Notes under the pieces: model-generated
Database searches by the model: none
Told to the model about the DNA's origin: nothing
The model's input: only the letters and a program-made list of their open reading frames with translations
Part shown: positions 1-64,000 of the stretch, one piece after another
Layout of the letters: the number at the start of each line of letters is the position of its first letter
Numbering within the stretch: the stretch's first letter is position 1
Position numbers and translations under genes: made by a program
Assembly: GCA_003220225.1 (NCBI GenBank)
Contig: QHRU01000049.1
Location: 21,430 to 85,429 of the forward strand
Direction: 5' to 3'
Origin: Candidatus Rokuibacteriota bacterium
Lineage (GTDB): Bacteria; Methylomirabilota; Methylomirabilia; Rokubacteriales; CSP1-6
Length of the DNA: 64,000 nt

Positions 1-1
1 C

Positions 2-793
2 GACGACCAGTCGCGCGAGGCCGAGATTCGTAAGGCGATCCGGCTCACCGCGCAGATGCCCACGCTGGTCGCCGCCTGGGAGCGTCTGCGCCGCGGCAAG
101 GCCCCCGTCGCGCCGGATCCCAGGCTGAACCTGTCGGCCAACTTCCTCTACATGATGTTCGGCAGGAAGCCCAGCCCCCTCGCCGTGAAGACCTTCGACG
201 TCGCGCTGATCCTGCACGCCGATCACGAGTTCAACGCCTCGACGTTCGCGGCACGCGTCACCGCCGCCACCCTCTCGGACATGTACTCGGCGATCACCTC
301 GGCCATCGGCGCCCTCAAGGGGCCGCTGCACGGCGGCGCCAATGAGCAGGTGATGCTGATGGTCGACAAGATCAAGGACCCGGCGAAGGCGGAGGCGTGG
401 ATCAAGAAGGCCATCGCGGACAAGGCCCGCATCATGGGCTTCGGCCACCGCGTCTATCGCGTGGAGGATCCTCGCGCCAAGCACCTGCGCCGGCTCGCCA
501 CCGAGCTCGGCAAGCAGAACGGCGACGAGAGCAAGGTGAAAATCCTCAACATCGTCGCGCGCGTGATGACCGAGGAGAAGCACATCTACCCGAACGTGGA
601 CCTCTACTCCGGCGCGGGCTACGCGGCCATGGGCATCCCCACCGACCAGTTCACGCCGGTCTTCGCGATGAGCCGCGTGGCCGGCTGGGCCGCGCACGTG
701 CTCGAGCAGCACGGCAACAACCGGCTGATCCGGCCGCGCGCCGAGTACACGGGCGCCACGCGCGCCACCTACGTTCCCATCGCGCAGCGCTAG
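2..793 (+). CDS. citrate synthase family protein (citrate/2-methylcitrate synthase), 5'-truncated by window edge
   Basis: Frame is open from position 2. C-terminal region carries the citrate synthase signature GFGHRVYRVEDPR plus HADHEFNAST active-site region. Confidence 0.88.
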   Translation, partial: DDQSREAEIRKAIRLTAQMPTLVAAWERLRRGKAPVAPDPRLNLSANFLYMMFGRKPSPLAVKTFDVALILHADHEFNASTFAARVTAATLSDMYSAITSAIGALKGPLHGGANEQVMLMVDKIKDPAKAEAWIKKAIADKARIMGFGHRVYRVEDPRAKHLRRLATELGKQNGDESKVKILNIVARVMTEEKHIYPNVDLYSGAGYAAMGIPTDQFTPVFAMSRVAGWAAHVLEQHGNNRLIRPRAEYTGATRATYVPIAQR

Positions 794-803
794 AGCGGGC
801 GAC

Positions 804-1967
804 GTGCCGGCCCTCGGTGTCGGCATCGTCGGCGCCCGCTTTGCGGCGGACCTGCACGCCGTCAACTACCGTCCACTCGTTCCCGCCCGCGTGAGGCTGG
901 CCGCCGTCTGCTCGCGCACGCGCGCGGACGTCGAGAAGTTCGCCAGGCATCACGAGATCCCGCGCGCGTTCACCGACGTGCGGCAGCTGGTCGAGTGTCC
1001 CGACGTGGACGTGGTCGACGTGTGCTCGACCACGGACAGCCACCACGAGGTCGCCATCGCCGCCGCTCGCGCCGGCAAGCACGTGATCGTGGAGAAGCCG
1101 CTCACCGGCTTCTTCGGGCCCGCCGACGTCGACCGCCAGCGGATGCTCGACACGGCGCTGCGCAACGCCGACGCCGTGCTCGACGCCGTCGCCAAAGCCG
1201 GCGTCGTCCTCTGCTACGCGGAGGACTTCGTCTACGCGCCACCGGTGGCCAAGCTGCGCCGGCTGCTGGACGCGAGCGGCGGCGCGATCATGGAGTTGCG
1301 CGCGGAGGAGAGCCACTCCGGCTCGCACTCCGCCTACGCTCGGCGCTGGCAGACGGCGGGCGGCGGCGCCCTGCTGCGCATGGGCAGCCATCCCGTCGGC
1401 GTCGTGCTCCACCTCAAGCACCACGAGGGCCTCCGGCGCTCCGGCAAGCCGATCCGCGCGCGCTCGGTGCTGGCCGACGTGGCCCAGCTGACGAAGCTGC
1501 CCGGCATCGCGGGCAAGACGCCGCACCACCGCACGGCGGTGGAGGACGTGGAGGACTGGTCGGTGGCGCTCATCACGTTCGAGGACGGCACGAAGGCCAC
1601 CGTGCACAGCAACGACGTCACCCTCGGCGGCGTCCGCAACACCGTGACCGCGTATCTCACCAACGCCGTGATCAACGCCAACATCACGCCGAACACGACG
1701 CTGACGGCCTACGCGCCCGACGCCGCCGTGTGGGGCGACGAGTACATCAGCGAGAAGGTCGAAACAAAATCGGGATGGCAATTTCCAAGTCCTGAGGAAG
1801 ATTGGATCCGCGGCTATCCGCAAGAGCTGGAGGATTTCGTGGCCGCTATTACCGAGCGGCGCGAGCCGCTCTCGGGCGGCGCGCTCGCGCGCGAGACGGT
1901 CGAGGTCATCTACGCGGGCTATCTCTCCGCCGCCACCGGCCGTCGCGTGGACCTGGCGCGCACATGA
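804..1967 (+). CDS. Gfo/Idh/MocA family NAD(P)-dependent oxidoreductase
   Basis: GTG start. N-terminal Rossmann GVGIVGAR...AVCSR. EKP motif (HVIVEKPL) typical of Gfo/Idh/MocA. Strong GC3 bias. Confidence 0.78.
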   Translation: MPALGVGIVGARFAADLHAVNYRPLVPARVRLAAVCSRTRADVEKFARHHEIPRAFTDVRQLVECPDVDVVDVCSTTDSHHEVAIAAARAGKHVIVEKPLTGFFGPADVDRQRMLDTALRNADAVLDAVAKAGVVLCYAEDFVYAPPVAKLRRLLDASGGAIMELRAEESHSGSHSAYARRWQTAGGGALLRMGSHPVGVVLHLKHHEGLRRSGKPIRARSVLADVAQLTKLPGIAGKTPHHRTAVEDVEDWSVALITFEDGTKATVHSNDVTLGGVRNTVTAYLTNAVINANITPNTTLTAYAPDAAVWGDEYISEKVETKSGWQFPSPEEDWIRGYPQELEDFVAAITERREPLSGGALARETVEVIYAGYLSAATGRRVDLART

Positions 1968-2836
1968 TCCCATTCACCAAGGGGCACGGGCTCGGCAACG
2001 ACTACATCGTCATGGACGAGGCCGACCTGCCGCGTCCGCTCGACACGCGGGCCATCGAGCGCGTCTGCGACCGCAACTGGGGCGTCGGCTCCGACGGCAT
2101 CTTGCTGAAGGTGCCGTCGACCCGTGCGGACTTCGGGCTGCGCATCTTCAATCCCGACGGCAGCGAGGCCGAGAAGTCGGGCAACGGCCTCCGCATCTTC
2201 GCCAAGTACCTGTGGGACCACGGGCACGCGCGCGGCCGCACGACGTTCAGCGTCGACACGAAGGGCGGCGTGGTGGAGTGCACGTGCCACGAGCGGGACG
2301 GCCGCGTGAGCTTCGTCACCGTCGAGATGGGCACGGCGAGCTTCCGCTCCTCGGCGATTCCGATGACCGGCCCCGACCGCGAGACGGTGGCGGTGCCGCT
2401 CGTGCTGCCGGACGGCGGCAAGGTCACGGCCACGGTCGTGTCCGTGGGCAACCCCCACTGCGTCGTCTTCGTGGACCGTCTCGACGAGGCCGAGGCCAGG
2501 CGCGTCGGCCCGCTGCTCGAGCGGCATCCCGTGTTTCCCCAGCGCACCAACGTGCAGTTCGCGCGCACGGCCGGACCCGACACGCTCGACATCCTGATCT
2601 GGGAGCGCGGCGCCGGCTACACGCTGGCCTCGGGCTCGTCGTCCTGCGGCGCGGCGTCGGCGGCGGTGAAGAACGGCCACTGCCGCCACGGGCGCGTCGC
2701 GGTGCGGATGCCCGGCGGCACGCTCGTCATCGAGGTGCGCCCCGACTGGTCGCTGCGGCTCGAGGGACCGGTGGAGGAGGTCTACACGGGCGCGCTGTCC
2801 GACGAGTTCGCGCGCGACTGGCTCGGCGGGGCGTGA
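1964..2836 (+). CDS. dapF: diaminopimelate epimerase
   Basis: MIPFTKGHGLGNDYIV N-terminus, SGNGLR and CGNPHCVVFV motifs. ATGA start/stop overlap with upstream gene. About 290 aa. Confidence 0.85.
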   Translation: MIPFTKGHGLGNDYIVMDEADLPRPLDTRAIERVCDRNWGVGSDGILLKVPSTRADFGLRIFNPDGSEAEKSGNGLRIFAKYLWDHGHARGRTTFSVDTKGGVVECTCHERDGRVSFVTVEMGTASFRSSAIPMTGPDRETVAVPLVLPDGGKVTATVVSVGNPHCVVFVDRLDEAEARRVGPLLERHPVFPQRTNVQFARTAGPDTLDILIWERGAGYTLASGSSSCGAASAAVKNGHCRHGRVAVRMPGGTLVIEVRPDWSLRLEGPVEEVYTGALSDEFARDWLGGA

Positions 2837-3417
2837 AGCGCGTCTGCGTCTTCGCCGGCTCCAACGCCGGCGCCCGGCCGGAATACGCGGCCGCCGCGCG
2901 CGCGCTGGCCGCGGCGTGCGCGACGCGCGGGCTCGGCATCGTCTACGGCGGCGGCTCCATCGGGCTCATGGGCGTGCTCGCCGACGCGGCGCTGGCGGCG
3001 GGCGTCGAGGTCGTCGGCGTGATCCCGCGGCCGCTCGCCACGAAAGAGCTCGCGCACGCGGGCCTCAGCGAGCTGCGCCTCGTCGAGAGCATGCACGAGC
3101 GCAAGGCCACCATGAATTCGGTGGCCGACGGCTTCATCGCGCTGCCCGGCGGTCTCGGCACTTTCGAGGAGGCGCTGGAAGTGCTCACGTGGTCGCAGCT
3201 CGGGATTCATGCGAAGCCGGTCGGGGTGCTGAACGTCGAGGGCTACTACGACGGGCTGTTACGCTGGCTGTCGCATGCGGTCGGCGAGGGGTTCGTGCGC
3301 CGCGAGCACCTCGGGCTGCTGCTGTTCGCCGACACGCCCGCCGAGCTGCTCGACCGCTTCGCGGCCTGGACGCCGCCACCCGGCCCACGTCCCTGGCTGC
3401 GTCCGACCCAGGCGTGA
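2833..3417 (+). CDS. LOG family protein (cytokinin riboside 5'-monophosphate phosphoribohydrolase-like, TIGR00730)
   Basis: GTG start overlapping dapF stop (GTGA). Motifs VFAGSN...GIVYGGGSIGLMG...ALPGGLGTFEE. Confidence 0.8.
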   Translation: MKRVCVFAGSNAGARPEYAAAARALAAACATRGLGIVYGGGSIGLMGVLADAALAAGVEVVGVIPRPLATKELAHAGLSELRLVESMHERKATMNSVADGFIALPGGLGTFEEALEVLTWSQLGIHAKPVGVLNVEGYYDGLLRWLSHAVGEGFVRREHLGLLLFADTPAELLDRFAAWTPPPGPRPWLRPTQA

Positions 3418-3542
3418 CAGGCGCTGAAGTCTCACTCCGCGTGGTGGCGGACCGGATGCTCGCGCTGCCGCGGAACGCGCAGGCCGAGGGCGCGCGCGAC
3501 GGTCTGACCGTCGTGCCCGAGTGAGCGCTGCGGCTCCGCCGC

Positions 3543-4064
3543 CTACGGTCGCACGACGAGGCGCGGGTGCCGCCGCCAGAAGTAGGCGGACATCGCGCCC
3601 GCCGCCAGCAGATTCGCGACGAGCACCGAAGGCCAGGGGATCAGGCGCAGCACGGGCGCCGCGAAGACGAGCGCGGCGGCGACGAAGCCGAACTCGAAGA
3701 CGACGGCGAACAGGAGCAGCCCGAAGCCCCACGACGGATTGCGCTCCACCATCCCGAGCAGCCGCGACGCGATACCGCCCAGCGCCGCGAAGACCAGCAT
3801 GTGGACCCACGTGAACATGCCGACCATCTCCAGCGAGACGGAGAGCGTCTCGGGCGAGCCGAGTGCCCCGCGCCGGAAGATGGCGGTGCCGAGCACGGTC
3901 GGCGTGTAGAGCGGGTGCCCGGCGGCGGTGTCGAGCAGCAGGAACCAGACCGCCACGGTGGCGGCGCCGATGACACCGGCGATCATGCCCTCCTGGTAGA
4001 GGCGCGCGGTGTCGGGGACGGGGTCGGACAGGGCGTCGACGGTCGGGGTCACGCGAGCGGCCAT
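3543..4064 (-). CDS. hypothetical integral membrane protein (4-5 TM)
   Basis: ORF with strong GC3 bias and several hydrophobic helices. No recognisable catalytic motif. Confidence 0.5.
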   Translation of the reverse strand: MAARVTPTVDALSDPVPDTARLYQEGMIAGVIGAATVAVWFLLLDTAAGHPLYTPTVLGTAIFRRGALGSPETLSVSLEMVGMFTWVHMLVFAALGGIASRLLGMVERNPSWGFGLLLFAVVFEFGFVAAALVFAAPVLRLIPWPSVLVANLLAAGAMSAYFWRRHPRLVVRP

Positions 4065-4126
4065 GATCGGCTCCTTCCCGGGTCCGATCGACCCTCTCTC
4101 TGGGACGCGCCGATTCTACTCCCGCT

Positions 4127-4279
4127 CAGTCCCAGCGAGGCTGGCGCGGCGGGGGAGGCCACGACGTGGCGCCCGGCGCGCACGCGACGTGGTACATCTC
4201 GCCGTCGAAGAAGACGAGGGTTTCGCCATCGTCGATGACGCCGCCGCACGCCGGGCAGGTGCGCTCCCGCTCGTCCATG
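4127..4279 (-). CDS. small zinc-ribbon-like protein (about 50 aa), not in ORF track
   Basis: Hand translation of minus strand: MDERERTCPACGGVIDDGETLVFFDGEMYHVACAPGATSWPPPPRQPRWD. Carries a CxxC...HxxC arrangement. Strong GC3. Sits between the GAF sensor and the membrane protein on the same strand. Confidence 0.4.
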
Positions 4280-4330
4280 CATCCAGTCTACCGCCGGGGT
4301 GAAGCCCGGCTGGGGGCGCAGGTCGAAGGC

Positions 4331-5653
4331 TTACCTCGTCGGCGGGTCCGTCTCGCTCGAGCGTCGCAAGTCGAGCATCGGCGGCAGGTTCGGCGCGGTG
4401 TCCAGATCCTCGAGCCGGGTGATCTGCGTCATGTGCCCGACGATCTCCCCGATACGTGCCGCGGCGGCGAGGATGCGGTCGAAGCGATGGCGCTCCGCGA
4501 CACCGGGTCGGTCCGCGAGTATCTGGGCGTGCCCGACGATGATCGCCAGGGGATTGTTGATCTCGTGAGCGGCGGCGTTCGCCAATCGCGTCACCGCCCG
4601 AAGCCCTTGAGCACGCACCTCCGCCTCGAGCAGTCGCGCGTTCTGCAGGAGAATCGAGGCTTGCTGGCCGATCGCCTGGAGAAGCGCGATCTCCCCCACC
4701 GACAAGCGGCGGGGCTGCGTCCACCAGACGAGGTGCAGGACGCCGGAGACCTGGGCGCCGCCGAGCAGGGGAATGAACGCGCAGGAGCGATGGGGGAATC
4801 GCGCGAAAAAGCTGTTGGCGAACCGCGCGTCGTTCGGCGCGTCGTCGCTCCACACGACCTGGCCTTGCTCGAGCAGGGCGTCGCTGAAGCGCGCGTCCAC
4901 GAGGGGCAACCGCGCCTCCCGGAGTCCCTCACGCACCGCCTCCGGGATGTGGTAGCCGGCGACGGGCGACACCTCGGCGCGCTGACGGTCGATCACGTAC
5001 GCCGCCACGGTGTCGGCGCCGGTCAGGCGACCGAGCTCGCGACAGATCAGCCGCAGCGCGCCGGTGAGATCGCTGGTGGCGCCGAGGATTCCTGCGACGG
5101 ACACCAGCGCGGCCATCTCGCGGACCCGGGCGTCGAGCGCGCTGCGGCTGGCTTCGAGCTCCTCGCGCTGCCGGCGCGCCTCGTTCTGTCGGCGAGCCTC
5201 CTCGAGCACGGCCGCGGCCTGCCCGACGAAACCCGCCACACCCTTCCGCTGGGTCGCCGTCAGCTCGATCGGAGCCCGGGCGTCGAGCGCCAGGACCCCG
5301 AGGAGCCGCCCGTCAACCACCAGCGGTGCGCCGGAGAAGCTCGCAAGACCGTGACTCTTGCGCCAGTCGTGTCCGACAAAACGGGCATCGCGGAAGACGT
5401 CGGAAATCTCGAGCGGCGCGCGGTTGGCGGCGATCCATCCCACGGCGCCGACACCGTACGGGAGCGTCACCAGCGGGAGGCTCGCGGCGCCCTCGCCGAG
5501 CGCCGCGGCCACGCTCAGCGTGCGAGTGCGTTCGTCGGCCGACCACAACGTGACGAGTGCGACGCTGGTCAGCGCCGCGAGGTCGCGCGCGACGTGCTCC
5601 AGCGACGTCTTCGCCTCGGGTGGGAATTGCGCGCCGGGCGGCTCGACACTCAT
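4331..5653 (-). CDS. GAF-domain sensor protein with C-terminal HisKA (DHp) domain but no HATPase_c domain
   Basis: Start placed at the internal ATG (MSVEPPGAQ...) because the upstream 270 aa of the track ORF is high-GC artifact overlapping another gene. Two GAF-like regions, then H-box AAHEINNPLAIIVGHAQIL, then only about 70 aa before the stop. Confidence 0.7.
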   Translation of the reverse strand: MSVEPPGAQFPPEAKTSLEHVARDLAALTSVALVTLWSADERTRTLSVAAALGEGAASLPLVTLPYGVGAVGWIAANRAPLEISDVFRDARFVGHDWRKSHGLASFSGAPLVVDGRLLGVLALDARAPIELTATQRKGVAGFVGQAAAVLEEARRQNEARRQREELEASRSALDARVREMAALVSVAGILGATSDLTGALRLICRELGRLTGADTVAAYVIDRQRAEVSPVAGYHIPEAVREGLREARLPLVDARFSDALLEQGQVVWSDDAPNDARFANSFFARFPHRSCAFIPLLGGAQVSGVLHLVWWTQPRRLSVGEIALLQAIGQQASILLQNARLLEAEVRAQGLRAVTRLANAAAHEINNPLAIIVGHAQILADRPGVAERHRFDRILAAAARIGEIVGHMTQITRLEDLDTAPNLPPMLDLRRSSETDPPTR

Positions 5654-5661
5654 GCTGTCGC

Positions 5662-6810
5662 TCAGCGCGCGGCGACGCGGTCGGCGAGGCGCGCGGCGAG
5701 CCATCCGCCGGCCACGGCCGCCGCGAGCGTGAGCGCGATGCCCACGGCCATCGTCGCGGCGTCCGGATGCACGTGAGCGAGCGCCCTGGAGCCGAGCATC
5801 CGCGGCAACATGACGATCAGCAGGCCGGCGCCGAACGCGAGCGAAGCCGCGCGCGGACGGCGGCGCGCGTCGACGAGCGCCAGCAGCGCGGCGCCCACCA
5901 CCGGGAAGACGCGCGGCAGCGCGGAGCCGCCGACCGGCGTGCCGTTGCGGCGCGCCATCTCGTGCGCCACCGCGATCGGCGACGTGCCGTCGTCGGCGGC
6001 CAGCACCTCCTGGATTGTCGAGGCGGGCTGCAGCAGCGCGAAGCCCGCGCCGGCGACAGCGACGATGGAGAGCTGCGTGAGAAAGCCCAGGAGCACGACG
6101 GCCACCGGCGCCCAGCGCAGCCCGGAGAGCCGCGCGCCCAGCACCAGGCTGAACGCGAAGAGCAGCGCGGCCAGCACGGGCCACGTGAAGAAGGAGAGGC
6201 CGCCGTGGAGGAACGCGATCCGCCACGACGGATCGGTGGCGATCGCGAACGTCCCGAAGAGAAACGTGGTGGCCAGCGCCAGCGCGAAGGCCCGGGCCCA
6301 CGACCCTACCGGCCACGCCTCGCGCGCGATCAGCAGGCAGGCGAGCGTGTTGACCTGGGCGCCCAGGAGCCCGAGCAGATGCGGCGGGCTCCACAGCGTG
6401 ATGTCGGGACCGAACAGCCGGTGCGAGAGGTCGTCGATCGGCGCCGCCACGATCACGAGCGCCATGCCGAGCCACGCCAGGTGGAAGCCGCGCGTGCCGA
6501 CGAGGCCGAGGAGCCTGATCGCGCCCGGTGTGGGCCCGCGCTCGCGCGCCGTCCAGCTCTCGACGGCGATCACGCCGAGCGACACGATGACGGCCACGGC
6601 CACCGACGCGTAGATGAGGATGTGCGGCGCGATCCAGAACGAGTCGCGGCCGATCAGCACGTGCCAGCGGATGTCCCAGCCGAGCCCCCAGCCCGCGGTG
6701 AGCTTGCTCGTCAGCAAGATGCCCAGCGCGGCGCGGCGGAGGGCGACGACGTCGACGTCGGTGGCGACGCCGGGGACGGCGAGGGCGCCGGGGCGGCTCA
6801 TGGGCCGCAT
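5662..6810 (-). CDS. polytopic membrane protein of unknown function (about 10 TM)
   Basis: 382 aa, highly hydrophobic. Start overlaps the PolX stop and the end abuts the GAF sensor start, consistent with operon membership. Confidence 0.55.
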   Translation of the reverse strand: MRPMSRPGALAVPGVATDVDVVALRRAALGILLTSKLTAGWGLGWDIRWHVLIGRDSFWIAPHILIYASVAVAVIVSLGVIAVESWTARERGPTPGAIRLLGLVGTRGFHLAWLGMALVIVAAPIDDLSHRLFGPDITLWSPPHLLGLLGAQVNTLACLLIAREAWPVGSWARAFALALATTFLFGTFAIATDPSWRIAFLHGGLSFFTWPVLAALLFAFSLVLGARLSGLRWAPVAVVLLGFLTQLSIVAVAGAGFALLQPASTIQEVLAADDGTSPIAVAHEMARRNGTPVGGSALPRVFPVVGAALLALVDARRRPRAASLAFGAGLLIVMLPRMLGSRALAHVHPDAATMAVGIALTLAAAVAGGWLAARLADRVAAR

Positions 6811-6811
6811 T

Positions 6812-8527
6812 CTACCCGCGACGGGTCCAGGCCAGCAGGTCGTCGAGCGAGCGCGTGTTGAGGATCTGCGCGGGGCCGAGCCAGGCGCGCCGGGCGACGG
6901 CGACGCCGAGGTCGACGTTGTCGAGCTCGGAGAGGTAGTGCGTGTCGGTGCTGATCGAGAGCGGCACGCCTGCCTCCGCCGCGCGCCGCGCGTGGACGTC
7001 GTTGAGGTCGAGCCGCTCGGGTGAGGCGTTGATCTCGACGGCCTTGCCGTGGGCGCGCGCGGCGGCGAAGACGGCGTCGAGGTCCACGTCGTAGGGCTCG
7101 CGCGAGCCGAGCCGCCGGCCGGTGGGGTGGCCGAGGATGTCCACGTGGGGACTCTCGAGCGCCCGCACGATGCGCGCGGTCATCGTCGCGCGGTCCTGCT
7201 TGAAGCGCGAGTGCACCGAGGCGACGACCACGTCCAGCTCGGCCAGCACCTCGTCGGGAAAGTCGAGACGGCCATCCTCGAGGATGTCGCACTCGCTGCC
7301 GGCCAGGATCCGGATCGCGTGACGCGCCTGCACCGCGCGGATCTCGGCGCGCTGCTGGCGCAGGCGCTCCACGCTGAGGCCCTGCGCGATCGTGAGCGAG
7401 CGCGAGTGGTCGGACACGATGACGTACTCGTAGCCGCGGGCCTCGGCCGCCTCGACGAGGCGCTCGAGCGGATGGTGGCCGTCCGACCACTCCGTGTGGT
7501 CGTGAAGGTCGCCGCGTAGCTGCGCGCGCTCGACGAGCGCGGGCAGCCGGCCTTCCCGCGCCGCGTCGATCTCACCGCCATCCTCGCGCAGCTCGGGCGG
7601 GATCCAGGGCAGGCCGACGGCCGCGTAGACGTCTTCCTCCGTCTCGCCGGCCACGCGCGCGCCCGTCGCCTCGTCGAACACGCCGTACTCGCTGATCTTC
7701 AGCCCCCGGCGCACGGCCATCTCGCGCAGGCGCACGTTGTGGGCCTTGGAGCCCGTGAAGTACTGGAGCGCGGCGCCGAACGCCTCGGGGGCCACCACGC
7801 GCAGGTCGACGGCGAGGCCGTCCTGGTGCCGGACGGAGGCCTTGGTCTCGCCGCGCGCGGTGACCTCGGCCACCGACGGCAGGCTGACGAGGGTCTCGAT
7901 CACGCGCGCGGGCGCCGTGGAGGTGACGAGGATGTCGATGTCCTTCACCGTCTCGCGCATGCGCCGCAGCGAGCCCGCGATCTCCAGCCGCTCGACGCCG
8001 CCGTGCGCGCTCAGCGCGAGCGCGACCTGTCGTGCCACCTCACGTGCGGCTGGCAGCAGCGCGCGCGCGCGGCCGGCCCTGTGCTGCGCGATCGCCTTCA
8101 GGAGGTTCTCGCAGGTCTTCTTCTGGATGCCGGCCACGCCGATGATCTGGCCGCTGCGGCACGCCGCTTCGAGCCGCTCGATGGTGTCGATGCCCGCGAC
8201 CTCCCAGAGCGCGCGGGCGGTGCGCGGGCCGAGGCCCCGGACCTCGAGCAGGCTCAGGAAGTCGGGCGGCAGGTTCTCACGGAGCCGCTCGAGCAGCTCG
8301 ATGCGGCCGGTGGTCAGATACTCCTCGATGCGCGCGCCGATCTCCTTGCCGATGCCCGGCAGGGCCCGCAGACCGCCGCGCGCGGCGACGGCGGCGACGT
8401 CCTCCGAGAGGGTCTCCAGCGTCTGGGCGGCGCGCTGCCAGGCGCGGATGCGGAAACGGGACTCGTCGCGCACCTCGAGGAGGCTCGCCATCTCGTAGAA
8501 GAGCCGCGCCAGCTCGAAATTCGTCAC
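6812..8527 (-). CDS. polX: DNA polymerase/3'-5' exonuclease PolX (family X polymerase with C-terminal PHP domain)
   Basis: GTG start at VTNFELARLFYEMASLLE, matching the PolX N-terminus. HhH/GIGKxIA motifs. Pol beta-like core. C-terminal PHP motifs GDLHDHTEWSDG...VIVSDHS...HSRF...ISTDTH. Confidence 0.85.
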   Translation of the reverse strand: MTNFELARLFYEMASLLEVRDESRFRIRAWQRAAQTLETLSEDVAAVAARGGLRALPGIGKEIGARIEEYLTTGRIELLERLRENLPPDFLSLLEVRGLGPRTARALWEVAGIDTIERLEAACRSGQIIGVAGIQKKTCENLLKAIAQHRAGRARALLPAAREVARQVALALSAHGGVERLEIAGSLRRMRETVKDIDILVTSTAPARVIETLVSLPSVAEVTARGETKASVRHQDGLAVDLRVVAPEAFGAALQYFTGSKAHNVRLREMAVRRGLKISEYGVFDEATGARVAGETEEDVYAAVGLPWIPPELREDGGEIDAAREGRLPALVERAQLRGDLHDHTEWSDGHHPLERLVEAAEARGYEYVIVSDHSRSLTIAQGLSVERLRQQRAEIRAVQARHAIRILAGSECDILEDGRLDFPDEVLAELDVVVASVHSRFKQDRATMTARIVRALESPHVDILGHPTGRRLGSREPYDVDLDAVFAAARAHGKAVEINASPERLDLNDVHARRAAEAGVPLSISTDTHYLSELDNVDLGVAVARRAWLGPAQILNTRSLDDLLAWTRRG

Positions 8528-8572
8528 CCCATGCAATTTACCACCCGGGCGCGTGATACACTCCGCTCGCCA

Positions 8573-8944
8573 GTGATCGCGACGTGGTGCTGGGACCTCC
8601 TCGAGCCGTACCTCCGGCGCAACCTCACCAACCGCGGCGTCGAGCGGCCGACGCGCAAGCACGTGCTGGAAGAATTCGCGCGCGTGTGGCCCGACGTCAC
8701 GGCCACCCTCGGCGTGCAGGAGCCCTACGCCGGGACCATCCGGTTCAAGTGGCTCGTGCGCCTGCCGTCGGCCGACGCGGAGCCGTTCCTCGACGACCCC
8801 GAGGGCTGGATCGCCGCGCGCTACGGCGGCGGCAAGTTCAAGCTCAACCTGCACCACGGCATGCACTTCGTGAACACGAAGAATTTCAAGCCCGCGGGCG
8901 AGCCGCGCTGGGCCGAAGTTCCGGCGTTGGACCTGGACGCGTAA
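8573..8944 (+). CDS. hypothetical protein
   Basis: Track ORF trimmed to an in-frame GTG where GC3 bias begins. The upstream ATG codons are AT-ending and overlap the PolX 5' end. No recognisable domain. Confidence 0.4.
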   Translation: MIATWCWDLLEPYLRRNLTNRGVERPTRKHVLEEFARVWPDVTATLGVQEPYAGTIRFKWLVRLPSADAEPFLDDPEGWIAARYGGGKFKLNLHHGMHFVNTKNFKPAGEPRWAEVPALDLDA

Positions 8945-8958
8945 ATCGGGGGACGACG

Positions 8959-9141
8959 ATGCCGAGCGAGGAAACGCGGCGGGTGCTCAAGGTGTTCGGC
9001 GTGGCGGTGACCAATCTCGAAGACGCGATCGACCGCAAAGCCCCGGTGGCGGAGATCATGAAGTGGGACGCCGAGGTGGCCGAGCGCACGCGCGAGGTGC
9101 TCTCGCTGGTGGACCGGCTCCGCAGCCGCCGCATCGGGTGA
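8959..9141 (+). CDS. small hypothetical protein (60 aa)
   Basis: ATG preceded by GGGGGA RBS. Strong GC3. Stop overlaps the GTG of the downstream gene (GTGA). Confidence 0.45.
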   Translation: MPSEETRRVLKVFGVAVTNLEDAIDRKAPVAEIMKWDAEVAERTREVLSLVDRLRSRRIG

Positions 9142-9953
9142 CGCGGCCCGTACGCGTGGACGCCTCCGGCGTCGCGCTGGAGCTGTCCGCGACGCCGCGA
9201 CGCATCGTCTCGCTGATCCCGAGCACGACCGAGCTGCTCTGCGCGCTGGGTCTCGCCGACGCCCTCGTCGGCGTCACCGTCTATTGCGTCGAGCCGCGGG
9301 ACGTCGTGCGCGGCAAGACGCGGGTGGGAGGCGAGAAGGACCCGGACCTCGCCGCCATCCGCGCGCTGGCGCCCGACCTCGTCGTCGCGAACGTCGAGGA
9401 GAACCGCCGCGAGGACGTCGCCGCGCTCCGCGCCGCCGGCATCGCGGTGTGGGTGACCTATCCGCGCACGGTGGCCGAGGGGTTGGCGATGATCCGCGAG
9501 CTCGGCGAGGTGACCGGCGCCCGCGCTCGCGCGCGGGCCCTCCTCGACACGCTGGAGCCGCTCTACGCGGCCGCGCGCGCACGCGCGGCCCGGCGCGCTG
9601 CCGTGAGCGTCTTCTATCCCATCTGGCGTCAGCCCTGGATGACGATCGGCGCCGACACCTACGTGCATGATCTCCTCGCCACGTGCGGCGGCGCCAACGT
9701 GTTCGCCGACCGCGGGCGCTATCCGACGATCACGCTCGACGACATGGCCGCGCGCGGCCCCGAGGTCATCCTCCTGCCGGACGAGCCGTTCCGCTTCCGG
9801 CGCGCGCACCTGCGCGACTTCGACGCGTACCCGGCCGTGCCCGCCGTGCGCGACGGGCGCGTCCATCTGGTGGACGGCAAACCCTTCTCCTGGCACGGCC
9901 CCCGGCTCGCCGAGGCCCTCACTAAGTTGCCGGATTTACTGGCCGGCGTGTGA
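9138..9953 (+). CDS. ABC transporter substrate-binding protein-like, helical-backbone metal receptor (BtuF/FecB type)
   Basis: Type III periplasmic-binding-protein topology motifs: RIVSL.PSTTELLCALG and DLVVAN. No obvious signal peptide and no adjacent permease or ATPase. Confidence 0.6.
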   Translation: MTRPVRVDASGVALELSATPRRIVSLIPSTTELLCALGLADALVGVTVYCVEPRDVVRGKTRVGGEKDPDLAAIRALAPDLVVANVEENRREDVAALRAAGIAVWVTYPRTVAEGLAMIRELGEVTGARARARALLDTLEPLYAAARARAARRAAVSVFYPIWRQPWMTIGADTYVHDLLATCGGANVFADRGRYPTITLDDMAARGPEVILLPDEPFRFRRAHLRDFDAYPAVPAVRDGRVHLVDGKPFSWHGPRLAEALTKLPDLLAGV

Positions 9954-10028
9954 TTGGCCTCGGCAGGGCGGGCCGGGCTATGCCAAGATCGCAAGACGGG
10001 CCGCGCGTGGCGGCGCCGGGAGGGCCGA

Positions 10029-11213
10029 ATGGCTGACACCTGTCCCCGTTGCGGCTTCGCGGAAGTCGCCAGCGACAAGTGCCCGAAGTGCGGTGTCGTC
10101 ATTGCCGTCTACCAGGCATCGCTCGACAAGATGCGTCGCGGGCCACAGGCGGGCGGCTCGCCGCTCGTGCGGTCGTCCACCCCCGCCAGCACGACACCCA
10201 CGCCGAGCGCCGCCCCGCGGCCGTCTCCGGAGACGCCGACGCCAGCGGCCGCGCGGCCGGCGCCGGCGACGACGGGGACGCGCCACGCGATCTTCCGCGG
10301 CTCGGGCTCCTCGCTCTTCGGCATCCACGTGATCAACGCGCTGCTGATCCTCGCCACCCTCGGCGTCTACTTCTTCTGGGCGAAGGTGCGCGTGCGCAAC
10401 TACCTCTGGAGCGAGAGCGAGTTCGAGGGCGATCGCTTCGCCTACCACGGCACCGGGCGCGAGCTGATCATCGGGTTCGCCAAGGCCGTCGCGTTCTTCT
10501 TCCTGCCCATCACCCTGCTGAACACGGCGCCCGAGCTCCTGAAGGCGTCGCCGATCGTCGTCGTGGCCGCGCGCATGACCGTCTCGATCCTCGCCGCCGT
10601 CTTCATCCCCATCGCGATCGTCGGGGCACGCCGCTACCGCCTCAGCCGCACGTCGTGGCGTGGCATCCGCTTCTCGCTGCGCGCCTCCACGCGCCAGTTC
10701 GTGGGGATCTGGATCCGCGGCTGGATGCTGACCTCGCTCACGTTCGGGCTGTACTACCCGTCCTTCGTCACCAGTCAGCAGCGGTTCCTGACCAGCAACA
10801 CGTGGTTCGGCTCCCAGCGCTTCGCCTTCGACGGGCGCGGGCGCGATCTCATGGGGGTGTGGCTGGGGACGATCGTGCTGTTCCTGCCCACGCTGGGACT
10901 CTCGTGGTTCTGGTTCGCCGCGAAGCGCCAGCGCTATTACGCCGAGCACACGCGCTTCACCGGCGCGCGCTTCCGCTCGACGGTGACGGCGCCGAAGCTC
11001 GCCTGGCTGACGATCTCGACGTGGGTGGGCCTGCTCCTCACCGCCGGCCTCGCGTGGCCGTGGCTCACGGTGCGCAAGACGCGGCGCGGCTTCGCGTGGC
11101 TCTCGCTCGAGGGGCCGCTGGCGCTCGACACCATCACGCAGCAGGCGCAGCAGGTGAGCGCGACCGGCGAAGGCCTCGCCGGCTTCTTCGACGCGGACTT
11201 CGGCCTCATCTGA
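10029..11213 (+). CDS. DUF898 (YjgN) family membrane protein with N-terminal zinc-ribbon
   Basis: MADTCPRCGF...CPKCG zinc ribbon. Pro/Thr/Ala-rich linker. Multiple TM helices with DUF898-like repeated W/R-rich loops. Confidence 0.7.
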   Translation: MADTCPRCGFAEVASDKCPKCGVVIAVYQASLDKMRRGPQAGGSPLVRSSTPASTTPTPSAAPRPSPETPTPAAARPAPATTGTRHAIFRGSGSSLFGIHVINALLILATLGVYFFWAKVRVRNYLWSESEFEGDRFAYHGTGRELIIGFAKAVAFFFLPITLLNTAPELLKASPIVVVAARMTVSILAAVFIPIAIVGARRYRLSRTSWRGIRFSLRASTRQFVGIWIRGWMLTSLTFGLYYPSFVTSQQRFLTSNTWFGSQRFAFDGRGRDLMGVWLGTIVLFLPTLGLSWFWFAAKRQRYYAEHTRFTGARFRSTVTAPKLAWLTISTWVGLLLTAGLAWPWLTVRKTRRGFAWLSLEGPLALDTITQQAQQVSATGEGLAGFFDADFGLI

Positions 11214-11220
11214 CGTATGG

Positions 11221-11360
11221 CCATGTGGGGTATCGAGGGGTGCCAGGGCTTCGCCGGGGCGCCCGGAGCGCCTTGGGGGTATAGAGGGGCGCCCCGGGTT
11301 CCCCGGGGAGCCCCGAACGTGTGGGGATGTGGGGGCCATTTCGAGGCCCCCACCTCCAAT
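11221..11360. repeat. GC-rich REP/MITE-like intergenic repeat, copy A (two imperfect palindromic units plus a GGGGGCC-loop-GGCCCCC hairpin at 11331-11351)
   Basis: Direct sequence match to copy B (42785-42872) and, in reverse orientation, copy C (56204-56412). Confidence 0.8.
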
Positions 11361-12493
11361 TGACGTTGCGGCTCGACTGGGAGGCCGCGTACCTCGACGG
11401 CCGGACGGCGGCGCGCCGCCGCGCCACCGTCCACATCACGCGCACGGGGCTCGACATCACGCTGCCCGAGAGCGGCGCGCGGCTGTTCTGGCCCTTCCGC
11501 GAGATCCGCCAGACGCAGGGCACCCACGCCGGCGAGCAGGTGCGGCTCGAGCGCGGCGGCGAGCTGTCGGAAGCGCTGCTGATCGGCGACGTCGGCTTCC
11601 TGTCCGCGGCGCGCGCGGCTGCGCCCGAGGCGGCGCACTTCCACGAGCCCGGCCGCCGCCGTCTCCGCGTGGGGCTCACCTTCGCCGCGCTGGTGGCCGC
11701 CATCGCGCTGGCCGTCGGCATCTACTACGTCGGCATTCCGGCCGTCGCCGCGGTGGCCGCCGCGCGCGTGCCGGTGTCGTGGGAGGAGAAGCTCGGGGGG
11801 GCGATCGTCGACCACTTCGCGCCGCCGTCCGGGCGCTGCGAGGATCCCGTGCGGCAGGCGAAAATCGACGGCATCGTCGCGGCGCTGACGGCGAAGGCGC
11901 GGCCACAGCCCTACACGTTCCGGATCACGGTCGTCAACAGCAGCGTCGTCAACGCGGTGGCCGCGCCGGGTGGCCAGCTCATCCTGTTCCGCGGCCTGCT
12001 GGAGCGCACCGACAGCGCCGAGGAGCTGGCGGGCGTGCTCGCCCACGAGGTGGAGCACGTCCTGCATCGCCACGTGACGCGCGCCATCTTCCAGCAGGCC
12101 TCCACGGGCGTGCTCATGGCCGCGCTCGTCGGCGACGTTTCGAGCGTCGTCGCCTACGGGCTCGAGGGCGCGCGCACGCTCGGCGATCTCCAGATGAGCC
12201 GTGCCGCGGAGGCGGAGGCGGACCGCGAGGGGATGCGGCTGCTCCAGGAGGCCGGGATCGATCCTCAGGGGATGATCACGTTCTTCGAGAAGCTGTCGCG
12301 CCGCGAGGGCGGGCGCGGGGGCGATCCCGTGACGCGTTATCTCAGAACGCACCCCACGACAACGGAGCGGATCGCCACGCTGCGCGCGCTGGCCGCGGCG
12401 GCGCCGAAGCCGGAGCGCCGGCTCCTGCCCGACGACGACTGGAACGACGTCAAGAGCCTGTGCGGGGAGCTGCCGGCGCCGTCGCCGCGGTGA
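11321..12493 (+). CDS. M48 family metallopeptidase
   Basis: HEVEHVLHRH HExxH zinc motif. One TM helix. Annotated start lies inside the REP-like repeat, so the true start may be downstream (TTG at about 11360 or later). Confidence 0.72.
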   Translation: MGMWGPFRGPHLQLTLRLDWEAAYLDGRTAARRRATVHITRTGLDITLPESGARLFWPFREIRQTQGTHAGEQVRLERGGELSEALLIGDVGFLSAARAAAPEAAHFHEPGRRRLRVGLTFAALVAAIALAVGIYYVGIPAVAAVAAARVPVSWEEKLGGAIVDHFAPPSGRCEDPVRQAKIDGIVAALTAKARPQPYTFRITVVNSSVVNAVAAPGGQLILFRGLLERTDSAEELAGVLAHEVEHVLHRHVTRAIFQQASTGVLMAALVGDVSSVVAYGLEGARTLGDLQMSRAAEAEADREGMRLLQEAGIDPQGMITFFEKLSRREGGRGGDPVTRYLRTHPTTTERIATLRALAAAAPKPERRLLPDDDWNDVKSLCGELPAPSPR

Positions 12494-14816
12494 TGAGCCC
12501 GCGCACGCGCCACGGCAGGGCGGGCGTCTCGGTCAGCCGCACCGCGAGCGGGGAGAGCGCGTCGTCGATCGCGTTCGCGATCGCCGCCGGCGGCGAGATC
12601 GCGCCGCCCTCGCCGAGCCCCTTCATGCCGAGCGGGTTGCGCGGCGAGGGGAACTCGAGGTGGACGGTCTCGATCGCGGGCAGGTCGCTCGCGACGGGCA
12701 CCGCGTAGTCCATCAGGCTGCCCGCCAGGAGCTGTCCCTCGGCGTCGTAGGCCATGTCCTCGAAGAGCGCGCCGCCCACGCCCTGCGCGACGCCGCCGTG
12801 CACCTGGCCGTCGACGATGATCGGGTTGATGACCTTCCCGCAGTCGTGCGCGACGACGTAGCGCACGAGCTTCACCGCGCCCGTGTCGCGATCGACGTCC
12901 ACGATCGCGACGTGCACCGCGCTCGCGAAGGTCACCGTCGGCACGTGGTGGTACGCCGTCGCGTCGAAGTCCGGGGTGACGACGCCGGGCCTGGCGAAGG
13001 TCGGGAGGGCCGCCTGCACGACGCGCGCGAAGTCGACGGCGGAGGCCGGCGCGCCGCGGACGAACACGCGGCCGTCCTCGATCTCGAGGTCCTGCGGCGC
13101 CGCCTCCAGCAGCGCGCCCGCCGCCGCCAGCACCTTCGCGCGCACCCGCCGGGCGGCGTCGACGATCGAGTTGCCGGCGGTGACGCCGCTGCGGCTCGCG
13201 AACGTGCCGACGCCGAAGGGCACCCCGGCCGTGTCGCCGCCGGTCACGGTCACCCAGTCGAGCGGCACGCCGAGCGCGTCGGCGGCGACCTGGGCGAACG
13301 ACGTCTCGTGGCCCTGGCCCGAGCACACGGCGCCCGTGGCCACCCGCACGCGGCCGGCGGCGTCGAGGGTGACGCGCGCGCCCTCGAAGGGGCCGATGGC
13401 GGTACCCTCGACGTAGCCGGAGATGCCGATGCCGCGCCAGACCCCGCGCGCGCGCAACGACTCCTGCTCCTTGCGGACGCGGTCGTACTCCGCGGCGGTC
13501 AGCGCGGACTCGAGCGCGGCCGGGAAATCGCCGCTGTCGTACACGAGCGGGTTGCCGTCGCGGTACGGCATCCCGAAGTCGAACGGCAGCTCCTCGGGGC
13601 GGATGTAGTTCTTCCGGCGCACGTCGGCGGGATCCAGCCCGAGCCGGCGCGCCAGACAGTCGACGGCGCGGTCCATCGCGAACACGGTCTCGGGCCGGCC
13701 GGCGCCTCGATAAGGAGCGTTCGGCGTCTTGTTCGTCACGACGGCTCTGACGTCGACTTTCATGTCGCGTATTCGATAGGGCCCGATCAGATGAGCCACG
13801 GTGTTGTAGGGCAGGACGACGCCCCAGACGTTGTAGGCGCCGAGGTCGAGCCAGATGCGGTCGGCGAGGCCGACGATGGTGCCGTCGCGCCGCGCGCCCA
13901 GCCGGATCGTGTGGGTCTGGTGCCGCGCGTGCGCCGCGCCCATCATGTGCTCGCGCCGGTCCTCGATCCACTTGACGGGCCGGCCGAGCGCGCGCGCGGC
14001 GATGGGGATCAGCGCGTCCTCCGGGTAGCCGGACGCCTTGGTGCCGAAGCCGCCGCCGAGGTCGGGCGCGATCACGCGGATGCGGTGGGGCAGCAGCTCC
14101 AGCGCGGTCACCAGCCCCTGCTGGACGAAGTGCGAGACCTGCGTGCTGTTCCACGTCGTGAGCGTCCCGTCGCGCCGGTCCCACGCGGCCACCACGCCCC
14201 GGCCCTCGAGCGGCATGCCGACGTAGCGCTGGATGCGGAACGTCTCCTCGAGCACGACGTCGGCCCCCGCGAGCGCGCGCCCGGCGTCGCCGATGGCGTG
14301 GCTGAAGCCGACGGCGACGTTGGTGCCCCAGTCGGGGTGCACCAGCGGCGCGCCGGCCTCGCCGGCGGTGAGCATGTCCACCGCGGGCGGCAGCGGTGCC
14401 CACTGCACCTCGATCGCCTCGACGGCGTCCTCGGCGCGGCCGCGGTCGTCGGCCACCACCATCGCCACGATCTCGCCGACGTGGCGCACGCGCTGCGTGG
14501 CGAGCGCGTACTGCGGGGCCTGGCGGATGTCGAACTTCACGGCGGCGGCGAGGCCGGGCGGCGGGGCGCCGAAGAGCGGCAGCGGCTTCATCCAGCGCGC
14601 GAGGTCGGCGTGGGTGAAGACGGCGACGACGCCGGGCATCTTCTTCGCGCGCTCGGTCCGAATCGCGACGATGCGCGCGTGCGCGTGGGGCGAGCGGAGG
14701 AAGGCGGCCTGCAGGAGGCCCGGCAGCGTCACGTCGTCCACGAAGCGGCCCTCGCCACGGAGGAAGCGCGGATCCTCCCGGCGAAGGACGGCGGCGCCGA
14801 AATACTTGGCGCCCAT
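12450..14816 (-). CDS. xanthine dehydrogenase family molybdopterin-binding large subunit, form II CoxL-like (AYRGAGR active-site loop)
   Basis: 788 aa. RREDPRFLRGEG N-terminus. Motifs GGGFG and PYRGAGRPE. MoCo-binding C-terminal GEGG motif. No adjacent FAD or FeS subunit genes. Confidence 0.85.
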   Translation of the reverse strand: MGAKYFGAAVLRREDPRFLRGEGRFVDDVTLPGLLQAAFLRSPHAHARIVAIRTERAKKMPGVVAVFTHADLARWMKPLPLFGAPPPGLAAAVKFDIRQAPQYALATQRVRHVGEIVAMVVADDRGRAEDAVEAIEVQWAPLPPAVDMLTAGEAGAPLVHPDWGTNVAVGFSHAIGDAGRALAGADVVLEETFRIQRYVGMPLEGRGVVAAWDRRDGTLTTWNSTQVSHFVQQGLVTALELLPHRIRVIAPDLGGGFGTKASGYPEDALIPIAARALGRPVKWIEDRREHMMGAAHARHQTHTIRLGARRDGTIVGLADRIWLDLGAYNVWGVVLPYNTVAHLIGPYRIRDMKVDVRAVVTNKTPNAPYRGAGRPETVFAMDRAVDCLARRLGLDPADVRRKNYIRPEELPFDFGMPYRDGNPLVYDSGDFPAALESALTAAEYDRVRKEQESLRARGVWRGIGISGYVEGTAIGPFEGARVTLDAAGRVRVATGAVCSGQGHETSFAQVAADALGVPLDWVTVTGGDTAGVPFGVGTFASRSGVTAGNSIVDAARRVRAKVLAAAGALLEAAPQDLEIEDGRVFVRGAPASAVDFARVVQAALPTFARPGVVTPDFDATAYHHVPTVTFASAVHVAIVDVDRDTGAVKLVRYVVAHDCGKVINPIIVDGQVHGGVAQGVGGALFEDMAYDAEGQLLAGSLMDYAVPVASDLPAIETVHLEFPSPRNPLGMKGLGEGGAISPPAAIANAIDDALSPLAVRLTETPALPWRVRGLITAATAPAAPRTGS

Positions 14817-14836
14817 CTAGGCGGACGGGGGCGCGC

Positions 14837-14991
14837 TCAGGCGCGGCTGTCGCGGATGGGAATGATCCAGTCGAGCCACGGCGCGACGGCGGCGATGAAC
14901 AGGCCGGGCAGCGCGACGCCGCTGATGAGGCCGAGGATGCCGAGGAACGTCAGCGAGATCACGGTGACGGCGAGGTCGAGCAGCACGGTCA
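14837..14991 (-). CDS. small hydrophobic peptide (about 51 aa, 2 TM), not in ORF track
   Basis: Hand translation MTVLLDLAVTVISLTFLGILGLISGVALPGLFIAAVAPWLDWIIPIRDSRA. Sits exactly between the RidA stop and the CoxL-like start. Confidence 0.35.
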
Positions 14992-14992
14992 T

Positions 14993-15460
14993 CTACTCGA
15001 CCTCCACGATCATCTCGATCTCGACCGGAATCTGCATCGGCAGCGAGCCCATGCCCACCGCCGAGCGCGCGTGCTTGCCGATCTGCTCGCCGAACACCTC
15101 GACCATGAGGTCGGAGAAGCCGTTCATGACCTTGGGCTGCTCGCCGAAGTCCTCGGTGGCGTTCACCATGCCGAGCACCTTCACGATGCGCTTGACCTTG
15201 TCGAGGCTGCCGAGCTGCGTTCGCACCGTCGCGAGGAGGTTCAGCCCGACGTCGCGCGCGACCTGCGCGCCCTGCTCGGTCGAAAGGTCCTTGCCGACCT
15301 TGCCGCGCGCCGTCATCTTGCCGTCCGCGGTGCGCGTCGGCCCGTGGCCCGACACGAACAGGAGATTGCCGACGCGCACGGCCCCGACGTAGTTCGCGAG
15401 TGGCGTCGGCGGCGTGGGGAGCGTGATGTTCTTGGCCTTGAGATTGGCTTCTGCGCCCAT
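14993..15460 (-). CDS. RidA family protein (YjgF/TdcF reactive-intermediate deaminase)
   Basis: 155 aa with conserved RidA fold motifs (VGMGSLP, FVSG). Confidence 0.78.
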   Translation of the reverse strand: MGAEANLKAKNITLPTPPTPLANYVGAVRVGNLLFVSGHGPTRTADGKMTARGKVGKDLSTEQGAQVARDVGLNLLATVRTQLGSLDKVKRIVKVLGMVNATEDFGEQPKVMNGFSDLMVEVFGEQIGKHARSAVGMGSLPMQIPVEIEMIVEVE

Positions 15461-15504
15461 GGAGAGCGAGCCTCCTTCGCGGGAACTGACAACCGCGCGT
15501 CATC

Positions 15505-16314
15505 GTGTCACACTACGCCGTGCCCGTCAAACCTCCCGCGGTGATCCCGGTGCCCGCCGCGACGCTCGTGCTGCTCCGCGACCGCCCCGCCGGCGGCTTC
15601 GACATCCTGCTGATGCAGCGACACGCGAAAAGCAAGTTCGCCGCCGGCGACTTCGTGTTTCCCGGCGGCAAGCTCACGCGCGAGGACAATCCACCCGACG
15701 CGCTCCGCTGGTGCACCGGTCTCGATCCCGCGGCCGCGGCGAAGACGCTCGGGCTCGAGGACACCGAGCTGGCGCTCGCGCACTGCATCGGCGTCATCCG
15801 CGAGACGTTCGAGGAGGTCGGTGTGCTCCTCGCCACGTCCGCCGACGGCGGTCCGGTCCGCGTGGCGCCGTCGACGCTGACCGCGTGTCGGCGAGCCTGC
15901 CAGGCGGACAACCGCGCGTTCTGGGAGCTGGTGAAGCGGGAGGACCTCCGGCTCGCCACCGACCGGCTGGTCTACTTCGCCCACTGGATCACGCCCGAGG
16001 GCAATCCGCTGCGCTTCGACACGCGCTTCTTCGCCGCGCCGATGCCGCCGGACCAGACGCCGACGGGCGACGACAAGGAGGTCACCGACCTGCGCTGGCT
16101 CGCGCCGGCCGAGGCGCTCGAGACGCAGAAGCGCGGCCAGATCTCGCTGCGCAACCCGACGATCCGGAACCTGATGCTCTTCACCGACGCGACGTCCACG
16201 GCCGACGCGCTGGCGCGGCTACGTGGTCGCACGGTGACGACGATCGCGCCGCGCATTCTCATGCAGCCGGATGGCACTCGGCGCATCCTGATGCCCGGGG
16301 ATCCGGAGTACTAG
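15505..16314 (+). CDS. NUDIX hydrolase
   Basis: Nudix box GGKLTREDNPPDALRWCTGLDPAAAAKTL...REtfEEvG (REx2EE). 269 aa. Confidence 0.72.
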   Translation: MSHYAVPVKPPAVIPVPAATLVLLRDRPAGGFDILLMQRHAKSKFAAGDFVFPGGKLTREDNPPDALRWCTGLDPAAAAKTLGLEDTELALAHCIGVIRETFEEVGVLLATSADGGPVRVAPSTLTACRRACQADNRAFWELVKREDLRLATDRLVYFAHWITPEGNPLRFDTRFFAAPMPPDQTPTGDDKEVTDLRWLAPAEALETQKRGQISLRNPTIRNLMLFTDATSTADALARLRGRTVTTIAPRILMQPDGTRRILMPGDPEY

Positions 16315-16326
16315 CGGCCGAGATGC

Positions 16327-17724
16327 CTATGTCGCTGGTGCGTCCCTGAGAGAGGCGACCAGTGGATGCAGGACGTCGATCGCGTAACCGAGGTCGAGGC
16401 ACTCTCCGAACCAGGCGGGCCTTGAGGTCTGCGCGTCGATGTGAAGTCCTCGTGCGTAGTTCTGCGCTCGCAGCGTCTCGACGGGGTCGGTTGGCACCGT
16501 AGCCGGCGGCGGGACTTGCGAGAGTAGCTGTCCATCCGGCCGTCGGAATCTCAGCTCTCCATCGGGCTGCCGCTCCACCTGATAGCCCTCCTCGTGGACC
16601 GCGCGGTGGTGGCGGCGACAGAGCATCGCGAGATTCGACAGCGTCGTCGGACCACCGTTGGCCCAGTGCCGGATGTGATGACCCTGACCGAACGGCAGTC
16701 GGCAGCCGGGGAAGCGGCAACCTCTGTCTCGATGCTGGAGCGCCCGGCGCAGTGCCGGCGGAATAGTCCGCGTCCGCGCACCGACGTCCGTAACTCGGCC
16801 AGCTGGGTCGTGTCGCATGACGACGCGGCTCGCATCGCACGCCAGGCGCTGAGACGTTTCTGCAGAAACGCGCGTGCCGGCTTCGAGGACCGACTGACCT
16901 GGCGCGTCCGCGTCGGCGAGCACCTGGGCATCGACGTGGACGACCACCTGGTAGCGCTCCCCCGGCGCACCCGGATCAATGCCGTGGTGGAGCGCCGTCT
17001 CTACGATGAGGGCCAGGGCATCGGCCTGCTGCTGGCCCAGCGTCGGCGGGTCGTCGGCGATGATCAGCCCCGTGCGCGGCAGTCCGTCGGGTGGCGTTTC
17101 CGCGGGAACGTCGCGTCGGCGCTGATCCAGCGCTTCCCGGCCTGCCTCCAGCGCCTTCATGAGGACGGCCCCCGCCTCCGGTTCCAGACGCCCGCGGATG
17201 ACGACCATACCGTCTTCGTCTTGACACACGTGAAGTGTGCGGCTCCGGTGGCGGCGAGTGCTCTCCCGCGCTTCGACGATACGATCGACCCGGCGCCAGC
17301 CCCGGACGATGCGCTCGACGTGTTCGGCGGTGCCCGCCCGGCCGACCTCGAGCAGCCGCTCCTCGGTCTCGGGTGTCGCGACCCGGGTCAGCGCGCGGAC
17401 CTTCGAGTAGGACAGCTCGCCATGCGCGAGCGCCTGGGCGAGCCGCGGCAACGAGCCGAGAGCCCGCGCCACGCGCACCCGTTCGCGCGCCGCGCCGGGG
17501 TCGAGCCCGATGCGCCACGTGAGCCACGCAGCGCACGAGGCGAAGCCGTTGCCCCAGCCGCCGCGGGCGTCGAACTCGCGGATGAGATCGAGCAGGCGCG
17601 CGGTGGCGGCGTCGAGGTGGGCGGAGAGCTTGGCGATCTCGTCGCCGAGCCGCTCGAGCTCCACGAGGTGCGCAGGGGTCGGGACGACCTTGCGAGTGCT
17701 GAGGTTCATCGGCGCGTCCTCCAT
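16327..17724 (-). CDS. HNH endonuclease with DUF222 N-terminal domain (13E12-repeat-type protein)
   Basis: C-terminal HNH: CRFPGCR...HHIRHWANGGPTTLSNLAMLCRRHHRAVHE. N-terminal DUF222-like region. Confidence 0.8.
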   Translation of the reverse strand: MEDAPMNLSTRKVVPTPAHLVELERLGDEIAKLSAHLDAATARLLDLIREFDARGGWGNGFASCAAWLTWRIGLDPGAARERVRVARALGSLPRLAQALAHGELSYSKVRALTRVATPETEERLLEVGRAGTAEHVERIVRGWRRVDRIVEARESTRRHRSRTLHVCQDEDGMVVIRGRLEPEAGAVLMKALEAGREALDQRRRDVPAETPPDGLPRTGLIIADDPPTLGQQQADALALIVETALHHGIDPGAPGERYQVVVHVDAQVLADADAPGQSVLEAGTRVSAETSQRLACDASRVVMRHDPAGRVTDVGARTRTIPPALRRALQHRDRGCRFPGCRLPFGQGHHIRHWANGGPTTLSNLAMLCRRHHRAVHEEGYQVERQPDGELRFRRPDGQLLSQVPPPATVPTDPVETLRAQNYARGLHIDAQTSRPAWFGECLDLGYAIDVLHPLVASLRDAPAT

Positions 17725-17957
17725 GGCTCTGCGCCGACCTTACACCCCGCTTTTCGGCCGTCTCCGACGCCGCCAGGACGCACGATCCGCGACGATCCCG
17801 ATTGTTTCGACGAACCCTTGTCCGCGCGCATCCCCGCGTCCCCACCGGCCGCTGGTGCGGGATCCGCGATCGATTGCTGACGCGCCGCAGGCGCCCGGGT
17901 TGAACGTTGTCAAGAGTGGAAAATTGGATACACGTGCGGCGTGCTACCCTCGCGCCC

Positions 17958-18485
17958 ATGACCGACGAGCAGACACGCCTCCGCGGCTATCTCCAGGCCC
18001 AGGGCGCCAAGCAGACGCCCACCGAGATCATCGCGAAAGTGGAGGCCGCGATGGCCGATCTCGCGACGGCGGCCCGCGCCGTGCCGTCCGCGCGCTTCGC
18101 CGAGCGGCCGGAGCCCGAGGAGTGGAGCGGCAACGAGGTGCTGGCGCACGTCGTCGCTGCCGACACGTACTTCGGCGGCGGCGTCGTGGCGATCCTCGAG
18201 AGCCGGCCGGCGCCCGCCCGCGGCGAGGGCCGCGGGATCGAGAACGCGCCGCTGCGCACGGCGGACGCGTGGCTGGAGATCCTCGGGCGGCAGCGGCGGA
18301 CGCTGTTCGAGCGCGTGCGCGCCGCGGAGCCGGCCGCGCGGCTCGACGTCACGATCGAGCACCCGTTCTTCGGCCCGCTCAACTGGCGCGAGACGCTGCT
18401 GTTCACGCGCTTGCATGACCTCGATCACGCCGGCCAGCTCGTCAAGATCGCCGCCGCGTTCGGCGCGGCTCCGCCCGTCCGATGA
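17958..18485 (+). CDS. DinB/YfiT-like metal-dependent hydrolase family protein
   Basis: Start moved to the internal ATG (MTDEQ) because the upstream part of the ORF is low-GC and non-coding-like. DinB_2-type 4-helix motifs (H...D..H). Confidence 0.65.
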   Translation: MTDEQTRLRGYLQAQGAKQTPTEIIAKVEAAMADLATAARAVPSARFAERPEPEEWSGNEVLAHVVAADTYFGGGVVAILESRPAPARGEGRGIENAPLRTADAWLEILGRQRRTLFERVRAAEPAARLDVTIEHPFFGPLNWRETLLFTRLHDLDHAGQLVKIAAAFGAAPPVR

Positions 18486-19516
18486 ACGTCGCGATCTCGC
18501 TGCGGCTGGCCACGGAGGACTGGGAGCAGGGCAGCGCCTACGTCGTCGAGGCCGAGCGGCTGGGCGCGCATTCGGTGTGGACGCCGGAGGCGTGGGGCCA
18601 CGACGCCGTCGCCCCGCTCGCCTTCCTCGCCGCGCGCACCTCGCGCATCCTGCTCGGCACCGCCATCATGCAGGCCGGCACGCGCACGCCGGCGCTGATC
18701 GCGATGACCGCGCTGAGCCTCGCGTCGATGTCCCACGGCCGCTTCCGCCTCGGGCTCGGCGTCAGCGGGCCTCAGGTCATCGAGGGCTGGCACGGCATCC
18801 GGTTCGACCGTCCCGTGCGGCGCCTGCGCGAGACCATCGAGATCGTCCGCCGCGCCACGCGCGGCGAGCGGCTCGAGTACAAGGGCGAGGTCTACCAGCT
18901 GCCGCTGCCCGGCGGCGAGGGCAAGGCGCTGCGCGTCGGCGCCACGCCGCGGCCGGACATTCCCGTCTATCTCGCGACGCTGTCCCCGCGCAGCCTCGAG
19001 ATGACGGGCGAGGTGGCCGACGGCTGGCTCGGCACGTCCTTCATGCCCGAGCACGCTCGCGTGTTCCTGGACCACCTGGCTGTCGGCGCCAAGCGCGCCG
19101 GGCGCTCGCTCGACGCGCTCGACCTGCACGTCTCGGCCGGTGTCGTCGCGTTCTCCGACGACGTCGCGCGGCTCGTCCCGCCGCGCAAGCCCGGGCTGGC
19201 GTTCAGCCTCGGCGCCATGGGCTCGCGCCGGCACAACTTCTACAACGACGCTTACCGGCGCGCGGGCTACGCGGACGTCGCCGCCGAGGTCCAGCGGCTG
19301 TGGCTCGACGGCCGGCGCGACGAGGCGACGGCGCGCGTGCCCGACGAGCTGGTGCTCAAGACCAACCTGCTCGGCACCGAGGCGATGGTGCGCGAGCGGC
19401 TGGCCCTCTACCGCCGCGCGGGAATCACGACGATTCGCGTGGAGCCGGCCGGTGAGACCCTCGACGCGCGGCTCGCCAACCTCGGGCGCCTGCTCGAGCT
19501 GGCCCGGAGCTTGTGA
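18482..19516 (+). CDS. LLM class (luciferase-like) flavin/F420-dependent oxidoreductase
   Basis: TIM-barrel LLM motifs. Start overlaps the DinB stop. Confidence 0.8.
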   Translation: MNVAISLRLATEDWEQGSAYVVEAERLGAHSVWTPEAWGHDAVAPLAFLAARTSRILLGTAIMQAGTRTPALIAMTALSLASMSHGRFRLGLGVSGPQVIEGWHGIRFDRPVRRLRETIEIVRRATRGERLEYKGEVYQLPLPGGEGKALRVGATPRPDIPVYLATLSPRSLEMTGEVADGWLGTSFMPEHARVFLDHLAVGAKRAGRSLDALDLHVSAGVVAFSDDVARLVPPRKPGLAFSLGAMGSRRHNFYNDAYRRAGYADVAAEVQRLWLDGRRDEATARVPDELVLKTNLLGTEAMVRERLALYRRAGITTIRVEPAGETLDARLANLGRLLELARSL

Positions 19517-19529
19517 GAGGAGCGACCCG

Positions 19530-20696
19530 ATGGACCTGAACTACTCCCCCGAAGAAACCGCCTTCCGCGACGAGGTCCGCGCCTGGATCGGCGCAAATCT
19601 GGCGGCCGACGTCCGTGACAAGGTCCTGAACTACCGTGAGCTGTCGAAGGACGACCTGCTCGGCTGGCACAAGAAGCTCGCGACGAAGGGGTGGGTGGCG
19701 CCCGGCTGGCCGAAGGAGTGGGGCGGCACCGACTGGACCGTCGTGCAGCGCTACATCTTCGAGGAGGAGTGCGGCGCCGCCGGCTGTCCGCCGATCGTGC
19801 CGTTCGGCGTGCGCATGTGCGCCCCCGTGCTCCTGCGCTTCGGCACCGACGCCCAGAAGCAGCGGTTCCTGCCGCGCATGTACAACGGCGAGGACTTCTG
19901 GGTGCAGGGCTACTCCGAGCCCGGCGCGGGCTCCGACCTCGCGTCGCTCAAGACACGCGCCGTGCGCGACGGCGACCATTACGTCGTCACCGGCCAGAAG
20001 ATCTGGACCACCCTCGGCCACTACGGCGACTGGATCTTCTGCCTCGTCCGCACCGACCCGAAGACCGAGAAGCGGCAGGACGGCATCTCGTTCCTCCTGA
20101 TCGACATGACGACGCCGGGCATCACCGTGCGGCCGATCGTCCTGCTGGACCAGAGCCGCGAGGTGAACGAGGTCTTCTTCGACGAGGTGAGGGTGCCGGC
20201 CGAGAACCTGGTGCACGAAGAAAACAAAGGATGGACCGTCGCAAAATTCCTGCTGGGTTACGAGCGCATGGGCACCGGCAACATCGCCGTGTCCAAGCGC
20301 GAGCTGGCGCGTGTCAAGGAGCTGGCCGCGCGAGCCGGCCTGCTGGACGACCCGCGCTTTGCCGACCGCCTGACCCGGGTCGAGGTCGAGCTGATGGCTC
20401 TCGAGATCACCAACCTCCGCTTCCTCGATCAGCTGCGCGGCGGCCGGCCACCCGGCGCCGAGGTCTCGCTGCTGAAGATCAAGGGGACCGAGATCCAGCA
20501 GGCGCTCACCGAGCTGATGCTGCAGACGGCGGGACCGCTGGCGCAGGCCTTCCGGCCGCTGGAGGCGCGCGCCGGCTTCGACGCCTTCACCGCCTCGCTC
20601 ATGCCGCGCTACTGCAACGTGCGCAAGGCCACGATCTACGCCGGGTCGAACGAGATCCAGCGCAACATCATCGCCAAGGCGACGCTCGGCCTCTAG
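19530..20696 (+). CDS. acyl-CoA dehydrogenase family protein
   Basis: ACAD N, middle and C-terminal domains (GWTVAKFLLGYER, YAGSNEIQRNIIA). Confidence 0.85.
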   Translation: MDLNYSPEETAFRDEVRAWIGANLAADVRDKVLNYRELSKDDLLGWHKKLATKGWVAPGWPKEWGGTDWTVVQRYIFEEECGAAGCPPIVPFGVRMCAPVLLRFGTDAQKQRFLPRMYNGEDFWVQGYSEPGAGSDLASLKTRAVRDGDHYVVTGQKIWTTLGHYGDWIFCLVRTDPKTEKRQDGISFLLIDMTTPGITVRPIVLLDQSREVNEVFFDEVRVPAENLVHEENKGWTVAKFLLGYERMGTGNIAVSKRELARVKELAARAGLLDDPRFADRLTRVEVELMALEITNLRFLDQLRGGRPPGAEVSLLKIKGTEIQQALTELMLQTAGPLAQAFRPLEARAGFDAFTASLMPRYCNVRKATIYAGSNEIQRNIIAKATLGL

Positions 20697-20708
20697 GCGG
20701 AGGAGAAC

Positions 20709-21847
<1,139 letters not shown>

Positions 21848-21851
<4 letters not shown>

Positions 21852-22460
21852 CGCGACATCCGGCCGGATAGATCCTTGATCTGTCCGGCGCGGAGAATCG
21901 TGACCGTGAGCGTCGCGCCGGGACCCAGGCGTCGCAGCTCGTCGCGGATCTTCTCGTAGCTGGCGAGATAGCCGACGGGGATGAAGCCGAGCCCCTCGCT
22001 GCCGCCCGACTTCGAGATGTTGTGGCTCACGATGCCGATGACCTCGCCCGCGATGTCGAACATCGGACCACCGGAGTTGCCCTGGTTGATCGTCGCGGTC
22101 GTCTGGAAGAAGTCCGCGAGCGGCATCTGCTTGTACACGGTGTTGGCGCCCCAGCGGGCGCTGATCCAACCGACGCTCATCGAGTAGACGAGCCCATACG
22201 GCGCGCCGACGACGATGACCTGATCGCCGACGCGCACCGCGTCGTCCGACGAGATCAGGACGCCGGAGCCGACTTCCTTGACGACCTGCGCGCCGCCTCC
22301 CGTCGTCGCGTCACGCCCCGTGGCCCGAATGACGACGACCGACGGCTGGACCCTTCGAAACACGTCGCCGACCGTTTGTGCCGAGAGGCGCGGCGCCGGT
22401 GCGACCACCACCGCCACGACCATCGACGCCGCCAGCAGGGACGCGCGCACGCGCGTCACA
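21848..22460 (-). CDS. trypsin-like (S1C/DegP-type) peptidase domain protein, short, with signal peptide and no PDZ
   Basis: GTG start overlapping the upstream gene's stop. Signal peptide. GNSGGP serine motif. No obvious catalytic His, so possibly inactive. Confidence 0.5.
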
Positions 22461-24843
22461 CGGCCGCGGCGACGGGCTCCGGCACGCGCAGGCGATAGAC
22501 GCGCACCGGCTCCTCGACGTTGCGCAGCGGCACCTCGCCGAGGTCCTCGAGGCCGATCCGCGACGGCAGGCGCGCCGTCGTCGCCTCGCCGAGGTGGATG
22601 GCGTCGTCGCCCAGGGCGGCCAGCCGCGCGGCGACGTTGGTGACCGGCCCCGAGGCCGTGTAGGTCCAGCGCGTGCCGGCCGTGCCCTCGATCTTGGTCG
22701 CGCCGACCGCCGCCCGGCCGGAGTTCACGCCGACGTGCAGCGCGATCGGCTCGTCCAGCGGCTCGGCCGCGTTGATCTCGCGCGCGCGCCGCAGGAGGGC
22801 CAGCCCGGTGGTCACCGCGGAGCGGGCGTGGCGCCGGGGATCGGCGTCCTGGAAGATCACCATGAGCCCGTCGCCCGCCGTCTCGTTGACGTCGCCGCCA
22901 TTTTTCAGAATTTCGTCGAGGAAGGCGCCGAAGTAGCGCTCCACGAGCCGATCCACCGTGGCCGCGTCCAGGCGGCCGGCCAGCCGCGTGTAGCCGGCGA
23001 TGTCGACGAAGAGCACGGAGACGTCCGTCTCCCGCTTGGCGAGCTCCGGCGCGTCCGGCGCCTGCTCGATCAGCCGCTGCACGGTGCGCGGCACGAACTT
23101 CGACAGGCCCGCGCGGATCGACTCGAGGATCTGCACGCGGCGCAGGGCCGCCTGCAGCGCGTGGTAGGCGCGCGCGTGCTCGAGCGCCACCGCGCTCTGG
23201 GTGGCCACGATCTTGAGGATGCGCAGGTTCTCGGAGGTGTAGGGCAGGTCGCGCCGGCGCGGTCCGAGCACCAGCAGCGCGGTGAGCCGCTCGCGGAAGA
23301 CGACCGGCACCGCGACGTCGGCATCCAGCGCGTCGAGGTCGGCGAGACACGCCTGGCGGATGTCCTCCAGCTCCGGGTCGGCCAGCAGCGTCTCGCGCGA
23401 CAGCGGCTCGCGCCGGCCGGCCAGGCACGTGGCGAGCACGGCCTGGGCCGCGAGCCCGTCGCCGCCCCCCACGCGTCGGAACGCGCCGCGCTCGTCATCG
23501 GCGAGCAACAGCGTCACGCGCTCGGGATGCAGGATCCCGTCGACGGTGCCCCCGATCAGCGCGGCCAGGCGATCGAGCTCGAGGGTCGTGGTCATGGCGT
23601 CGGCCAGCCGCGCGAGCGCCTGCCCGGAGTCGTAGCGGGCCCGGAAGAAGAGCCGGTCGAGCAGCGCCTGCGTCCGCGCGTAGACGCGGTTCACCACGAG
23701 CACGACGATGAAGGCCACGAGCAGCGGCGCCACCACGCCCGACATGGCGAGGTCGAGCCGCGCGAAGAGCACGTTGAGCGAGGTCAGCAGGCCGGCGTAG
23801 CCGAGCGCCACCATGGCGGTGACCACCGAGTACACCGTGCCCGCGCGCACCACCGCGCGGATGTCGAAGAGCTGGTAGCGCACGATCGCGTACGCGACCG
23901 CCAGCGGAAACACGAACGCCAGCCGCCACACGTCGGCCAGGAATGGGATCTGCTCGTGGAGGACGACCTCGAGCGTCGTGCCGATGACGGGCACGAGGTA
24001 GCCGATGCCGAAGCCGGCGAGCAGCACGCGCGCCCGCTGGCGGATGAGCGGCGTCGAGCCGGTGCGCGCCGTGCTGCCGAGACCGACGAGCAGCTCGACC
24101 AGCGCGACCGTCCAGTAGATCGCGATCAGGCCGGCGGTGGCCGTCCAGGAGTCGCGCGACATCGGCGCCTGCAGCCAGAGCCAGAGCGCCGCTGACATGG
24201 CGTACGGCACCCACACCACTCGGGGCCAGCGCCGCGCCACGGCGGTGCGCTCGGGGAACACGAGCGCCAGGTGGGCGAACAGCGCGGGCCAGAACGTCCA
24301 CGCGAACAAGAACAGCTCGGTGAAGCGGTGCGTGCCCGAGAGGTCCCAGGAGCCGACGTTGACGACGACGGCGGTGAGACAGAAGGCGAGGAACAGCCGA
24401 GTGGTCGGGGCCCCGGGCCGCAGGAGCGCGACGAGGGCGCCGAGCCCGAGGACGAGGATACCGGACAGCAGGTTGTCGACGACGAAGTGCTTGAACGTCC
24501 GCAGCGTCATCTCGCGGCTGACGATCTCCTCCTCGACGAGCGACCCGCCGCGCACGAGGAGGTAGCGCAGCTTGGTGCCGGCGGGATAGCGCTCGACTTC
24601 GTGCTGCAGCTCGCGACAGGAGCTGACGAGGTGGCCGTTCACGGCGCGCACGAGGTCGAACGGCTCCACGGCCGTGCGCTGTCTGCCGCCGACGCCGACG
24701 AGGAGATTCTCCATCACCGGGAAGCCCGTCCACGGCTTGCCGATCCTGCGCCAGGCGTCGCGCGTCACGACGCCCATGAAGAGGACGGCGAGCACGATGA
24801 GCACAACGTAGGCAGACTTTTCGAGCCGCGTGCAGCGAGGCAT
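22456..24843 (-). CDS. membrane-bound class III adenylate/guanylate cyclase with N-terminal PDZ-like, 7TM and GAF regions
   Basis: C-terminal cyclase homology domain (FVDIAGYT...ETAGDGLM...). Upstream GAF-like segment. Multiple TM helices. Confidence 0.8.
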   Translation of the reverse strand: MPRCTRLEKSAYVVLIVLAVLFMGVVTRDAWRRIGKPWTGFPVMENLLVGVGGRQRTAVEPFDLVRAVNGHLVSSCRELQHEVERYPAGTKLRYLLVRGGSLVEEEIVSREMTLRTFKHFVVDNLLSGILVLGLGALVALLRPGAPTTRLFLAFCLTAVVVNVGSWDLSGTHRFTELFLFAWTFWPALFAHLALVFPERTAVARRWPRVVWVPYAMSAALWLWLQAPMSRDSWTATAGLIAIYWTVALVELLVGLGSTARTGSTPLIRQRARVLLAGFGIGYLVPVIGTTLEVVLHEQIPFLADVWRLAFVFPLAVAYAIVRYQLFDIRAVVRAGTVYSVVTAMVALGYAGLLTSLNVLFARLDLAMSGVVAPLLVAFIVVLVVNRVYARTQALLDRLFFRARYDSGQALARLADAMTTTLELDRLAALIGGTVDGILHPERVTLLLADDERGAFRRVGGGDGLAAQAVLATCLAGRREPLSRETLLADPELEDIRQACLADLDALDADVAVPVVFRERLTALLVLGPRRRDLPYTSENLRILKIVATQSAVALEHARAYHALQAALRRVQILESIRAGLSKFVPRTVQRLIEQAPDAPELAKRETDVSVLFVDIAGYTRLAGRLDAATVDRLVERYFGAFLDEILKNGGDVNETAGDGLMVIFQDADPRRHARSAVTTGLALLRRAREINAAEPLDEPIALHVGVNSGRAAVGATKIEGTAGTRWTYTASGPVTNVAARLAALGDDAIHLGEATTARLPSRIGLEDLGEVPLRNVEEPVRVYRLRVPEPVAAAV

Positions 24844-24881
24844 CGTCCGAGTTTACCCCAGACCGCCGCGGCGTCGAGCGC

Positions 24882-26123
24882 TCAGGCGCGCCCGACGAGG
24901 GGGCCGAAGCGCGCGAGCAGCTCGGTCTCCGAGAGGTTGCCGGCCTTGGCGAGGGCGGCCAGCGCTTCGGGGTTGGTGAAGTCCTCGGGCTTGAGGCGGA
25001 TCATGTAGGCGGACAGCGTCTGGTACATCTCGGACTCGACGTCCACGTAGCGCACGCGCACCTTGCCGGTCTTGGGATCGACCATGAGGCCGAAGGGAAT
25101 GGGCACGAGGCGGCCGGCCTGGATCGTCACCATCGCGCTGCTGCCGCCCTCGAGCAGGAAGCGCACCGCCCAGTAGCCGAGGCTGCGGCAGTACGAGATG
25201 TCGGTCGCGCCCGGCGGCGCGCAGCGCAGCTCGTAGCCCATGTCCTTGGCCACGATGGTCACGTCCACGCCGCGGCTCTTGAGGCTCGCCGTCACGCGGT
25301 CCTTGAGCACGTGGCCGATGTCCAGCTCGGCGAGCCGCACGTTGCCGTAGGCGTCGCGCTCGACGTTGCCGAGCGTGGCGAGGTCGAGCTTCTCCCCGAG
25401 CCCCTCGGAGAGGATCGCCACGCCGTGCTCGCGGCCCTGCACGCGCCGCTTGATGATGGCGCCCTCCAGCGTGTCGGCGAGGCGGTCCAGCGAGATCTGC
25501 GGCTCGGGGAACTCCTCGGCGATGAGCGTGAGCGTGGCCGCCGCCGAGCCGCCGATGCCGAGCGCCAGGTGGCCGGCGTGGCGGCCCATGACCGTGATGA
25601 AGAACCACCGCTCGGTGGTCTGCGCGTCCTGCATCAGGTTCCGGACGAGCTCCTTGCCGAGGTTGCAAGCGGTGGGAAAGCCGAAGGTGACGATGTCACC
25701 GGGCAGGGGCAGGTCGTTGTCGATCGTCTTGGGCACGTGGGCCACCGTGAGCCCGGGCACCGTCTTGGCCAGCCGCGAGGCGGAGTACGCCGTGTCGTCG
25801 CCGCCGATGGTGATGAGATGGTTCACGCCCAGCCGCTGGAGCGCGTCGCCGACCTGGTGGATGGCCTCCGCGGACTTGCTGGGGTTGGTGCGCGAGGTGC
25901 GGATGATGGAGCCGCCGTCGAAGTGGATGCGCGAGGTGTCGTTGATCTCGAGATCCACCACGTGCTGCGTGTCGCCCTGCACGAGCCACTTGAAGCCGTC
26001 GTAGCAGCCGAGCACGCGCAGCCCGTGGTTGCGCGCCTCGATGGTGGCGGCGGCGAGGACGGCGTTGATGCCCGGCGCGGGGCCGCCGCCGACGAGGATG
26101 GCCAGCGTCTTGTTCGCGCTCAC
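24882..26123 (-). CDS. pfk: 6-phosphofructokinase (group III, PPi- or ATP-dependent PFK)
   Basis: Motifs GGGPAPGINAV, GGDDT, MGRHAGHLAL and TIDNDL. Confidence 0.85.
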   Translation of the reverse strand: MSANKTLAILVGGGPAPGINAVLAAATIEARNHGLRVLGCYDGFKWLVQGDTQHVVDLEINDTSRIHFDGGSIIRTSRTNPSKSAEAIHQVGDALQRLGVNHLITIGGDDTAYSASRLAKTVPGLTVAHVPKTIDNDLPLPGDIVTFGFPTACNLGKELVRNLMQDAQTTERWFFITVMGRHAGHLALGIGGSAAATLTLIAEEFPEPQISLDRLADTLEGAIIKRRVQGREHGVAILSEGLGEKLDLATLGNVERDAYGNVRLAELDIGHVLKDRVTASLKSRGVDVTIVAKDMGYELRCAPPGATDISYCRSLGYWAVRFLLEGGSSAMVTIQAGRLVPIPFGLMVDPKTGKVRVRYVDVESEMYQTLSAYMIRLKPEDFTNPEALAALAKAGNLSETELLARFGPLVGRA

Positions 26124-26126
26124 CGC

Positions 26127-27188
26127 TCAGCGCACCTCGCCGCGCGCGGCCACCGGCCACACCGTCTCGACCTTGCCGTCGCGGACGCCGTAGACCTCGT
26201 CGACCATGTTGCTCACCACGCAGCAGTGGTTCGGCACGACCTCCACCACCTCGCCGATGGCCGGGCGCGCGCGGCACGCCGAGAGGTCCACGACGCCGTG
26301 CTCCTCGGAGAGGTTCACGACCGCGGCCTCCGGGTACTCGAGCAGGTGGCCGTAGCCGGTCACCGTGTAGAGGTCGGACGTGAAGACCTTGGTGCCCGCG
26401 TCGAGGATCGCGCGGTCGCGCGTCGGCGTGCTCACCACCGTGCAGCGCACGCGCATCGCGCAGTCGTCCCAGGTGGCGGTGCCGGAGGCCACCACCATGC
26501 GGTCGTTGTAGATGTAGGTGCCGGCGCGGTGCTCGGTGAGCTGGGGAATGTTCTGCGCGGCGAAGATCGCGGGCGTGCCCCCGCCCGAGACGACGGGCAC
26601 GGGGACGCCCGCGCGCTTGAACAGCTCGAGCGCGCGCTCCAGGAACTGGCGCGTGCCGGGCTCGCGGTTGGGGAAGGTCATGAGGCCCTCGAAGCGCAGG
26701 CCGCCCAGCCGCATGGCGGTTCGAGCCAGCTCGAGCGCCGCCTCTGGGGTCTGGACGCCGTTGCGCCCGAAGCCCGTGTCGCACTCGACGAGGAACGGGA
26801 TCTCGGTCCCCGCCGCGCGCGCCGCCTCACCGAGGCCGCGGGCGACGACCTCGTTGTCGAACACGACGGCCAGCCGCGCGAGCCGCCGCGCCAGCGCCAG
26901 CAGCCGCTCGCTCTTGGCGCGCCCGAGGACGTTGAAGGTCAGCAGCACGTCGTCGGCGACGCCGGCCTCGGTGAACACCTCGACCTCGCCGAGCTTCTGG
27001 CAGGTGATGCCCTGAGCACCGGCGGCCATCTGCATCCGGCCCAGGGCGGGAATCTTGTGCGTCTTCACGTGCGGCCGGTTGGCGATGCCGTGGCGGGCCA
27101 GGTGGTCGTGCACGCGGCGGATGTTGCGCTCCACGATGTCCAGGCGCACGGTCACCGCGGGCGTGTCGAGGTCGGTCACGAGGGCCAC
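26127..27188 (-). CDS. alanine racemase N-terminal domain protein, D-threonine aldolase / D-serine deaminase-like (DSD1 family)
   Basis: PLP-lysine region HVKTHK and fold-type III motifs. Confidence 0.68.
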   Translation of the reverse strand: MALVTDLDTPAVTVRLDIVERNIRRVHDHLARHGIANRPHVKTHKIPALGRMQMAAGAQGITCQKLGEVEVFTEAGVADDVLLTFNVLGRAKSERLLALARRLARLAVVFDNEVVARGLGEAARAAGTEIPFLVECDTGFGRNGVQTPEAALELARTAMRLGGLRFEGLMTFPNREPGTRQFLERALELFKRAGVPVPVVSGGGTPAIFAAQNIPQLTEHRAGTYIYNDRMVVASGTATWDDCAMRVRCTVVSTPTRDRAILDAGTKVFTSDLYTVTGYGHLLEYPEAAVVNLSEEHGVVDLSACRARPAIGEVVEVVPNHCCVVSNMVDEVYGVRDGKVETVWPVAARGEVR

Positions 27189-27237
27189 CGGATGAGTGAA
27201 ACACGGCCGCGCGGCGGCGACAAGCGCCGCGCGCGGC

Positions 27238-28296
27238 TCAGCGGGACGTGCCGGCGTCCGCCGCGCTGGATGCCTTGAGATCGAGCATGGGCGGCAGGTC
27301 GGCCGGCCAGTCCTGCGAGAGCTTGAGTCGGGCGAGGCTGTTCATCCGATCCAGGATCTCGGCGATACGCGCGATCGCCTCGCGGGACGCGTCGAGGCGC
27401 GGCTTCGTCTCCGGCGCCGCCGTGCGGGCGATGAGGTCGAGCTGGCCGTAGATGACGGCCAGCGGATTGTTGATCTCGTGGGCGGCGGCGTGGGCGAGGC
27501 TCGCCACGTGCTGCTGCAGCTCGGCCTGGCGCCGTGCCTCCTCCATCCGGCGGCGGTCGGTGATGTCGCGCGTGAAACCGCGCGTGCGCACGAAGTGGCC
27601 GTCCTCCCAGAGGGCGTTGGACGAGATCAGGACGTCCTTGATCGAGCCGTCCCTGGCGCGCATCCGCGCCTCCCAGGCGTCCACCGTCTCGCCGCGGCCG
27701 AGCCGCGCCAGGATCTCGGTGACCAGCTCGGGGTCGACGTGGAACTCGGCGATGTGATGCCCGACGTACTCCTCCACCGCGTAGCCGAGGAGATCCAGCT
27801 CGGCCTGGTTGGCGCGCAGGATGGTGCCGTCGGCCCCGATCCAGTGCAGGCCGATGACGGCGTTCTCGAAGAGCTCGGTCTCGGCGTTCTCGAAGAACTC
27901 GGCCAGCGTGCGCTCGCTGCGGAGCAGCGCCGCCTCGGCGTGTGCGCGCCTGGTGATGTCGAGCGCCACACCCAGCACCCCCACGATCCCCGCGCTGCCG
28001 GCCCGCCACGGCTCGACGTGGACCTGATAGACACGGCCCTCGTGGCGCAGCTCGTACACGGCGGGCACGCCGTCCAGCGCCGCGCGGTGGGCGGCCAGCG
28101 TCGGATCATCGGGGTCGCGCGTGCCGAGATAGTCGCTGAGCGACAGACCCACGACCTCGTCGGCGCCCAGCCCCAGCGCGACGAGGCCGGCGCCGCGCGC
28201 GTAGTGGAAGCACAGGTCCCGATCGGTGGCCCACACGATCGCCGGCAGCTGTTCGAGCAGCAGCCGGAAGTCGATCTCCTTCAGAGCGTCCATCAC
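27238..28296 (-). CDS. tandem-PAS sensor protein with C-terminal HisKA (DHp) domain but no HATPase_c domain (paralog of 4331-5653)
   Basis: Two PAS regions. H-box AAHEINNPLAVIYGQLDLI. About 70 aa after the H-box and ending with the same ...DLPPMLDLKASS tail as the GAF paralog. Confidence 0.7.
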   Translation of the reverse strand: MMDALKEIDFRLLLEQLPAIVWATDRDLCFHYARGAGLVALGLGADEVVGLSLSDYLGTRDPDDPTLAAHRAALDGVPAVYELRHEGRVYQVHVEPWRAGSAGIVGVLGVALDITRRAHAEAALLRSERTLAEFFENAETELFENAVIGLHWIGADGTILRANQAELDLLGYAVEEYVGHHIAEFHVDPELVTEILARLGRGETVDAWEARMRARDGSIKDVLISSNALWEDGHFVRTRGFTRDITDRRRMEEARRQAELQQHVASLAHAAAHEINNPLAVIYGQLDLIARTAAPETKPRLDASREAIARIAEILDRMNSLARLKLSQDWPADLPPMLDLKASSAADAGTSR

Positions 28297-28397
28297 TCGA
28301 ACTACACCATCGGACCCGCGCTTCGGGAAGACGGAAAATTATTTCCCAGTTTCGCCACGGGCTGTCAGGCCACGGGTTTCTCAAACTCGGCGGGGGG

Positions 28398-28892
28398 TTA
28401 GAAATAGGCGATCAGACGCCCGCACGCGATGACGCCCACCCAGAGCCCGATCGAGAGCACGCCGTTGACGCGCGCGGCCATGGGGGCGCGGATCTCGGTG
28501 TCCCAGTCGCCCACGGTGCGGAACGGCCAGCGATGGAAGATGCCCGCGTTCAGGAACGCGGCCACGAGCAGGACGAGCTTGAGGCGCAGGGCGGGGTTCG
28601 TCGCCATCTCGGTCGCGTGGGCGGTGAACATGAGGGCGCCGGTGGGGACGACGAGCAGCAGGCTGAAGCGCGCCCACGGCAGCAGGTGACGCTCGAGCGC
28701 GCTGACGGCGAGCGGCCGCGAGCGGCCCAGCAGGCGCGCGTCGAACATGAGGGCGGCGCCGACGAGCGTCACGAAGCCGACGATGTGGACGATCTCGACG
28801 GCCGGGTAGAGCCACGTCCACTGCCGCATGGCGACCGCCGCCGCGGAAGTCTCCAGCCAGACCAGCCAGGCGGGGCCGCTGGGCGGGTGCAT
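28398..28892 (-). CDS. hypothetical membrane protein (4 TM)
   Basis: Hydrophobic ORF with GC3 bias. Paired with the upstream secreted protein. Confidence 0.5.
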   Translation of the reverse strand: MHPPSGPAWLVWLETSAAAVAMRQWTWLYPAVEIVHIVGFVTLVGAALMFDARLLGRSRPLAVSALERHLLPWARFSLLLVVPTGALMFTAHATEMATNPALRLKLVLLVAAFLNAGIFHRWPFRTVGDWDTEIRAPMAARVNGVLSIGLWVGVIACGRLIAYF

Positions 28893-28914
28893 CAGCCACC
28901 GCTCGGCGGGCGAC

Positions 28915-29268
28915 TCAACGCAGCTCGGTGGTCTTGTCGCCGATGGTGATGCGCTCGGCGCGCATCTCGCCCGGATCCGAGCGGTTGGGATAGCCGACCA
29001 CGCTCGCTTTCGTGCCGGCCTTGAGCATGTCGCGCGGCAGCCCGCGGTTTTCCATCCGGGACGGCGGCGCGAGCACCACGAGCCACGTCTTGTCCGGCGT
29101 CTCGAGCTTCACGTAGCCGTGCGGATGCTCGTAGCCGGCCTCGCGGATGACGCCGCTGAGGCTCAGGACCCGGCTCGCGTCGTAGCCGCTCCAGCCGTGG
29201 TGGGCGAGGGCGGCGGCGGGGGCCAGTACGAGCAACGTCGACACGGCGATTAGCGTGCGCGATCTCAT
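28915..29268 (-). CDS. hypothetical secreted protein (signal peptide, HHGW motif)
   Basis: Signal peptide LVLAPAAALA/HHGWSGYD. About 90 aa mature. Lies upstream of the membrane protein on the same strand. Confidence 0.5.
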   Translation of the reverse strand: MRSRTLIAVSTLLVLAPAAALAHHGWSGYDASRVLSLSGVIREAGYEHPHGYVKLETPDKTWLVVLAPPSRMENRGLPRDMLKAGTKASVVGYPNRSDPGEMRAERITIGDKTTELR

Positions 29269-29304
29269 CGTCGTCCTCCCGGGTGCTCCATTATGGCCGC
29301 GCGC

Positions 29305-29747
29305 TCACGGCGTCGCCAGGTCCGCGGGTACCAGGCGTCCCGCCACCGTGAAGCGGTCGCCCCCGAGCGGCGTGAACACCACCAGGCCGCCCTCCGCGGG
29401 CATGTCCCCGGTGGCGTCGCGGATGTTGAACCCATGGGTGACGAGGACGAGGTTGCCGCCGGCCGGCGGCGTCGCGAGGCGCGCGCGCAGCTCGCGCGCG
29501 CGCGCGGCGACCCGCTCAGCGTCGCGGGGCGCGGCGTTCAGCGGCGGCCACGGCTCGGCGCGTCCGAAGGCGAGCCGCGCGGTCTCCAGGCAGCGGCACC
29601 ACTGGCTGGACAGCACGCGGCCGAGCGGAGAAGGATGACCTGGCCGCCGCTACGCAGGAGCGTCCAGAGGGCGTCGTCGGCGGCGGCGGGCGCGACGCCG
29701 GCCACGAGGGCCAGCGCCGCGCACGCGGAGACCAGCCACCCCCGCAT
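29305..29747 (-). pseudogene. histidine phosphatase (SixA/phosphoglycerate mutase-like) family gene with apparent frameshift
   Basis: N-terminal part (signal peptide ...GGQVILLR) sits in one frame (29538-29747). C-terminal part (NLVLVTHGFNIRD...GGLVVFTPLGG) sits in another (29305-29616). The frame break is around 29620-29640. Confidence 0.3.
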
Positions 29748-29748
29748 G

Positions 29749-31896
29749 CTACGCGCGCTTGAGGAGGTCCCGGTCGATCGGCAGCGTTCGGATCCGCTTG
29801 CCGGTGAGCGCGAAGAGCGCGTTGGTCACGGCCGGCGCCACGGGCGGCACACCGGGCTCACCGAGGCCGCCGGGGGCCTGGCCGGAGTCCACGATGATGG
29901 TCTCGACCTTGGGCGCCTCGGCGATGCGCATCATCGGGTAGTCGTGGAAGTTGGACTGCTGCACGCGCCCCTTGTCGAGCGTGATCTTGCCGTAGAGCGC
30001 GGCCGTGAGCGCGTAGATGGCCCCGCCCTCCATCTGGGAGCGCACCTGGTTCGGGTACACCGCGATGCCGCAGTCGATCGCACACACGATGCGGTGCACC
30101 CGCACGCCGCCGTCGGGCGCCACGGAGACCTCGGCCACGTGCGCCGCGTACGAGCCGTACGAGAACGCCACCGCGATACCGCGCGCGCGGCCGGCGGGGA
30201 GCGGCGTGCCCCAGCCCGCGCCCTTGGCGGCGGCGTCGAGCACGGCGAGGTGACGCGGCGCCTTGCCGAGCAGCGCGCGACGGTACTCGTAGGGGTCCTT
30301 GCCCGCCGCGTGGGCCAGCTCGTCGATGAAGGACTCCGTGATGAACGCGTTCTGCGACGAGCCGACCGAGCGCCAGAAGCCGATCGGCACGCCGAAGTCC
30401 TTCTCCACCCACTCCACCCGGATGTTCGGGATGTCGTAGGGATGGTTGCGCGCGCCCTCGACGGCGGCGGGATCGATGGTGCCCTTGGGCGCGCGCCCCT
30501 TCTGGATCAGGATGCCGGGCCCGACGATGCGGTGCCACCAGGCCACGGGCTGGCCGTTGGCGTCGACCGCGGCCTTGAAGACGTTGTACGTCGCCGGCCG
30601 GTAGAAGCCGTGCTGGATGTCGTCCTCGCGCGTCCAGATGACCTTCACGGGCGCGTTGACGGCCTTCGAGGTCTCGACGGCGTCGGTGACGAAGTCGGGC
30701 TCGCCGCGCCGGCCGAACCCACCGCCCAGCAGTGTCGTCACCACCTCCACCCGCTCCACCGGCACGCCGGCGAGCTTCGCGGCGAGCGCCTGATGGCCGC
30801 CCGGGTTCTGGGTCGGCACCCAGAGGGTGACGCTGTCGGGCATGACGTGCGCGGTGGCGTTCATCGGCTCCATGCACGCGTGCTCGAGAAACGGCACCTG
30901 GTAGACGGCCTCGACGACCTTGCCGCCGGCGCCCAGCGCCTGCTCGGCGTTGCCCTCGTTGCGCGCCACCTGGCCCGCCTGCCTGGACATCGCCTCGTAC
31001 TGCTTGCTGATCGCAGCACTGGTGAGCGGGGCCAGGGCGCCCTCGTCCCACGTGACCTTGAGCGCGCGGCGGCCCTGCAGCGCCGACCAGAAGTTGGTGG
31101 CGACGACGGCGACGCCGTTGCTGACCTGCACGACGTGGCGGACGCCCGCCACGGCCTTGGCGGCCGTGGCGTCGAAGGACTGCACCTTGCCGCCGAATAC
31201 CGGGCAGCGCTCGATCGAGGCGATCAGCATGCCCGGCACCTTCACGTCCATGCCGTAGACCGCCCTGCCGTCGGTCTTGACCGGGATGTCGAGGCGGGCG
31301 ATGCCTTCCTTGCCGATGTAGCGGAACTGGTCCTTCGTCTTCAACACCGGGTTCTGCGGCACCGGCAGCTGCGAGGCTTTGTCCACGAGCTGCCCGTACA
31401 TCAGTCGTCGTCCACTCGGACGATGAATGACGACACCCGGCTCCGTTTCCAGCTCGCTCTCCGGAACGTTCCACTCCTGCGCGGCGGCCTGCTTCAGCAT
31501 CTGGCGGGCGGCGGCGCCGGCCTTGCGCCACATCTCGAGGTGGTCGCGCACGCCGCGGCTGCCGCCGTAGGCCTGGTTGCCGGTGACGGGGTTCGCGTAG
31601 AGCTTGGGGTTGGCCGGCGCCTGCTCGATCCGGATCTTGCCCCAGTCGGCGTCGAGCTCGTCGGCGATGATCATCGGCGTCGCGGTCATGGCGCCCTGGC
31701 CCATCTCGGGCACCGAGTTCGTGATCGTCACGACGCCATCGCGATCGATCTTGAGCCACTGGTTGGGCGCGAAGACGCCGGGCGTCTGCTGCGCGGCGGC
31801 GTCCAGCGGGAGGCGGAAGCCGATGACGAGGCCGGCGCCGAGCGCGGCGCCGCCCTTGAGGAGCGCGCGACGGGTGATCTTCGGGTTGCGGTTCAT
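29749..31896 (-). CDS. xanthine dehydrogenase family molybdopterin-binding subunit, IorB / aldehyde oxidoreductase beta-subunit type, TAT-secreted
   Basis: Start moved to [23 protein letters not shown] (twin-arginine signal). 715 aa. Mo-hydroxylase large-subunit domains. Confidence 0.85.
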
Positions 31897-32363
31897 CGCG
31901 TGCCTGCCTTCTTCATCGCGGCCGCCTTGTGGATCGCGGCGCGGATCCGCTGGTAGGTGCCGCAGCGGCAGATGTTGCCGGCCATGGCGGCGTCGATGTC
32001 GGCGTCGGTCGGGCTCGGCTTGGCCGCGAGCAGCGCGGCCGCCGACATGATCTGGCCCGACTGGCAGTAGCCGCACTGCGGGACCTGCTCCTCGACCCAT
32101 GCCTTTTGCAGCGGGTGCTCGCCCTTCGCATCGAGCCCCTCGATCGTGGTGACGCGCCGGCCGCGCGCGGCCGAGGTGGGCGTCACGCACGCGCGCACGG
32201 GCTGGCCGTCGAGGTGCACGGTGCACGCGCCGCACTGCGCGACGCCGCACGCGTACTTGGTGCCGGTGAGGCCGGCGGCCTCCCGGATCGCCCAGAGCAG
32301 CGGCATCTCGTTCGGGACGTCGAGCTGCTGTTGCCTGCCGTTGATCGTCACCGGAATCGCCAT
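31893..32363 (-). CDS. (2Fe-2S)-binding protein, Mo-hydroxylase small subunit (IorA/CoxS-like)
   Basis: Two [2Fe-2S] cysteine clusters: [11 protein letters not shown] and [10 protein letters not shown]...CRCGTY. ATGA overlap with the IorB start. Confidence 0.85.
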
Positions 32364-32374
32364 GGGCTGCTCCT

Positions 32375-33405
32375 CTACGGGGTGAGCACGATCTTGCCGA
32401 ACTGCTTGCCCTCGGCCAGGCGGGTCTGGGCGGCCGCGCCGTCCTTGAGCGGAACCACCTCGTCGATGATCGCCTTCAGGCGCCCCTGGAAGAAGAGGCG
32501 CATGACGTCGTTGAACTCCTTCCGGTTGGCCATCGTGGAGCCGATGATGTGCACCTGCTTCCAGAACACGAGCGGGATGAGCGTCTCGCCGACCGGCCCC
32601 GAGGTCGAGCCGCACGTCACGAGTCGGCCGCCGCCCTTGAGCGCGCGGATCGAGTCCTTCCACGTGGCCGCGCCGACGTTCTCGATGACGACGTCCACGC
32701 CGCGCTTGTCGGTGGCCTCGAACACCGCCTTCGTCCACTGGGGGTTCGTCTTGTAGTTGATGCCGACGTCAGCGCCGAGCGTCTTGGCGCGCTCGAGCTT
32801 CGCATCGCTGGACGAGGTCACGATCACGCGCGCGCCGCAGAGCCTGGCGATCTGCACGGCGGTGGACGACACGCCGCCCCCGACGCCGATGACGAGCACG
32901 TCCTGGCCCGGGCCGACCTTGCCCTGGGTCACCACCATGCGCCACGCCGTCATGTTGGTGAGGACGAAGGACGCGGCCTCTTCGTCCTTCACGTGGGCCG
33001 GCAGCGGCAGCACGTTGTCGGCGCGCACGGCCACGAGCTCGGCGAGGCCGCCGCGGACGTGCTCGCCGAGGATGCCGTATCTCACGCAGAGGCTGTCCTC
33101 GCCCGCCGCGCAGAACTCGCAGCGGTCGCACGTGAGGTTCGGGTTCACGACCACGCGGTCGCCGACCTTCACGCCCTGCGCCGCCGCGCCGACCTCCACG
33201 ACCTCGCCCGCGATATCGCAGCCGGTCCAGAAGGGCAGCGGCGTCTTCAGCGTGGGAATGCCCTCGCGGACGAACAGGTCGAGGTGGTTCAGCGCGCACG
33301 CCTTCACCCGGACGAGAACCTCGTGCGGCGCGATCGTGGGATCCGGAACGTCCTCGTACCTGAGCTTGTCGGGACCGCCGAACTCGTGGAAGAGGAGCGC
33401 GTTCA
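32375..33405 (-). CDS. zinc-binding alcohol dehydrogenase family protein (MDR superfamily)
   Basis: GxGxxG NAD site [10 protein letters not shown]. Catalytic and structural Zn Cys motifs (CALNHLD, CDRCEFC). Confidence 0.8.
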
Positions 33406-34442
33406 TCGAGAGCCGTTGAACTCCTGAATCACCCGGGGCAACCGGGGATCGTCGAGGGTCGGCTGCTTGTCGGGCTGGTAAAACGCCGTGCGGTCGAGGA
33501 GCCCCGCGTAGCGCTCCTTCAGCCGCGCCGCGATCGTGGCGTAGGAGCCGACGACGGCGTAGGTCTCGAGCATCTCGTCGGTGATCAGATCGGCCATGCC
33601 CTTCCAGTCGCCTTCCACCGACTTGCGGTGCAGGTGGGGCACCAGATCCTGCCAGCCGTGGGCGGCCAGCACGGGCTCGTAGGTGCGCGTGGAGGCGTAG
33701 AAGGCGATCTGCTGCTTCACCGCCTGCTTGTGCCGAGCGATCTCCTGCTCGGTGTCGCCGACGATCACGAAGCTGGAGGTCGCATAGGTGAAATCGGCGC
33801 GCGCGCGCCCCGCCTTCGCCATGCCTTCTTCGACAGCCGGCCGCACGAGCTCGCGCAGGTACTTCGGGCTGTTGAACGGGTGCACGTGCAGGCCGTCGCA
33901 CACCTCGCCCGCCACGCGGCACATGGTCGGGTTCACGCCCGCGATGTAGACGGAGATCCCGGGATGCTCGATGGGCCCCGGGTTGAAGAACGGCGTCATG
34001 AGGTCGAAGCGGAAGAACTGGCCCTTGAAGGCGAGCGTGGTCCCGTTCTGCCAGCAGTCCCAGATCGCGCGCATGGCCAGGACCACCTCGCGCATCTTCG
34101 GCGCCGGCGACTCGAACTTCACCGAGAAGCGGCGCTCGTTGTGGCCCTTCACCTGCGAGCCCAGCCCGAGGATGAAGCGCCCGCCCGAGGCCTTCGCGAG
34201 GTCCCAGGAGATCTGGGCGAGGATCATCGGGCTGCGCGGGAACGCGACGGCGATCGAGGTGCCGAGCTTGATCTTCGACGTCACGGTGGCCGCGACGGCG
34301 AGCGGCAGGAACGGATCGTGCTGGGTCTCCGCCGACCAGAGGCAGTCGTACCCGAGCGCCTCGACCTTGCGCGCGTAGTCGGGGATCGACTCGAGATCGT
34401 GGGTCAGCATGCCGACGTCGAGCTTCAGCGGGGGCCTCCCAT
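33403..34442 (-). CDS. LLM class flavin/F420-dependent oxidoreductase
   Basis: LLM TIM-barrel motifs. The start is ambiguous (ATG at 34442 or 34410) and overlaps the upstream NMO stop. Confidence 0.75.
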
Positions 34443-35537
34443 GGCGCGCAATCTTACCAGCACGGCCTCGGCCTCGCGCGCGATGCGTTCCACGACCTCC
34501 GCCGCGCCGGGCAGGTCGTGGACGAGCCCCGTCGACTGGCCGGCGTAGAGCGCCGTGTACTCGGCGTCGCGCTGCTGCGCGGCGGCCGCGAAGACGTCCA
34601 GCGCGGCGCGCTGCTGCATGAGGGTCGGAAGCACCGGGGCGCCCGACGCGGCATAGTCCTCGGTGAACCGGTTGCGCAGCGAGCGCGCCCACAGGCCGGT
34701 GTACGCCTCCGTCAGCGTCGTCCCCCCGTCGCTCTCGAGCAGGCGCTTCTTCCACACCTCGGAGGCCATCGATTCGCGGGTGGCGACGAAGCGCGTGCCG
34801 AGCAGCGCGCCCACGGCGCCGAGCGCGAGCGCGGCGACGAGCCCGCGGCCATCCGCGATACCGCCGGCGGCGACGACGGGCACACGGACGGCGTCCACCA
34901 CCTGGGGCACGAGCGTGAGCGTGGCGACGCTGGCCTCCTCGCGCGGCTTCTTCACCCACGTCGAGCGGTGCCCGCCCGCCTCGCCGCCCTGGGCCACGAC
35001 GATGTCCACGCCGTTGGCCTCGACGGCGCGCGCGTCCTCGACGGTCGCCACCATGGCCACGACCTTGATCCCGCGCTCGTGGCAGCGCCGGACCATCGCG
35101 GGCTCGGGATTGCCGAGGCCGATCGACCACACGGGCACGCGCTCCTCGAGGATCACCGCGAACTCCTCGTCGATGAGGTCGGGCATCCCGGGGGCGGGCT
35201 GGTCGGTCGTCGGAATCCCCAGTCGCTCGCGGAAGACGTTCAGCTGGGTCTGCACGGCGCGCATCGTCGCCGCCGGCACGCGCGCGGGATCGACGGGCGG
35301 GCGCAGCTCCGTGTGCAGCCACTGGTTGACGCCGAACGGGCGGTCGGTCACCGAGCGCACGTGGCGGATGCGCTTGCGCAGCTCGTCGGCGGTGACGCCG
35401 AGACCGGCCACGATGCCGAGACCGCCGGCCCGCGACACCTCTGCCGCGAGCTCGGGGCCGGCGGCGCTGCCCATGCCGGACTGCACGATGGGGTACTCGA
35501 TGCCGAGCAGGTCGCAGAGGGGAGTGCGCAGGCTCAT
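34425..35537 (-). CDS. nitronate monooxygenase / NAD(P)H-dependent flavin oxidoreductase (NMO, 2-nitropropane dioxygenase family)
   Basis: Start moved to MSLRTPLCDLLGIEYPIVQSGMG (NMO N-terminal motif). FMN-binding GGIADGRG. Confidence 0.8.
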   Translation of the reverse strand: MSLRTPLCDLLGIEYPIVQSGMGSAAGPELAAEVSRAGGLGIVAGLGVTADELRKRIRHVRSVTDRPFGVNQWLHTELRPPVDPARVPAATMRAVQTQLNVFRERLGIPTTDQPAPGMPDLIDEEFAVILEERVPVWSIGLGNPEPAMVRRCHERGIKVVAMVATVEDARAVEANGVDIVVAQGGEAGGHRSTWVKKPREEASVATLTLVPQVVDAVRVPVVAAGGIADGRGLVAALALGAVGALLGTRFVATRESMASEVWKKRLLESDGGTTLTEAYTGLWARSLRNRFTEDYAASGAPVLPTLMQQRAALDVFAAAAQQRDAEYTALYAGQSTGLVHDLPGAAEVVERIAREAEAVLVRLRAMGGPR

Positions 35538-37156
35538 CGGACGAACTCCTTCAGGGCCAGCTCGCGCAGCTTCACGCGCTGGACCTTCTCGCCGTGCGGG
35601 CTCGGGGTCCGCGGCACGTCGTCCACGAAGCGGACGCCGCGCGGGATCTTGAACGAGGCGATCTTGCCGTGACACCACGCGCGCAGCTCCTCCTCGGTGA
35701 CCCGCGCCCCGGCCTTGCGGATCACGTAGGCGACGGGGGCCTCGTTGCTCCCGGGATCCGGGATGCCGACCACGAAAGCCTGCGCGACGTCCGGATGCGC
35801 GAGCAGGAAGTCCTCGATCTCGCCGGGCGCCACCATGTGGTGACTGATCCGCAGCGTCTCCTTGAGGCGGCCGCTGAAGATGACGCGCCCTTTGTGATCC
35901 CGCCGCCCAAGATCGCCGCTCTTGAACCAGCCGTCGGCGGTGAAGGCGGCCTTCGTCTCCGCGGGCATGTCATAGTAGCCGCGCGTCACGAGCGCCCCGC
36001 GGAACTGCAGCTCGCCCTCCTCGTCGACGGCCGCGATCGCGCCGGTCTCCGGGCGCGCCACGCGCGCTTCGAGCCCGGGCGCCGGCCACACGCCGGGCAG
36101 CAGCCGGTCGGCCGCGGGCTCGTCGAGCTCGTGCAGCAGCGACATCGCGTTGACCTCGGTCATGCCGTAGGGCTGGAAGGCGAGCGGCATCAGCCGCTCG
36201 AGCACCTCCTCGAGCAGCCCGTGACGGCCGCCGCCCGTGGCCGCGACGCCGCCCGTGCGCAGCGAGGAGAGATCGCGACGGCCGACGTCGGGGTGGTCGA
36301 GCAGCGGGATCAGCATGCTGTCGACCGCGTTCCACACCGTGCAGCGCTCGCGCTCGATCAGCATGAGCGCGCGCAGCGGATCGAAGACGTCCATCAGCAC
36401 CAGGCACGCGCCGTGGCTCCACGCGGTGAGGGGAATGTTGACGCCACCCCACGTCCCGGCGGCGGGCAGCGCGTGGAGAATGCGATCCGCGGGCGTGAGC
36501 CGCAGCGTCTCGCCGCAGTTCCAGCCATGGGGCACGCAGTTCGCGTGCGTGATCATCGCGCCCTTGGGAAACGACGTCGTCCCCGACGTGTAGAGGATCG
36601 TGAAGGTATCGTCGGGCGCGACGGCCGCGGGCGCGAGCGTGCCGGCGGCCATCAGATCGCTCACGCGATGGCAGCCGGGGTAGACGGCCTCCGAGTCGAC
36701 GATCACGTGGCGCAGTCGCGGGAAGCGCGCGCTCGCGAGCTCGCCGGGCACGGCGTCGGCCAGCTCGGGCAGCAGCGCCTCGAGCGTGTCGAGGTAGTCC
36801 ACCGGGCCGAGCCGGTCGGTGGCCAGCAGCGCGACGGCGTGCGACTGGCCGAGGATGTAGGCCAGCTCGTGGGCGCGGTAGCGCGGGTTCAGGGCCACCA
36901 CGACCACGCCGAGGCTCGCCGCCGCGTACTGCGCGACGAACCACAGCGGGCGGTTCGGCAGCCAGATCGCCAGCGCGTCGCCCCGGCCCAGGCCGAGGGC
37001 GGCGAGGCCGGCCGCGAAGACGCGCGCGCGGTCGCGGACGGCGGCGAAGGTGAGCCGCGCGTCGTCGAACACGATGGCCTCGCGCGGGCCGTGGCGCGCG
37101 GCGATCGTCTCCAGCAGCGACCACGCCGTCGCCCGCGCGAAGGGGTTGGCCGCCAC
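35534..37156 (-). CDS. AMP-dependent synthetase/ligase (acyl-CoA synthetase family)
   Basis: AMP-binding motif YTSGTTSFPKGAM. GTG start chosen at VAANPFARATAW. Stop abuts the NMO start. Confidence 0.8.
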   Translation of the reverse strand: MAANPFARATAWSLLETIAARHGPREAIVFDDARLTFAAVRDRARVFAAGLAALGLGRGDALAIWLPNRPLWFVAQYAAASLGVVVVALNPRYRAHELAYILGQSHAVALLATDRLGPVDYLDTLEALLPELADAVPGELASARFPRLRHVIVDSEAVYPGCHRVSDLMAAGTLAPAAVAPDDTFTILYTSGTTSFPKGAMITHANCVPHGWNCGETLRLTPADRILHALPAAGTWGGVNIPLTAWSHGACLVLMDVFDPLRALMLIERERCTVWNAVDSMLIPLLDHPDVGRRDLSSLRTGGVAATGGGRHGLLEEVLERLMPLAFQPYGMTEVNAMSLLHELDEPAADRLLPGVWPAPGLEARVARPETGAIAAVDEEGELQFRGALVTRGYYDMPAETKAAFTADGWFKSGDLGRRDHKGRVIFSGRLKETLRISHHMVAPGEIEDFLLAHPDVAQAFVVGIPDPGSNEAPVAYVIRKAGARVTEEELRAWCHGKIASFKIPRGVRFVDDVPRTPSPHGEKVQRVKLRELALKEFVR

Positions 37157-37157
37157 G

Positions 37158-38020
37158 TCAGTCGAGGTGGTAGAGGACCGACGCGTTCTTCCACGCCACC
37201 CGCTCGGCGACGTCGGGGGGCAGCTCACCGAGCACGCGGCGCGTCCACGTCATGAGGCGGTCGAGCATGGCCGGCTCGAACAGCCGCGCCGCCAACGCGT
37301 CGACGCCCATGAGGAAGCGGTCGGGCATCTTCGCGATCAACGCCTTCCACGCCGGATGCAGCGGACCCTTCTCCTTGGCGAGCGACGGCGTGCGCTGAAA
37401 GTGCATGCCCGAGAGGTCGACCCTGAGGTTGGCGTTGCGCCCGAGCAGGCGCTCGAGATCGCGGGGCTTCGCCTCGCCGGCGTGAGCGAGGACGATGACC
37501 GCCTCGCGGTGGGCGGCCAGCGCCGCCTCGAGCGAGGCCGCGGCGGCGGGCGTCAGCTCGTCGTGGATCACGATCGGCACGCCGCGCTGCGCGGACAGCT
37601 CGAGGATCTTCATGAACGCCGGCGCGGAGGGATCGCGCTCGATCTTGCGGCTCGCCTGGCGGATGTGAACCTCGCCCATCACGCGGGCCTTGGTGCGCGC
37701 CAGCTCCACGTCCAGCTGGCCCGCCGCGGCCATGTTGGTCGGATCGGGCACGCGCACGCCGGCCGACACGAGGTCCGGATACTTCTTGACGGCGGCCTCG
37801 ATCCACTCCACCTCGTCCGGCTGCACGCCGCCCACACCGAGGAGCACGACCTTGCGGACGTTGTGGCGCTTCATGGCCGCGACGTAGGCATCGATGGCCG
37901 TGGCGTTCGGCAGATGGGAATGCGCGTCGATGAGCGGACCCGTGTAGTCCGCGGCGGCGGCCGGTCCGACGACGGCGAGCGCGGCGAGCAGCGTCAGCGC
38001 GAGAGCGCCCGCGCCTCTCA
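37158..38020 (-). CDS. amidohydrolase family (TIM-barrel metal-dependent hydrolase), secreted
   Basis: Start moved to MRGAGALALTLLAALAVVGPAAAA (signal peptide). Metal-binding DAHSHLP motif. ATGA overlap with the upstream CoA-transferase stop. Confidence 0.65.
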
Positions 38021-39202
38021 TACGATCCCGTCGCGCTTCAAGCTCTCCAGCTCGGCCTCGCTCACGCCGAGCGCGCCGTAGACCTCGCGGTTGTGGGCGC
38101 CCAGCTCGGGCCCCGCCCAGCGCACGGTCGCCGGGGTGGCGTCGAGCCGCGGCGTCGGCGCCGTCATCCGCACGGCGCCGAGGGCGGGATCGGGCACGTC
38201 GATCAGGATCCCGCGCGCGACGACGTGCGGGTCCTTGGTGATGTCGGCGATGTCGTAGACGGGGCACGCGGTGAGGTCGCTCGACTCGAAGAGCCCGCGC
38301 ATCTCGTCGAGCGTGCGCTGGCCGATGGCGCGGGCGATCGTGGCGTCCACCAGCTCGTTGAACTCGACGCGCGCGTCGTTGGTGGCGAAGCGCGGGTCTC
38401 TCAGGAGGTCGGCGAGGCCGAGCGCGCCGAACACCGCGGTCGCCGAGGCCGGCGTGGACGCCGAGAGCGCGATCCACTTGTCGTCCAGGGTGCGATAGGT
38501 GCCGCGCGGGCTCGCGTTGTCGGAGGTGTTCCCGTGACGCTGGCGCACGACGCCCCCCAGCGCGTAGCCGGCGGCGTCGGGGCCGAGGACGGAGAGCAGC
38601 GGCTCGTAGAGCGAGATGTCGACGACCTGGCCGCGTCCCGAGACCTGGTCACGATACCGGAGGGCGGCCAGCACGGCGCTCGCCCCGGCGAGCGCCGCGA
38701 CCATGTCGGCCATCGGGAAGGACGGCAGCGTCGGCGGCCCTTCGGCCTCGCCCGTCGTGTGGGCGAAGCCGCTCATCGCCTCGACCATCGTGCCGAAGCC
38801 GGGGCGGTCGCGGTACGGGCCATCCTGCCCCCAGCCCGACACGCGCGCGAACACGAGCTTCGGGTTCGCCGCGGAGAGCGCATCCCAGCCGAGCCCCCAG
38901 CGCTCGAAGGTGCCGGGCACGAAGTTCTCGAGGAGGACGTCGGCGTCGCTCACGAGCCGCTTGAGCAGCGCCTGGCCGCGCGGCTGGGTGAGGTTGAGCG
39001 TGATCGAGCGCTTGCCGCGCGCGTACACCTTCCACCACAGCTCGCCGCGATCGCGCAGCCACGTGCGCAGCGGATCGCCGCCGCGCGGGTTCTCGACCTT
39101 GATGACGTCGGCGCCGTGATCGGCCAGCACGGTGGCGAGCACGCCGCCGGCGATCAGCCGGGAGCAATCGATCACGCGGAGTCCCGCCAGCGCGCCGCTC
39201 AT
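38018..39202 (-). CDS. CoA transferase, family III (CaiB/BaiF)
   Basis: N-terminal GLRVIDCSRLIAGG motif and catalytic Asp region. 394 aa. Confidence 0.85.
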   Translation of the reverse strand: MSGALAGLRVIDCSRLIAGGVLATVLADHGADVIKVENPRGGDPLRTWLRDRGELWWKVYARGKRSITLNLTQPRGQALLKRLVSDADVLLENFVPGTFERWGLGWDALSAANPKLVFARVSGWGQDGPYRDRPGFGTMVEAMSGFAHTTGEAEGPPTLPSFPMADMVAALAGASAVLAALRYRDQVSGRGQVVDISLYEPLLSVLGPDAAGYALGGVVRQRHGNTSDNASPRGTYRTLDDKWIALSASTPASATAVFGALGLADLLRDPRFATNDARVEFNELVDATIARAIGQRTLDEMRGLFESSDLTACPVYDIADITKDPHVVARGILIDVPDPALGAVRMTAPTPRLDATPATVRWAGPELGAHNREVYGALGVSEAELESLKRDGIV

Positions 39203-39236
39203 GGTCGATCGTTATGATACTCCCGCGCGCGAGGGA

Positions 39237-39923
39237 TCAGACGCCGCCGACGCGTGCCGCGAGGTCGAGCACCTCGCGCGGGTCGACGTCCGACACGAGC
39301 GCGTAGCCGAGGCCGTGGGCGCGCCACATCACGACGGTGAAGCCGCGCGCGCTGTCACGGTAGACGTCGTGGGCGCCCGCGCGCTGCCAGCCCGTGCTGG
39401 GCCACGGCAGGCCGTCGGGACGGAAGACGAAGAGCGTGACGGTGTGCAGGCGCAGGCCGTAGACGAAGGCCGCCGCCCTGCGGTCGAGGAACCACGCGAG
39501 CGCGCCGCCGCGCAGCGGCACCTCGCGGTCGCCGACGAACGGCAGCACGGGGGAGAAATCGAGGCGTCCCTCGAACCACGGCCGCACGCGATGGCCGTCG
39601 CCGCTCTCGATCTCCAGCGGGCGCTGCGCCTGCGCGATGCGCAGGTGATCGGCGATCGCCTCGTTGACCATGGTGGCCGTGGCCACGCGCGTGGCGGCCG
39701 TGCGCTGGTAGAAGACGACCGGGGCGGTCACGAGCAGCACGAGCGCGGCGGCGAGCGCGGGAGCCCAGGCGCGCCGCCAGAGCAGCCGGCGCGGTGCGGG
39801 CGCCATGGCCAGCACGCGCTCGACGCGTCCGACCAGGCGCGCCGGCGCCGGGCGGTGGGGCAAGCGATGGAGCGCTTCGGTCAGCTCGGCGTCGACCGCG
39901 TGGTCATGGTCCATGGGGTTCAT
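39237..39923 (-). CDS. anti-sigma factor (membrane-spanning, RskA/ChrR-like)
   Basis: Start moved to MNPMDHDH. Single TM. Stop/start overlap with the upstream ECF sigma gene. Confidence 0.6.
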
Positions 39924-40429
39924 CGCGCGTAGTCCCGCAGCCGGCGCCGCAGCGCCGCGCGCGCCCGGGCGAGCCGCGACTTCACCGTCCCGACGGGACA
40001 CTCGAGCACCGCCGCCATCTCCACCTCGCTCAAGTCTTCCAGATCGAGCAGCACCACCGTGCGCGCCTCCTCCGAGAGGCTCATCAGCGCGGCCTCGATC
40101 TCCTCGGCCACGACCTTGCGCAGCCGGTCCAGCTCGAGGTCGTCGCGCAGCCACTCCTCGCTCGCCGCCGCGTCCGCGACGTCGACTCCGCTCACCTCGG
40201 GGCTGGCGCGCCGCCGGCGGTAGAGGCTGATGAAGGTGTTCCGGAGGATACGGAACAGCCACGCCTTGAGGTTGGTCCCGGGCGTGAAGCCCGCGGCGCC
40301 GGCCACGGCGCGGGCGTAGGTCTCCTGCACGAGATCCTCGGCGTCCGTCTCGCGGCCCGTGAGGTAACGCGCCAGCTTGTAGAGCGCGTCCACGTGGCCG
40401 AGCGCCTCGCGCGCCAGCGCCTCATGCAT
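39920..40429 (-). CDS. ECF subfamily RNA polymerase sigma-70 factor
   Basis: Sigma-70 region 2 (YKLARYLTG...DLVQETY) and region 4 ([20 protein letters not shown]). Confidence 0.85.
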
Positions 40430-40557
40430 GCCGAAACCATAGCACCGTTGACACCTTCGTCACCCTCCGCAACGCGCGAGCGCCCGAATCGTTCCCATCG
40501 CGCCATCTGGGAACGACGCGTGTATCGGCGCGTTGGCGCATGTGAAGGAGGCTGACG

Positions 40558-40875
40558 ATGACCCGCGGATTCCTGACCATGACCCTTGTGGCGGCGGTTG
40601 CGCTCGCCGCCGTCGCCGATGCGGCGACACCACCGAGCGTGCAGATCAAGGAGTTCAAGTTCGTGCCGGCGCTGCTGACCGTGCCCGTGGGCGCCACCGT
40701 GACGTGGATCAACGGCGACGAGGAGCCGCACACGGTGACGGCGACCGATCGCGCGTACACGTCCAGCGGGCTGGACCGCAAGGAAACGTACGCGCATCGC
40801 TTCACCACGCCCGGGACGTACACGTACTTCTGCGCCCTGCATCCACACATGACCGCAACCGTCGTCGTGAAGTGA
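40558..40875 (+). CDS. cupredoxin-domain copper-binding protein (plastocyanin/amicyanin-like)
   Basis: Signal peptide. Type-1 Cu ligands H...C.LH.HM (YFCALHPHM). Confidence 0.75.
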   Translation: MTRGFLTMTLVAAVALAAVADAATPPSVQIKEFKFVPALLTVPVGATVTWINGDEEPHTVTATDRAYTSSGLDRKETYAHRFTTPGTYTYFCALHPHMTATVVVK

Positions 40876-40895
40876 CGACGTCGCAGGAGGATTCC

Positions 40896-41801
40896 ATGGA
40901 ACGGCGACACTTCATGCAGTGCCTGGCCTGGGCCGGGACCGGACTGGTGTGGGCCGCGCGCGGCGGCGTGCTGTCCGCGACGGTGCTCGGCGAGGCGTCG
41001 GCCGCCGGCGCCGACTTCACGTTCGGACAGATCAGCGACACGCACGTCGGCTTCGGCGGCGAGGCCAACAAGGACGCGATGGGCACGCTGCGCGACTCCA
41101 TCGCGGGCCTCAACGCGCTCGAGCCGCGTCCGGCGTTCGTGCTGCACACGGGCGACCTGTCCCACGGACAGAAGCCCGGCGCCTTCGACACGCTCGCGGA
41201 GTCGCTGAAGGCCGTGAGGACGGAGAAGATCGTCTACATCCCCGGCGAGCACGACGTGGCCATCGATGGCGGCAAGGAATTCCTGAGCCGCTACGGCGCC
41301 GGCACCTACGAGAACCGCGGCTACCGATCGTTCGACTACCGCGGCGTCCACTTCGTCGGTCTCGTGAACGTGCTGGCGTACAAGCCGGGTGTGGGCGGCG
41401 CCCTCGGTGACGAGCAGCTCGACTGGCTGCGGAAGGATCTCGAGCCGCTCACGGCGAGCACCCCCCTCGTCGTCTTCTCCCACGTGCCGCTCTGGGCCGT
41501 GTATCCGGCATGGGGCTGGACCACGGCCGACGGCGAGCAGGTGATCGGCATGCTGCGCCGCTTCGGCTCGGTCACGGCTCTCAACGGTCACATCCACCAG
41601 GTGCTCCAGAAGGTCGAGGGGAACATCACCTTCCACTCGGCGCGGTCGACGGCCTTCCCGCAGCCCGCGCCCGGTGCGGCGCCGACGCCGGGGCCGATGA
41701 AGGTGGAGGCCGGACAGCTGCGCCGCCTGCTCGGCGTGCGCGAGGTCCATTACGTGGAGGGCACGGCGCCGCTGGCCGTCGTCGAGCGCCCGCTCGCGTA
41801 G
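40896..41801 (+). CDS. metallophosphoesterase (calcineurin-like phosphatase), TAT-secreted
   Basis: AGGAGG RBS. Twin-arginine motif MERRHFMQCLAWAG. Motifs GDxHVG, GDLSHG and GEHD. Confidence 0.75.
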   Translation: MERRHFMQCLAWAGTGLVWAARGGVLSATVLGEASAAGADFTFGQISDTHVGFGGEANKDAMGTLRDSIAGLNALEPRPAFVLHTGDLSHGQKPGAFDTLAESLKAVRTEKIVYIPGEHDVAIDGGKEFLSRYGAGTYENRGYRSFDYRGVHFVGLVNVLAYKPGVGGALGDEQLDWLRKDLEPLTASTPLVVFSHVPLWAVYPAWGWTTADGEQVIGMLRRFGSVTALNGHIHQVLQKVEGNITFHSARSTAFPQPAPGAAPTPGPMKVEAGQLRRLLGVREVHYVEGTAPLAVVERPLA

Positions 41802-41821
41802 CCGCTATACTCGCGGCGCCG

Positions 41822-42718
41822 ATGATCGTCGTCGCCGCGAATCCTTACAGCGGGGCCTCCGACAATCGCCGCCGCGTCGAGGCGCTGGCGCGCGAGCTCG
41901 CCGCGCTCGGTGAGCACCCGTGCGTCGTGTGGGGCGCGCGCGAGCGCGCGGCGATGCTGGGCGACCGCGCGGCGATGACCGGCTGCCGCGCCGTCGTCGC
42001 CGCCGGCGGCGACGGCACCGTCGCGCAGGTGATCAACGAGCTGCCGCCCGGCACGCCACTCGCCGCGTTCCCCGCCGGCAACGAGAACCTCTTCGCATCC
42101 GCCTACGGCTTCGCCGACGATCCCGCCGCGCTGGCGCGGGCCCTGGCGGCCGGACGCACGCGCACGCTCGACCTCGGCCGCGCGTCGGGGCCGGGGCGGA
42201 GCCGCCTCTTCGCGCTGATGCTCAGCGCCGGGCTGGACGCGGAGGTCGTGCGCCGCCTCATGGCGTGGCGGACGACCGGGTCGACGCTCCGCCGCGTGCG
42301 GCGCGCCTCGTACGTCGCGCCGCTCGCCGCCTCGCTCTTCACGTATCGCCATCCGCCCGTGCGAGTGGTCGCGGGCGAGGCCGCGGCGAGCGGCGCCTAC
42401 TGCGTCGTCGCCAACGCGCCCGCGTACGCGCTCGACCTGCCGCTGGCGCCCGGCGCCCGCGCCGACGACGGCGCGCTCGACTGGGTGGTCTTCGAGCGCG
42501 GCGGTCTCGCGGCGCTCGCGAGCTACTCGTGGGCGGTGTGGCGCGGCCGCCATCTGGCGCGCGACGACGTGCGCATGGGCCGCGCGACGCGGCTCACCCT
42601 CGACGCGGCGGCGCCGGTCCCGGTGCAGGCGGACGGCGATCCGCTGGGGACGACGCCGGTGGAGGTGGACGTGGTGCCGGGCGCGCTGACGCTGATCACG
42701 TCGGGTCGTGGCGGCTGA
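41822..42718 (+). CDS. diacylglycerol kinase catalytic domain (DAGK_cat / YegS-like lipid kinase) protein
   Basis: ATP-binding AAGGDGTV motif. 298 aa. Confidence 0.72.
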   Translation: MIVVAANPYSGASDNRRRVEALARELAALGEHPCVVWGARERAAMLGDRAAMTGCRAVVAAGGDGTVAQVINELPPGTPLAAFPAGNENLFASAYGFADDPAALARALAAGRTRTLDLGRASGPGRSRLFALMLSAGLDAEVVRRLMAWRTTGSTLRRVRRASYVAPLAASLFTYRHPPVRVVAGEAAASGAYCVVANAPAYALDLPLAPGARADDGALDWVVFERGGLAALASYSWAVWRGRHLARDDVRMGRATRLTLDAAAPVPVQADGDPLGTTPVEVDVVPGALTLITSGRGG

Positions 42719-42784
42719 GGGGCGTCACGCTACCCTCAGCCGCTCGGTGCGCCTAGGCACCTGTCGCGAAATCGAGGAGCGCCA

Positions 42785-42872
42785 CCGAGCAGAGGAGCGC
42801 CCGGGTTCACCCCGGGCGCTCCGAACGTTTGGGGGGTATGGGGGGCCCTTCGAGGCCCCCCATCTCCATCAG
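42785..42872. repeat. GC-rich REP/MITE-like intergenic repeat, copy B (GCGCCCGGG-TTCAC-CCCGGGCGC palindrome plus GGGGGGCC-CTTCGA-GGCCCCCC hairpin at 42840-42861)
   Basis: Near-identical to the 3' half of copy A. Confidence 0.8.
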
Positions 42873-43012
42873 ACGCGCGTTCGCACCCAGCCGTACCGCT
42901 CGTTGCTCGGATCGCCTCCGGCGGCCAGGTACACGCTCCGGCGCCTCGAGAGTGGTCGGATCACCTCCTCGATGCGGCGATGGGGTACGTGTTGCGGACT
43001 TGGGCGGACGGA

Positions 43013-43171
43013 CTAGCGCTTGGACGTCTGCTTGAAGTGCGCGGCGAGCGCGTCCATCACGCGGGCCAGCGCTTCGCTCTCGGTGCGGCCGGTCGCGGTG
43101 ACCTTGTACTCGATGGCCTCGGCCACCCACTCGCCGCCGTCGTTCTTGTAGACCTCCACCTCGAACTGCAT
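43013..43171 (-). CDS. HicB-like (UPF0150) antitoxin-fold small protein, orphan
   Basis: Start moved to MQFEVEVYKNDGGEWVAEAIEY... (HicB_lk_antitox-type). No HicA partner adjacent. Confidence 0.45.
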   Translation of the reverse strand: MQFEVEVYKNDGGEWVAEAIEYKVTATGRTESEALARVMDALAAHFKQTSKR

Positions 43172-43226
43172 CGGCGGCAGTCTATAGCACGGTGTATCAT
43201 CGGGCAACTTTCGACGGGAGGATGCC

Positions 43227-44207
43227 ATGTCGGTCTTCGTCACGCGCGACGAGACGCTGCCGCCGGCCTACTCGCAGGCGCTCGAGTCGCACGCGCTCCC
43301 ACCGCTGTGGACCGCGCTGCACGTCCTGCTGCCGAAGGAGCGCGTCACCGCCGCCGTGCCGCACCGCTGGTCGTGGCGGGAGGCGCGGCCGCTGCTGCAC
43401 GAGGCGGCGCGCCTGGTGCCGATCGAGCAGGCCGAGCGCCGCGTGCTCGTGCTCGAGAACCCCGGTTTGAAGGGCATGTACCGGATCACCTCGACGCTCT
43501 TCGCGGGGCTCCAGGTGATCCTGCCCGGCGAGACGGCGCCGAGCCACCACCACACGCCCGCCGCGCTGCGCCTCATCGTGGAGGGCGAAGGCGCGTTCAC
43601 CACGGTGGACGGCATCAAGTGCACGATGGAGCGCGGCGACTTCATCATCACGCCGCCGATGCGCTGGCACGATCACGGCCACGAGGGCGCCACGCCTGTT
43701 GTCTGGCTGGACGGCCTGGACATCCCGCTCGTGCGCGCGTTCGACGCGTCGTGGGTGTCGCCGCTGCGTCCGGCGCGCGTGCCGGAGCCGGCGAGCGACG
43801 CGGCGCAGGCGGAGTTCCGCTGGCCCTGGCGCGCGACACGGGGCGCGCTGGAGGGGCTGGCGGCGAGCACGCCGAAAGACCGGCCGGTCACGCGCGCCTA
43901 CGTGACGCTCACGGGCGCGCCGCCGGTGGCGACCATGGGCGCCGACGCGCACTGGCTGCGGCCAGGGGAGCGAGCGCGAGCGGGCCGCTCGACGGCGGGC
44001 CGCGTCTTCCACGTGATCGAGGGCCGCGGCCGTAGCCGTATCGGCGAGACCGAGCTCGCGTGGGAGCCGGGCGATACGTTCGTGGCCCCGCCGTGGCACT
44101 GGATCCAGCACGACAACGGCAGCGCCGGCGAGCCGGCGTGCCTGTTCTCGTTCAACGACGAGCCCGCGATCCGCGCGCTGGGCCTCTGGCAGGAGGAGCG
44201 CCCCTGA
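43227..44207 (+). CDS. gentisate 1,2-dioxygenase-like bicupin
   Basis: Two cupin modules. Metal ligands HHH in SHHHTPAALRL, and PPMRWHDHGHEG. Confidence 0.75.
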   Translation: MSVFVTRDETLPPAYSQALESHALPPLWTALHVLLPKERVTAAVPHRWSWREARPLLHEAARLVPIEQAERRVLVLENPGLKGMYRITSTLFAGLQVILPGETAPSHHHTPAALRLIVEGEGAFTTVDGIKCTMERGDFIITPPMRWHDHGHEGATPVVWLDGLDIPLVRAFDASWVSPLRPARVPEPASDAAQAEFRWPWRATRGALEGLAASTPKDRPVTRAYVTLTGAPPVATMGADAHWLRPGERARAGRSTAGRVFHVIEGRGRSRIGETELAWEPGDTFVAPPWHWIQHDNGSAGEPACLFSFNDEPAIRALGLWQEERP

Positions 44208-44218
44208 CCGCGCGAACA

Positions 44219-44581
44219 TTGCTGGGATCGTCGCTGACCATTATGATCGTCGCCGCCGGTGCTCCGGCCACAGCGATGCAGGCGAGCGTCGATCCCCGGG
44301 TCGAGGCCGAGGTCGCCCAGGGCCGCAGCCGGGTCCTCGTGGAGCTGCGCATTCCCGACGGTGTGCGGCCGGACGGGGAGCGGCGCCGGGCCATCGCACG
44401 CGCCCAGGACGACGTCCTGTCTCGTCTGCGGCGTACCGATTTCAGGCTCGTCCGCCGGTTCGAGAGCACGGCGTTCCTGGGGCTCGAGATCGGCCCATCC
44501 GCGCTCGCGGCGCTGCGAGCGATGGGGGACGTCGTCGCCAGCATCGTCCCGGATTCCGTGCTCCGGCCCTCCGACCGCTAG
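44219..44581 (+). CDS. hypothetical secreted protein with peptidase-inhibitor I9 (subtilisin propeptide)-like fold
   Basis: Pattern RVLVELRIPDG...FRLVRRFESTAFLGLEIGPSALAALRAMGDVVASIVPD resembles I9 propeptides. The start (TTG at 44219 or ATG at 44242) is uncertain. Confidence 0.35.
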   Translation: MLGSSLTIMIVAAGAPATAMQASVDPRVEAEVAQGRSRVLVELRIPDGVRPDGERRRAIARAQDDVLSRLRRTDFRLVRRFESTAFLGLEIGPSALAALRAMGDVVASIVPDSVLRPSDR

Positions 44582-44596
44582 GAGCCCCCCAATCTT

Positions 44597-45040
44597 CTAG
44601 GCGGGTGGGCCGGCCGCGCGCCAGGCGAGCACCCGGTCGGCGTACAGCCGCAGCACGACGCCCTCGCGCTCCAGGGCCATCGTGCGGTACTGCGCGTACT
44701 TCGCGCGCAGCAGCTCGAGCGCGCGCGTGAAGTCGGCGCCCGCGTTCAGCACGTCGGCGTGGCCCTCGACGCTCACCCACGCCAGGCGCGTCCAGTCCTC
44801 GTCCCACACGTCGACGAGGAGCGAGGCGTGGGGGTTCTCGCGCACGTTGCGCAGCCGGCGCAGGTCGCGCGTGCGCTTGGGCTTGTCGTCCACGGCGGAG
44901 TAGAGCGCGGCGCCGTCGAAGGCGAAGCACACGGGGACGAGCAGAGGACGGCCGGCGGCGTCGGCGGTCGCCAGCCGGCCGACGCGGGCCTCGCGGAGCA
45001 TCGCGAGGGCCCACGCCGGCGCGGAGGCGGGCGGGCTCAC
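44597..45040 (-). CDS. PPOX class (pyridoxamine 5'-phosphate oxidase-like) F420-dependent enzyme family protein
   Basis: Split-barrel motif AMLREARVGRLATADAAGRPLLVPVCF. GTG start overlaps the upstream LLM stop. Confidence 0.65.
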   Translation of the reverse strand: MSPPASAPAWALAMLREARVGRLATADAAGRPLLVPVCFAFDGAALYSAVDDKPKRTRDLRRLRNVRENPHASLLVDVWDEDWTRLAWVSVEGHADVLNAGADFTRALELLRAKYAQYRTMALEREGVVLRLYADRVLAWRAAGPPA

Positions 45041-45876
45041 TACCTGATCAGCTTCGCGTACTGATCGAGCAGCGGCAGGACCTTGTCGCGCGGCTCGGGG
45101 GGCAACAGCAAGATCGATCGCGTGACGCCGGCGGAGGCGAACTGGTCGAGCACGGCCTTGTCCGGCGGGGTGGCGAAGGCGGAGACCGAGATCGTCTTCA
45201 TGTCGCGCCCGGCCTTGGCCGCGCGCGCCTTGAGGTCCTTCAACCCCTCCAGCACCTTCTCGGGAGCGCGGCCGCGCGGGTACCAGCCGTCGCAGAAGTC
45301 CACCACGCGCTGCAGCGTGTAGCCGCTCTCGCCGCCGAGCAGGATCGGCGGGTACGGCTTCTGCGCGGGCTTGGGCCAGGCCCAGATCGGGTCGAAGTTC
45401 ACGAACTGGCCGTGGAACTCGGCGACGTCCCTCGTCCAGATCTCCTTCAGCGCGCGCACCTGCTCCTCGAGCCGCTTGAAGCGGGACTTGAACTCGGTGC
45501 CGTGATGCTCCATCTCCTCGGCGTTCCAGCCGCCGCCCAGCCCGAACTCGAAGCGCCCGTGCGAGAGCAGGTCGAGGCTCGCGACGGACTTGGCCGTCGT
45601 GATCGTGTCGCGCTCGATGATCAAGCAGATCCCCGTGCCGACGCGCAGCGTCTTCGTCGCCGCCGCGGCCGCCGTCAGCGCGACGAAGGGATCGAGGGTG
45701 TGCTTGTACTGCTCCGGCAGCTGCTGGCCGCCCGCGAACGGGCTGCGCCGGCTGGTCGGGATGTGCGTGTGCTCGGGCACCCACAGCGACTCGAAGTTGC
45801 GCGCCTCGGTCTCGCGCGCCAGCTCGTCGATGCGGATCGCGTACTCGGTGGCGAAGATGCAGACGCCGATGTGCAT
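45040..45876 (-). CDS. LLM class F420-dependent oxidoreductase
   Basis: LLM TIM-barrel motifs. 278 aa. Confidence 0.8.
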   Translation of the reverse strand: MHIGVCIFATEYAIRIDELARETEARNFESLWVPEHTHIPTSRRSPFAGGQQLPEQYKHTLDPFVALTAAAAATKTLRVGTGICLIIERDTITTAKSVASLDLLSHGRFEFGLGGGWNAEEMEHHGTEFKSRFKRLEEQVRALKEIWTRDVAEFHGQFVNFDPIWAWPKPAQKPYPPILLGGESGYTLQRVVDFCDGWYPRGRAPEKVLEGLKDLKARAAKAGRDMKTISVSAFATPPDKAVLDQFASAGVTRSILLLPPEPRDKVLPLLDQYAKLIR

Positions 45877-45892
45877 GCGGGATCCTCCTGGT

Positions 45893-46312
45893 TCAGCGGG
45901 TCGGGGTGGCGCCCGGCGCGGGTGGGCTGGGCACGAGGGAAAAGTGCGTGTGCGTGGCGAGCCAGCGGCCGCCGCGGCGCTCGAAGGCGAGGGTGCACCG
46001 CCCGGGGCGCGGGAACGTGCCGCCGTCGGCGAGGGTGCCGCGCGAGTCCCAGGTGGCGGCGATCCAGCCGCGATCGCCCGCGATCGCGCCGCGCGCGTTG
46101 TCGACGTCGATCGTGAAGTCGCGGATGACCGGCCACACGCGGTGCCACTGCTCCTTCTCGATCACGTCGAGGCCCTGGACGAAGGGCACGACGGTGCCGA
46201 AGGCGACGATGTCTGGCGCGCACAGCCGGCGTCCGGCTGCGAAATCGACGGCGCGCACGCAGGTCTGCCAGGCGCGCAGCCAGTCGCGGAGGGGCGCGAG
46301 GTCGTCGGCCAT
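45893..46312 (-). CDS. SnoaL-like / NTF2-like domain protein
   Basis: 139 aa with NTF2-like cone fold signature. Confidence 0.55.
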   Translation of the reverse strand: MADDLAPLRDWLRAWQTCVRAVDFAAGRRLCAPDIVAFGTVVPFVQGLDVIEKEQWHRVWPVIRDFTIDVDNARGAIAGDRGWIAATWDSRGTLADGGTFPRPGRCTLAFERRGGRWLATHTHFSLVPSPPAPGATPTR

Positions 46313-47250
46313 CAGGACGGGAAGATCGCGTCGGGCATGAAGGCGGAGACGATCCAGTTCGGCGCGTCCACGATCTCGCTGATCTTGAGGTCGGCCGCCA
46401 CCGAGCAGATGACGTAGGCCTCCTCACGCGAGAAGCCGCGCGTCTCCACCAGGTGGTCGATCATGTAGCGCACCGCCTGCTGCGCGGCCGCGAAGAGATC
46501 GGGCCCGTGCGCGGTCGTCGCGTAGTGCGGGCCGTGGTTGGTCGCGTGCGATGGCGGCGCCGGCGTGACGAGCTGCGGCTCGGGCAACCGCCGGCCGCGG
46601 CGCAGGCCGAACCTCAGCGTCACGCGCCCCATCATCTCGACGGCGGTGACACACACCTCGCCGTCGCCCTGCGCGGCGTGGGCGTCGCCGACGCTGAACA
46701 GCGCGCCCTCGACGAGCACGGGCAGGAAGAGCGTCGCGCCGGCGACGAGCTGCTTGATGTCCATGTTGCCGCCCGCGCGCCGCGGCGGCATCGTGCTGTG
46801 GCCGCCCGGCTCGTCGAGCGCCACGCCCATGACGCCGGGGAACGGCGCCAGCGGCACCGCCACGCGGTGGTCCATGCGCGCGTGCCGTCCATCGGAGATG
46901 TCCCAGATCTGGAGGAACGGCTTGGCGAAGTCGGTCTCGGGCAGCAGCCCTCGCCCGGGGCGGATGGCTGTCCAGCCGAAGTCCGCGCCCGGCTGCACAT
47001 CGAGGATCTCGATCACGAGCGTGTCGCCCGGCCGCGCGCCGCGGATCTTCACGGGGCCGGTGAGCGGGTGACCACGGAACGGGCCGCGGCGCAGGACGTC
47101 GTCGTGCGTCGAGCCCTTCGAGTAGAAACGGTTGGCGGCGTCCCGCGTCTCGAAGACCACGGTGTCGCCGGGATCGACCTCGAGCCGTGGCGGCAGCGCG
47201 TTGTTCCACTCCTGGTGGATCTCCTCGTGGCCGAGCTGGTGGGTCTTCAC
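46312..47250 (-). CDS. acetamidase/formamidase (FmdA_AmdA family)
   Basis: Start set to a GTG (VKTHQLGHEE...). FmdA/AmdA core motifs. Confidence 0.78.
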   Translation of the reverse strand: MKTHQLGHEEIHQEWNNALPPRLEVDPGDTVVFETRDAANRFYSKGSTHDDVLRRGPFRGHPLTGPVKIRGARPGDTLVIEILDVQPGADFGWTAIRPGRGLLPETDFAKPFLQIWDISDGRHARMDHRVAVPLAPFPGVMGVALDEPGGHSTMPPRRAGGNMDIKQLVAGATLFLPVLVEGALFSVGDAHAAQGDGEVCVTAVEMMGRVTLRFGLRRGRRLPEPQLVTPAPPSHATNHGPHYATTAHGPDLFAAAQQAVRYMIDHLVETRGFSREEAYVICSVAADLKISEIVDAPNWIVSAFMPDAIFPS

Positions 47251-48092
47251 GCGGCGAGCTCGGTCCACGCCACCATGCCCGTGCCCGAGCGCCAGGCGAC
47301 GGCCGGCATGTAAGCGAGCACGTCGGCGGGACCGCGCGTGAACGCGAGCGCCACGATCCAGGCGAGCAGCTCCGCGGTGCCGCCGGATCCGGCGGCCTCC
47401 AGCCGCTCGAGCGTGCACTCGCGCAGCAGCCGCTCGTGGTCACCGAGCTTGAGGAGATCGAGGAACCAGCGGTCGAAGTCCTCGTCCACCCAGAAATAGC
47501 GCGGCCCGCCGGGCTCGTGCGAGAGCCCGCCGGTGGCCACCACGGCCACGCGCAGCGGAGCCGGATAGGCGCGGATGACCTCGCGCAGCACGATGCCGAC
47601 CCAGTAGGCGCGCTCGGGGCGCGGGATCGGCGGCACCGTGCAGTTCATGGTGACGGGCACCAGACGGAAGCGCGCGTCGGGGTTCAGGTAGTGCGTCGGC
47701 ACCGAGATGCCGTCGTCGAACTGCATCTCGCCGCCCAGGTGGGCGAGCGCCAGCCCGCGCCGCGCGCCCTCGTTGACGAGGAAGCGCGCGAGCCCCGGCT
47801 CGCCGGGCACGCGGTACTTCTCCATCCCGAGCCACTCGTCGAACCAGTCGGCGGGCCCCACGTGCGCCTCGGCGATGCCGACCGTGTACTCGGGCGTGTT
47901 GTTCATCGGCCAGTTGAGCAGGTGGTCGTTGCTGAACATCACGAGCACGTCGGGTCGCGCAGCCTCGAGTCGGCGCCGCATCTCCGCGGTGGCGCCCAGC
48001 GCGAGCTGCTGGTACTCCTCCGACGCGCGGTCGAACCAGCCGGTGAGGCCGGGCGAGTGCGTCATGGCCATGGCGGCGACGATCTGGGCCAC
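47247..48092 (-). CDS. class III extradiol ring-cleavage dioxygenase, LigB-type catalytic subunit
   Basis: GTG start at VAQIVAAMAMTHSPG (LigB N-terminal His). Stop overlaps the formamidase start. Confidence 0.75.
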   Translation of the reverse strand: MAQIVAAMAMTHSPGLTGWFDRASEEYQQLALGATAEMRRRLEAARPDVLVMFSNDHLLNWPMNNTPEYTVGIAEAHVGPADWFDEWLGMEKYRVPGEPGLARFLVNEGARRGLALAHLGGEMQFDDGISVPTHYLNPDARFRLVPVTMNCTVPPIPRPERAYWVGIVLREVIRAYPAPLRVAVVATGGLSHEPGGPRYFWVDEDFDRWFLDLLKLGDHERLLRECTLERLEAAGSGGTAELLAWIVALAFTRGPADVLAYMPAVAWRSGTGMVAWTELAA

Positions 48093-48094
48093 CG

Positions 48095-48463
48095 TCAGCT
48101 CCGCTCGCGCCGTGCCGGGGAGACCGTCGTCTCGAGCCGCGCTTGCAGCGCCAGCGCCTTCGCCGTCTCTTCGGGGAAGGCGCGCGTGTAGCACTCGAGG
48201 GCGGCGCTGGCGTTGCTGTTCTGCGCCGCGCCGAAGAAGAGGCGCAGGATCTGCGGCACGTAGTACTGGTGGACGCCGAGGTCCATCAGGCGCCTGGGGT
48301 CCTTCGCCTGCACCGCGTCGATCTCCGCGCGGCTCAGCCCGAACTCGCCCGCGAGGGCCTCGAAATCGGTCAGCCAGCGCTCGCGCAGCCGCGCGTCGCG
48401 GCGCACGTGGAACATCATCTGGTTCAGCGGCAGCGTCTTGTCGCAGCGCTCGACGTTACCCAT
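48095..48463 (-). CDS. protocatechuate 4,5-dioxygenase alpha-subunit-like (LigA family)
   Basis: About 120 aa with LigA-like HQYYVPQILRLFFG motif. Sits immediately upstream of LigB. Confidence 0.68.
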   Translation of the reverse strand: MGNVERCDKTLPLNQMMFHVRRDARLRERWLTDFEALAGEFGLSRAEIDAVQAKDPRRLMDLGVHQYYVPQILRLFFGAAQNSNASAALECYTRAFPEETAKALALQARLETTVSPARRERS

Positions 48464-48874
48464 TTATCGTGCGAGGGGGGCTACGCCCCCCTCGGACTCC
48501 CCCGGGCTGGCCTTCAGCACCTTCGGGTTCACCTTGAGGAACATGATCACGCAGCGCTCGGCGCCGAGGTTGCGCACGTCGTGCGGCACGTTCTTCGGGA
48601 ACTTCACGATCGCGCCCGCCGGCACCACGACCTCGCGGCCGTCGATGGACATGTTCGCCGCGCCCTGCAGCACGAAGATCGCCTCCTCTTCCTTCGGATG
48701 GCTGTGCATCACGGTGGACTGACCGGGCTCGTAGCAGGCGATCTCCGACCAGAGCTGATCGGTCTTGAAGAGCATCTTCCGCACGCGCTTGTCGGGAGCG
48801 AACGCTTTCAGCGTGTGCAGGTCGAACACCTGCGCGACGCCCGTGGTGGCGGCGACGGCGACTTGCTCGTCCAT
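48464..48874 (-). CDS. cupin domain protein
   Basis: Single cupin with His ligands HSHPKEEE...H. Confidence 0.62.
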   Translation of the reverse strand: MDEQVAVAATTGVAQVFDLHTLKAFAPDKRVRKMLFKTDQLWSEIACYEPGQSTVMHSHPKEEEAIFVLQGAANMSIDGREVVVPAGAIVKFPKNVPHDVRNLGAERCVIMFLKVNPKVLKASPGESEGGVAPLAR

Positions 48875-48961
48875 GGGGCCTCCTGCGGCTGCCTAGTGTA
48901 CCGCGGGCCGTCGAATCCAAGAGCCGCGGCGCGGCATCTCTACGGATGGGAGGCGAAGACC

Positions 48962-49273
48962 ATGATGCAGGCATTGATCGCTCCCGTGGTGCTGGCGACG
49001 TTGGTGGGGCTGTGGCTCGCGTGGCTCAAGCGGCGCGAGCGTGCGGAAGATCGCGCGCTGACAGTACGGGCGGAGATCCAGAGCGCGGTCAATCGCGCGC
49101 TGGAGGGCGAGTCGCTGCTGGCCGTGCAGGTGGAGCCGCCGTCAAGCTTCCATTGCGGGCGCGTCGTGCTCTCCACGCCGACGGGCTACGAGTGGCTCGT
49201 GCACGAGGCGTGGAATCCGGTGATCGAGCACGCCCCGAAGGACTACGAGGTCGTGCTGCGCCACGCCGCCTGA
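48962..49273 (+). CDS. hypothetical membrane-anchored protein
   Basis: RBS GGGAGG. N-terminal TM helix. GC3 bias. Confidence 0.4.
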   Translation: MMQALIAPVVLATLVGLWLAWLKRRERAEDRALTVRAEIQSAVNRALEGESLLAVQVEPPSSFHCGRVVLSTPTGYEWLVHEAWNPVIEHAPKDYEVVLRHAA

Positions 49274-49431
49274 GCTGGTCTGATCTGGCTGGTCTGTTCC
49301 TGATCACGGGCGTGGTCAGAAACAGGCCGCTGACGATGTTCTAACCACCCTTCAGGTAGACCAAAAGTCGTATTTCCGAGTACTTACAAGCCTGGTAACT
49401 CGTGGTACCAGGATTGCGTTTGCACTGCCGC

Positions 49432-49767
49432 ATGGTCGACGTGATCGTGCAAATCACGGGGCTGGTGGTGCTGACCGTCGCGGTGCTGAATCTGGCGCAA
49501 GGGGCGCTGGTGGCGGCGCGGTTGGTGGCGCACGTCACGCGACGTTACCCGCACCTCCGGCTTGATCTGTGGTTCCCGCGCTGGGAAGAGGTACGCGACG
49601 CGCACGTGTGGCTCGCGACCTGGCGAGGAATCCTGCGTTCTGGTGATCCGACAATGGCGGCCATCCGTACGGACGGCCGTATCGTCATAGCCCGCCACGT
49701 TCAGCTCATGCTCTCGTCACAGGCATGGGTGATGGTGGTGGCCACGATGGTGCCGCGGCTCTCGTAG
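49432..49767 (+). CDS. hypothetical protein
   Basis: ORF downstream of the low-GC region. Weak support only. Confidence 0.28.
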   Translation: MVDVIVQITGLVVLTVAVLNLAQGALVAARLVAHVTRRYPHLRLDLWFPRWEEVRDAHVWLATWRGILRSGDPTMAAIRTDGRIVIARHVQLMLSSQAWVMVVATMVPRLS

Positions 49768-49834
49768 CTTCGGTGCCAGCCCGGAGGCGGCCGGCGGTGG
49801 CGCGACCACGACCGTCTCCGGGCTCAATTCTTCC

Positions 49835-50431
49835 TCAGTCGGTCGGATTCACCATCAGGCGCACCGTCACACGGCGCAGCTTGGCGTGCTCCGCGTTCGC
49901 CGCGACGAGCACGCCCATCCCGATCGAGTGGATCCGGGCGATGTCCGTGCCGTTCTCGATCAGGTAACGGCGCACCGACTCCACGCGCCGCTGGCTCAGT
50001 CCCACGTTGTACTCGCGCGTCCCCGTGGGGTCGGTGTAGCCCTCGAGGTCCACCGTCAGGTCGACGTTCGTCTTCAGCTCCTTCACGACGCCCAGCAGCG
50101 CGGTCTGCGCGCCGTCCGACAAGTCGCTGCGGTCGAATCCGAACTGCACATGCAGCGTCTCGACCACGTTGCGCTTGTTGCGACCGGTCCAGACGCGCGT
50201 GAGCCGCGCGTTCACCTCGTCGGCGCGGCCGAAGGCGGCCTCGGCGCGGCCCTGCGCCGTGCCCGCGGCCGTGCCGACGTCCTTCACTGCGACGTCCACC
50301 TGCGCGAAACGCTCGTCCATCTGCGCCTGCCTCTTGCCGAGCTTCTCGTTGACCCAGTCCTTCGTCGCGCAGCCCGCCGTGGCGACCGCCACGAGCACGA
50401 GCGGCGCGCTCCACGTCACGATTCGTCGCAT
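49835..50431 (-). CDS. OmpA family lipoprotein (peptidoglycan-associated OmpA/MotB C-terminal domain)
   Basis: Start moved to MRRIVTWSAPLVLVAVATAGC (lipobox). OmpA_C motifs NVGLSQRRV. Confidence 0.8.
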   Translation of the reverse strand: MRRIVTWSAPLVLVAVATAGCATKDWVNEKLGKRQAQMDERFAQVDVAVKDVGTAAGTAQGRAEAAFGRADEVNARLTRVWTGRNKRNVVETLHVQFGFDRSDLSDGAQTALLGVVKELKTNVDLTVDLEGYTDPTGTREYNVGLSQRRVESVRRYLIENGTDIARIHSIGMGVLVAANAEHAKLRRVTVRLMVNPTD

Positions 50432-50636
50432 GGCCTGGTCCTCCTGTTGGCGTTGCACTGCGAGCGCATCCGGGGGGAGCCGGGCCAGTGCAACGCGCGA
50501 GCCAAGGGCGGAAGTCCGCAAGTTTGGACCGCGCGGTGTCGCGCGCGTGGCGGCGGCATGACACTCGCGTCAGAGCGGTGACGGAGATGACACGGCCGCG
50601 TGGGAAGAACTTTTCCGTGGGCGCACCGGTCGGGCG

Positions 50637-50927
50637 CTAAAGGCAGACGCCGATCTCGCGTCCGGGCTCGGCCGCGCGGTAGGTGTCTTCCTCGACGCGG
50701 TGCCAGCGGCCCTGGGTGTCGCGCACCCACCAGTCGTGCACGAGGCGGTCACGGCGCACCTGGCCGACGCGGCCGAGCTCGTCGGTGCGCACGCCCCGAA
50801 ACTCGCTGTCGAGCCGCGTGCGTTCCTCGCGCCGGTCGGCCACGACGGTGGCCGGACGGCATGCGAGGGATGCGCAGCCCGCGAGCAGCGCGACGAGAGG
50901 CGGCAGCAGGAGGGCACGGCGGCGCAC
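50637..50927 (-). CDS. hypothetical lipoprotein
   Basis: GTG start. Lipobox LLAGC. Confidence 0.42.
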   Translation of the reverse strand: MRRRALLLPPLVALLAGCASLACRPATVVADRREERTRLDSEFRGVRTDELGRVGQVRRDRLVHDWWVRDTQGRWHRVEEDTYRAAEPGREIGVCL

Positions 50928-50992
50928 GGGCGATTGTCCCACGCGCCCGCCCTTGACATCGGGCCGCTTTGATCGGACAGTGACGCGCACCG

Positions 50993-51709
50993 ATGTTCGG
51001 AGCGGTTCGGGCGCCCCGCGTATACGAGCACATCGTCGCGCAGATCGAGCGCGCGATTTACGAGGGACGGTTCGCGCACGGCGACAAGCTCCCGCCCGAG
51101 CGTCAGCTCGTGCGCGAGTTCGGCGCCAGCCGCGTGGCCGTGCGGGAGGCGCTGCGCGCGCTCGAGCACCGCGGCCTCGTCGAGGTGCGGCAGGGGTCCG
51201 CCGGCGGCTATTTCATCCGCGAGCTGGACGCCATGCCCGTCGTGCGCGACCTGTCGACGCTCTTCCGCCTCGGCCGCGTGTCGCTGCCGCAGCTCGCGGA
51301 GGCGCGGGCCCTGCTCGAGCCGGAATCGGCGCGGCTGGCCGCCTCGCGCGTCACCGACCACGAGCTCAAGATGCTCGGCGAGTGCCTGGAGACGCGCACC
51401 GAGCCCGGGATCACCTCGCGCCGGCGCCGGGCGCTGGACGCGGAGTTCCACCGTCAGGTGGCCGCCGCCGCCCGCAATCCCGTCCACGCCGCGGTGACCC
51501 ACGCGCTCACCGCGCTGGAGATCAAGGTGGTCGCCCAGCGCGCCGAGCTCACGCCGGAGGACGACGCCGCCATCATTGCCGCGCATCTCGCGATTCACGA
51601 CGCGATCGCTCGCCGCGACGGCGACACCGCGCGCACGGCCATGTACGCGCACATCCTGGACGTCGAGCGCCGGCTCGCCCGTGGCGTCGTCACGCGCGCG
51701 GCGTCCTGA
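50993..51709 (+). CDS. GntR family transcriptional regulator (FadR/FCD subfamily)
   Basis: N-terminal wHTH (ERQLVREFGASRVAVREAL) and C-terminal FCD domain. Confidence 0.85.
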   Translation: MFGAVRAPRVYEHIVAQIERAIYEGRFAHGDKLPPERQLVREFGASRVAVREALRALEHRGLVEVRQGSAGGYFIRELDAMPVVRDLSTLFRLGRVSLPQLAEARALLEPESARLAASRVTDHELKMLGECLETRTEPGITSRRRRALDAEFHRQVAAAARNPVHAAVTHALTALEIKVVAQRAELTPEDDAAIIAAHLAIHDAIARRDGDTARTAMYAHILDVERRLARGVVTRAAS

Positions 51710-51725
51710 CCCTCGGGAGGCTCCC

Positions 51726-52937
51726 GTGAGCGCACGCCGTGCCGTGGCCACCCTCGCCGCTGCCGTCACGCTCGTCGCCGCCGCGCCCTGCGCCGCGCAG
51801 GCGCCGATCCGGATCGGCGAGATCAACTCGTTCAGCGGCATCGGCGCGCCGTTCACCGGCCCCTATCGCCAGGCCATCGAGATGGCGGTGGAGGAGGTCA
51901 ACGCCCGCGGCGGCGTGCTCGGCCGAAAGGTCGAGGTGCTCTTCCGCGACGACAAGGGGCAGCCGGCGGAGGCGGTCAAGCACGCCCAGGAGCTGGTGGC
52001 GAGCGAGAAAGTCAGTCTGATCTCCGGCACCTTCCTGTCGAACGTCGGCCTCGCCGTGTCCGACTGGGCGAAGCAGAACCGGACGCTGTTCGTCGCCGCC
52101 GAGCCGCTCACCGAGGCCATCACGTGGGCCAAGGGCCACGACCACGTCTTCCGCGTGCGACCGAACACCTACGAGCAGGGGCGCATGCTCGCCGAGAAGG
52201 CCGGCAAGCTGAAGTACGTGAAGTGGGCGACCATCGGCCCCAACTACGAGTACGGCAAGCGCGCGTGGGAAACGTTCCGCGATCGCCTCAAGGAGCTGAA
52301 GCCGGACGTGCAGGTCGTCGGCGAGCACTGGCCGACGCTGGGGAAGCTCGAGGCGGGGCCGTTCGTCACCGCCATCCTCAACCAGAACCCCGACGCGCTC
52401 TACGTGTCGCTCTTCGGCAGCGATTGGATCGCGTTCGTGCGCGAGGCCAAGAAGCGCGGGCTCTTCGACAAGACGTTCGTGGTCGGCATCCTGCTCGGCG
52501 AGCCGGAGTACATCGACCCGCTCGGCCTCGAAGCCCCCGAGGGCATGCTCGTCACCGGGTATCCCTGGTACGACATCGGCGCGCCGCCGCACAAGGACTT
52601 CGTCGCGCGCTTCACGAAGAAGTACGACAAGAACCCGGTGCTCGGCTCGCTCGTCGGCTACGTCACCTATCTCTCCATCTTCGAGGCGATCCGCAAGGCG
52701 GGCTCCACCGACACCGACAAGCTCGTGGCCGCCTTCCGCGGCCTGCGCGTGGAGACGCCGATCGGACCGATCAGCTATCGCGCGTCCGACGGGCAGTCCA
52801 CGATGGGCGCGTGGGTCGGCACCACCAAGCTCGACGCCAGGCGCGGCGTCGGGATCATGGTGAACCACGAGTACGTGCCGGGTGAAAAAGTGCTGCCGTC
52901 CGACGACGACGTGAAGAAGCTCCGAAGCGGCAACTGA
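51726..52937 (+). CDS. ABC transporter substrate-binding protein (branched-chain amino acid / amide type, Peripla_BP_6)
   Basis: GTG start with GGGAGG RBS. Signal peptide. LivJ/K-like fold. Confidence 0.8.
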   Translation: MSARRAVATLAAAVTLVAAAPCAAQAPIRIGEINSFSGIGAPFTGPYRQAIEMAVEEVNARGGVLGRKVEVLFRDDKGQPAEAVKHAQELVASEKVSLISGTFLSNVGLAVSDWAKQNRTLFVAAEPLTEAITWAKGHDHVFRVRPNTYEQGRMLAEKAGKLKYVKWATIGPNYEYGKRAWETFRDRLKELKPDVQVVGEHWPTLGKLEAGPFVTAILNQNPDALYVSLFGSDWIAFVREAKKRGLFDKTFVVGILLGEPEYIDPLGLEAPEGMLVTGYPWYDIGAPPHKDFVARFTKKYDKNPVLGSLVGYVTYLSIFEAIRKAGSTDTDKLVAAFRGLRVETPIGPISYRASDGQSTMGAWVGTTKLDARRGVGIMVNHEYVPGEKVLPSDDDVKKLRSGN

Positions 52938-52984
52938 GCCCGTCGCTCTTCCTCGTCCAGCTCCTCGCGGGGCTCGCGCACGCG

Positions 52985-54766
52985 ATGGTCCTCTTCTTCA
53001 TCGCGTCCGGGCTCTCGCTCATCTTCGGCGTGACCCGCGTCGTCAACTTCGCGCACGGGTCCTTCTACATGCTCGCCGCCTACCTCGCCTACACGCTGGC
53101 GGCGGCGCTGCCGCTGGGCGGCGCGTCCTTCTACGTGGCGGTGGCCCTCGCCGCGCTCGCCGTGGGCGCGCTCGGGACGGTGGTGGAGGTGGGCCTCCTG
53201 CGCCGCGTGTATCGTGCGCCCGAGCTCTACCAGCTGCTGCTGACCTTCGCGCTCGTGCTCGTCGTCTCCGACGTCGTCAAGCTGGTCTGGGGCAGCGAGA
53301 ACAAGACAGGGCCGAGCGCGCCCGGGCTCGGCGGCGCCGTCCGCATCGCGGGCCAGCTGGTGCCGACGTACGACCTCGCGCTCATCGCGCTCGGGCCCTG
53401 CGTGGCCGCGGCCCTCTGGTGGCTGCTCTATCGCACCCGTTGGGGCGTGCTCATCCGCGCGGCCACTCTGGACCGCGAGATGGTGGCGCTGCTGGGCGTC
53501 GACCAGGCGCGGCTGTTCACCGGTGTGTTCGCGCTCGGCTCGCTGCTCGCAGGGCTGGCGGGAGCCCTTCAAGTGCCGCGGCAGGCGCTCACCACCGTGA
53601 TGGACGCGGCGATCATCACCGAGGCCTTCGTGGTCGTCGTCGTGGGCGGCATGGGCTCGGTGCCCGGCGCGCTCCTGGCGGCCGTCGTCATCGGCGTCAT
53701 CGACGCTTTCGGCGTGCTCGTGCTCCCGCGCGCGTCGCTCGTGCTGACGTTCGTGGTGATGGCCGTCGTGCTCGTCGTGCGTCCGTGGGGTCTGCTGGGG
53801 CGGCCCGAGGCCCAGGCGCGGTCGGCGGGCGGCGCGATCACCGCCGGCCGCGGCGTCGGCGTCCCCCGCTGGCTGATCGCCGTCCTCGTCGCGGTCCTGC
53901 TCGTCGTGCCGCCGCTGCTGCCCACGTTCTACGTCTGGGTGCTCGTCGAGATCCTCGCGTTCGCGCTCTTCGCGGCGAGCCTCCACCTCCTGATGGGGAC
54001 GGGCGGCATGGTCTCGTTCGGCCACGCGGCGGCCTTCGGCCTGGGCGCGTACGGCGCGGCGCTGCTCGTGCGGTGGGCGAAGGCGCCGATGCTCGTCGCG
54101 CTCGCGGCCGCGCCGGTGACGGCCGCGCTGGCCGCCGTGGTCATCGGCTTCTTCTGCGTGCGGCTGTCGTCGATCTACTTCGCGATGCTCACGCTCGCCT
54201 TCGCCCAGATCGCCTACGCGATCGTGCACCAGTGGTACGACGTGACGGGCGGTGACAACGGCCTCCTCGGCATCTGGCCCGCGCCCTGGCTCGCGTCGCC
54301 GGTCCGCTACTACTACCTCGCCCTCGCCGCGTGCGGCGCCGGTCTCGCCGCGCTGGCTGCGATCGGCCGCGCGCCGTTCGGGCTCACGCTGCGCGCCGCG
54401 CGCGACCACGCGCGCCGCGCGGAGGCGGTCGGGATCGACGTGCACGCGCACCAGTGGCGGGCCTTCGTCGTCGCCGGCTTCTTCGGCGGGCTCGCGGGCG
54501 GCACCTTCGTGTTCCTCAAGGGCAGCGTGTTCCCCGAGTCGCTGGCGGTGCCGGTCTCGGTGGAGCCGCTCGTGATGGTGCTGCTGGGGGGCGTGCACTC
54601 GCTGGCGGGCGCGCCGCTCGGCGCCGCGCTCTACAAGCTGCTCGACACCGTGGTGACGCGTTACACGGAATACTGGCAGCTCGTGCTCGGCGTCATCCTC
54701 GTGGCCCTGGTGCTTGTGTTTCCGCGCGGGATCCTCGGCGTGCTGGGGGCGCGCGAGCGTGGCTGA
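52985..54766 (+). CDS. fused branched-chain amino acid ABC transporter permease (LivH-LivM fusion)
   Basis: 593 aa with two permease modules. The true start likely lies about 15 codons upstream at a non-ATG codon. Confidence 0.8.
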   Translation: MVLFFIASGLSLIFGVTRVVNFAHGSFYMLAAYLAYTLAAALPLGGASFYVAVALAALAVGALGTVVEVGLLRRVYRAPELYQLLLTFALVLVVSDVVKLVWGSENKTGPSAPGLGGAVRIAGQLVPTYDLALIALGPCVAAALWWLLYRTRWGVLIRAATLDREMVALLGVDQARLFTGVFALGSLLAGLAGALQVPRQALTTVMDAAIITEAFVVVVVGGMGSVPGALLAAVVIGVIDAFGVLVLPRASLVLTFVVMAVVLVVRPWGLLGRPEAQARSAGGAITAGRGVGVPRWLIAVLVAVLLVVPPLLPTFYVWVLVEILAFALFAASLHLLMGTGGMVSFGHAAAFGLGAYGAALLVRWAKAPMLVALAAAPVTAALAAVVIGFFCVRLSSIYFAMLTLAFAQIAYAIVHQWYDVTGGDNGLLGIWPAPWLASPVRYYYLALAACGAGLAALAAIGRAPFGLTLRAARDHARRAEAVGIDVHAHQWRAFVVAGFFGGLAGGTFVFLKGSVFPESLAVPVSVEPLVMVLLGGVHSLAGAPLGAALYKLLDTVVTRYTEYWQLVLGVILVALVLVFPRGILGVLGARERG

Positions 54767-55514
54767 GCGCGCCCCCGTCCTGGAGGTCGAGAACGTCCGG
54801 CGCGCGTTCGGCGGGGTGCGCGCGGTCGACGGCGTGTCGTTCGCCCTCGAGCGCGGCGAGATCCGCGCCCTCATCGGCCCCAACGGCGCCGGCAAGTCAA
54901 CCTTCTTCGACATCCTCACGGGTCAGCTCCGCGCCGACGCGGGCGAGGTGCGCTGGCGCGGTCGTCCCATCGGCGGGCTGCCGCCGCACGCGATCTGGCG
55001 CCTGGGCATCAGCCGCACCTTCCAGATCACGGCCACGTTCGCGACGCTCACCGTCCTCGAGAACGTGCAGGTCGCGCGGCTGTCGCACGCGGGTCGGAGC
55101 CGCGTGCTGCTGATTCCCGCCGCGCGGCTGGAGATCGCGCCGTCGCGCGCGCTGCTGGAGCAGGTGGGGCTCGCCGAGCAGGCCACGCGGGCGGCCGGGG
55201 TGCTCGCCTACGGCGATCTCAAGAAGCTGGAGCTCGCGATCGCGCTCGCCAACGATCCCGCGCTGCTGCTGCTCGACGAGCCCACGGCGGGGATGGCGCC
55301 CGGCGAGCGCGGCGCGCTGATGGCGCTGACGGCGCGGATCGCGCGTGAGCGCGGGCTCACCGTGCTCTTCACCGAGCACGACATGGACGTCGTCTTCGCG
55401 GTCGCCGAGCGGATCATGGTGCTGCACCAGGGCCGCGTGATCGCCGACGGTCCGCCGGCCGCCGTGCGGGCCGACCGCGAGGTGCAGGCCGTGTACCTCG
55501 GCGAGGATCCGTGA
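54759..55514 (+). CDS. ABC transporter ATP-binding protein (LivG-like)
   Basis: Walker A GPNGAGKST. ABC signature. GTG start overlapping the permease stop. Confidence 0.85.
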   Translation: MAERAPVLEVENVRRAFGGVRAVDGVSFALERGEIRALIGPNGAGKSTFFDILTGQLRADAGEVRWRGRPIGGLPPHAIWRLGISRTFQITATFATLTVLENVQVARLSHAGRSRVLLIPAARLEIAPSRALLEQVGLAEQATRAAGVLAYGDLKKLELAIALANDPALLLLDEPTAGMAPGERGALMALTARIARERGLTVLFTEHDMDVVFAVAERIMVLHQGRVIADGPPAAVRADREVQAVYLGEDP

Positions 55515-56203
55515 TGTTCGAGCTGGCGGACGTCCACGCGGTCTACGGCCGCAGCCGCGTGCTGCACGGCGTGAGCCTGCGCGCCGGCGAGGGCGAAGTG
55601 GTCGCGCTGCTCGGACGCAACGGCGCCGGGAAGTCCACCACGCTCAAGGCGATCGTGGGCGTCGTCGAGGTGACGGCGGGCGACATCCGCTTCGAGGGGC
55701 GCTCGCTGCGCGGCGTGCCGACGCATCGCGTGGCCCGGCTCGGGATCGGGCTCGTGCCGGAAGACCGGCGGATCTTCGCCGATCTCACGGTGGCGGAAAA
55801 TCTCTTGGTAGGTGCGCGGCCGGACAGCGGCTGGACGGTCGATCGCGTCTTCGGCCTCTTCCCCAAGCTCGCCGAGCTCGCGCGCCAGCGCGGCGGCAGC
55901 CTCTCGGGCGGCGAGCAGCAGATGCTGACGATCGCACGCACGCTGATGACGGGCCCGCGCCTGCTGCTCCTCGATGAGCCCTCGGAGGGGCTGGCGCCGG
56001 TCGTCGTCGCCGCGCTCGCCGAGAACGTGGCCGCTCTGAAGCGCCAGGGGCTGACCATTCTCATGGCCGAGCAGAACGTGAAGTTCGCCCGCCGGCTGAC
56101 CGACCGCGCCTACATCATCGAGAAGGGCCAGATCCGCTTCGAGGGGACGATGGCCACCCTCGACGCCGACGAGTCGCTGCGCCGCGCGTACCTGTCTGTT
56201 TGA
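55511..56203 (+). CDS. ABC transporter ATP-binding protein (LivF-like)
   Basis: Walker A GRNGAGKST. Signature LSGGEQQ. Confidence 0.85.
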   Translation: MMFELADVHAVYGRSRVLHGVSLRAGEGEVVALLGRNGAGKSTTLKAIVGVVEVTAGDIRFEGRSLRGVPTHRVARLGIGLVPEDRRIFADLTVAENLLVGARPDSGWTVDRVFGLFPKLAELARQRGGSLSGGEQQMLTIARTLMTGPRLLLLDEPSEGLAPVVVAALAENVAALKRQGLTILMAEQNVKFARRLTDRAYIIEKGQIRFEGTMATLDADESLRRAYLSV

Positions 56204-56412
56204 ATGGGGGGCCCCGAAATGGCCCCCCATACCCCCCAACGCTCGTCGCGCCCCGGCGCAGCCGTGGCGCGCCTCGACCCCCAACGCTCGTCGCGCCCCG
56301 GCGTAGCCGTGGCGCGCCTCGACCCCCAACGCTCGTCGCGCCCCGGCGCAGCCGTGGCGCGCCTCGCCCCCCAACGCTCGTCGCGCCCCGGCGCAGCCGT
56401 GGCGCGCCTCGG
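56204..56412. repeat. GC-rich REP/MITE-like repeat, copy C (reverse orientation): hairpin 56206-56228, followed by 4 tandem copies of a 45-bp unit (56233-56412)
   Basis: The hairpin is the reverse complement of the copy A/B hairpin. Unit is cccccaacgctcgtcgcgccccggcgcagccgtggcgcgcctcga, repeated 4 times with 1-2 mismatches. Confidence 0.85.
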
Positions 56413-56459
56413 TCGCGGGTATGATTTTTGCGGTCTGTTCCGGTCGATGGCGGGCGGAG

Positions 56460-56736
56460 GACCAACTGCCTGTTCGTCGAGGCCGCGCTCGTCGCCAACG
56501 CCGTCGTCGACATCACCGCGGTGGCCGAGCGCAAGCGCCTGGCCATGCAGGCATTCCCGAGCCAGCAGACGGAGTTCGACTATCCGCGGGCGATGGACGG
56601 CCTCAACACCTACCGCTCGCTGCACCGCGGGCGCGCCCGCGGTCTCGCCGAGGCGTTCCACGTCGCCGAGCTCGACGTGTACCGCCGGCTGTTCGACCTG
56701 ATCGCGATCGGCCGGCGCCGCGCCGCGACGGCGTAG
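56460..56736 (+). pseudogene. C-terminal remnant of a PIG-L/LmbE family deacetylase
   Basis: ...CLFVEAALVANAVVDITAVAERKRLAMQAFPSQQ... matches the C-terminal 'kk.a.l..h.sQ' region of LmbE-like proteins. No N-terminal catalytic half. Abuts the tandem repeat. Confidence 0.35.
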
Positions 56737-56807
56737 CGCGCGCTCGCGCGCGAGGGTTGCGTCCTTCCGCCCGATTTGACACACTCGCGCGACGGAGGCC
56801 CCGCGCG

Positions 56808-57983
56808 ATGAAGACGCTCGTCCGCAACATCGGCACGCTCGTCAGCGGCGACATCGGCCGGCCGCTGCTCGACGCCGACGCACTCGTCATCCGCGACGGG
56901 CAGATCGCCGCCGTGGGCCGCGGGCTCGACGAGGACGCCGACACGGTGATCGACGCGCGCGGCACCACGGTGCTGCCGGGGCTGATCGACTCGCACGTCC
57001 ATCCGGTCTTCGGCGACTTCACCCCACGCCAGCGCACCATGGACTTCATCGACTCCGGCATGAACGGCGGCGTGACCACAGCGATCTCGGCGGGCGAAGT
57101 CCACCTGCCGGGCCGGCCCAAGGACATCGTCGGCCTCAAGGCGCTCGCGATCGTCGCCGCGAAGTCCTACGCGAACTTCCGGCCCGGCGGCGTGAAGGTC
57201 CACGCGGGCGCGCCGATTCTGGAGCTCGGCATGACCGAGGGCGACTTCGCCGAGATGGCGGCGGCCGGCGTGCGACTCGTCGGCGAGATCGGCCTCGGCT
57301 CGGTGAAGACGGGCAAGGACGCGGCGCCCATGGTGCGCTGGGCCCGGGCGCACGGCATGACGGTGACCATCCACACGGGCGGGCCGTCCATCGCGGGCAG
57401 CAGCCCGATCAACGCGGACGTCGTGCTGGAGGCGGCGCCCGACGTCGTCGGCCACGTCAACGGCGGCACGACGTCGATGACGCCGGCCGAGATCGAGCGG
57501 CTCGTCGCGACGGACATGGCGCTCGAGATCGTGCAGTGCGGAAACATGAAGACCGCGCTCCACACGCTGCGCGTCGCGCGCGACGCGCGGGCGGCGCACC
57601 GGCTGATCATCGGCAACGACGCGCCCTCGGGAACCGGCGTGATCCCGCTCGGCGTGCTCCGCACGCTGAGCGTGCTGGCCGCGCTCGGCGGGTTGCCGCC
57701 GGCGGAGGCGATCGCGTGTGCCACCGGCAACACGGCGCGCGTGTACAAGCTCGACTGCGGCGTGATCGCCGCCGGCCGAGCCGCGGACCTCGTGATCTGC
57801 GACGCGCCGACCGGCTCGATCGCCTCCGACGCGCTCGGCGCCCTGGCCGCCGGCGACCTGCCGGGCATCTCGATGGTGCTGATCGACGGCCGCATCACGA
57901 TCGGCCGCAGCCGCAACACGCCGCCCGCCGCCCGCGCGGCCGAGGTCGTCAAGGGGCACGGGCCCGCGGGAGCCGGCCACTAG
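56808..57983 (+). CDS. amidohydrolase family protein, enamidase-like cyclic amidohydrolase
   Basis: RBS GACGGAGG. N-terminal MKTLVRNIGTLVSGDIG...VLPGLIDSHVHPVFGD metal-binding motif, typical of enamidase/imidazolonepropionase-like enzymes. Confidence 0.7.
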   Translation: MKTLVRNIGTLVSGDIGRPLLDADALVIRDGQIAAVGRGLDEDADTVIDARGTTVLPGLIDSHVHPVFGDFTPRQRTMDFIDSGMNGGVTTAISAGEVHLPGRPKDIVGLKALAIVAAKSYANFRPGGVKVHAGAPILELGMTEGDFAEMAAAGVRLVGEIGLGSVKTGKDAAPMVRWARAHGMTVTIHTGGPSIAGSSPINADVVLEAAPDVVGHVNGGTTSMTPAEIERLVATDMALEIVQCGNMKTALHTLRVARDARAAHRLIIGNDAPSGTGVIPLGVLRTLSVLAALGGLPPAEAIACATGNTARVYKLDCGVIAAGRAADLVICDAPTGSIASDALGALAAGDLPGISMVLIDGRITIGRSRNTPPAARAAEVVKGHGPAGAGH

Positions 57984-59203
57984 TGCGCGTTCGGCCGTTC
58001 CGCGGTTATCGCTACGCGATCGGCAGGGAGCGAGAGATCAGCAAGGTCGTCGCGCCGCCGTACGATCAGATCAGCGCCGAGCAGCAGGACGCGCTGTACG
58101 CGATGAGTCCCGCCAACATCGTTCGCGTCTCGTACCCCAGGGACGACGGCGACAAGTACGCGCGGGCGCGCGCCACGCTGGACGCGTGGCTGGCCGAGGG
58201 GGTGTGGGGGCAGGAGGAATCGCCCGCGATCTATCCCTACCATCAGACCTATCGTGTGGGCAGCCGGGAGGTCACGCGCGTCGGCCTCGTCGCGCTCGGA
58301 CAGGTGACCGACTACGCGGGCGGCGAGGTGCTGCCCCACGAGCGCACTCACGCGGGGCCGAAGCAGGACCGCATGCGGCTGCTCGAGGCGACGGGGGCGG
58401 ACACGGGACTGCTCTTCATGGTGGTCGCCGACGCCAGCGGCGCCCTGCTGGAGGCGTCGAGGCCCGGCGGCGAGCCCATCGCGGAGGCGCGCGACCTCAG
58501 GGGCGAGCGCCATCGCCTCTGGCGCGTGACCGACGCGGCGGCGGTCGCGCGCGTCCAGGCGGCGCTCGCCGCCGCCCGCGTGATCATCGCCGACGGCCAC
58601 CATCGCTACGAGACGGCGGTGGAGTACGCGCGCCGGCATCCCGGCGCCGACGACAAGCTGATGGCGTTCTTCAGCCTCGACGCGCCGGGGCTGACGATCT
58701 TTCCCAACCATCGGCTCGTCCACCGGGTGGACGGGTTCTCGCTCGCACGATTGAGCGCGGGCGCGCGGCGCTGGTTCGAGGTGGCGCCGCTCGCCGATCC
58801 GCTGGCGTTCCGACCGACCAACCGCGCGCTCGGCGTCGTCACCGCCGATAGCGCGGTCACCCTGACGCTCCGGCCCGACGCCTTCGACGCGCTGCCGTGG
58901 CCGGCCGGCACGTCGCGGGCGTGGCGCGAGCTGGCGGTGTCGATCCTGCACGAGGGCGTGCTGAAGCCGCTCGGCGACGTCTCCGACGAAAGGCTCGACG
59001 CCGGGACCCACGTGGAGTACACGGCGGACCAGGAGGAGGCGGTGCGCCTGGCGCGCGCCGGGCGCTATCAGGCGGCGTTCCTCATCGCCCCGACCACGCT
59101 CCCGGAGCTGCAGGCGGTCGTGCGCGGCGGCGAAGTGCTGCCGCAGAAGTCGACGCACTTCTATCCGAAGCTCCTGGACGGTCTGGTCTTTCATCGTATT
59201 TAG
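57983..59203 (+). CDS. DUF1015 family protein
   Basis: GTG start overlapping the upstream stop. DUF1015-like motifs IYPYHQ, PHERTHAGPKQDR and IADGHHRYETA. Confidence 0.62.
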   Translation: MRVRPFRGYRYAIGREREISKVVAPPYDQISAEQQDALYAMSPANIVRVSYPRDDGDKYARARATLDAWLAEGVWGQEESPAIYPYHQTYRVGSREVTRVGLVALGQVTDYAGGEVLPHERTHAGPKQDRMRLLEATGADTGLLFMVVADASGALLEASRPGGEPIAEARDLRGERHRLWRVTDAAAVARVQAALAAARVIIADGHHRYETAVEYARRHPGADDKLMAFFSLDAPGLTIFPNHRLVHRVDGFSLARLSAGARRWFEVAPLADPLAFRPTNRALGVVTADSAVTLTLRPDAFDALPWPAGTSRAWRELAVSILHEGVLKPLGDVSDERLDAGTHVEYTADQEEAVRLARAGRYQAAFLIAPTTLPELQAVVRGGEVLPQKSTHFYPKLLDGLVFHRI

Positions 59204-59272
59204 CGTCGGAGCGGCTTCGCAGGGCTCCGCCGCTCGACGTTCGGGCGACGGTGGCGCGAGGAGACTGAGAAC

Positions 59273-59845
59273 ATGGTGAAGATCCGCAAGCTGGTCACGC
59301 TGGTCGAAGAGATCCTGAGCGACGGCGGCCGGGAGGCCAAGCACCCGGTGCGCAAGGCGGCGGCGGTGGTCGTGCTCGAGAACCCGTTCGCCGGGCGCTT
59401 CGTCGACGACCTCACGCCGCTCATCGACGCGGGCGAGGAGCTGGGGGCGCTCCTGGCCAAGAAGGCGACCGAGGCCCTCGGCGCGCCCGCCGAGTCCTAT
59501 GGAAAAGCGGCGATCGTGGGCGAGCAGGGGGAGTACGAGCACGCGGCGGCGCTCCTGCATCCGAAGCTCGGCGCGCCGCTCCGCGCGGCGGTCGGCGGCG
59601 GCAAGGCCATCATCCCGTCGGCGAAGAAGCTCGGCGGACCCGGGACGGGGATCGACGTGCCGCTGCACTTCAAGGACGCCGCGTTCGTGCGCACCCACTA
59701 CGACGCCATGGAGGTCCGCATCCCCGACGCGCCGCGCGCCAACGAGATCGTGCTGGCGATCGTCGTCACCGACGGCGGCCGGCCCCACCCGCGGATCGGC
59801 GGCCTCACCAAGGACGAGGCCAGGAAAGAGGACGGCCAGCGATGA
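59273..59845 (+). CDS. amino-acid-synthesis family protein (AA_synth / DUF1185)
   Basis: 190 aa. N-terminal MVKIRKLVTLVEE...VVLENPFAGRFVDDL pattern. Confidence 0.5.
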   Translation: MVKIRKLVTLVEEILSDGGREAKHPVRKAAAVVVLENPFAGRFVDDLTPLIDAGEELGALLAKKATEALGAPAESYGKAAIVGEQGEYEHAAALLHPKLGAPLRAAVGGGKAIIPSAKKLGGPGTGIDVPLHFKDAAFVRTHYDAMEVRIPDAPRANEIVLAIVVTDGGRPHPRIGGLTKDEARKEDGQR

Positions 59846-60834
59846 GACACGGTCTGCGCATCCCGTCGTTCGCGCTCGGTCCGAAGACGGCGACGCTGGA
59901 GGAGATGGGCCGCTATCTGCGCCGCGCCGAGGATCTGAGATTCGAGGCCGCGGTGACGATCGACCACCTGCTGCTGACGCCACCGGCCTACGCGACGACC
60001 TGGCTCGAGCCGCTGTCGATGCTGTCGGCGCTGGCCGGCGTGACGCGCACGATCCGTCTCGGCACGATGGTGCTCGTCCTGCCGCTGCGCAATCCCGTCT
60101 ATTTCGCCAAAGAGTGGGCGACCCTCGATCTGCTCTCGGGCGGCCGCTCGATCCTCGGCATCGGCGTGGGCTGGCACGAGGAAGAATTCGAGCTGATGGG
60201 CGTGCCCTACAAGGAGCGTGGGCCGCGCATGAACGAGGCGATCGAGGCGGTGTGCGCGCTGTGGGCGGGCGACCACGTCACCTACATGGGCAAGTTCTAT
60301 CGCTTCGAGAACCTGACCATCGACCCCAAGCCCGCGCAGAAGCCGCACCCGCCGATCTGGATCGGCGGCGGCACGCAGCCCTCCGAGAAGGTCTACGGCC
60401 AGACGGTGCCGAACATCGATCCCGTGCTCCGGCGCATCGCGAAGTACGCCGACACCTGGGTGCCGCACTCCTCGGCGACGCCGGAGATGGTGAAGGGCGA
60501 CTGGGACAAGGTGCAGCGCTTCGCGCGCGAGGCGGGGCGCGATCCGGCGAAGATCGGCCGCGTGTACTCCAACTTCGTCTGGGTCCTCGAGAAGGGCGAG
60601 AAGCCGGAGTCGGCGATCCCGCACTTCTCCGTCTACTCCGGCATGGACCTCGACTACTGGAAGACCTATTACCTGCTCGGCACCGCCGAGGAGGTGGCCG
60701 AGCGCATCAGCGCGCGCATCGCCGCGCTGGACCACGGCGTGGACTGGATCGTGCTCAATCCACTGAACTGGGGGCTCGAGCAACTGGAGCTGATCGCGGC
60801 CGAGGTGCTGCCCCGCGTGAAGGGCGGATCCTGA
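59842..60834 (+). CDS. LLM class F420/flavin-dependent oxidoreductase
   Basis: LLM TIM-barrel motifs. ATGA overlap with the upstream gene. Confidence 0.8.
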   Translation: MRHGLRIPSFALGPKTATLEEMGRYLRRAEDLRFEAAVTIDHLLLTPPAYATTWLEPLSMLSALAGVTRTIRLGTMVLVLPLRNPVYFAKEWATLDLLSGGRSILGIGVGWHEEEFELMGVPYKERGPRMNEAIEAVCALWAGDHVTYMGKFYRFENLTIDPKPAQKPHPPIWIGGGTQPSEKVYGQTVPNIDPVLRRIAKYADTWVPHSSATPEMVKGDWDKVQRFAREAGRDPAKIGRVYSNFVWVLEKGEKPESAIPHFSVYSGMDLDYWKTYYLLGTAEEVAERISARIAALDHGVDWIVLNPLNWGLEQLELIAAEVLPRVKGGS

Positions 60835-63140
60835 TCCGTTACACCGGCGCGCGCGTCAAACGGGTCGAGGACCCGCGGCTGCTCCGCGGCCGCGGGCGCT
60901 ACGTGGACGATCTCGTGCTCCCGCGCCTGCTCCACGTGGCGTTCGTGCGCAGCCCGCATGCCCACGCCGTCGTGCGCCGCCTCGACCCGAAAGCGGCGCA
61001 GGCGGTGGACGGCGTCGTCGCCGTCGTCGGCCCCGCCGACCTCCGCGCCCAGCCGCTGGCGCCCCAGCTGGCCGGCGATGGATTCCGGCCCACCGCGTGG
61101 CCGGCGCTGGCGAGCGAGCCGCGGTTCTGCGGGGAGGCGGTGGCGGCGGTCGTGGCCGCGTCCGCCTACGCGGCGGCCGACGGCGCCGAGCGCGTCGGCG
61201 TGGCCTACGACGTGCGTCCGGCGCGGGTCAGCCTCGAGCAGGCGCTCCGTGACGACGCGGTGTTGTTCCGCCGCACCCACCGCCGCGGCGACGTCGAGGC
61301 GGCGTTCGCCAGCGCGCCCGTCGTCGTCAACGAGACCTTCAGCCACGGCCGGCTCACCGCCTCGCCGCTGGAGCCGCGCGGCATCATCGCCGACTGGGAC
61401 GGCGAGACGCTCTCCGTGTGGGCCTCGAGCCAGACGCCGCGGATCATGCGCACGGCCCTGGCGGGCGCGCTCGGTCTGGACGAGACGCGGGTCCGCGTGC
61501 AGATCCCCGACGTCGGGGGCGGCTTCGGGCCCAAGATGCACGTGTTCCCCGAGGACGTGGCGGTGGCGGCGCTCGCGATGCGTCTGGGCCGCCCCGTGAA
61601 GTGGATCGAGCCGCGCCGCGAGAACCTCGCGGCCGCCTCGCAGGCCCGCGAGCAGCGGCTGGAGGTGGAGGTCGCGGCCGACGCCGGCGGCCGCGTGCTC
61701 GCGCTCAAGGCGCGGGTCGTGTCCGACGCCGGCGCCTATCACGTCTATCCGATCACGGCGGCGCTGGAGGCGCTCGGCACCGCCAACATCCTGCCGGGGC
61801 CGTACCTCACGCCCGTCTACGCCTACGAGGCGATCGCGGTCGCGACCAACAAGCCGCCGCTCGGCGCCTACCGCGGCGTGGGCATGACGATGGGCGCATT
61901 CGTGATGGAACGCCTCCTGGACCTGATCGCGGGGCGGACGGGACTCGATCCAGCAGACATTCGGCGGCGCAACTTGATTCCGCGGGAAGCCTACCCGTTC
62001 ACGTCGGCGAGCGGACAGCGCTACGACAGCGGAGACTACCCCAAGGCGCTCGAGCAGGCGCTGGCCGCCGTCGACTACGACGGGTTCCGCCGGGTGCAGG
62101 CCGAAGGGCGCGTTCGGGGTCGGCTGCTCGGGATCGGCCTGGCCTGCTACACGGAGTACACCGGCATGGGCTCCGCGGTCTTCCGTGGACGCGGGATGCG
62201 GGAGGTGCCGGGCATCGAGGCCGCCGTCGTGCGCGTCGAGCCCGACGGCACGGTGCGCTGCGCAACCTCGTTTCCCTCGCAGGGGCAGGGGCACGCCACG
62301 ACGATCGCGCAGATCCTCGCAGACCGTCTGGGCGTTGCGCTGGAGCGCATTCGCGTGGAGCCGGCCGACACGGCCGCCGCGCCGCTCGGCAGCGGCACCT
62401 TCGGCAGCCGGGGGGCCGTGTCCATCGGGGGCACGGTCACGGCGGCCGCGGAGCGCCTGCGGCCCCGGATCGCGGCGCTCGCCGCGCACCTGCTGGAGGC
62501 GGGCGTGGCCGACGTCGTGCTCGAGGACGGCCGGGCTCACGTGCGCGGCTTCCCGGAGCGAGCGGTGACGCTGACCGAGATCGCGCGCGCCGCGTACGCG
62601 CCGCTGTTCGGCGGCCTGCCGTCCGGGCTCGAGCCCGGGCTCGAGGCGACCGTGTATTTCGATCCGCCGGGGCCGACGTTCTCGGGCGCGGTCCACGTCG
62701 CGGTGGTCGAGATCGATCCCGAGACGGGGCGCGTCAGCATCCTGCGCTACGTGCTGGTGGAGGACTGCGGGCCTGTCGTGAATCCGACGATCGTCGAGGG
62801 CCAGATCCACGGCGCGGTGGCCCAGGGGATCGGCGAGGCGCTGCTCGAGCGGATCGTGTACGACGACACGGGCCAGCTCGTGACCGGCACCCTGATGGAC
62901 TACGCGCTTCCCACGGCCGGCGACGTGCCCTCGTTCGAGATCGGTCACCTCGAGACGCCGTCGCCGACGATGCCCGGTGGGATCAAAGGCATGGGCGAGG
63001 GCGGGACCATCGGCGCGCCCGCCGCCCTCGCGAACGCCGTCGCTGATGCCGTCGCGCCGCTCGGCGTCACCATCACCGCGCTGCCGATCGCCGCCGAGCG
63101 GCTCGCGCGGTTGCCACGTCCCCCACAGAGAAAGGTCTGA
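60831..63140 (+). CDS. xanthine dehydrogenase family molybdopterin-binding large subunit (CoxL-like)
   Basis: Homologous along its whole length to the CoxL-like protein at 12450-14816 (VKRVEDPRLLRGRG, GGGFG, AYRGVG, GEGG). No in-frame ATG, GTG or TTG start sits near the homologous N-terminus. The nearest candidate is CTG/ATC at 60831-60836. Confidence 0.78.
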   Translation: MIRYTGARVKRVEDPRLLRGRGRYVDDLVLPRLLHVAFVRSPHAHAVVRRLDPKAAQAVDGVVAVVGPADLRAQPLAPQLAGDGFRPTAWPALASEPRFCGEAVAAVVAASAYAAADGAERVGVAYDVRPARVSLEQALRDDAVLFRRTHRRGDVEAAFASAPVVVNETFSHGRLTASPLEPRGIIADWDGETLSVWASSQTPRIMRTALAGALGLDETRVRVQIPDVGGGFGPKMHVFPEDVAVAALAMRLGRPVKWIEPRRENLAAASQAREQRLEVEVAADAGGRVLALKARVVSDAGAYHVYPITAALEALGTANILPGPYLTPVYAYEAIAVATNKPPLGAYRGVGMTMGAFVMERLLDLIAGRTGLDPADIRRRNLIPREAYPFTSASGQRYDSGDYPKALEQALAAVDYDGFRRVQAEGRVRGRLLGIGLACYTEYTGMGSAVFRGRGMREVPGIEAAVVRVEPDGTVRCATSFPSQGQGHATTIAQILADRLGVALERIRVEPADTAAAPLGSGTFGSRGAVSIGGTVTAAAERLRPRIAALAAHLLEAGVADVVLEDGRAHVRGFPERAVTLTEIARAAYAPLFGGLPSGLEPGLEATVYFDPPGPTFSGAVHVAVVEIDPETGRVSILRYVLVEDCGPVVNPTIVEGQIHGAVAQGIGEALLERIVYDDTGQLVTGTLMDYALPTAGDVPSFEIGHLETPSPTMPGGIKGMGEGGTIGAPAALANAVADAVAPLGVTITALPIAAERLARLPRPPQRKV

Positions 63141-63146
63141 TCGCTC

Positions 63147-64000
63147 ATGGGCAAGCAGGATCTCGAGATCGCGCGCACGGTCACCCTCAAGCCGATCCAG
63201 GAGATCGGCGCCGCCGTCGGGCTGGCGCCGGGTGACCTGGAGCCCTACGGCCACTACAAGGCGAAGGTCGGCTGGGACGCCATCGCGCGCCGCCGCGACC
63301 ATCCCGACGGCGCGCTCGTGCTGGTGACCGCGATGACGCCGACGCCCGCGGGCGAGGGAAAGTCCACGACCACCGTGGGCCTCGCCGACGGCCTCCGGCG
63401 CCTGGGCAAGCGCGCGGTGGTCGCGCTGCGCGAGCCCTCGCTGGGCCCGGTGTTCGGCATGAAGGGCGGCGCGACGGGCGGCGGCCGCGCGCAGCTGGCG
63501 CCGATGGAGGACATCAACCTCCACTTCACGGGGGACATGCACGCGATCGGCGCCGCGCACAACCTCCTGGCCGCGATGCTCGACAACCATCTCACGCAGG
63601 GCAACGCCCTCGGGATCGACACGCGCCGCGTGCTGTTCAAGCGCGTCGTGGACATGAACGACCGCGCGCTGCGCAACATCGTGCTCGGCCTCGGCGGGCC
63701 GGCCCACGGCGTGCCGCGTGAGGGCGGCTTCGAGATCACCGTGGCCTCCGAGGTCATGGCCATTCTCTGTCTGTCCGCCGACCTCGTGGACTTCAAGGCG
63801 CGCGCCGGGCGCGTGGTCGTGGCCGAGACGGCCGACGGCGCTCCGGTCACCGCGGCCGATCTGCGGGCGGCGGGCGCCATGGCCGTGCTGATGAAGGACG
63901 CGATCAAGCCGAACCTCGTGCAGACGCTCGAGGGCACGCCGGCGCTGGTGCACGGCGGCCCCTTCGGCAACATCGCCCACGGCTGCAACTCGGTCATCGC
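63147..64000 (+). CDS. fhs: formate--tetrahydrofolate ligase, 3'-truncated by window edge
   Basis: Hand-translated: [12 protein letters not shown]...[15 protein letters not shown]...[13 protein letters not shown] (FTHFS signatures). Not in the ORF track because no stop codon falls inside the window. Confidence 0.88.

Follow-up and report, generated by a model that had tools for sequence, protein, structure and literature searches.

What does a bacterial operon degrade when it joins the two subunits of a ring-cleaving dioxygenase to an amidase and to two enzymes of F420-associated families? We examined this question in the genome of an uncultured soil bacterium of the Methylomirabilota (Rokubacteria), using a window of 64,000 nucleotides, the whole stretch of DNA that was analyzed. 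An earlier interpretation made from the letters alone (here, the sequence-only reading) had grouped nine genes into one cluster and proposed that they encode an undescribed route for degrading a kynurenine- or aminophenol-like compound.

A seven-gene operon with two convergent neighbors

All nine open reading frames lie where the sequence-only reading had placed them, with a third-position GC content of 0.86 to 0.98. They form two units, a minus-strand operon of seven genes and a plus-strand pair (Table 1). The operon runs from 48874 to 44597 in the order cupin, LigA, LigB, FmdA-family amidase, SnoaL-like, F420-type LLM, and F420-type PPOX, and its junctions are overlaps or gaps of 0 to 16 nt. 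Read from the sequence, LigB and FmdA overlap at their stop and start codons (GTGA), as do LLM and PPOX, by one base (TAGTG), both overlaps as previously proposed; in addition, FmdA and SnoaL overlap in the same way (TGATG), and the LigA ATG directly follows the cupin TAA. The seven genes are co-directional and translationally coupled. The LigB start was corrected to the GTG at 48092. A Shine-Dalgarno sequence (AGGAGG, 48884-48879) stands ahead of the cupin gene, and the cupin translation shows an HxH...E...H motif.

Table 1. Coordinates and assignments of features at the locus
Feature	Coordinates	Strand	Description
Bicupin	43227..44207	+	326 aa; gentisate 1,2-dioxygenase family; TIGR02272 320 bits, under 442 cutoff; PDB 2D40 E 1.5e-72
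Small ORF	44219/44243..44581	+	112-120 aa; hydrophobic N-terminus, beta-alpha-beta-beta-alpha-beta domain
PPOX	44597..45040	-	147 aa; split beta-barrel, F420-associated TIGR03668 (Rv0121) family; last operon gene
LLM	45040..45876	-	278 aa; luciferase-like oxidoreductase, F420-associated TIGR03619 (Rv2161c) family
SnoaL-like	45893..46312	-	139 aa; SnoaL_3/DUF4440 NTF2-like; Pfam SnoaL_3 E 2e-10
FmdA	46312..47250	-	312 aa; short-form FmdA/AmdA-family amidohydrolase, GTG start; Pfam FmdA_AmdA 214 bits
LigB	47247..48092	-	281 aa; catalytic (beta) subunit; Pfam LigB 113.8 bits
LigA	48095..48463	-	122 aa; small (alpha) subunit, class III extradiol dioxygenase; Pfam LigA 42.8 bits (cutoff 25.3)
Cupin	48464..48874	-	136 aa; single-domain, metal-binding; first operon gene; Pfam Cupin_2 65 bits
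GGTACACTAGG motif	48892..48902	-	Conserved; TACACT at 48900-48895
GntR/FCD regulator (candidate)	50993..51709	+	Pfam GntR and FCD in syntenic loci
ABC transporter (candidate)	51726..56203	+	Branched-chain/amide-type; Peripla_BP_6 binding protein, fused permease, two ATPases; Pfam annotation of syntenic loci L003-L005

The plus-strand pair, bicupin and small ORF, converges on the operon from outside it. These two genes adjoin the operon in only 9 of 43 Rokubacterial loci and stand beside the module in none of the non-Rokubacterial loci examined, so the proposed nine-gene cluster holds for the seven minus-strand genes and not for this pair. The small ORF had been described as an I9-like secreted protein, a label that finds no sequence support: it has no NCBIfam match and no Pfam match even at E ≤ 5. 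Its AF2 model (pLDDT 77) has a generic beta-alpha-beta-beta-alpha-beta fold, and a Foldseek search against the PDB returned nothing significant (best E 0.06); the matches short of significance include prosubtilisin propeptides.

Candidate promoter, regulator, and transporter

The GGTACACTAGG motif occurs at the same site 5' of the cupin gene in 17/17 inspected Rokubacterial loci, while the remaining intergenic sequence differs. Its TACACT is probably the -10 element of the operon promoter; a scan with the sigma-70 consensus gave no match. The GntR/FCD gene may encode the regulator of the operon, and genes of this type also stand next to LigB genes of the clade in Actinomadura, Bradyrhizobium, Bosea, loci L090, L093, and L098, and 14 of 44 metagenomic loci. 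The adjacent ABC transporter may likewise serve for uptake; in Bradyrhizobium-like loci a transporter of the same type separates LigA from FmdA, and in L090 it lies 3' of FmdA.

Active site and relationships of LigB

The residues of LigB (H12, N55-D56-H57, D126-D127, H192, and E241) retain the iron ligands, a full 2-His-1-carboxylate site, and the catalytic His. Equivalents of His12, His61, Glu242, and catalytic His195 are thus kept as in LigAB of Sphingobium SYK-6 (1B4U) and DesB/GalA (3WKU), and the two-subunit LigA and LigB architecture is that of SYK-6 LigAB. Unlike these enzymes, to which identity is only about 30%, the operon LigB has a shorter C-terminus, and Asp substitutes for its second active-site His (LigB His127, DesB His124). 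All homologs at or above 41% identity carry the resulting "DD" signature, whereas more distant homologs have "DH"; LigB belongs to a distinct "DD" clade. The second His is also lost in AmnB/CnbCb ("DY") but kept in the catechol-acting LigB, DesB, and MhpB. Homologs at 84 to 99% identity occur in Methylomirabilota MAGs, and source annotations label clade members "DODA-type extradiol ring-opening dioxygenase."

The best PDB matches of LigB are LigB 1B4U_B (E 6e-20) and DesB 3WKU (E 1e-16). Profile matches were E 8e-48 to the LigB structure, 7e-14 to aminophenol dioxygenases, and 2e-9 to DODA structures, and AmnAB/CnbCab (8IHG, 3VSG) gave no phmmer match to LigB at E ≤ 10. By these comparisons LigB is far more distant from aminophenol dioxygenases than from the LigB/DesB/MhpB group, and its partner is a LigA and not an AmnA-type subunit. 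Even so, LigB falls short of every model for protocatechuate, gallate, and aminophenol dioxygenases, and each NCBIfam equivalog is far under its cutoff; protocatechuate 4,5- and gallate-dioxygenase equivalogs scored 86/837, 91/412, and 18/109 bits on the operon proteins, and LigA is far under the cutoff of every protocatechuate 4,5-dioxygenase alpha equivalog. LigB does not group firmly with the protocatechuate 4,5-dioxygenases, which is compatible with the sequence-only reading.

The FmdA-family amidase and the F420-type enzymes

The amidase had been called a formamidase, an identification that the scores do not support. The formamidase equivalog NF045496 scored 145/500 bits on it and its best PDB match is the acetamidase 2II1 (E 1e-40); on these scores it is an amidase of the short form and differs from the formamidase equivalog. 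Like FmdA formamidase (Methylophilus), AmdA acetamidase, and 2II1, it belongs to Pfam FmdA_AmdA and carries the GGNxD and DxHxxQGxGE motifs, which are invariant in 10 FmdA family members. Unlike those systems, it is a short form encoded in an aromatic ring-cleavage operon and not in an amide/urea uptake operon. It shares 46 to 52% identity with stand-alone small-amide hydrolases and 33 to 41% with proteobacterial LigAB-linked FmdAs, so it was recruited separately, and its substrate may differ.

The LLM protein passes NCBIfam TIGR03619 (258.6 bits, cutoff 166.9), and its PDB matches are LLMs, among them the F420-dependent Mer, fHMAD, and Fgd. PPOX passes TIGR03668 (149.2 bits, cutoff 119.15) and matches 4ZKY and 5JV4 at E 1e-21. 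For both enzymes, assignment by a family model is not proof of F420 use. The window holds no F420 biosynthesis genes; according to a review, Rokubacteria encode F420 biosynthesis (PMC8498797).

Conservation within and beyond the Rokubacteria

We compared 80 species-level Rokubacterial loci, with denominators of 77, 63, or 43 depending on the feature. LigA precedes LigB in 76/77 loci and the cupin lies directly 5' of LigA in 66/77, which makes cupin-LigA-LigB nearly invariant; the cupin holds this position in none of the non-Rokubacterial loci examined. An FmdA-family gene lies 3' of a same-clade LigB in 42/63 loci, LLM is present in 39/63, and PPOX in 41/63, while the SnoaL-like gene (25/63) is an optional member. 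FmdA, LLM, and PPOX are jointly present in 37/63 loci and jointly missing in 19/63, whose copies are cupin-LigAB trios without amidase or F420 genes. This arrangement is far beyond chance. No non-Rokubacterial version of the module contains LLM or PPOX.

The clade spans Rokubacteria, Alpha- and Betaproteobacteria, and Actinobacteria, and its neighbors are amide, lactam, or formyl hydrolases. An FmdA-family gene is 3' of LigB in Variovorax (TctC, LigBA fusion, FmdA), in Bradyrhizobium (GntR, then LigB-LigA-FmdA-Abhydrolase_3-DctP), on a Corynebacterium glutamicum plasmid (oxoprolinase-like HyuAB, LigB, LigA, FmdA), and in 15/44 metagenomic proteobacterial loci. FmdA also accompanies the clade in L098 (LigB-LigA-FmdA-HpaB), L102 (LigB-LigA-SBP-DUF1989-FmdA), and L090 (Amidohydro_3, LigBA, PF04199 cyclase, FmdA, ABC transporter, with an isochorismatase and a FAD monooxygenase as well). 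Clade loci lacking FmdA have other C-N hydrolases in its place, as on a Bosea plasmid (creatininase, FCD, ABC transporter, then LigA-LigB-isochorismatase-amidohydrolase) and in L097 (Amidohydro_2, LigA, LigB, isochorismatase, TctABC). Overall, an amide-hydrolase-family gene lies within 5 kb in 33/44 metagenomic loci, and the families beside the clade comprise FmdA, PF04199 cyclase, isochorismatase-like, creatininase, amidohydrolase, oxoprolinase-like, and DUF1989 proteins. FCD/GntR regulators and carboxylate or amide-type transporters also adjoin it. Given that the clade stands beside such hydrolases in several lineages, the link between LigAB and an amidase is real; the proposed coupling is not accidental, and the amidase is not an unrelated neighbor in relatives. 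Several clade members adjoin Amidohydro_2, SDR, or aldolase genes, resembling a lig-type pathway, and one Actinomadura copy adjoins pca genes.

What the operon may degrade

Because LigB does not group firmly with the protocatechuate 4,5-dioxygenases and is recurrently coupled to amidases, a nitrogen-bearing substrate is the best reading. The kynurenine- or aminophenol-like compound proposed earlier keeps its nitrogen but becomes one option only, an N-heteroaromatic diol being at least as likely. We think it an even chance that the operon is catabolic and ring-opens an aromatic acid that contains nitrogen; the substrate would be an o-aminophenol-type compound or a diol or pyridone of the N-heteroaromatic, dihydroxypyridine type. 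Fe(II) LigAB, with the co-inherited small cupin, would cleave the ring beside a hydroxyl and create or expose an N-formyl or amide bond. The amidohydrolase would hydrolyze this bond, or a small released amide such as formamide, to yield formate or an acid and ammonia. The NTF2-like SnoaL-like protein might then isomerize the unsaturated chain; this role and that of the cupin are guesses. LLM and PPOX would reduce or oxidize an enone or aldehyde product or, alternatively, keep an auto-oxidizable polyhydroxy substrate reduced.

Several known systems resemble this scheme in part. In Rhizobium sp. TAL1145, which degrades 3-hydroxy-4-pyridone, the LigB-family 3,4-dihydroxypyridine dioxygenase PydA forms an N-formyl product, on which a hydrolase acts next by cleaving it (PMC7356986). 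Compared by their described reactions, PydA/PydB follow the same logic as LigAB then FmdA; no LigA or FmdA is reported there, and the system is not known to involve F420. Enzyme roles of the maleamate pathway (NicC, NicX, NicD, NicF; PicC-PicF) recur beside the clade, by family role only: a flavin monooxygenase or Amidohydro_2 decarboxylase, a ring-opening dioxygenase, a deformylase candidate, and an isochorismatase-type amidase. In that pathway, however, the dioxygenase NicX is aminopeptidase-like and the deformylase an alpha/beta hydrolase, where here we find LigAB and FmdA, and no maleate isomerase was seen. The 2-aminophenol 1,6-dioxygenases AmnAB/CnbCab share the LigB superfamily, the loss of the second His, and a nitrogen-carrying substrate, but their small subunit is a LigB paralog.

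Other observations count against this explanation: the solved structures nearest to LigB are protocatechuate/gallate dioxygenases, some clade members have Amidohydro_2/SDR/aldolase or pca neighbors, some Rokubacterial trios (19/63) lack the amidase and F420 genes, and the operon FmdA is nearer to stand-alone hydrolases than to LigAB-linked FmdAs. An ordinary lignin-type pathway is one alternative. In it, LigAB would act on a dihydroxy-aromatic acid without nitrogen, such as protocatechuate, gallate, or a 2,3-dihydroxybenzoate-like compound, FmdA and the other hydrolases would be LigI-analogous lactone/ester hydrolases, and LLM would be a LigC-like hemiacetal dehydrogenase. The matches to LigB and DesB/GalA, the true LigA partner, the carboxylate-type transporters of the clade, and the members followed by Amidohydro_2 (LigI/LigJ family) and located near SDR, HpcH aldolase, and TctC genes agree with it. 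We nevertheless consider this pathway unlikely, given that the protocatechuate and gallate equivalogs fail widely, the His used by these enzymes is Asp throughout the clade, the operon has an amidase, a cupin, and F420-family enzymes instead of ligC, ligI, ligJ, and ligK, and the recurrent partners are C-N hydrolase families.

In the fuller form of the sequence-only reading, all nine genes, the bicupin included, would serve one route for nitro- or amino-aromatics, and LigAB would receive its aminophenol substrate through reduction of a nitro or quinone group by the F420 enzymes. In Actinobacteria, PPOX-family reductases that depend on F420H2 do act on nitro compounds and quinones, the gentisate dioxygenase family takes in 5-aminosalicylate and 5-nitrosalicylate dioxygenases, and the lost second His recalls the aminophenol enzymes. 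This route is very improbable, as the bicupin is convergent and seldom adjoins the operon, LLM and PPOX come last and are missing outside the Rokubacteria, and LigB is paired with LigA and only weakly related to AmnB. Least probable is a biosynthetic module that makes a small secondary metabolite by extradiol cleavage of a DOPA-/tyrosine-derived catechol, cyclization, and F420H2-dependent imine or ene reduction (4-alkylproline or betalamic-acid-type): the biosynthesis of lincomycin and of pyrrolobenzodiazepines does use F420-dependent LLM reductases after an extradiol cleavage of DOPA, sources use the DODA-type name, and the usual downstream meta-pathway genes are missing, but the neighborhood of the operon contains no NRPS, PKS, methyltransferase, or tailoring genes, uptake binding proteins and FCD catabolic-type regulators flank the clade in many lineages, and the DODA profile match is weak beside that to LigB.

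A literature search found no paper describing a LigAB-amidase-F420 module, in keeping with the undescribed route suggested earlier. Taken together, the operon most likely breaks down a nitrogen-containing aromatic by an uncharacterized route, and the F420 enzymes, the cupin, and the SnoaL-like gene are best read as additions specific to the Rokubacteria.

Structure of the operon

With a G+C content of about 72%, the window called for gene calling by third-position GC. Seven genes lie on the minus strand from 48874 down to 44597, with a cupin gene first and a PPOX-class gene last. The sequence-only reading had noted two gene overlaps, one between LigB and the FmdA-family amidase and one between the luciferase-like oxidoreductase (LLM) and the PPOX-class protein; both are present when the junctions are read from the sequence. 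Its domain calls are all backed by Pfam and NCBIfam, except for a small ORF that it had described as I9-like. The cupin gene is preceded by a good Shine-Dalgarno sequence (AGGAGG) and by the motif GGTACACTAGG, which is found 5' of the cupin gene in 17/17 Rokubacterial loci inspected, divergent spacers notwithstanding. This motif is probably a -10 promoter region of the TANNNT type. Sigma-70 promoter and terminator scans returned nothing informative, and we found no riboswitch or known RNA upstream that could name a ligand. Two small genes (approximately 103 and 121 amino acids) diverge from the operon, one encoding an N-terminal membrane helix; they have no Pfam match, yet they are kept in syntenic Rokubacterial loci, and they sit in the window's lowest-GC stretch (0.669).

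Coordinates of the operon and of other features in the window, with junctions as read from the sequence
Feature	Position	Strand	Junction or remark
Motif 5' of cupin gene	48902-48892	-	
Cupin	48464-48874	-	TAA then ATG of LigA, no gap
LigA	48095-48463	-	2-nt gap to LigB
LigB	47247-48092	-	start codon GTG; overlaps FmdA (GTGA)
FmdA/AmdA-family amidohydrolase	46312-47250	-	overlaps SnoaL-like (TGATG)
SnoaL_3/DUF4440 protein	45893-46312	-	16-nt gap to LLM
Luciferase-like oxidoreductase (LLM)	45040-45876	-	overlaps PPOX (TAGTG)
PPOX-class protein	44597-45040	-	
Small ORF	44219/44243-44581	+	converges on operon end
Bicupin	43227-44207	+	326 aa; converges on operon end
76-aa ORF	43013-43243	-	start overlaps bicupin gene start by 17 nt
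ECF sigma factor, putative anti-sigma protein, secreted cupredoxin, Tat-signal metallophosphoesterase, diacylglycerol-kinase-like gene	39237-42718		kept beside bicupin in closest relatives
Two small divergent genes	48967-49273; 49402-49767	+	
Co-directional run	50993-63140	+	
Other LLM paralogs	18482-19516; 33403-34410; 59842-60834	+; -; +	
Molybdopterin hydroxylase large subunits	12450-14816; 29749-31896; 60903-63140	-; -; +	
2Fe-2S subunit	31893-32363	-	adjacent to the second large subunit
DUF222 and HNH endonuclease gene	16327-17724	-	third-position GC 0.80

The dioxygenase and its active site

Both subunits score above the Pfam gathering scores for a class III (LigB-type) two-subunit extradiol dioxygenase: 113.8 bits for LigB against PF02900 (gathering score 26.3) and 42.8 bits for LigA against PF07746 (gathering score 25.3). 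The Fe(II) 2-His-1-carboxylate ligands H12, H57, and E241 and the catalytic H192 align with H12, H61, E242, and H195 of the reference LigB, and they are invariant in alignments of 12 and 219 sequences. The second active-site histidine (H127 in LigB, H124 in DesB, within a "DH" motif) is replaced in the window LigB by Asp127 ("FDDG"). In the 219-sequence alignment, all of the approximately 130 homologs with at least 41% identity share Asp127, and nearly all homologs below 41% have the canonical "DH"; we refer to the Asp-bearing relatives as the DD clade. At the same position the aminophenol enzyme AmnB has "DY". Loss of the histidine in this one characterised lineage, which acts on a nitrogen-bearing ring, is suggestive of a nitrogen substrate for the DD clade, though not proof of one.

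Of the solved structures, LigB matches the beta chain of protocatechuate 4,5-dioxygenase best (1B4U, E 6e-20), followed by DesB (3WKU, E 1e-16). Family-profile matches were to the structures of LigB (E 8e-48), DesB (E 9e-45), MhpB (E 4e-44), and AmnB and CnbCb (E ~1e-13, with 7e-14 in the AmnAB/CnbCab comparison). We rejected membership in each of the characterised families considered. For protocatechuate 4,5-dioxygenase, the beta subunit reached 85.6 bits against a cutoff of 837 (NF009912), and the alpha subunit reached 18.1 against 108.6 bits (TIGR02792) and 24.4 against 161 bits (NF009918). For gallate dioxygenase (GalA/DesB), the score was 90.8 against 412 bits (NF009904) and the window subunits are separate genes; fused LigB-LigA polypeptides do occur in some proteobacterial members of the DD clade. 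The NCBIfam equivalogs for MhpB and HpaD fell far under their cutoffs. For 2-aminophenol 1,6-dioxygenase (AmnAB/CnbCab), phmmer gave no match at E<=10, the profile match was weak, and the partner differs, as the alpha subunit of AmnAB/CnbCab is an inactive LigB paralog whereas the small subunit here is LigA.

Among 1.84 billion cluster representatives searched, the Rokubacterial LigBs form a single 50%-identity cluster, and the next full-length relatives are 49, 48, and 43% identical. An exact-sequence lookup of the window LigB returned no record. On these alignments, the DD LigAB enzymes appear to be a coherent clade, and a new one.

Conservation among Rokubacteria

Homologs of LigB with 84 to 99% identity come from soil metagenomes and from MAGs labelled as Methylomirabilota, Rokubacteria, or Tectomicrobia. 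When each species was represented by a single genome, a scan recovered 519 LigB relatives, and the best 80 of 519 were all Rokubacterial. With 74 to 94% identity over these 80 species-level genomes, and often two copies, LigB is among the most conserved accessory genes of Rokubacteria. We counted gene presence by tblastn of the window proteins against the best 80 of 519 loci, using as denominators the loci with enough flanking sequence; distant synteny was taken from a second homolog search, contig lookups, a plasmid search, and a metagenome scan. LigA lies immediately 5' of LigB in 76 of 77 Rokubacterial loci and the cupin is present in 66/77, while FmdA is present in 42/63, PPOX in 41/63, LLM in 39/63, and the SnoaL-like gene in 25/63. 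FmdA, LLM, and PPOX are jointly present in 37 loci and jointly missing in 19. Copies consisting only of the cupin-LigA-LigB trio, without the amidase and F420 genes, have varying neighbours (loci L023, L044, L045, L065, L069, L075-L077, and others of those retrieved for comparison), and in some MAGs the full operon and a trio-only copy coexist. At L045, RidA-like and polysaccharide-deacetylase/PuuE-like genes apparently lie 5' of the trio, as judged by eye from N-terminal sequences.

A single nine-gene pathway, including the bicupin and the small ORF, had been proposed from the sequence alone, and so far this comparison does not bear it out. The bicupin converges on the operon, adjoins it in only 9/43 Rokubacterial loci, and is absent from all non-Rokubacterial loci examined, so we rejected it as an operon member. 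Its adjacency looks conserved because the block from the ECF sigma factor to the diacylglycerol-kinase-like gene reflects local synteny rather than a pathway. The co-presence counts and the bicupin frequency thus define three units: a cupin-LigA-LigB core, a co-inherited FmdA-(SnoaL)-LLM-PPOX tail, and a separate bicupin unit. The bicupin itself has a clear family-level relation to gentisate dioxygenases (PDB 2D40, E 1.5e-72), and it scored 320.5 against 442.1 bits for the gentisate 1,2-dioxygenase equivalog (TIGR02272). The 76-aa ORF on the strand opposite the bicupin gene is a borderline match to DUF7387 (25.8 against 27.9 bits). The small ORF had no match at E<=5 in Pfam, including I9 (PF05922). 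Its single-sequence AlphaFold model (pLDDT 77) has a beta-alpha-beta-beta-alpha-beta domain after a disordered hydrophobic N-terminus; the best Foldseek match in the PDB had an E of 0.06, and prosubtilisin propeptides were among the non-significant matches (probability 0.66 to 0.84).

Gene contexts of the DD clade outside Rokubacteria

In other lineages, the DD clade is found in varied gene neighbourhoods. We sampled 80 metagenomic loci from the proteobacterial branch and, in the 44 with usable flanks, scored neighbours within 5 kb of LigB. FmdA was present in 15/44, a PF04199 cyclase in 11/44, an amidohydrolase of the type seen on a Bosea plasmid in 10/44, and isochorismatase and creatininase in 4/44 each; at least one of the five was present in 33/44.

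Gene contexts of DD-clade LigAB outside Rokubacteria
Source	Context
Variovorax sp. VNK109	TctC, LigB-LigA fusion, FmdA (overlap 4 nt)
Bradyrhizobium sp. U87765	GntR/FCD (divergent), LigB-LigA-FmdA-Abhydrolase_3-DctP
L090	GntR, Amidohydro_3, LigBA fusion, PF04199 cyclase, FmdA, branched-chain-type ABC transporter; upstream isochorismatase and FAD monooxygenase
C. glutamicum plasmid p48A	IclR, hydantoinase/oxoprolinase A and B, LigB, LigA, FmdA
L098	GntR, Abhydrolase_3, and TRAP transporter (divergent), LigB-LigA-FmdA-HpaB
Bosea plasmid	creatininase, ABC transporter, FCD, LigA-LigB-isochorismatase-amidohydrolase
L097	Amidohydro_2, LigA, LigB, isochorismatase, with TctABC
L092, L093	LigB-LigA-Amidohydro_2
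Actinomadura, Vineibacter	LigB-LigA alone
Fully annotated metagenomic locus	GntR, LigB-LigA-binding protein-DUF1989-FmdA-ABC

The coupling of LigAB to an amidase is therefore not accidental, as C-N hydrolases recur beside the DD clade across phyla. Among these unrelated families, PF04199 includes KynB-type arylformamidase and isatin hydrolase, the isochorismatase family includes NicF, RutB, and nicotinamidase, and the creatininase family includes ArfB; 5-oxoprolinase is a further known formyl, amide, or lactam hydrolase. Our main argument for a nitrogen-containing substrate is this repeated, interchangeable recruitment of formyl, amide, and lactam hydrolases beside one dioxygenase clade. The sequence-only reading thus gains support for its amidase coupling and its link to nitrogen; its specific substrate class has not yet held up, and neither have the I9 label of the small ORF and the nitro- or quinone reduction that it took the F420 enzymes to hint at. 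The TctC and TRAP binding proteins suggest that the substrate is a carboxylic acid. The consistent pairing of DD LigAB with amide hydrolases across phyla is new, and we found no paper joining LigAB to FmdA-family enzymes in open-access text. Because the clade also occurs in cultivable strains of Bradyrhizobium, Reyranella, Variovorax, Vineibacter, and Actinomadura, the substrate can be found by experiment.

The amidase and the F420-family enzymes

The window FmdA matches PF03069 at family level (214 bits) and scores below the cutoff of the true formamidase equivalog (NF045496, 144.8 against 500 bits). The motifs GGNxD and DxHxxQGxGE are invariant in 10/10 FmdA sequences compared and look catalytic. 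LigAB-linked FmdAs of Proteobacteria and Corynebacterium are 44 to 59% identical among themselves and 33 to 41% identical to the window FmdA, which is 46 to 52% identical to stand-alone FmdAs of Deinococcus and Alicyclobacillus and to one FmdA from a Klebsiella/E. coli plasmid amide-uptake operon. We therefore rejected orthology with the proteobacterial LigAB-linked enzymes; Rokubacteria recruited another branch of the same family, and function cannot be transferred by orthology. Separate recruitment is in keeping with simple chemistry at an amide or formyl group of small size. The enterobacterial FmdA closest to the window's is at locus L181 on E. coli plasmid pKL53-L, with similar sequences in 746 Klebsiella plasmid records. 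Its operon, with an AmiC-like binding protein, an ANTAR regulator, a peptide-type ABC transporter, and creatininase fragments, is apparently a widespread, uncharacterised amide-uptake module.

The LLM protein passed the curated cutoff of the Rv2161c family (TIGR03619, 258.6 bits against 166.9), and the PPOX protein passed that of the Rv0121 family (TIGR03668, 149.2 against 119.15) and matched PDB 4ZKY and 5JV4 (E 1e-21). No cof/fbi F420 biosynthesis gene was present among the approximately 55 window genes scanned. A 2021 review lists F420 biosynthesis genes for Rokubacteria genomes and describes F420 roles outside Actinobacteria as lacking experimental study (PMC8498797). The cupin, SnoaL-like, LLM, and PPOX genes had no counterpart in any non-Rokubacterial locus examined and are lineage-specific additions. 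The joining of DD LigAB with F420-family enzymes in Rokubacteria is new. With the operon gene included, the window holds four LLM paralogs, which suggests a large LLM, possibly F420, enzyme repertoire in the genome.

Other genes in the window

On the plus strand, a long co-directional run encodes a GntR/FCD regulator, a Peripla_BP_6 ABC transporter, Amidohydro_1/3, DUF1015, AA_synth (PF06684), LLM, and molybdopterin hydroxylase proteins, along with a PIG-L-type deacetylase as seen in syntenic loci. Since the LigAB clade has regulators, transporters, and amidohydrolases of the same kinds on its flanks in Proteobacteria, the run may by analogy belong to the same regulon as the operon. Three molybdopterin hydroxylase (xanthine-dehydrogenase-family) large subunits are encoded in the window. 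Such enzymes typically hydroxylate N-heterocycles adjacent to the ring nitrogen, and their presence would fit the N-heteroaromatic substrate class proposed here. The DUF222 and HNH endonuclease gene has a lower third-position GC than its neighbours and is possibly mobile or recently acquired.

A possible pathway and its significance

The analysis establishes the operon structure, a dioxygenase site that is intact and carries an Asp specific to the clade, and an association, seen across phyla, with C-N hydrolases, with FCD regulators, and with transporters for acids or amides. In the route we propose, LigAB, accompanied by the co-inherited cupin, would cleave an o-aminophenol-type acid or else a diol or pyridone of the N-heteroaromatic kind, and a cut beside the ring nitrogen would leave an N-formyl or amide product. 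Cleavage of this kind, with an N-formyl/amide-type product, is known from the maleamate pathway of 2,5-dihydroxypyridine. The LigB-family enzyme PydA likewise cleaves 3,4-dihydroxypyridine beside the ring nitrogen to such a product (PMC7356986); its likeness to LigAB is one of reported reaction. FmdA would then take off the formyl or amide nitrogen, or hydrolyse formamide once released, and the NTF2-like protein might isomerise the chain. LLM and PPOX could carry out F420-linked redox on the unsaturated product or, alternatively, hold an auto-oxidisable polyhydroxy substrate in reduced form.

A nitrogen-free, lignin-type substrate is possible: LigB and DesB are the nearest structures, and Amidohydro_2, SDR, and aldolase genes lie beside some relatives, whereas the recurrent C-N hydrolases argue for nitrogen. 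The presence of uptake and regulator genes makes a biosynthetic role less likely, and the nine-gene nitroaromatic route is less likely too, because its bicupin is convergent and poorly linked. As a tentative reading, which we regard as somewhat improbable in its entirety, DD LigAB would be an unrecognised multi-phylum ring-cleavage family for nitrogen aromatics (dihydroxypyridine or pyridone carboxylates, or o-aminophenol acids), its products cleared by interchangeable amide hydrolases, with two F420-dependent oxidoreductases completing the Rokubacterial route.

Rokubacteria abound in soil as uncultured bacteria with large genomes. The components of this operon all belong to known families, and gene clusters that have no assigned substrate are common in general. 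If the substrate is an ordinary catechol, the operon would be a routine variant of lignin-type catabolism. If it is an N-heteroaromatic or aminophenol-type acid, the clade would be a new family of enzymes by which the nitrogen and carbon of pyridine- or aniline-like compounds are turned over in soil, the unusual replacement of the active-site His by Asp would have a functional explanation, and F420 would have a concrete role outside Actinobacteria. Were our tentative reading true in full, it would describe an F420-linked pathway of aromatic ring cleavage for the first time, and it would give F420 its first defined physiological role in the uncultured phylum of Rokubacteria.

Follow-up and report, generated by a model that had tools for sequence, protein, structure and literature searches.

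The cluster at positions 50993-64000 of this DNA raises the question of which compound it serves to take up and degrade. The window, that is, the whole stretch of DNA that was analysed, comprises 64,000 nt from Candidatus Rokuibacteriota bacterium (GCA_003220225.1 QHRU01000049.1:21430-85429). The initial annotation read the cluster as a candidate undescribed pathway for an N-heterocycle or lactam. Our reading is a different one: the cluster is probably an operon for nicotinate uptake and catabolism by the THON (tetrahydro-6-oxonicotinate) route, with an altered enzyme set. The THON pathway is already known, from Eubacterium barkeri and Azorhizobium; what appears to be new is the set of enzymes, in which an LLM oxidoreductase would replace the 6-hydroxynicotinate reductase Hnr and a molybdenum subunit stands alone.

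Gene layout

The genes named in the initial annotation are all present, and in the order given there (Pfam/NCBIfam). All lie on the + strand, beginning at 50993, and third-position GC of at least 0.9 across the cluster genes supports coding. The features are as follows.

50993-51709, + strand, GntR+FCD regulator (Pfam GntR 4.7e-20, FCD 9.6e-20)
51726-52937, + strand, periplasmic substrate-binding protein, 403 aa, with signal peptide (Pfam Peripla_BP_6 1.6e-74)
52985-54766, + strand, fused LivH/LivM-type permease, 593 aa (two BPD_transp_2 stretches, Pfam 4.6e-66)
54759-55514, + strand, LivG-like ABC ATPase, 251 aa (Pfam ABC_tran, BCA_ABC_TP_C)
55514-56203, + strand, LivF-like ABC ATPase, 229 aa (Pfam ABC_tran 3.4e-32)
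56204-56418, no strand, hairpin and tandem-repeat spacer (tandem repeat finder, hairpin listing)
56428-56736, + strand, 3' remnant of a PIG-L/LmbE-type deacetylase gene (alignment to the full-length L011 gene)
56808-57983, + strand, enamidase (amidohydrolase), 391 aa (PDB 2VUN, E 9.1e-137)
57983-59203, + strand, DUF1015 protein, 406 aa (Pfam 1.2e-70)
59273-59845, + strand, AA_synth/DUF1185 protein, 190 aa (Pfam 2.3e-74)
59842-60834, + strand, luciferase-like (LLM) oxidoreductase, 330 aa (TIGR03619, 210.2 bits)
60831-63140 (gene callers: 60915-63140), + strand, xanthine-dehydrogenase-family Mo subunit (Ald_Xan_dh_C, MoCoBD_1, MoCoBD_2)
63147-64000 (window end), + strand, 5' part of fhs, formate-tetrahydrofolate ligase (NF010030, 489 bits on 286 aa)

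The LivG-like and LivF-like ATPase genes meet in a TGATG start/stop overlap at 55514. Similar overlaps join ena to the DUF1015 gene (TAGTG, across the ena stop codon), the AA_synth gene to the LLM gene (ATGA) and the LLM gene to the Mo subunit gene (CTGA), which supports an operon structure. The last of these junctions depends on where the Mo subunit begins. Gene callers place its start at GTG 60915; a CTG start at 60831, overlapping the LLM stop codon, is more likely, since the N-terminus IRYTGARVKRVEDPRLL, which is conserved, lies before the called start and most loci keep a [G/C]TGA overlap between the two genes.

In the window strain a repeat spacer lies between the importer and catabolic genes. 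It consists of a perfect 10-bp hairpin (56204-56230) followed by a tandem array (56233-56411) of palindromic 45-bp units (period 45, 4.0 copies, 97% matches), the end of which is a terminator-like hairpin with a T-run. The spacer is 135 bp shorter, by three 45-bp units, in near-identical strains (L001 and others). The remnant at 56428-56736 has no Pfam match. In locus L011 the gene is full-length, with a GT2 glycosyltransferase gene upstream, and its C-terminus is the part to which the remnant aligns. This PIG-L/LmbE-type remnant is seen only in the closest relatives and is outside the pathway.

Enamidase, importer and DUF1185

The amidohydrolase had been assigned to the enamidase type, and the comparisons bear this out. 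It shares 57% identity with the crystallised enamidase of Eubacterium barkeri (PDB 2VUN; E 9.1e-137, residues 2-380), whereas the next-best PDB matches (isoaspartyl dipeptidase, dihydroorotase, hydantoinase) score 1e-8 or worse. It is 58% identical to the enamidase of the Comamonadaceae cluster, and its close relatives are named 'enamidase' by JGI and NCBI. Residues H63, H65, H189, H216 and D271 are invariant in the window enamidase, 2VUN and two relatives; by analogy with the superfamily, these are the predicted metal ligands of a binuclear amidohydrolase. A neighbour-joining tree places the protein within the clade of E. barkeri and Hnr-associated enamidases, with homologues lacking a nicotinate context as the outgroup. 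More distant homologues, 43-44% identical to 2VUN, occur in clusters with different enzymes and probably act on other substrates. By sequence, the window protein is a true enamidase (EC 3.5.2.18), predicted to convert 1,4,5,6-tetrahydro-6-oxonicotinate to 2-formylglutarate and NH3.

The core of the cluster (enamidase, AA_synth, LLM and Mo subunit, usually with the ABC importer) is found again in more than 50 species-level genomes; its arrangement is thus not due to chance. About 20 kb was inspected per locus, in addition to the 64-kb window. Well-covered loci, with at least 6 kb on either side of ena, number 38; they are mostly from one phylum, Rokubacteria, and counts among them are therefore not of independent events.

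AA_synth/DUF1185 (PF06684) constantly accompanies enamidase in the clusters examined, whether Firmicute, Proteobacterial or LLM-type. The window protein covers the whole Pfam profile (positions 1-175 of 175) and matches two solved structures, 2QTP (SPO0826; 1.1e-72) and 3BYQ (9e-40). It is 61% identical to the AA_synth protein encoded next to ena in the E. barkeri-type cluster and 61-62% identical to that of the Comamonadaceae cluster. The window has both genes, and clusters of the E. barkeri type, of Acetobacterium, of Comamonadaceae and of Sulfitobacter show the pairing as well. AA_synth adjoins ena in 34 of the 38 loci, and the pair is spread over Proteobacteria, Firmicutes, Chloroflexota, Thermomicrobium and Dormibacterota.

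The importer tells a similar story. Its binding protein is 51% identical to the counterpart in the Comamonadaceae cluster, which carries 6-hydroxynicotinate reductase; the fused permease (55%) and LivG-like ATPase (57%) also have counterparts there. Nicotinate is the candidate ligand of the binding protein. A transporter of this type in the Azorhizobium-type cluster has been named a putative nicotinate ABC transporter (PMC3511419). The FadR-subfamily GntR protein is likely to be the repressor or sensor of the cluster; in about 24 related loci a homologue immediately precedes the importer or ena.

The nicotinate route is suggested by two observations. Importer, enamidase and DUF1185 are 51-62% identical to their orthologues in the Hnr-bearing Proteobacterial cluster, and a secreted nicotinamidase with a Tat signal (NF008623, 175.6 bits vs cut-off 174) is encoded between AA_synth and LLM in 11 related operons. 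By way of this nicotinamidase in sister genomes, nicotinamide would also be a substrate. The cluster is therefore better described as a variant of the THON nicotinate pathway than as an undescribed one.

Candidate hydroxylase and ring reductase

The Mo subunit was at first labelled 'CoxL-like'. This label does not hold: the AYxCSFR loop of form I CO dehydrogenase, with its Cu-binding Cys, is absent and reads AYRGVGM, and the CoxL model TIGR02416 gives 582 bits vs a cut-off of 991. The nearest solved relative is QorL of quinoline 2-oxidoreductase (PDB 1T3Q_B, 3.6e-176). The motifs GGGFG (residue 228) and GMGEGG (residue 719) are also present, numbered on the protein read from 60834. The protein is about 30% identical to the Ndh type and not orthologous to it. 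It is a candidate nicotinate 6-hydroxylase. Fe-S or FAD partner genes were not found within 10 kb at any of the 26 QorL-like loci, so hydroxylase activity would need another electron outlet; the only 2Fe-2S gene in the 64-kb window is IorA-like and lies about 29 kb from the Mo subunit.

The LLM protein scores 210.2 bits against TIGR03619 (F420-dependent LLM class oxidoreductase; cut-off 166.9), the second- and third-best families are also F420 LLM families, and the Chloroflexota homologues carry the TIGR03619 family name at NCBI. From these family scores it is predicted to use F420 rather than FMN. According to PMC8498797, Rokubacteria and Chloroflexi have genes for F420 biosynthesis, and enzymes that use F420H2 reduce enones and enoates. 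Neither in the window nor in a single locus of Rokubacteria or Chloroflexota did tblastn find Hnr or its ApbE-like/UPF0280 partner (two Hnr queries and one UPF0280 query; about 20 kb per locus). An hnr gene, like coxS/coxM-type genes, may be encoded elsewhere in these genomes. LLM and Hnr exclude each other: 30 of the 38 loci have LLM without Hnr, three have Hnr without LLM, and none has both. The hydroxylases follow the same pattern (QorL-like without Ndh-type in 26/38, Ndh-type without QorL-like in 5/38, both in 0/38).

Chloroflexota and Dormibacterota have a five-gene module of AA_synth, ena, LLM, a FAD subunit and a fused FeS/Mo subunit, the last 52% identical to the Ndh-type protein of Sulfitobacter. 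LLM is here placed between ena and a complete Ndh-type hydroxylase. This leaves LLM as the sole candidate for the step between hydroxylase and enamidase, and makes it a candidate 6-hydroxynicotinate reductase, a non-orthologous stand-in for Hnr. A nucleoside hydrolase gene follows the Chloroflexota clusters.

The roles might also be exchanged, with LLM acting on 2-formylglutarate in the manner of Hgd, the Mo subunit oxidising 2-formylglutarate or glutarate semialdehyde, and both hydroxylation and ring reduction encoded elsewhere. The LLM family also includes monooxygenases and alcohol/aldehyde dehydrogenases, and PDB matches of the window protein include the F420-dependent enzymes Fgd and hydroxymycolic acid dehydrogenase. 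The best NCBIfam matches of the Mo subunit are aldehyde/CO dehydrogenase-type models, all under cut-off, with glyceraldehyde dehydrogenase alpha at the top (627 bits vs 790); it may have an aldehyde-oxidising role, and the downstream steps are otherwise absent from the cluster. However, mutual exclusion of the QorL-like and Ndh-type subunits points to equivalence and not to an extra step, LLM and Hnr likewise never occur together, and the exchange would leave the Chloroflexota module with a gap between hydroxylase and enamidase. Such an exchange of roles is unlikely.

DUF1015, Fhs and the proposed route

DUF1015 and Fhs both had a place in the first interpretation, in which ring opening of another N-heterocycle or a lactam frees a formyl group, Fhs takes this up as formate, and DUF1015 and DUF1185 have core catalytic roles. 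The start of fhs is 6 nt after the Mo subunit gene, and the two are probably co-transcribed in the window. The window holds only 286 of 558 residues, and NF010030 accordingly gives 489 bits vs a cut-off of 652; fhs is complete in L001-L010, and the 558-aa product in L001 carries PF01268. Deformylation of 2-formylglutarate is possible in principle, and the divergent enamidase homologues already described suggest that such enzymes may be put to other uses. Fhs adjoins the cluster only in the window and, among other species, in its close relatives L011, L012 and L024, however; two of these three belong to the 38 well-covered loci (2/38), which leaves the proposed formate link weak; formyl release followed by Fhs is not a conserved step. 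Conservation of DUF1015 and DUF1185 with enamidase had also been expected. This holds for DUF1185, but DUF1015 is present in only 13/38 loci, all in one sub-clade with enamidases at 80% identity or more, whereas the other cluster genes are conserved. DUF1015, an accessory gene, and Fhs both joined late and are lineage-specific. The window enamidase falls inside the nicotinate clade, apart from the divergent homologues; the importer and DUF1185 have their orthologues in nicotinate clusters, and sister operons have a nicotinamidase embedded in them. A pathway for a different heterocycle or lactam is thus hard to sustain, and we consider it improbable.

The DUF1015 protein (PF06245) keeps the motifs PPYD, HE.T, DR, IADGHHR and P.K.T.F. 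The family has a kinase-like, ParB/Srx-type fold. Its members have been proposed to be SerBK serine kinases (bioRxiv 10.1101/2024.10.14.618325). The SerBK subfamily is marked by high similarity to CDIF630erm_01132/BT1151 and by serA/serC neighbours. The window protein was not assigned to it, being only 23-32% identical to Bacteroides, Monoglobus and Thiodictyon members, and its neighbours are ena and AA_synth.

It is most improbable that importer and enamidase alone form the functional unit and that the downstream genes are a chance run held by synteny in one phylum: shared ancestry does inflate co-occurrence among loci that are mostly from Rokubacteria, but the AA_synth-ena pair has otherwise different neighbours in Firmicutes, Alpha- and Betaproteobacteria, Thermomicrobium, Chloroflexota and Dormibacterota, Chloroflexota have a different gene order for AA_synth, ena and LLM, and start/stop overlaps join the genes.

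The preferred reading is thus nicotinate catabolism by the THON route. The order of molybdenum-dependent hydroxylation, ring reduction and enamidase ring opening put forward in the initial annotation stands, and matches this known route. What the sequences show is the identity of the genes, their orthology with known nic clusters and the replacement pattern; the substrate, the cofactor and the catalytic roles are predictions from comparative genomics, apart from the role of enamidase, which follows from 57% identity with the characterised enzyme. The GntR/FCD regulator would control the operon and the Liv-type ABC system would take up nicotinate. The QorL-like subunit would hydroxylate C6 with oxygen from water, its Fe-S/FAD partners being elsewhere or yet to be identified. 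LLM, probably with F420H2 as hydride donor, would then reduce 6-hydroxynicotinate to THON at its C4=C5 bond, taking the place of the Fe-S flavoprotein Hnr and its ApbE-like partner. Enamidase would open the lactam to NH3 and 2-formylglutarate, and DUF1185 may act at or right after this step; our best guess is that it deals with the enamine/imine or the labile 2-formylglutarate. No gene in the cluster accounts for the further fate of 2-formylglutarate.

A bolder version is very doubtful. In this, the translationally coupled Mo subunit and LLM flavo/deazaflavoprotein would form one complex, in which the two electrons that nicotinate gives up at the Mo centre go straight to product reduction; the net reaction, nicotinate + H2O to THON, would be redox-neutral and could dispense with Fe-S and FAD subunits and with any external electron carrier. 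If true, it would be a new molybdenum hydroxylase architecture and the first defined physiological role for such an LLM outside Actinobacteria.

Comparison with known systems

The nicotinate fermentation cluster of E. barkeri was reportedly described by Alhapel et al. in 2006; an equivalent locus, L105, was examined here. The first three steps are alike (Mo-dependent 6-hydroxylation, reduction to THON, enamidase opening). The E. barkeri type has Hnr with an ApbE-like protein, the four-subunit NdhFSLM, Hgd and a B12-dependent branch (Mgm, Mii, Hmd, DmdAB, Dml), none of which is in the window; conversely, LLM, the lone QorL-like subunit, the ABC importer, DUF1015 and Fhs are found only in the window. 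The aerobic route of the Pseudomonas putida KT2440 nic cluster (cited in PMC9304392) uses oxidative decarboxylation to 2,5-dihydroxypyridine and ring cleavage by a dioxygenase, without ring reduction or enamidase. It shares the substrate and the first step, Mo-dependent 6-hydroxylation, with the proposed route; its later enzymes are absent from the window cluster.

The aerobic Azorhizobium/Bradyrhizobium-type cluster of Proteobacteria (PMC3511419, Fig. 4), represented here by Comamonadaceae CP099606 and Sulfitobacter pSpoCB-1, has in common with the window a Liv-type importer with fused permease, enamidase and AA_synth. It also has Hnr, a UPF0280/ApbE-like protein, ferredoxin-NADP reductase and two AA_synth paralogues; the window lacks the first three and the second AA_synth, and has LLM and the lone Mo subunit instead. 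The Sulfitobacter example additionally has glutarate-CoA genes, together with a hydroxylase made of a fused FeS/Mo protein and an FAD subunit; the window has none of these.

QorMSL of Pseudomonas putida 86 (1T3Q) is an (LMS)2 enzyme, whereas the 26 genomes with the window type have no S or M gene within 10 kb. The carbon beside the ring nitrogen would be the site of hydroxylation for both. The F420H2-dependent ene-reductases and LLM hydride transferases of Actinobacteria belong to the same TIGR03619 family and share the proposed reaction, hydride transfer to an activated C=C bond. We know of no F420H2-dependent LLM that reduces 6-hydroxynicotinate. According to a review, experimental work on F420 function in bacteria has been confined to Actinobacteria (PMC8498797).

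If the present reading is correct, its constant pairing with enamidase narrows the role of DUF1185, a family with two crystal structures, to the ring-opening step. With this cluster, the reductive nicotinate pathway would have a third set of enzymes, widespread in abundant uncultured soil phyla (Rokubacteria, Chloroflexota, Dormibacterota, Binatia). The cluster would provide a concrete proposed substrate for an F420-type LLM in bacteria with no known F420 function, and an enzyme, of potential use in biocatalysis, that replaces the oxygen-sensitive Fe-S 6-hydroxynicotinate reductase without being its orthologue.

Gene content and layout of the cluster

The G+C content of the window is about 72%, and real genes were told apart from spurious ORFs by third-position GC. 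Searches of Pfam and NCBIfam confirm the gene run listed in the initial annotation; all of it is present on one strand.

Plus-strand gene run, 50993 to the window end, in order
GntR+FCD regulator
Peripla_BP_6 binding protein
fused LivH/M-type permease
two ABC ATPases (start/stop overlap TGATG)
56204-56230, hairpin
56233-56411, tandem array, four repeats of 45 bp
56428-56736, short gene remnant
amidohydrolase, ena (overlaps the next gene, TAGTG)
DUF1015 protein
AA_synth/DUF1185 protein (overlaps the next gene, ATGA)
luciferase-like (LLM) oxidoreductase (overlaps the next gene, CTGA)
xanthine-dehydrogenase-family Mo subunit
fhs, first 284 codons

By exact matching, the locus also turns up in MAG GCA_009771575.1 and on many contigs from soil metagenomes; close relatives carry the label Rokubacteria/Methylomirabilota. 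The genes found 3' of fhs are unrelated (a TPR protein, then opposite-strand genes), so the cluster ends there. Between the importer and the catabolic genes this strain has the hairpin, the array of 45-bp repeats and a terminator-like site; the importer genes of the sister sub-clade continue directly into ena. A scan of 50500-57000 found no sigma-70 promoter.

The hairpin and the array lie directly after the importer genes. The 45-bp unit is itself a hairpin, CGCGCCCCGGC-GCA-GCCGTGGCGCG. Near-identical strains (locus L001 and others) have a spacer that is 135 bp shorter (three units fewer) and thus hold one copy; the array looks like a variable REP-like element. The 102-aa ORF past the repeat has a high GC3 and was considered as a pathway gene, but it is what is left of the 3' end of a PIG-L/LmbE deacetylase gene, with an internal deletion. 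Three related loci (L011, L013 and L036) have an intact PIG-L/LmbE gene and a GT2 glycosyltransferase gene between importer and ena, which points to an insertion that was afterwards partly deleted in the window strain. In L010, a strain otherwise 99-100% identical (L010:1856-3800), the GntR regulator and binding protein are 84% identical to those of the window and the sequence is identical from the permease onwards; this break suggests a recombination boundary within the cluster.

Enamidase and the nicotinate route

The amidohydrolase is, judged by its similarity, an enamidase. In a search of all PDB sequences its best match is the Eubacterium barkeri enamidase (2VUN), over residues 2-380 with 57% identity (E 9.1e-137); the next matches, isoaspartyl dipeptidase, dihydroorotase and hydantoinase, are at 1e-8 or worse. 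The comparison with dihydroorotase and hydantoinase proposed in the initial annotation thus sides with enamidase, the name already given by automated pipelines. In a neighbour-joining tree the window enamidase clusters with 2VUN and with Proteobacterial enamidases that adjoin 6-hydroxynicotinate reductase (Hnr, an Fe-S flavoprotein). The outgroup consists of homologues from Thermomicrobium, Rhodococcus, Agrobacterium vitis and Mesorhizobium, which have other neighbours and are 43-44% identical to 2VUN.

Two reference clusters were obtained by tblastn of enamidase against annotated plasmids. The Comamonadaceae cluster (CP099606) encodes two ATPases, a fused permease, a binding protein, two AA_synth proteins, UPF0280 and a '6-hydroxynicotinate reductase', with divergent genes for ferredoxin-NADP reductase, TetR and enamidase. 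Identity between its proteins and those of the window is 51% for the binding protein, 55% for the permease, 57% for the ATPase, 58% for the enamidase and 62% for AA_synth. Sulfitobacter pSpoCB-1 has two AA_synth genes, UPF0280, Hnr, a fused FeS/Mo subunit, a FAD subunit and FNR; enamidase and acyl-CoA genes adjoin the Hnr and hydroxylase genes. Two anaerobic-type loci were also examined, an E. barkeri-type locus whose enamidase is 97% identical to 2VUN and that of Acetobacterium bakii. Both have the order Hnr, ApbE-like, Hgd, NdhF, NdhS, NdhL, NdhM, ena, AA_synth, Mgm, Mii, MutL, Dml, Hmd, DmdAB; they differ in a LysR regulator, which lies upstream in the E. barkeri-type locus only, and in one additional gene per locus that the other does not have. 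The AA_synth protein beside ena in the E. barkeri-type locus is 61% identical to that of the window, so AA_synth accompanies ena in the anaerobic pathway too.

A scan of enamidase neighbourhoods, with one genome per species, gave 80 loci, mostly from Rokubacteria with a few from Chloroflexota, Binatia, Acidoferrum, Deferrimicrobiaceae and Verrucomicrobiia MAGs.

Gene content of the 38 loci in which ena is flanked by 6 kb or more on each side, by tblastn with window and reference proteins. The loci are mostly from one phylum and the counts are hence not independent; the associations nonetheless repeat in other gene orders and other phyla.
AA_synth: 34/38
LLM without Hnr: 30/38
Hnr without LLM: 3/38
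LLM and Hnr together: 0/38
Mo subunit like quinoline 2-oxidoreductase (QorL-like), without Ndh-type: 26/38
Ndh-type fused FeS/Mo (the usual nicotinate hydroxylase), without QorL-like: 5/38
both Mo enzyme types: 0/38
DUF1015: 13/38
nicotinamidase: 8/38
Fhs: 2/38

The nicotinamidase (NF008623, 175.6 bits against a cut-off of 174) has a Tat signal, sits between AA_synth and LLM, and occurs in 11 loci in all. A search from a Chloroflexota LLM gave three Chloroflexota/Dormibacterota contexts that all run AA_synth, ena, LLM, a FAD subunit, a fused FeS/Mo subunit (52-53% identical to that of Sulfitobacter) and a nucleoside hydrolase; none of the three contains Hnr. The nucleoside hydrolase is of the inosine-uridine type and lies downstream of the hydroxylase gene on the same strand, either directly after it (L102:13571-14524, L103:13691-14638) or about 2.6 kb on with two other genes between (L104:16387-17379). 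It may release nicotinate or nicotinamide from ribosides. Six Rokubacteria loci have a DUF169 protein gene just 5' of ena (L073:9097-9909 and five more) and a different ABC transporter upstream.

The best reading of the cluster, from its gene content, is catabolism of nicotinate (or nicotinamide) via 1,4,5,6-tetrahydro-6-oxonicotinate (THON). Nicotinate would be imported by the ABC system and hydroxylated at C6 by the Mo enzyme; LLM would then reduce the C4=C5 bond of 6-hydroxynicotinate to give THON, which the enamidase would hydrolyse to 2-formylglutarate and ammonia. This last step is predicted from close similarity to a characterised enzyme. The cluster contains no gene for disposal of 2-formylglutarate. 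Statements on THON-route nicotinate clusters are partly drawn from PMC3511419 and PMC9304392. The initial annotation had proposed an undescribed pathway; the THON route is already known.

The assignment of LLM as 6-hydroxynicotinate reductase would fill a gap in this route. LLM is a TIGR03619 F420-family protein (210 bits, cut-off 167). Ring reduction is assigned to LLM because no other oxidoreductase remains in the five-gene Chloroflexota module and because LLM and Hnr never co-occur. Hnr takes its electrons from reduced ferredoxin, which makes a hydride donor of low potential chemically reasonable. Rokubacteria and Chloroflexi are reported to have genes for F420 biosynthesis, and F420H2 enzymes act as reductases of enones and enoates (PMC8498797). 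No match to LLM was found on plasmids by tblastn at 1e-40, a search that thus gave no cultured-host example; among the best 120 relatives of a Chloroflexota homologue, all those with a named source are metagenome-assembled genomes. The LLM variant was not described in the literature searched (enamidase, 6-hydroxynicotinate reductase, PF06684, and 6-hydroxynicotinate with luciferase-like).

The Mo subunit and other Mo enzymes

The Mo subunit was initially named 'CoxL-like'. A CO dehydrogenase is rejected: the active-site loop is AYRGVGM, which lacks the Cys, and the scores fall under all CODH cut-offs. GGGFG and the catalytic Glu are present. The closest solved relative is the large subunit of quinoline 2-oxidoreductase (3.6e-176), an enzyme which hydroxylates next to a ring nitrogen. 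Mutual exclusion with the Ndh-type enzyme argues that the Mo subunit is a nicotinate hydroxylase. No gene for a 2Fe-2S or FAD subunit was found within 10 kb in any locus with the QorL-like subunit.

Gene callers place the start of the Mo subunit at GTG 60915 and thereby drop 28 conserved residues; the conserved N-terminus, IRYTGARVKRVEDPRLL, lies upstream of this codon. Across loci, sister genomes included, the stop codon of LLM lies within a GTGA or CTGA, so the Mo subunit start would be GTG or, in the window, CTG 60831. The real start thus appears to be a non-canonical CTG overlapping the LLM stop.

Other Mo-enzyme genes and a further operon in the window
12450-14816, minus, second lone CoxL-type Mo subunit (788 aa, loop PYRGAGR)
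14993-15460, minus, YjgF/RidA-family gene adjoining it
about 29750-32400, minus, IorA/IorB-like pair (156-aa 2Fe-2S protein, 715-aa Mo subunit)
about 44200-48900, minus, upstream operon of cupin, LigA, LigB (extradiol dioxygenase), FmdA/AmdA-type amidase, SnoaL-like, second LLM and PNPOx-like genes

No Fe-S or FAD subunit genes are near the 788-aa subunit, and orphan large subunits seem common in this genome. The IorA-like gene is the only 2Fe-2S subunit gene of its family in the window; upstream of the pair are CoA-transferase, Amidohydro_2, AMP-binding ligase, NMO, LLM and ADH genes. The operon at 44200-48900 may encode another ring-cleavage pathway; its cupin, LigB and amidase genes repeat 5' of the nic-type cluster in 6-15 related loci.

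DUF1185, DUF1015 and Fhs

DUF1185 adjoins ena in Firmicute, Proteobacterial and LLM-type clusters, and is also beside the divergent enamidase homologues of Thermomicrobium, A. vitis and Mesorhizobium. Its expected co-occurrence with enamidase genes is borne out (34 of the 38 loci), and by this genomic context DUF1185 is tied to the enamidase step itself. The idea that DUF1185 is the decarboxylase missing for 2-formylglutarate in the aerobic (Azorhizobium) pathway was dropped as the leading one: the E. barkeri-type fermentative pathway retains all six carbons, and its cluster encodes the 61%-identical protein. The leading guess, which is speculative, is that DUF1185 handles the enamine/imine or labile aldehyde produced by enamidase.

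DUF1015 had also been expected to accompany enamidase. It does so in 13 of the 38 loci, all from one enamidase sub-clade (at least 80% identity); in the sister sub-clade AA_synth follows ena directly. DUF1015 is an accessory gene in the cluster. The window protein keeps the family motifs, including IADGHHR, and is just 23-32% identical to members beside serC/serA, hom/thrB or cobD. Members of the family are proposed serine kinases (bioRxiv 10.1101/2024.10.14.618325), and the family may include threonine or homoserine kinases as well. Of the DUF1015 genes in L101 (Thiodictyon pTs485) and L100 (Monoglobus), one is no more than about 3 kb from cobD (threonine-phosphate decarboxylase) and the other directly by hom and thrB.

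The fhs gene starts 6 nt past the Mo gene and is probably co-transcribed with it. Fhs is not a conserved pathway member, being adjacent in two of the 38 loci. The suggestion that a formyl group is released and handled as formate by Fhs is weakly supported, since this adjacency is confined to the closest relatives.

Everything past gene identity we infer from comparative genomics. No cluster that pairs an LLM instead of Hnr with a lone QorL-like subunit instead of Ndh appears in the literature searched. For an F420-type LLM from uncultured soil phyla the cluster suggests a substrate that can be tested, and for DUF1185 a function that can be tested; it also leaves an odd orphan Mo subunit to explain.
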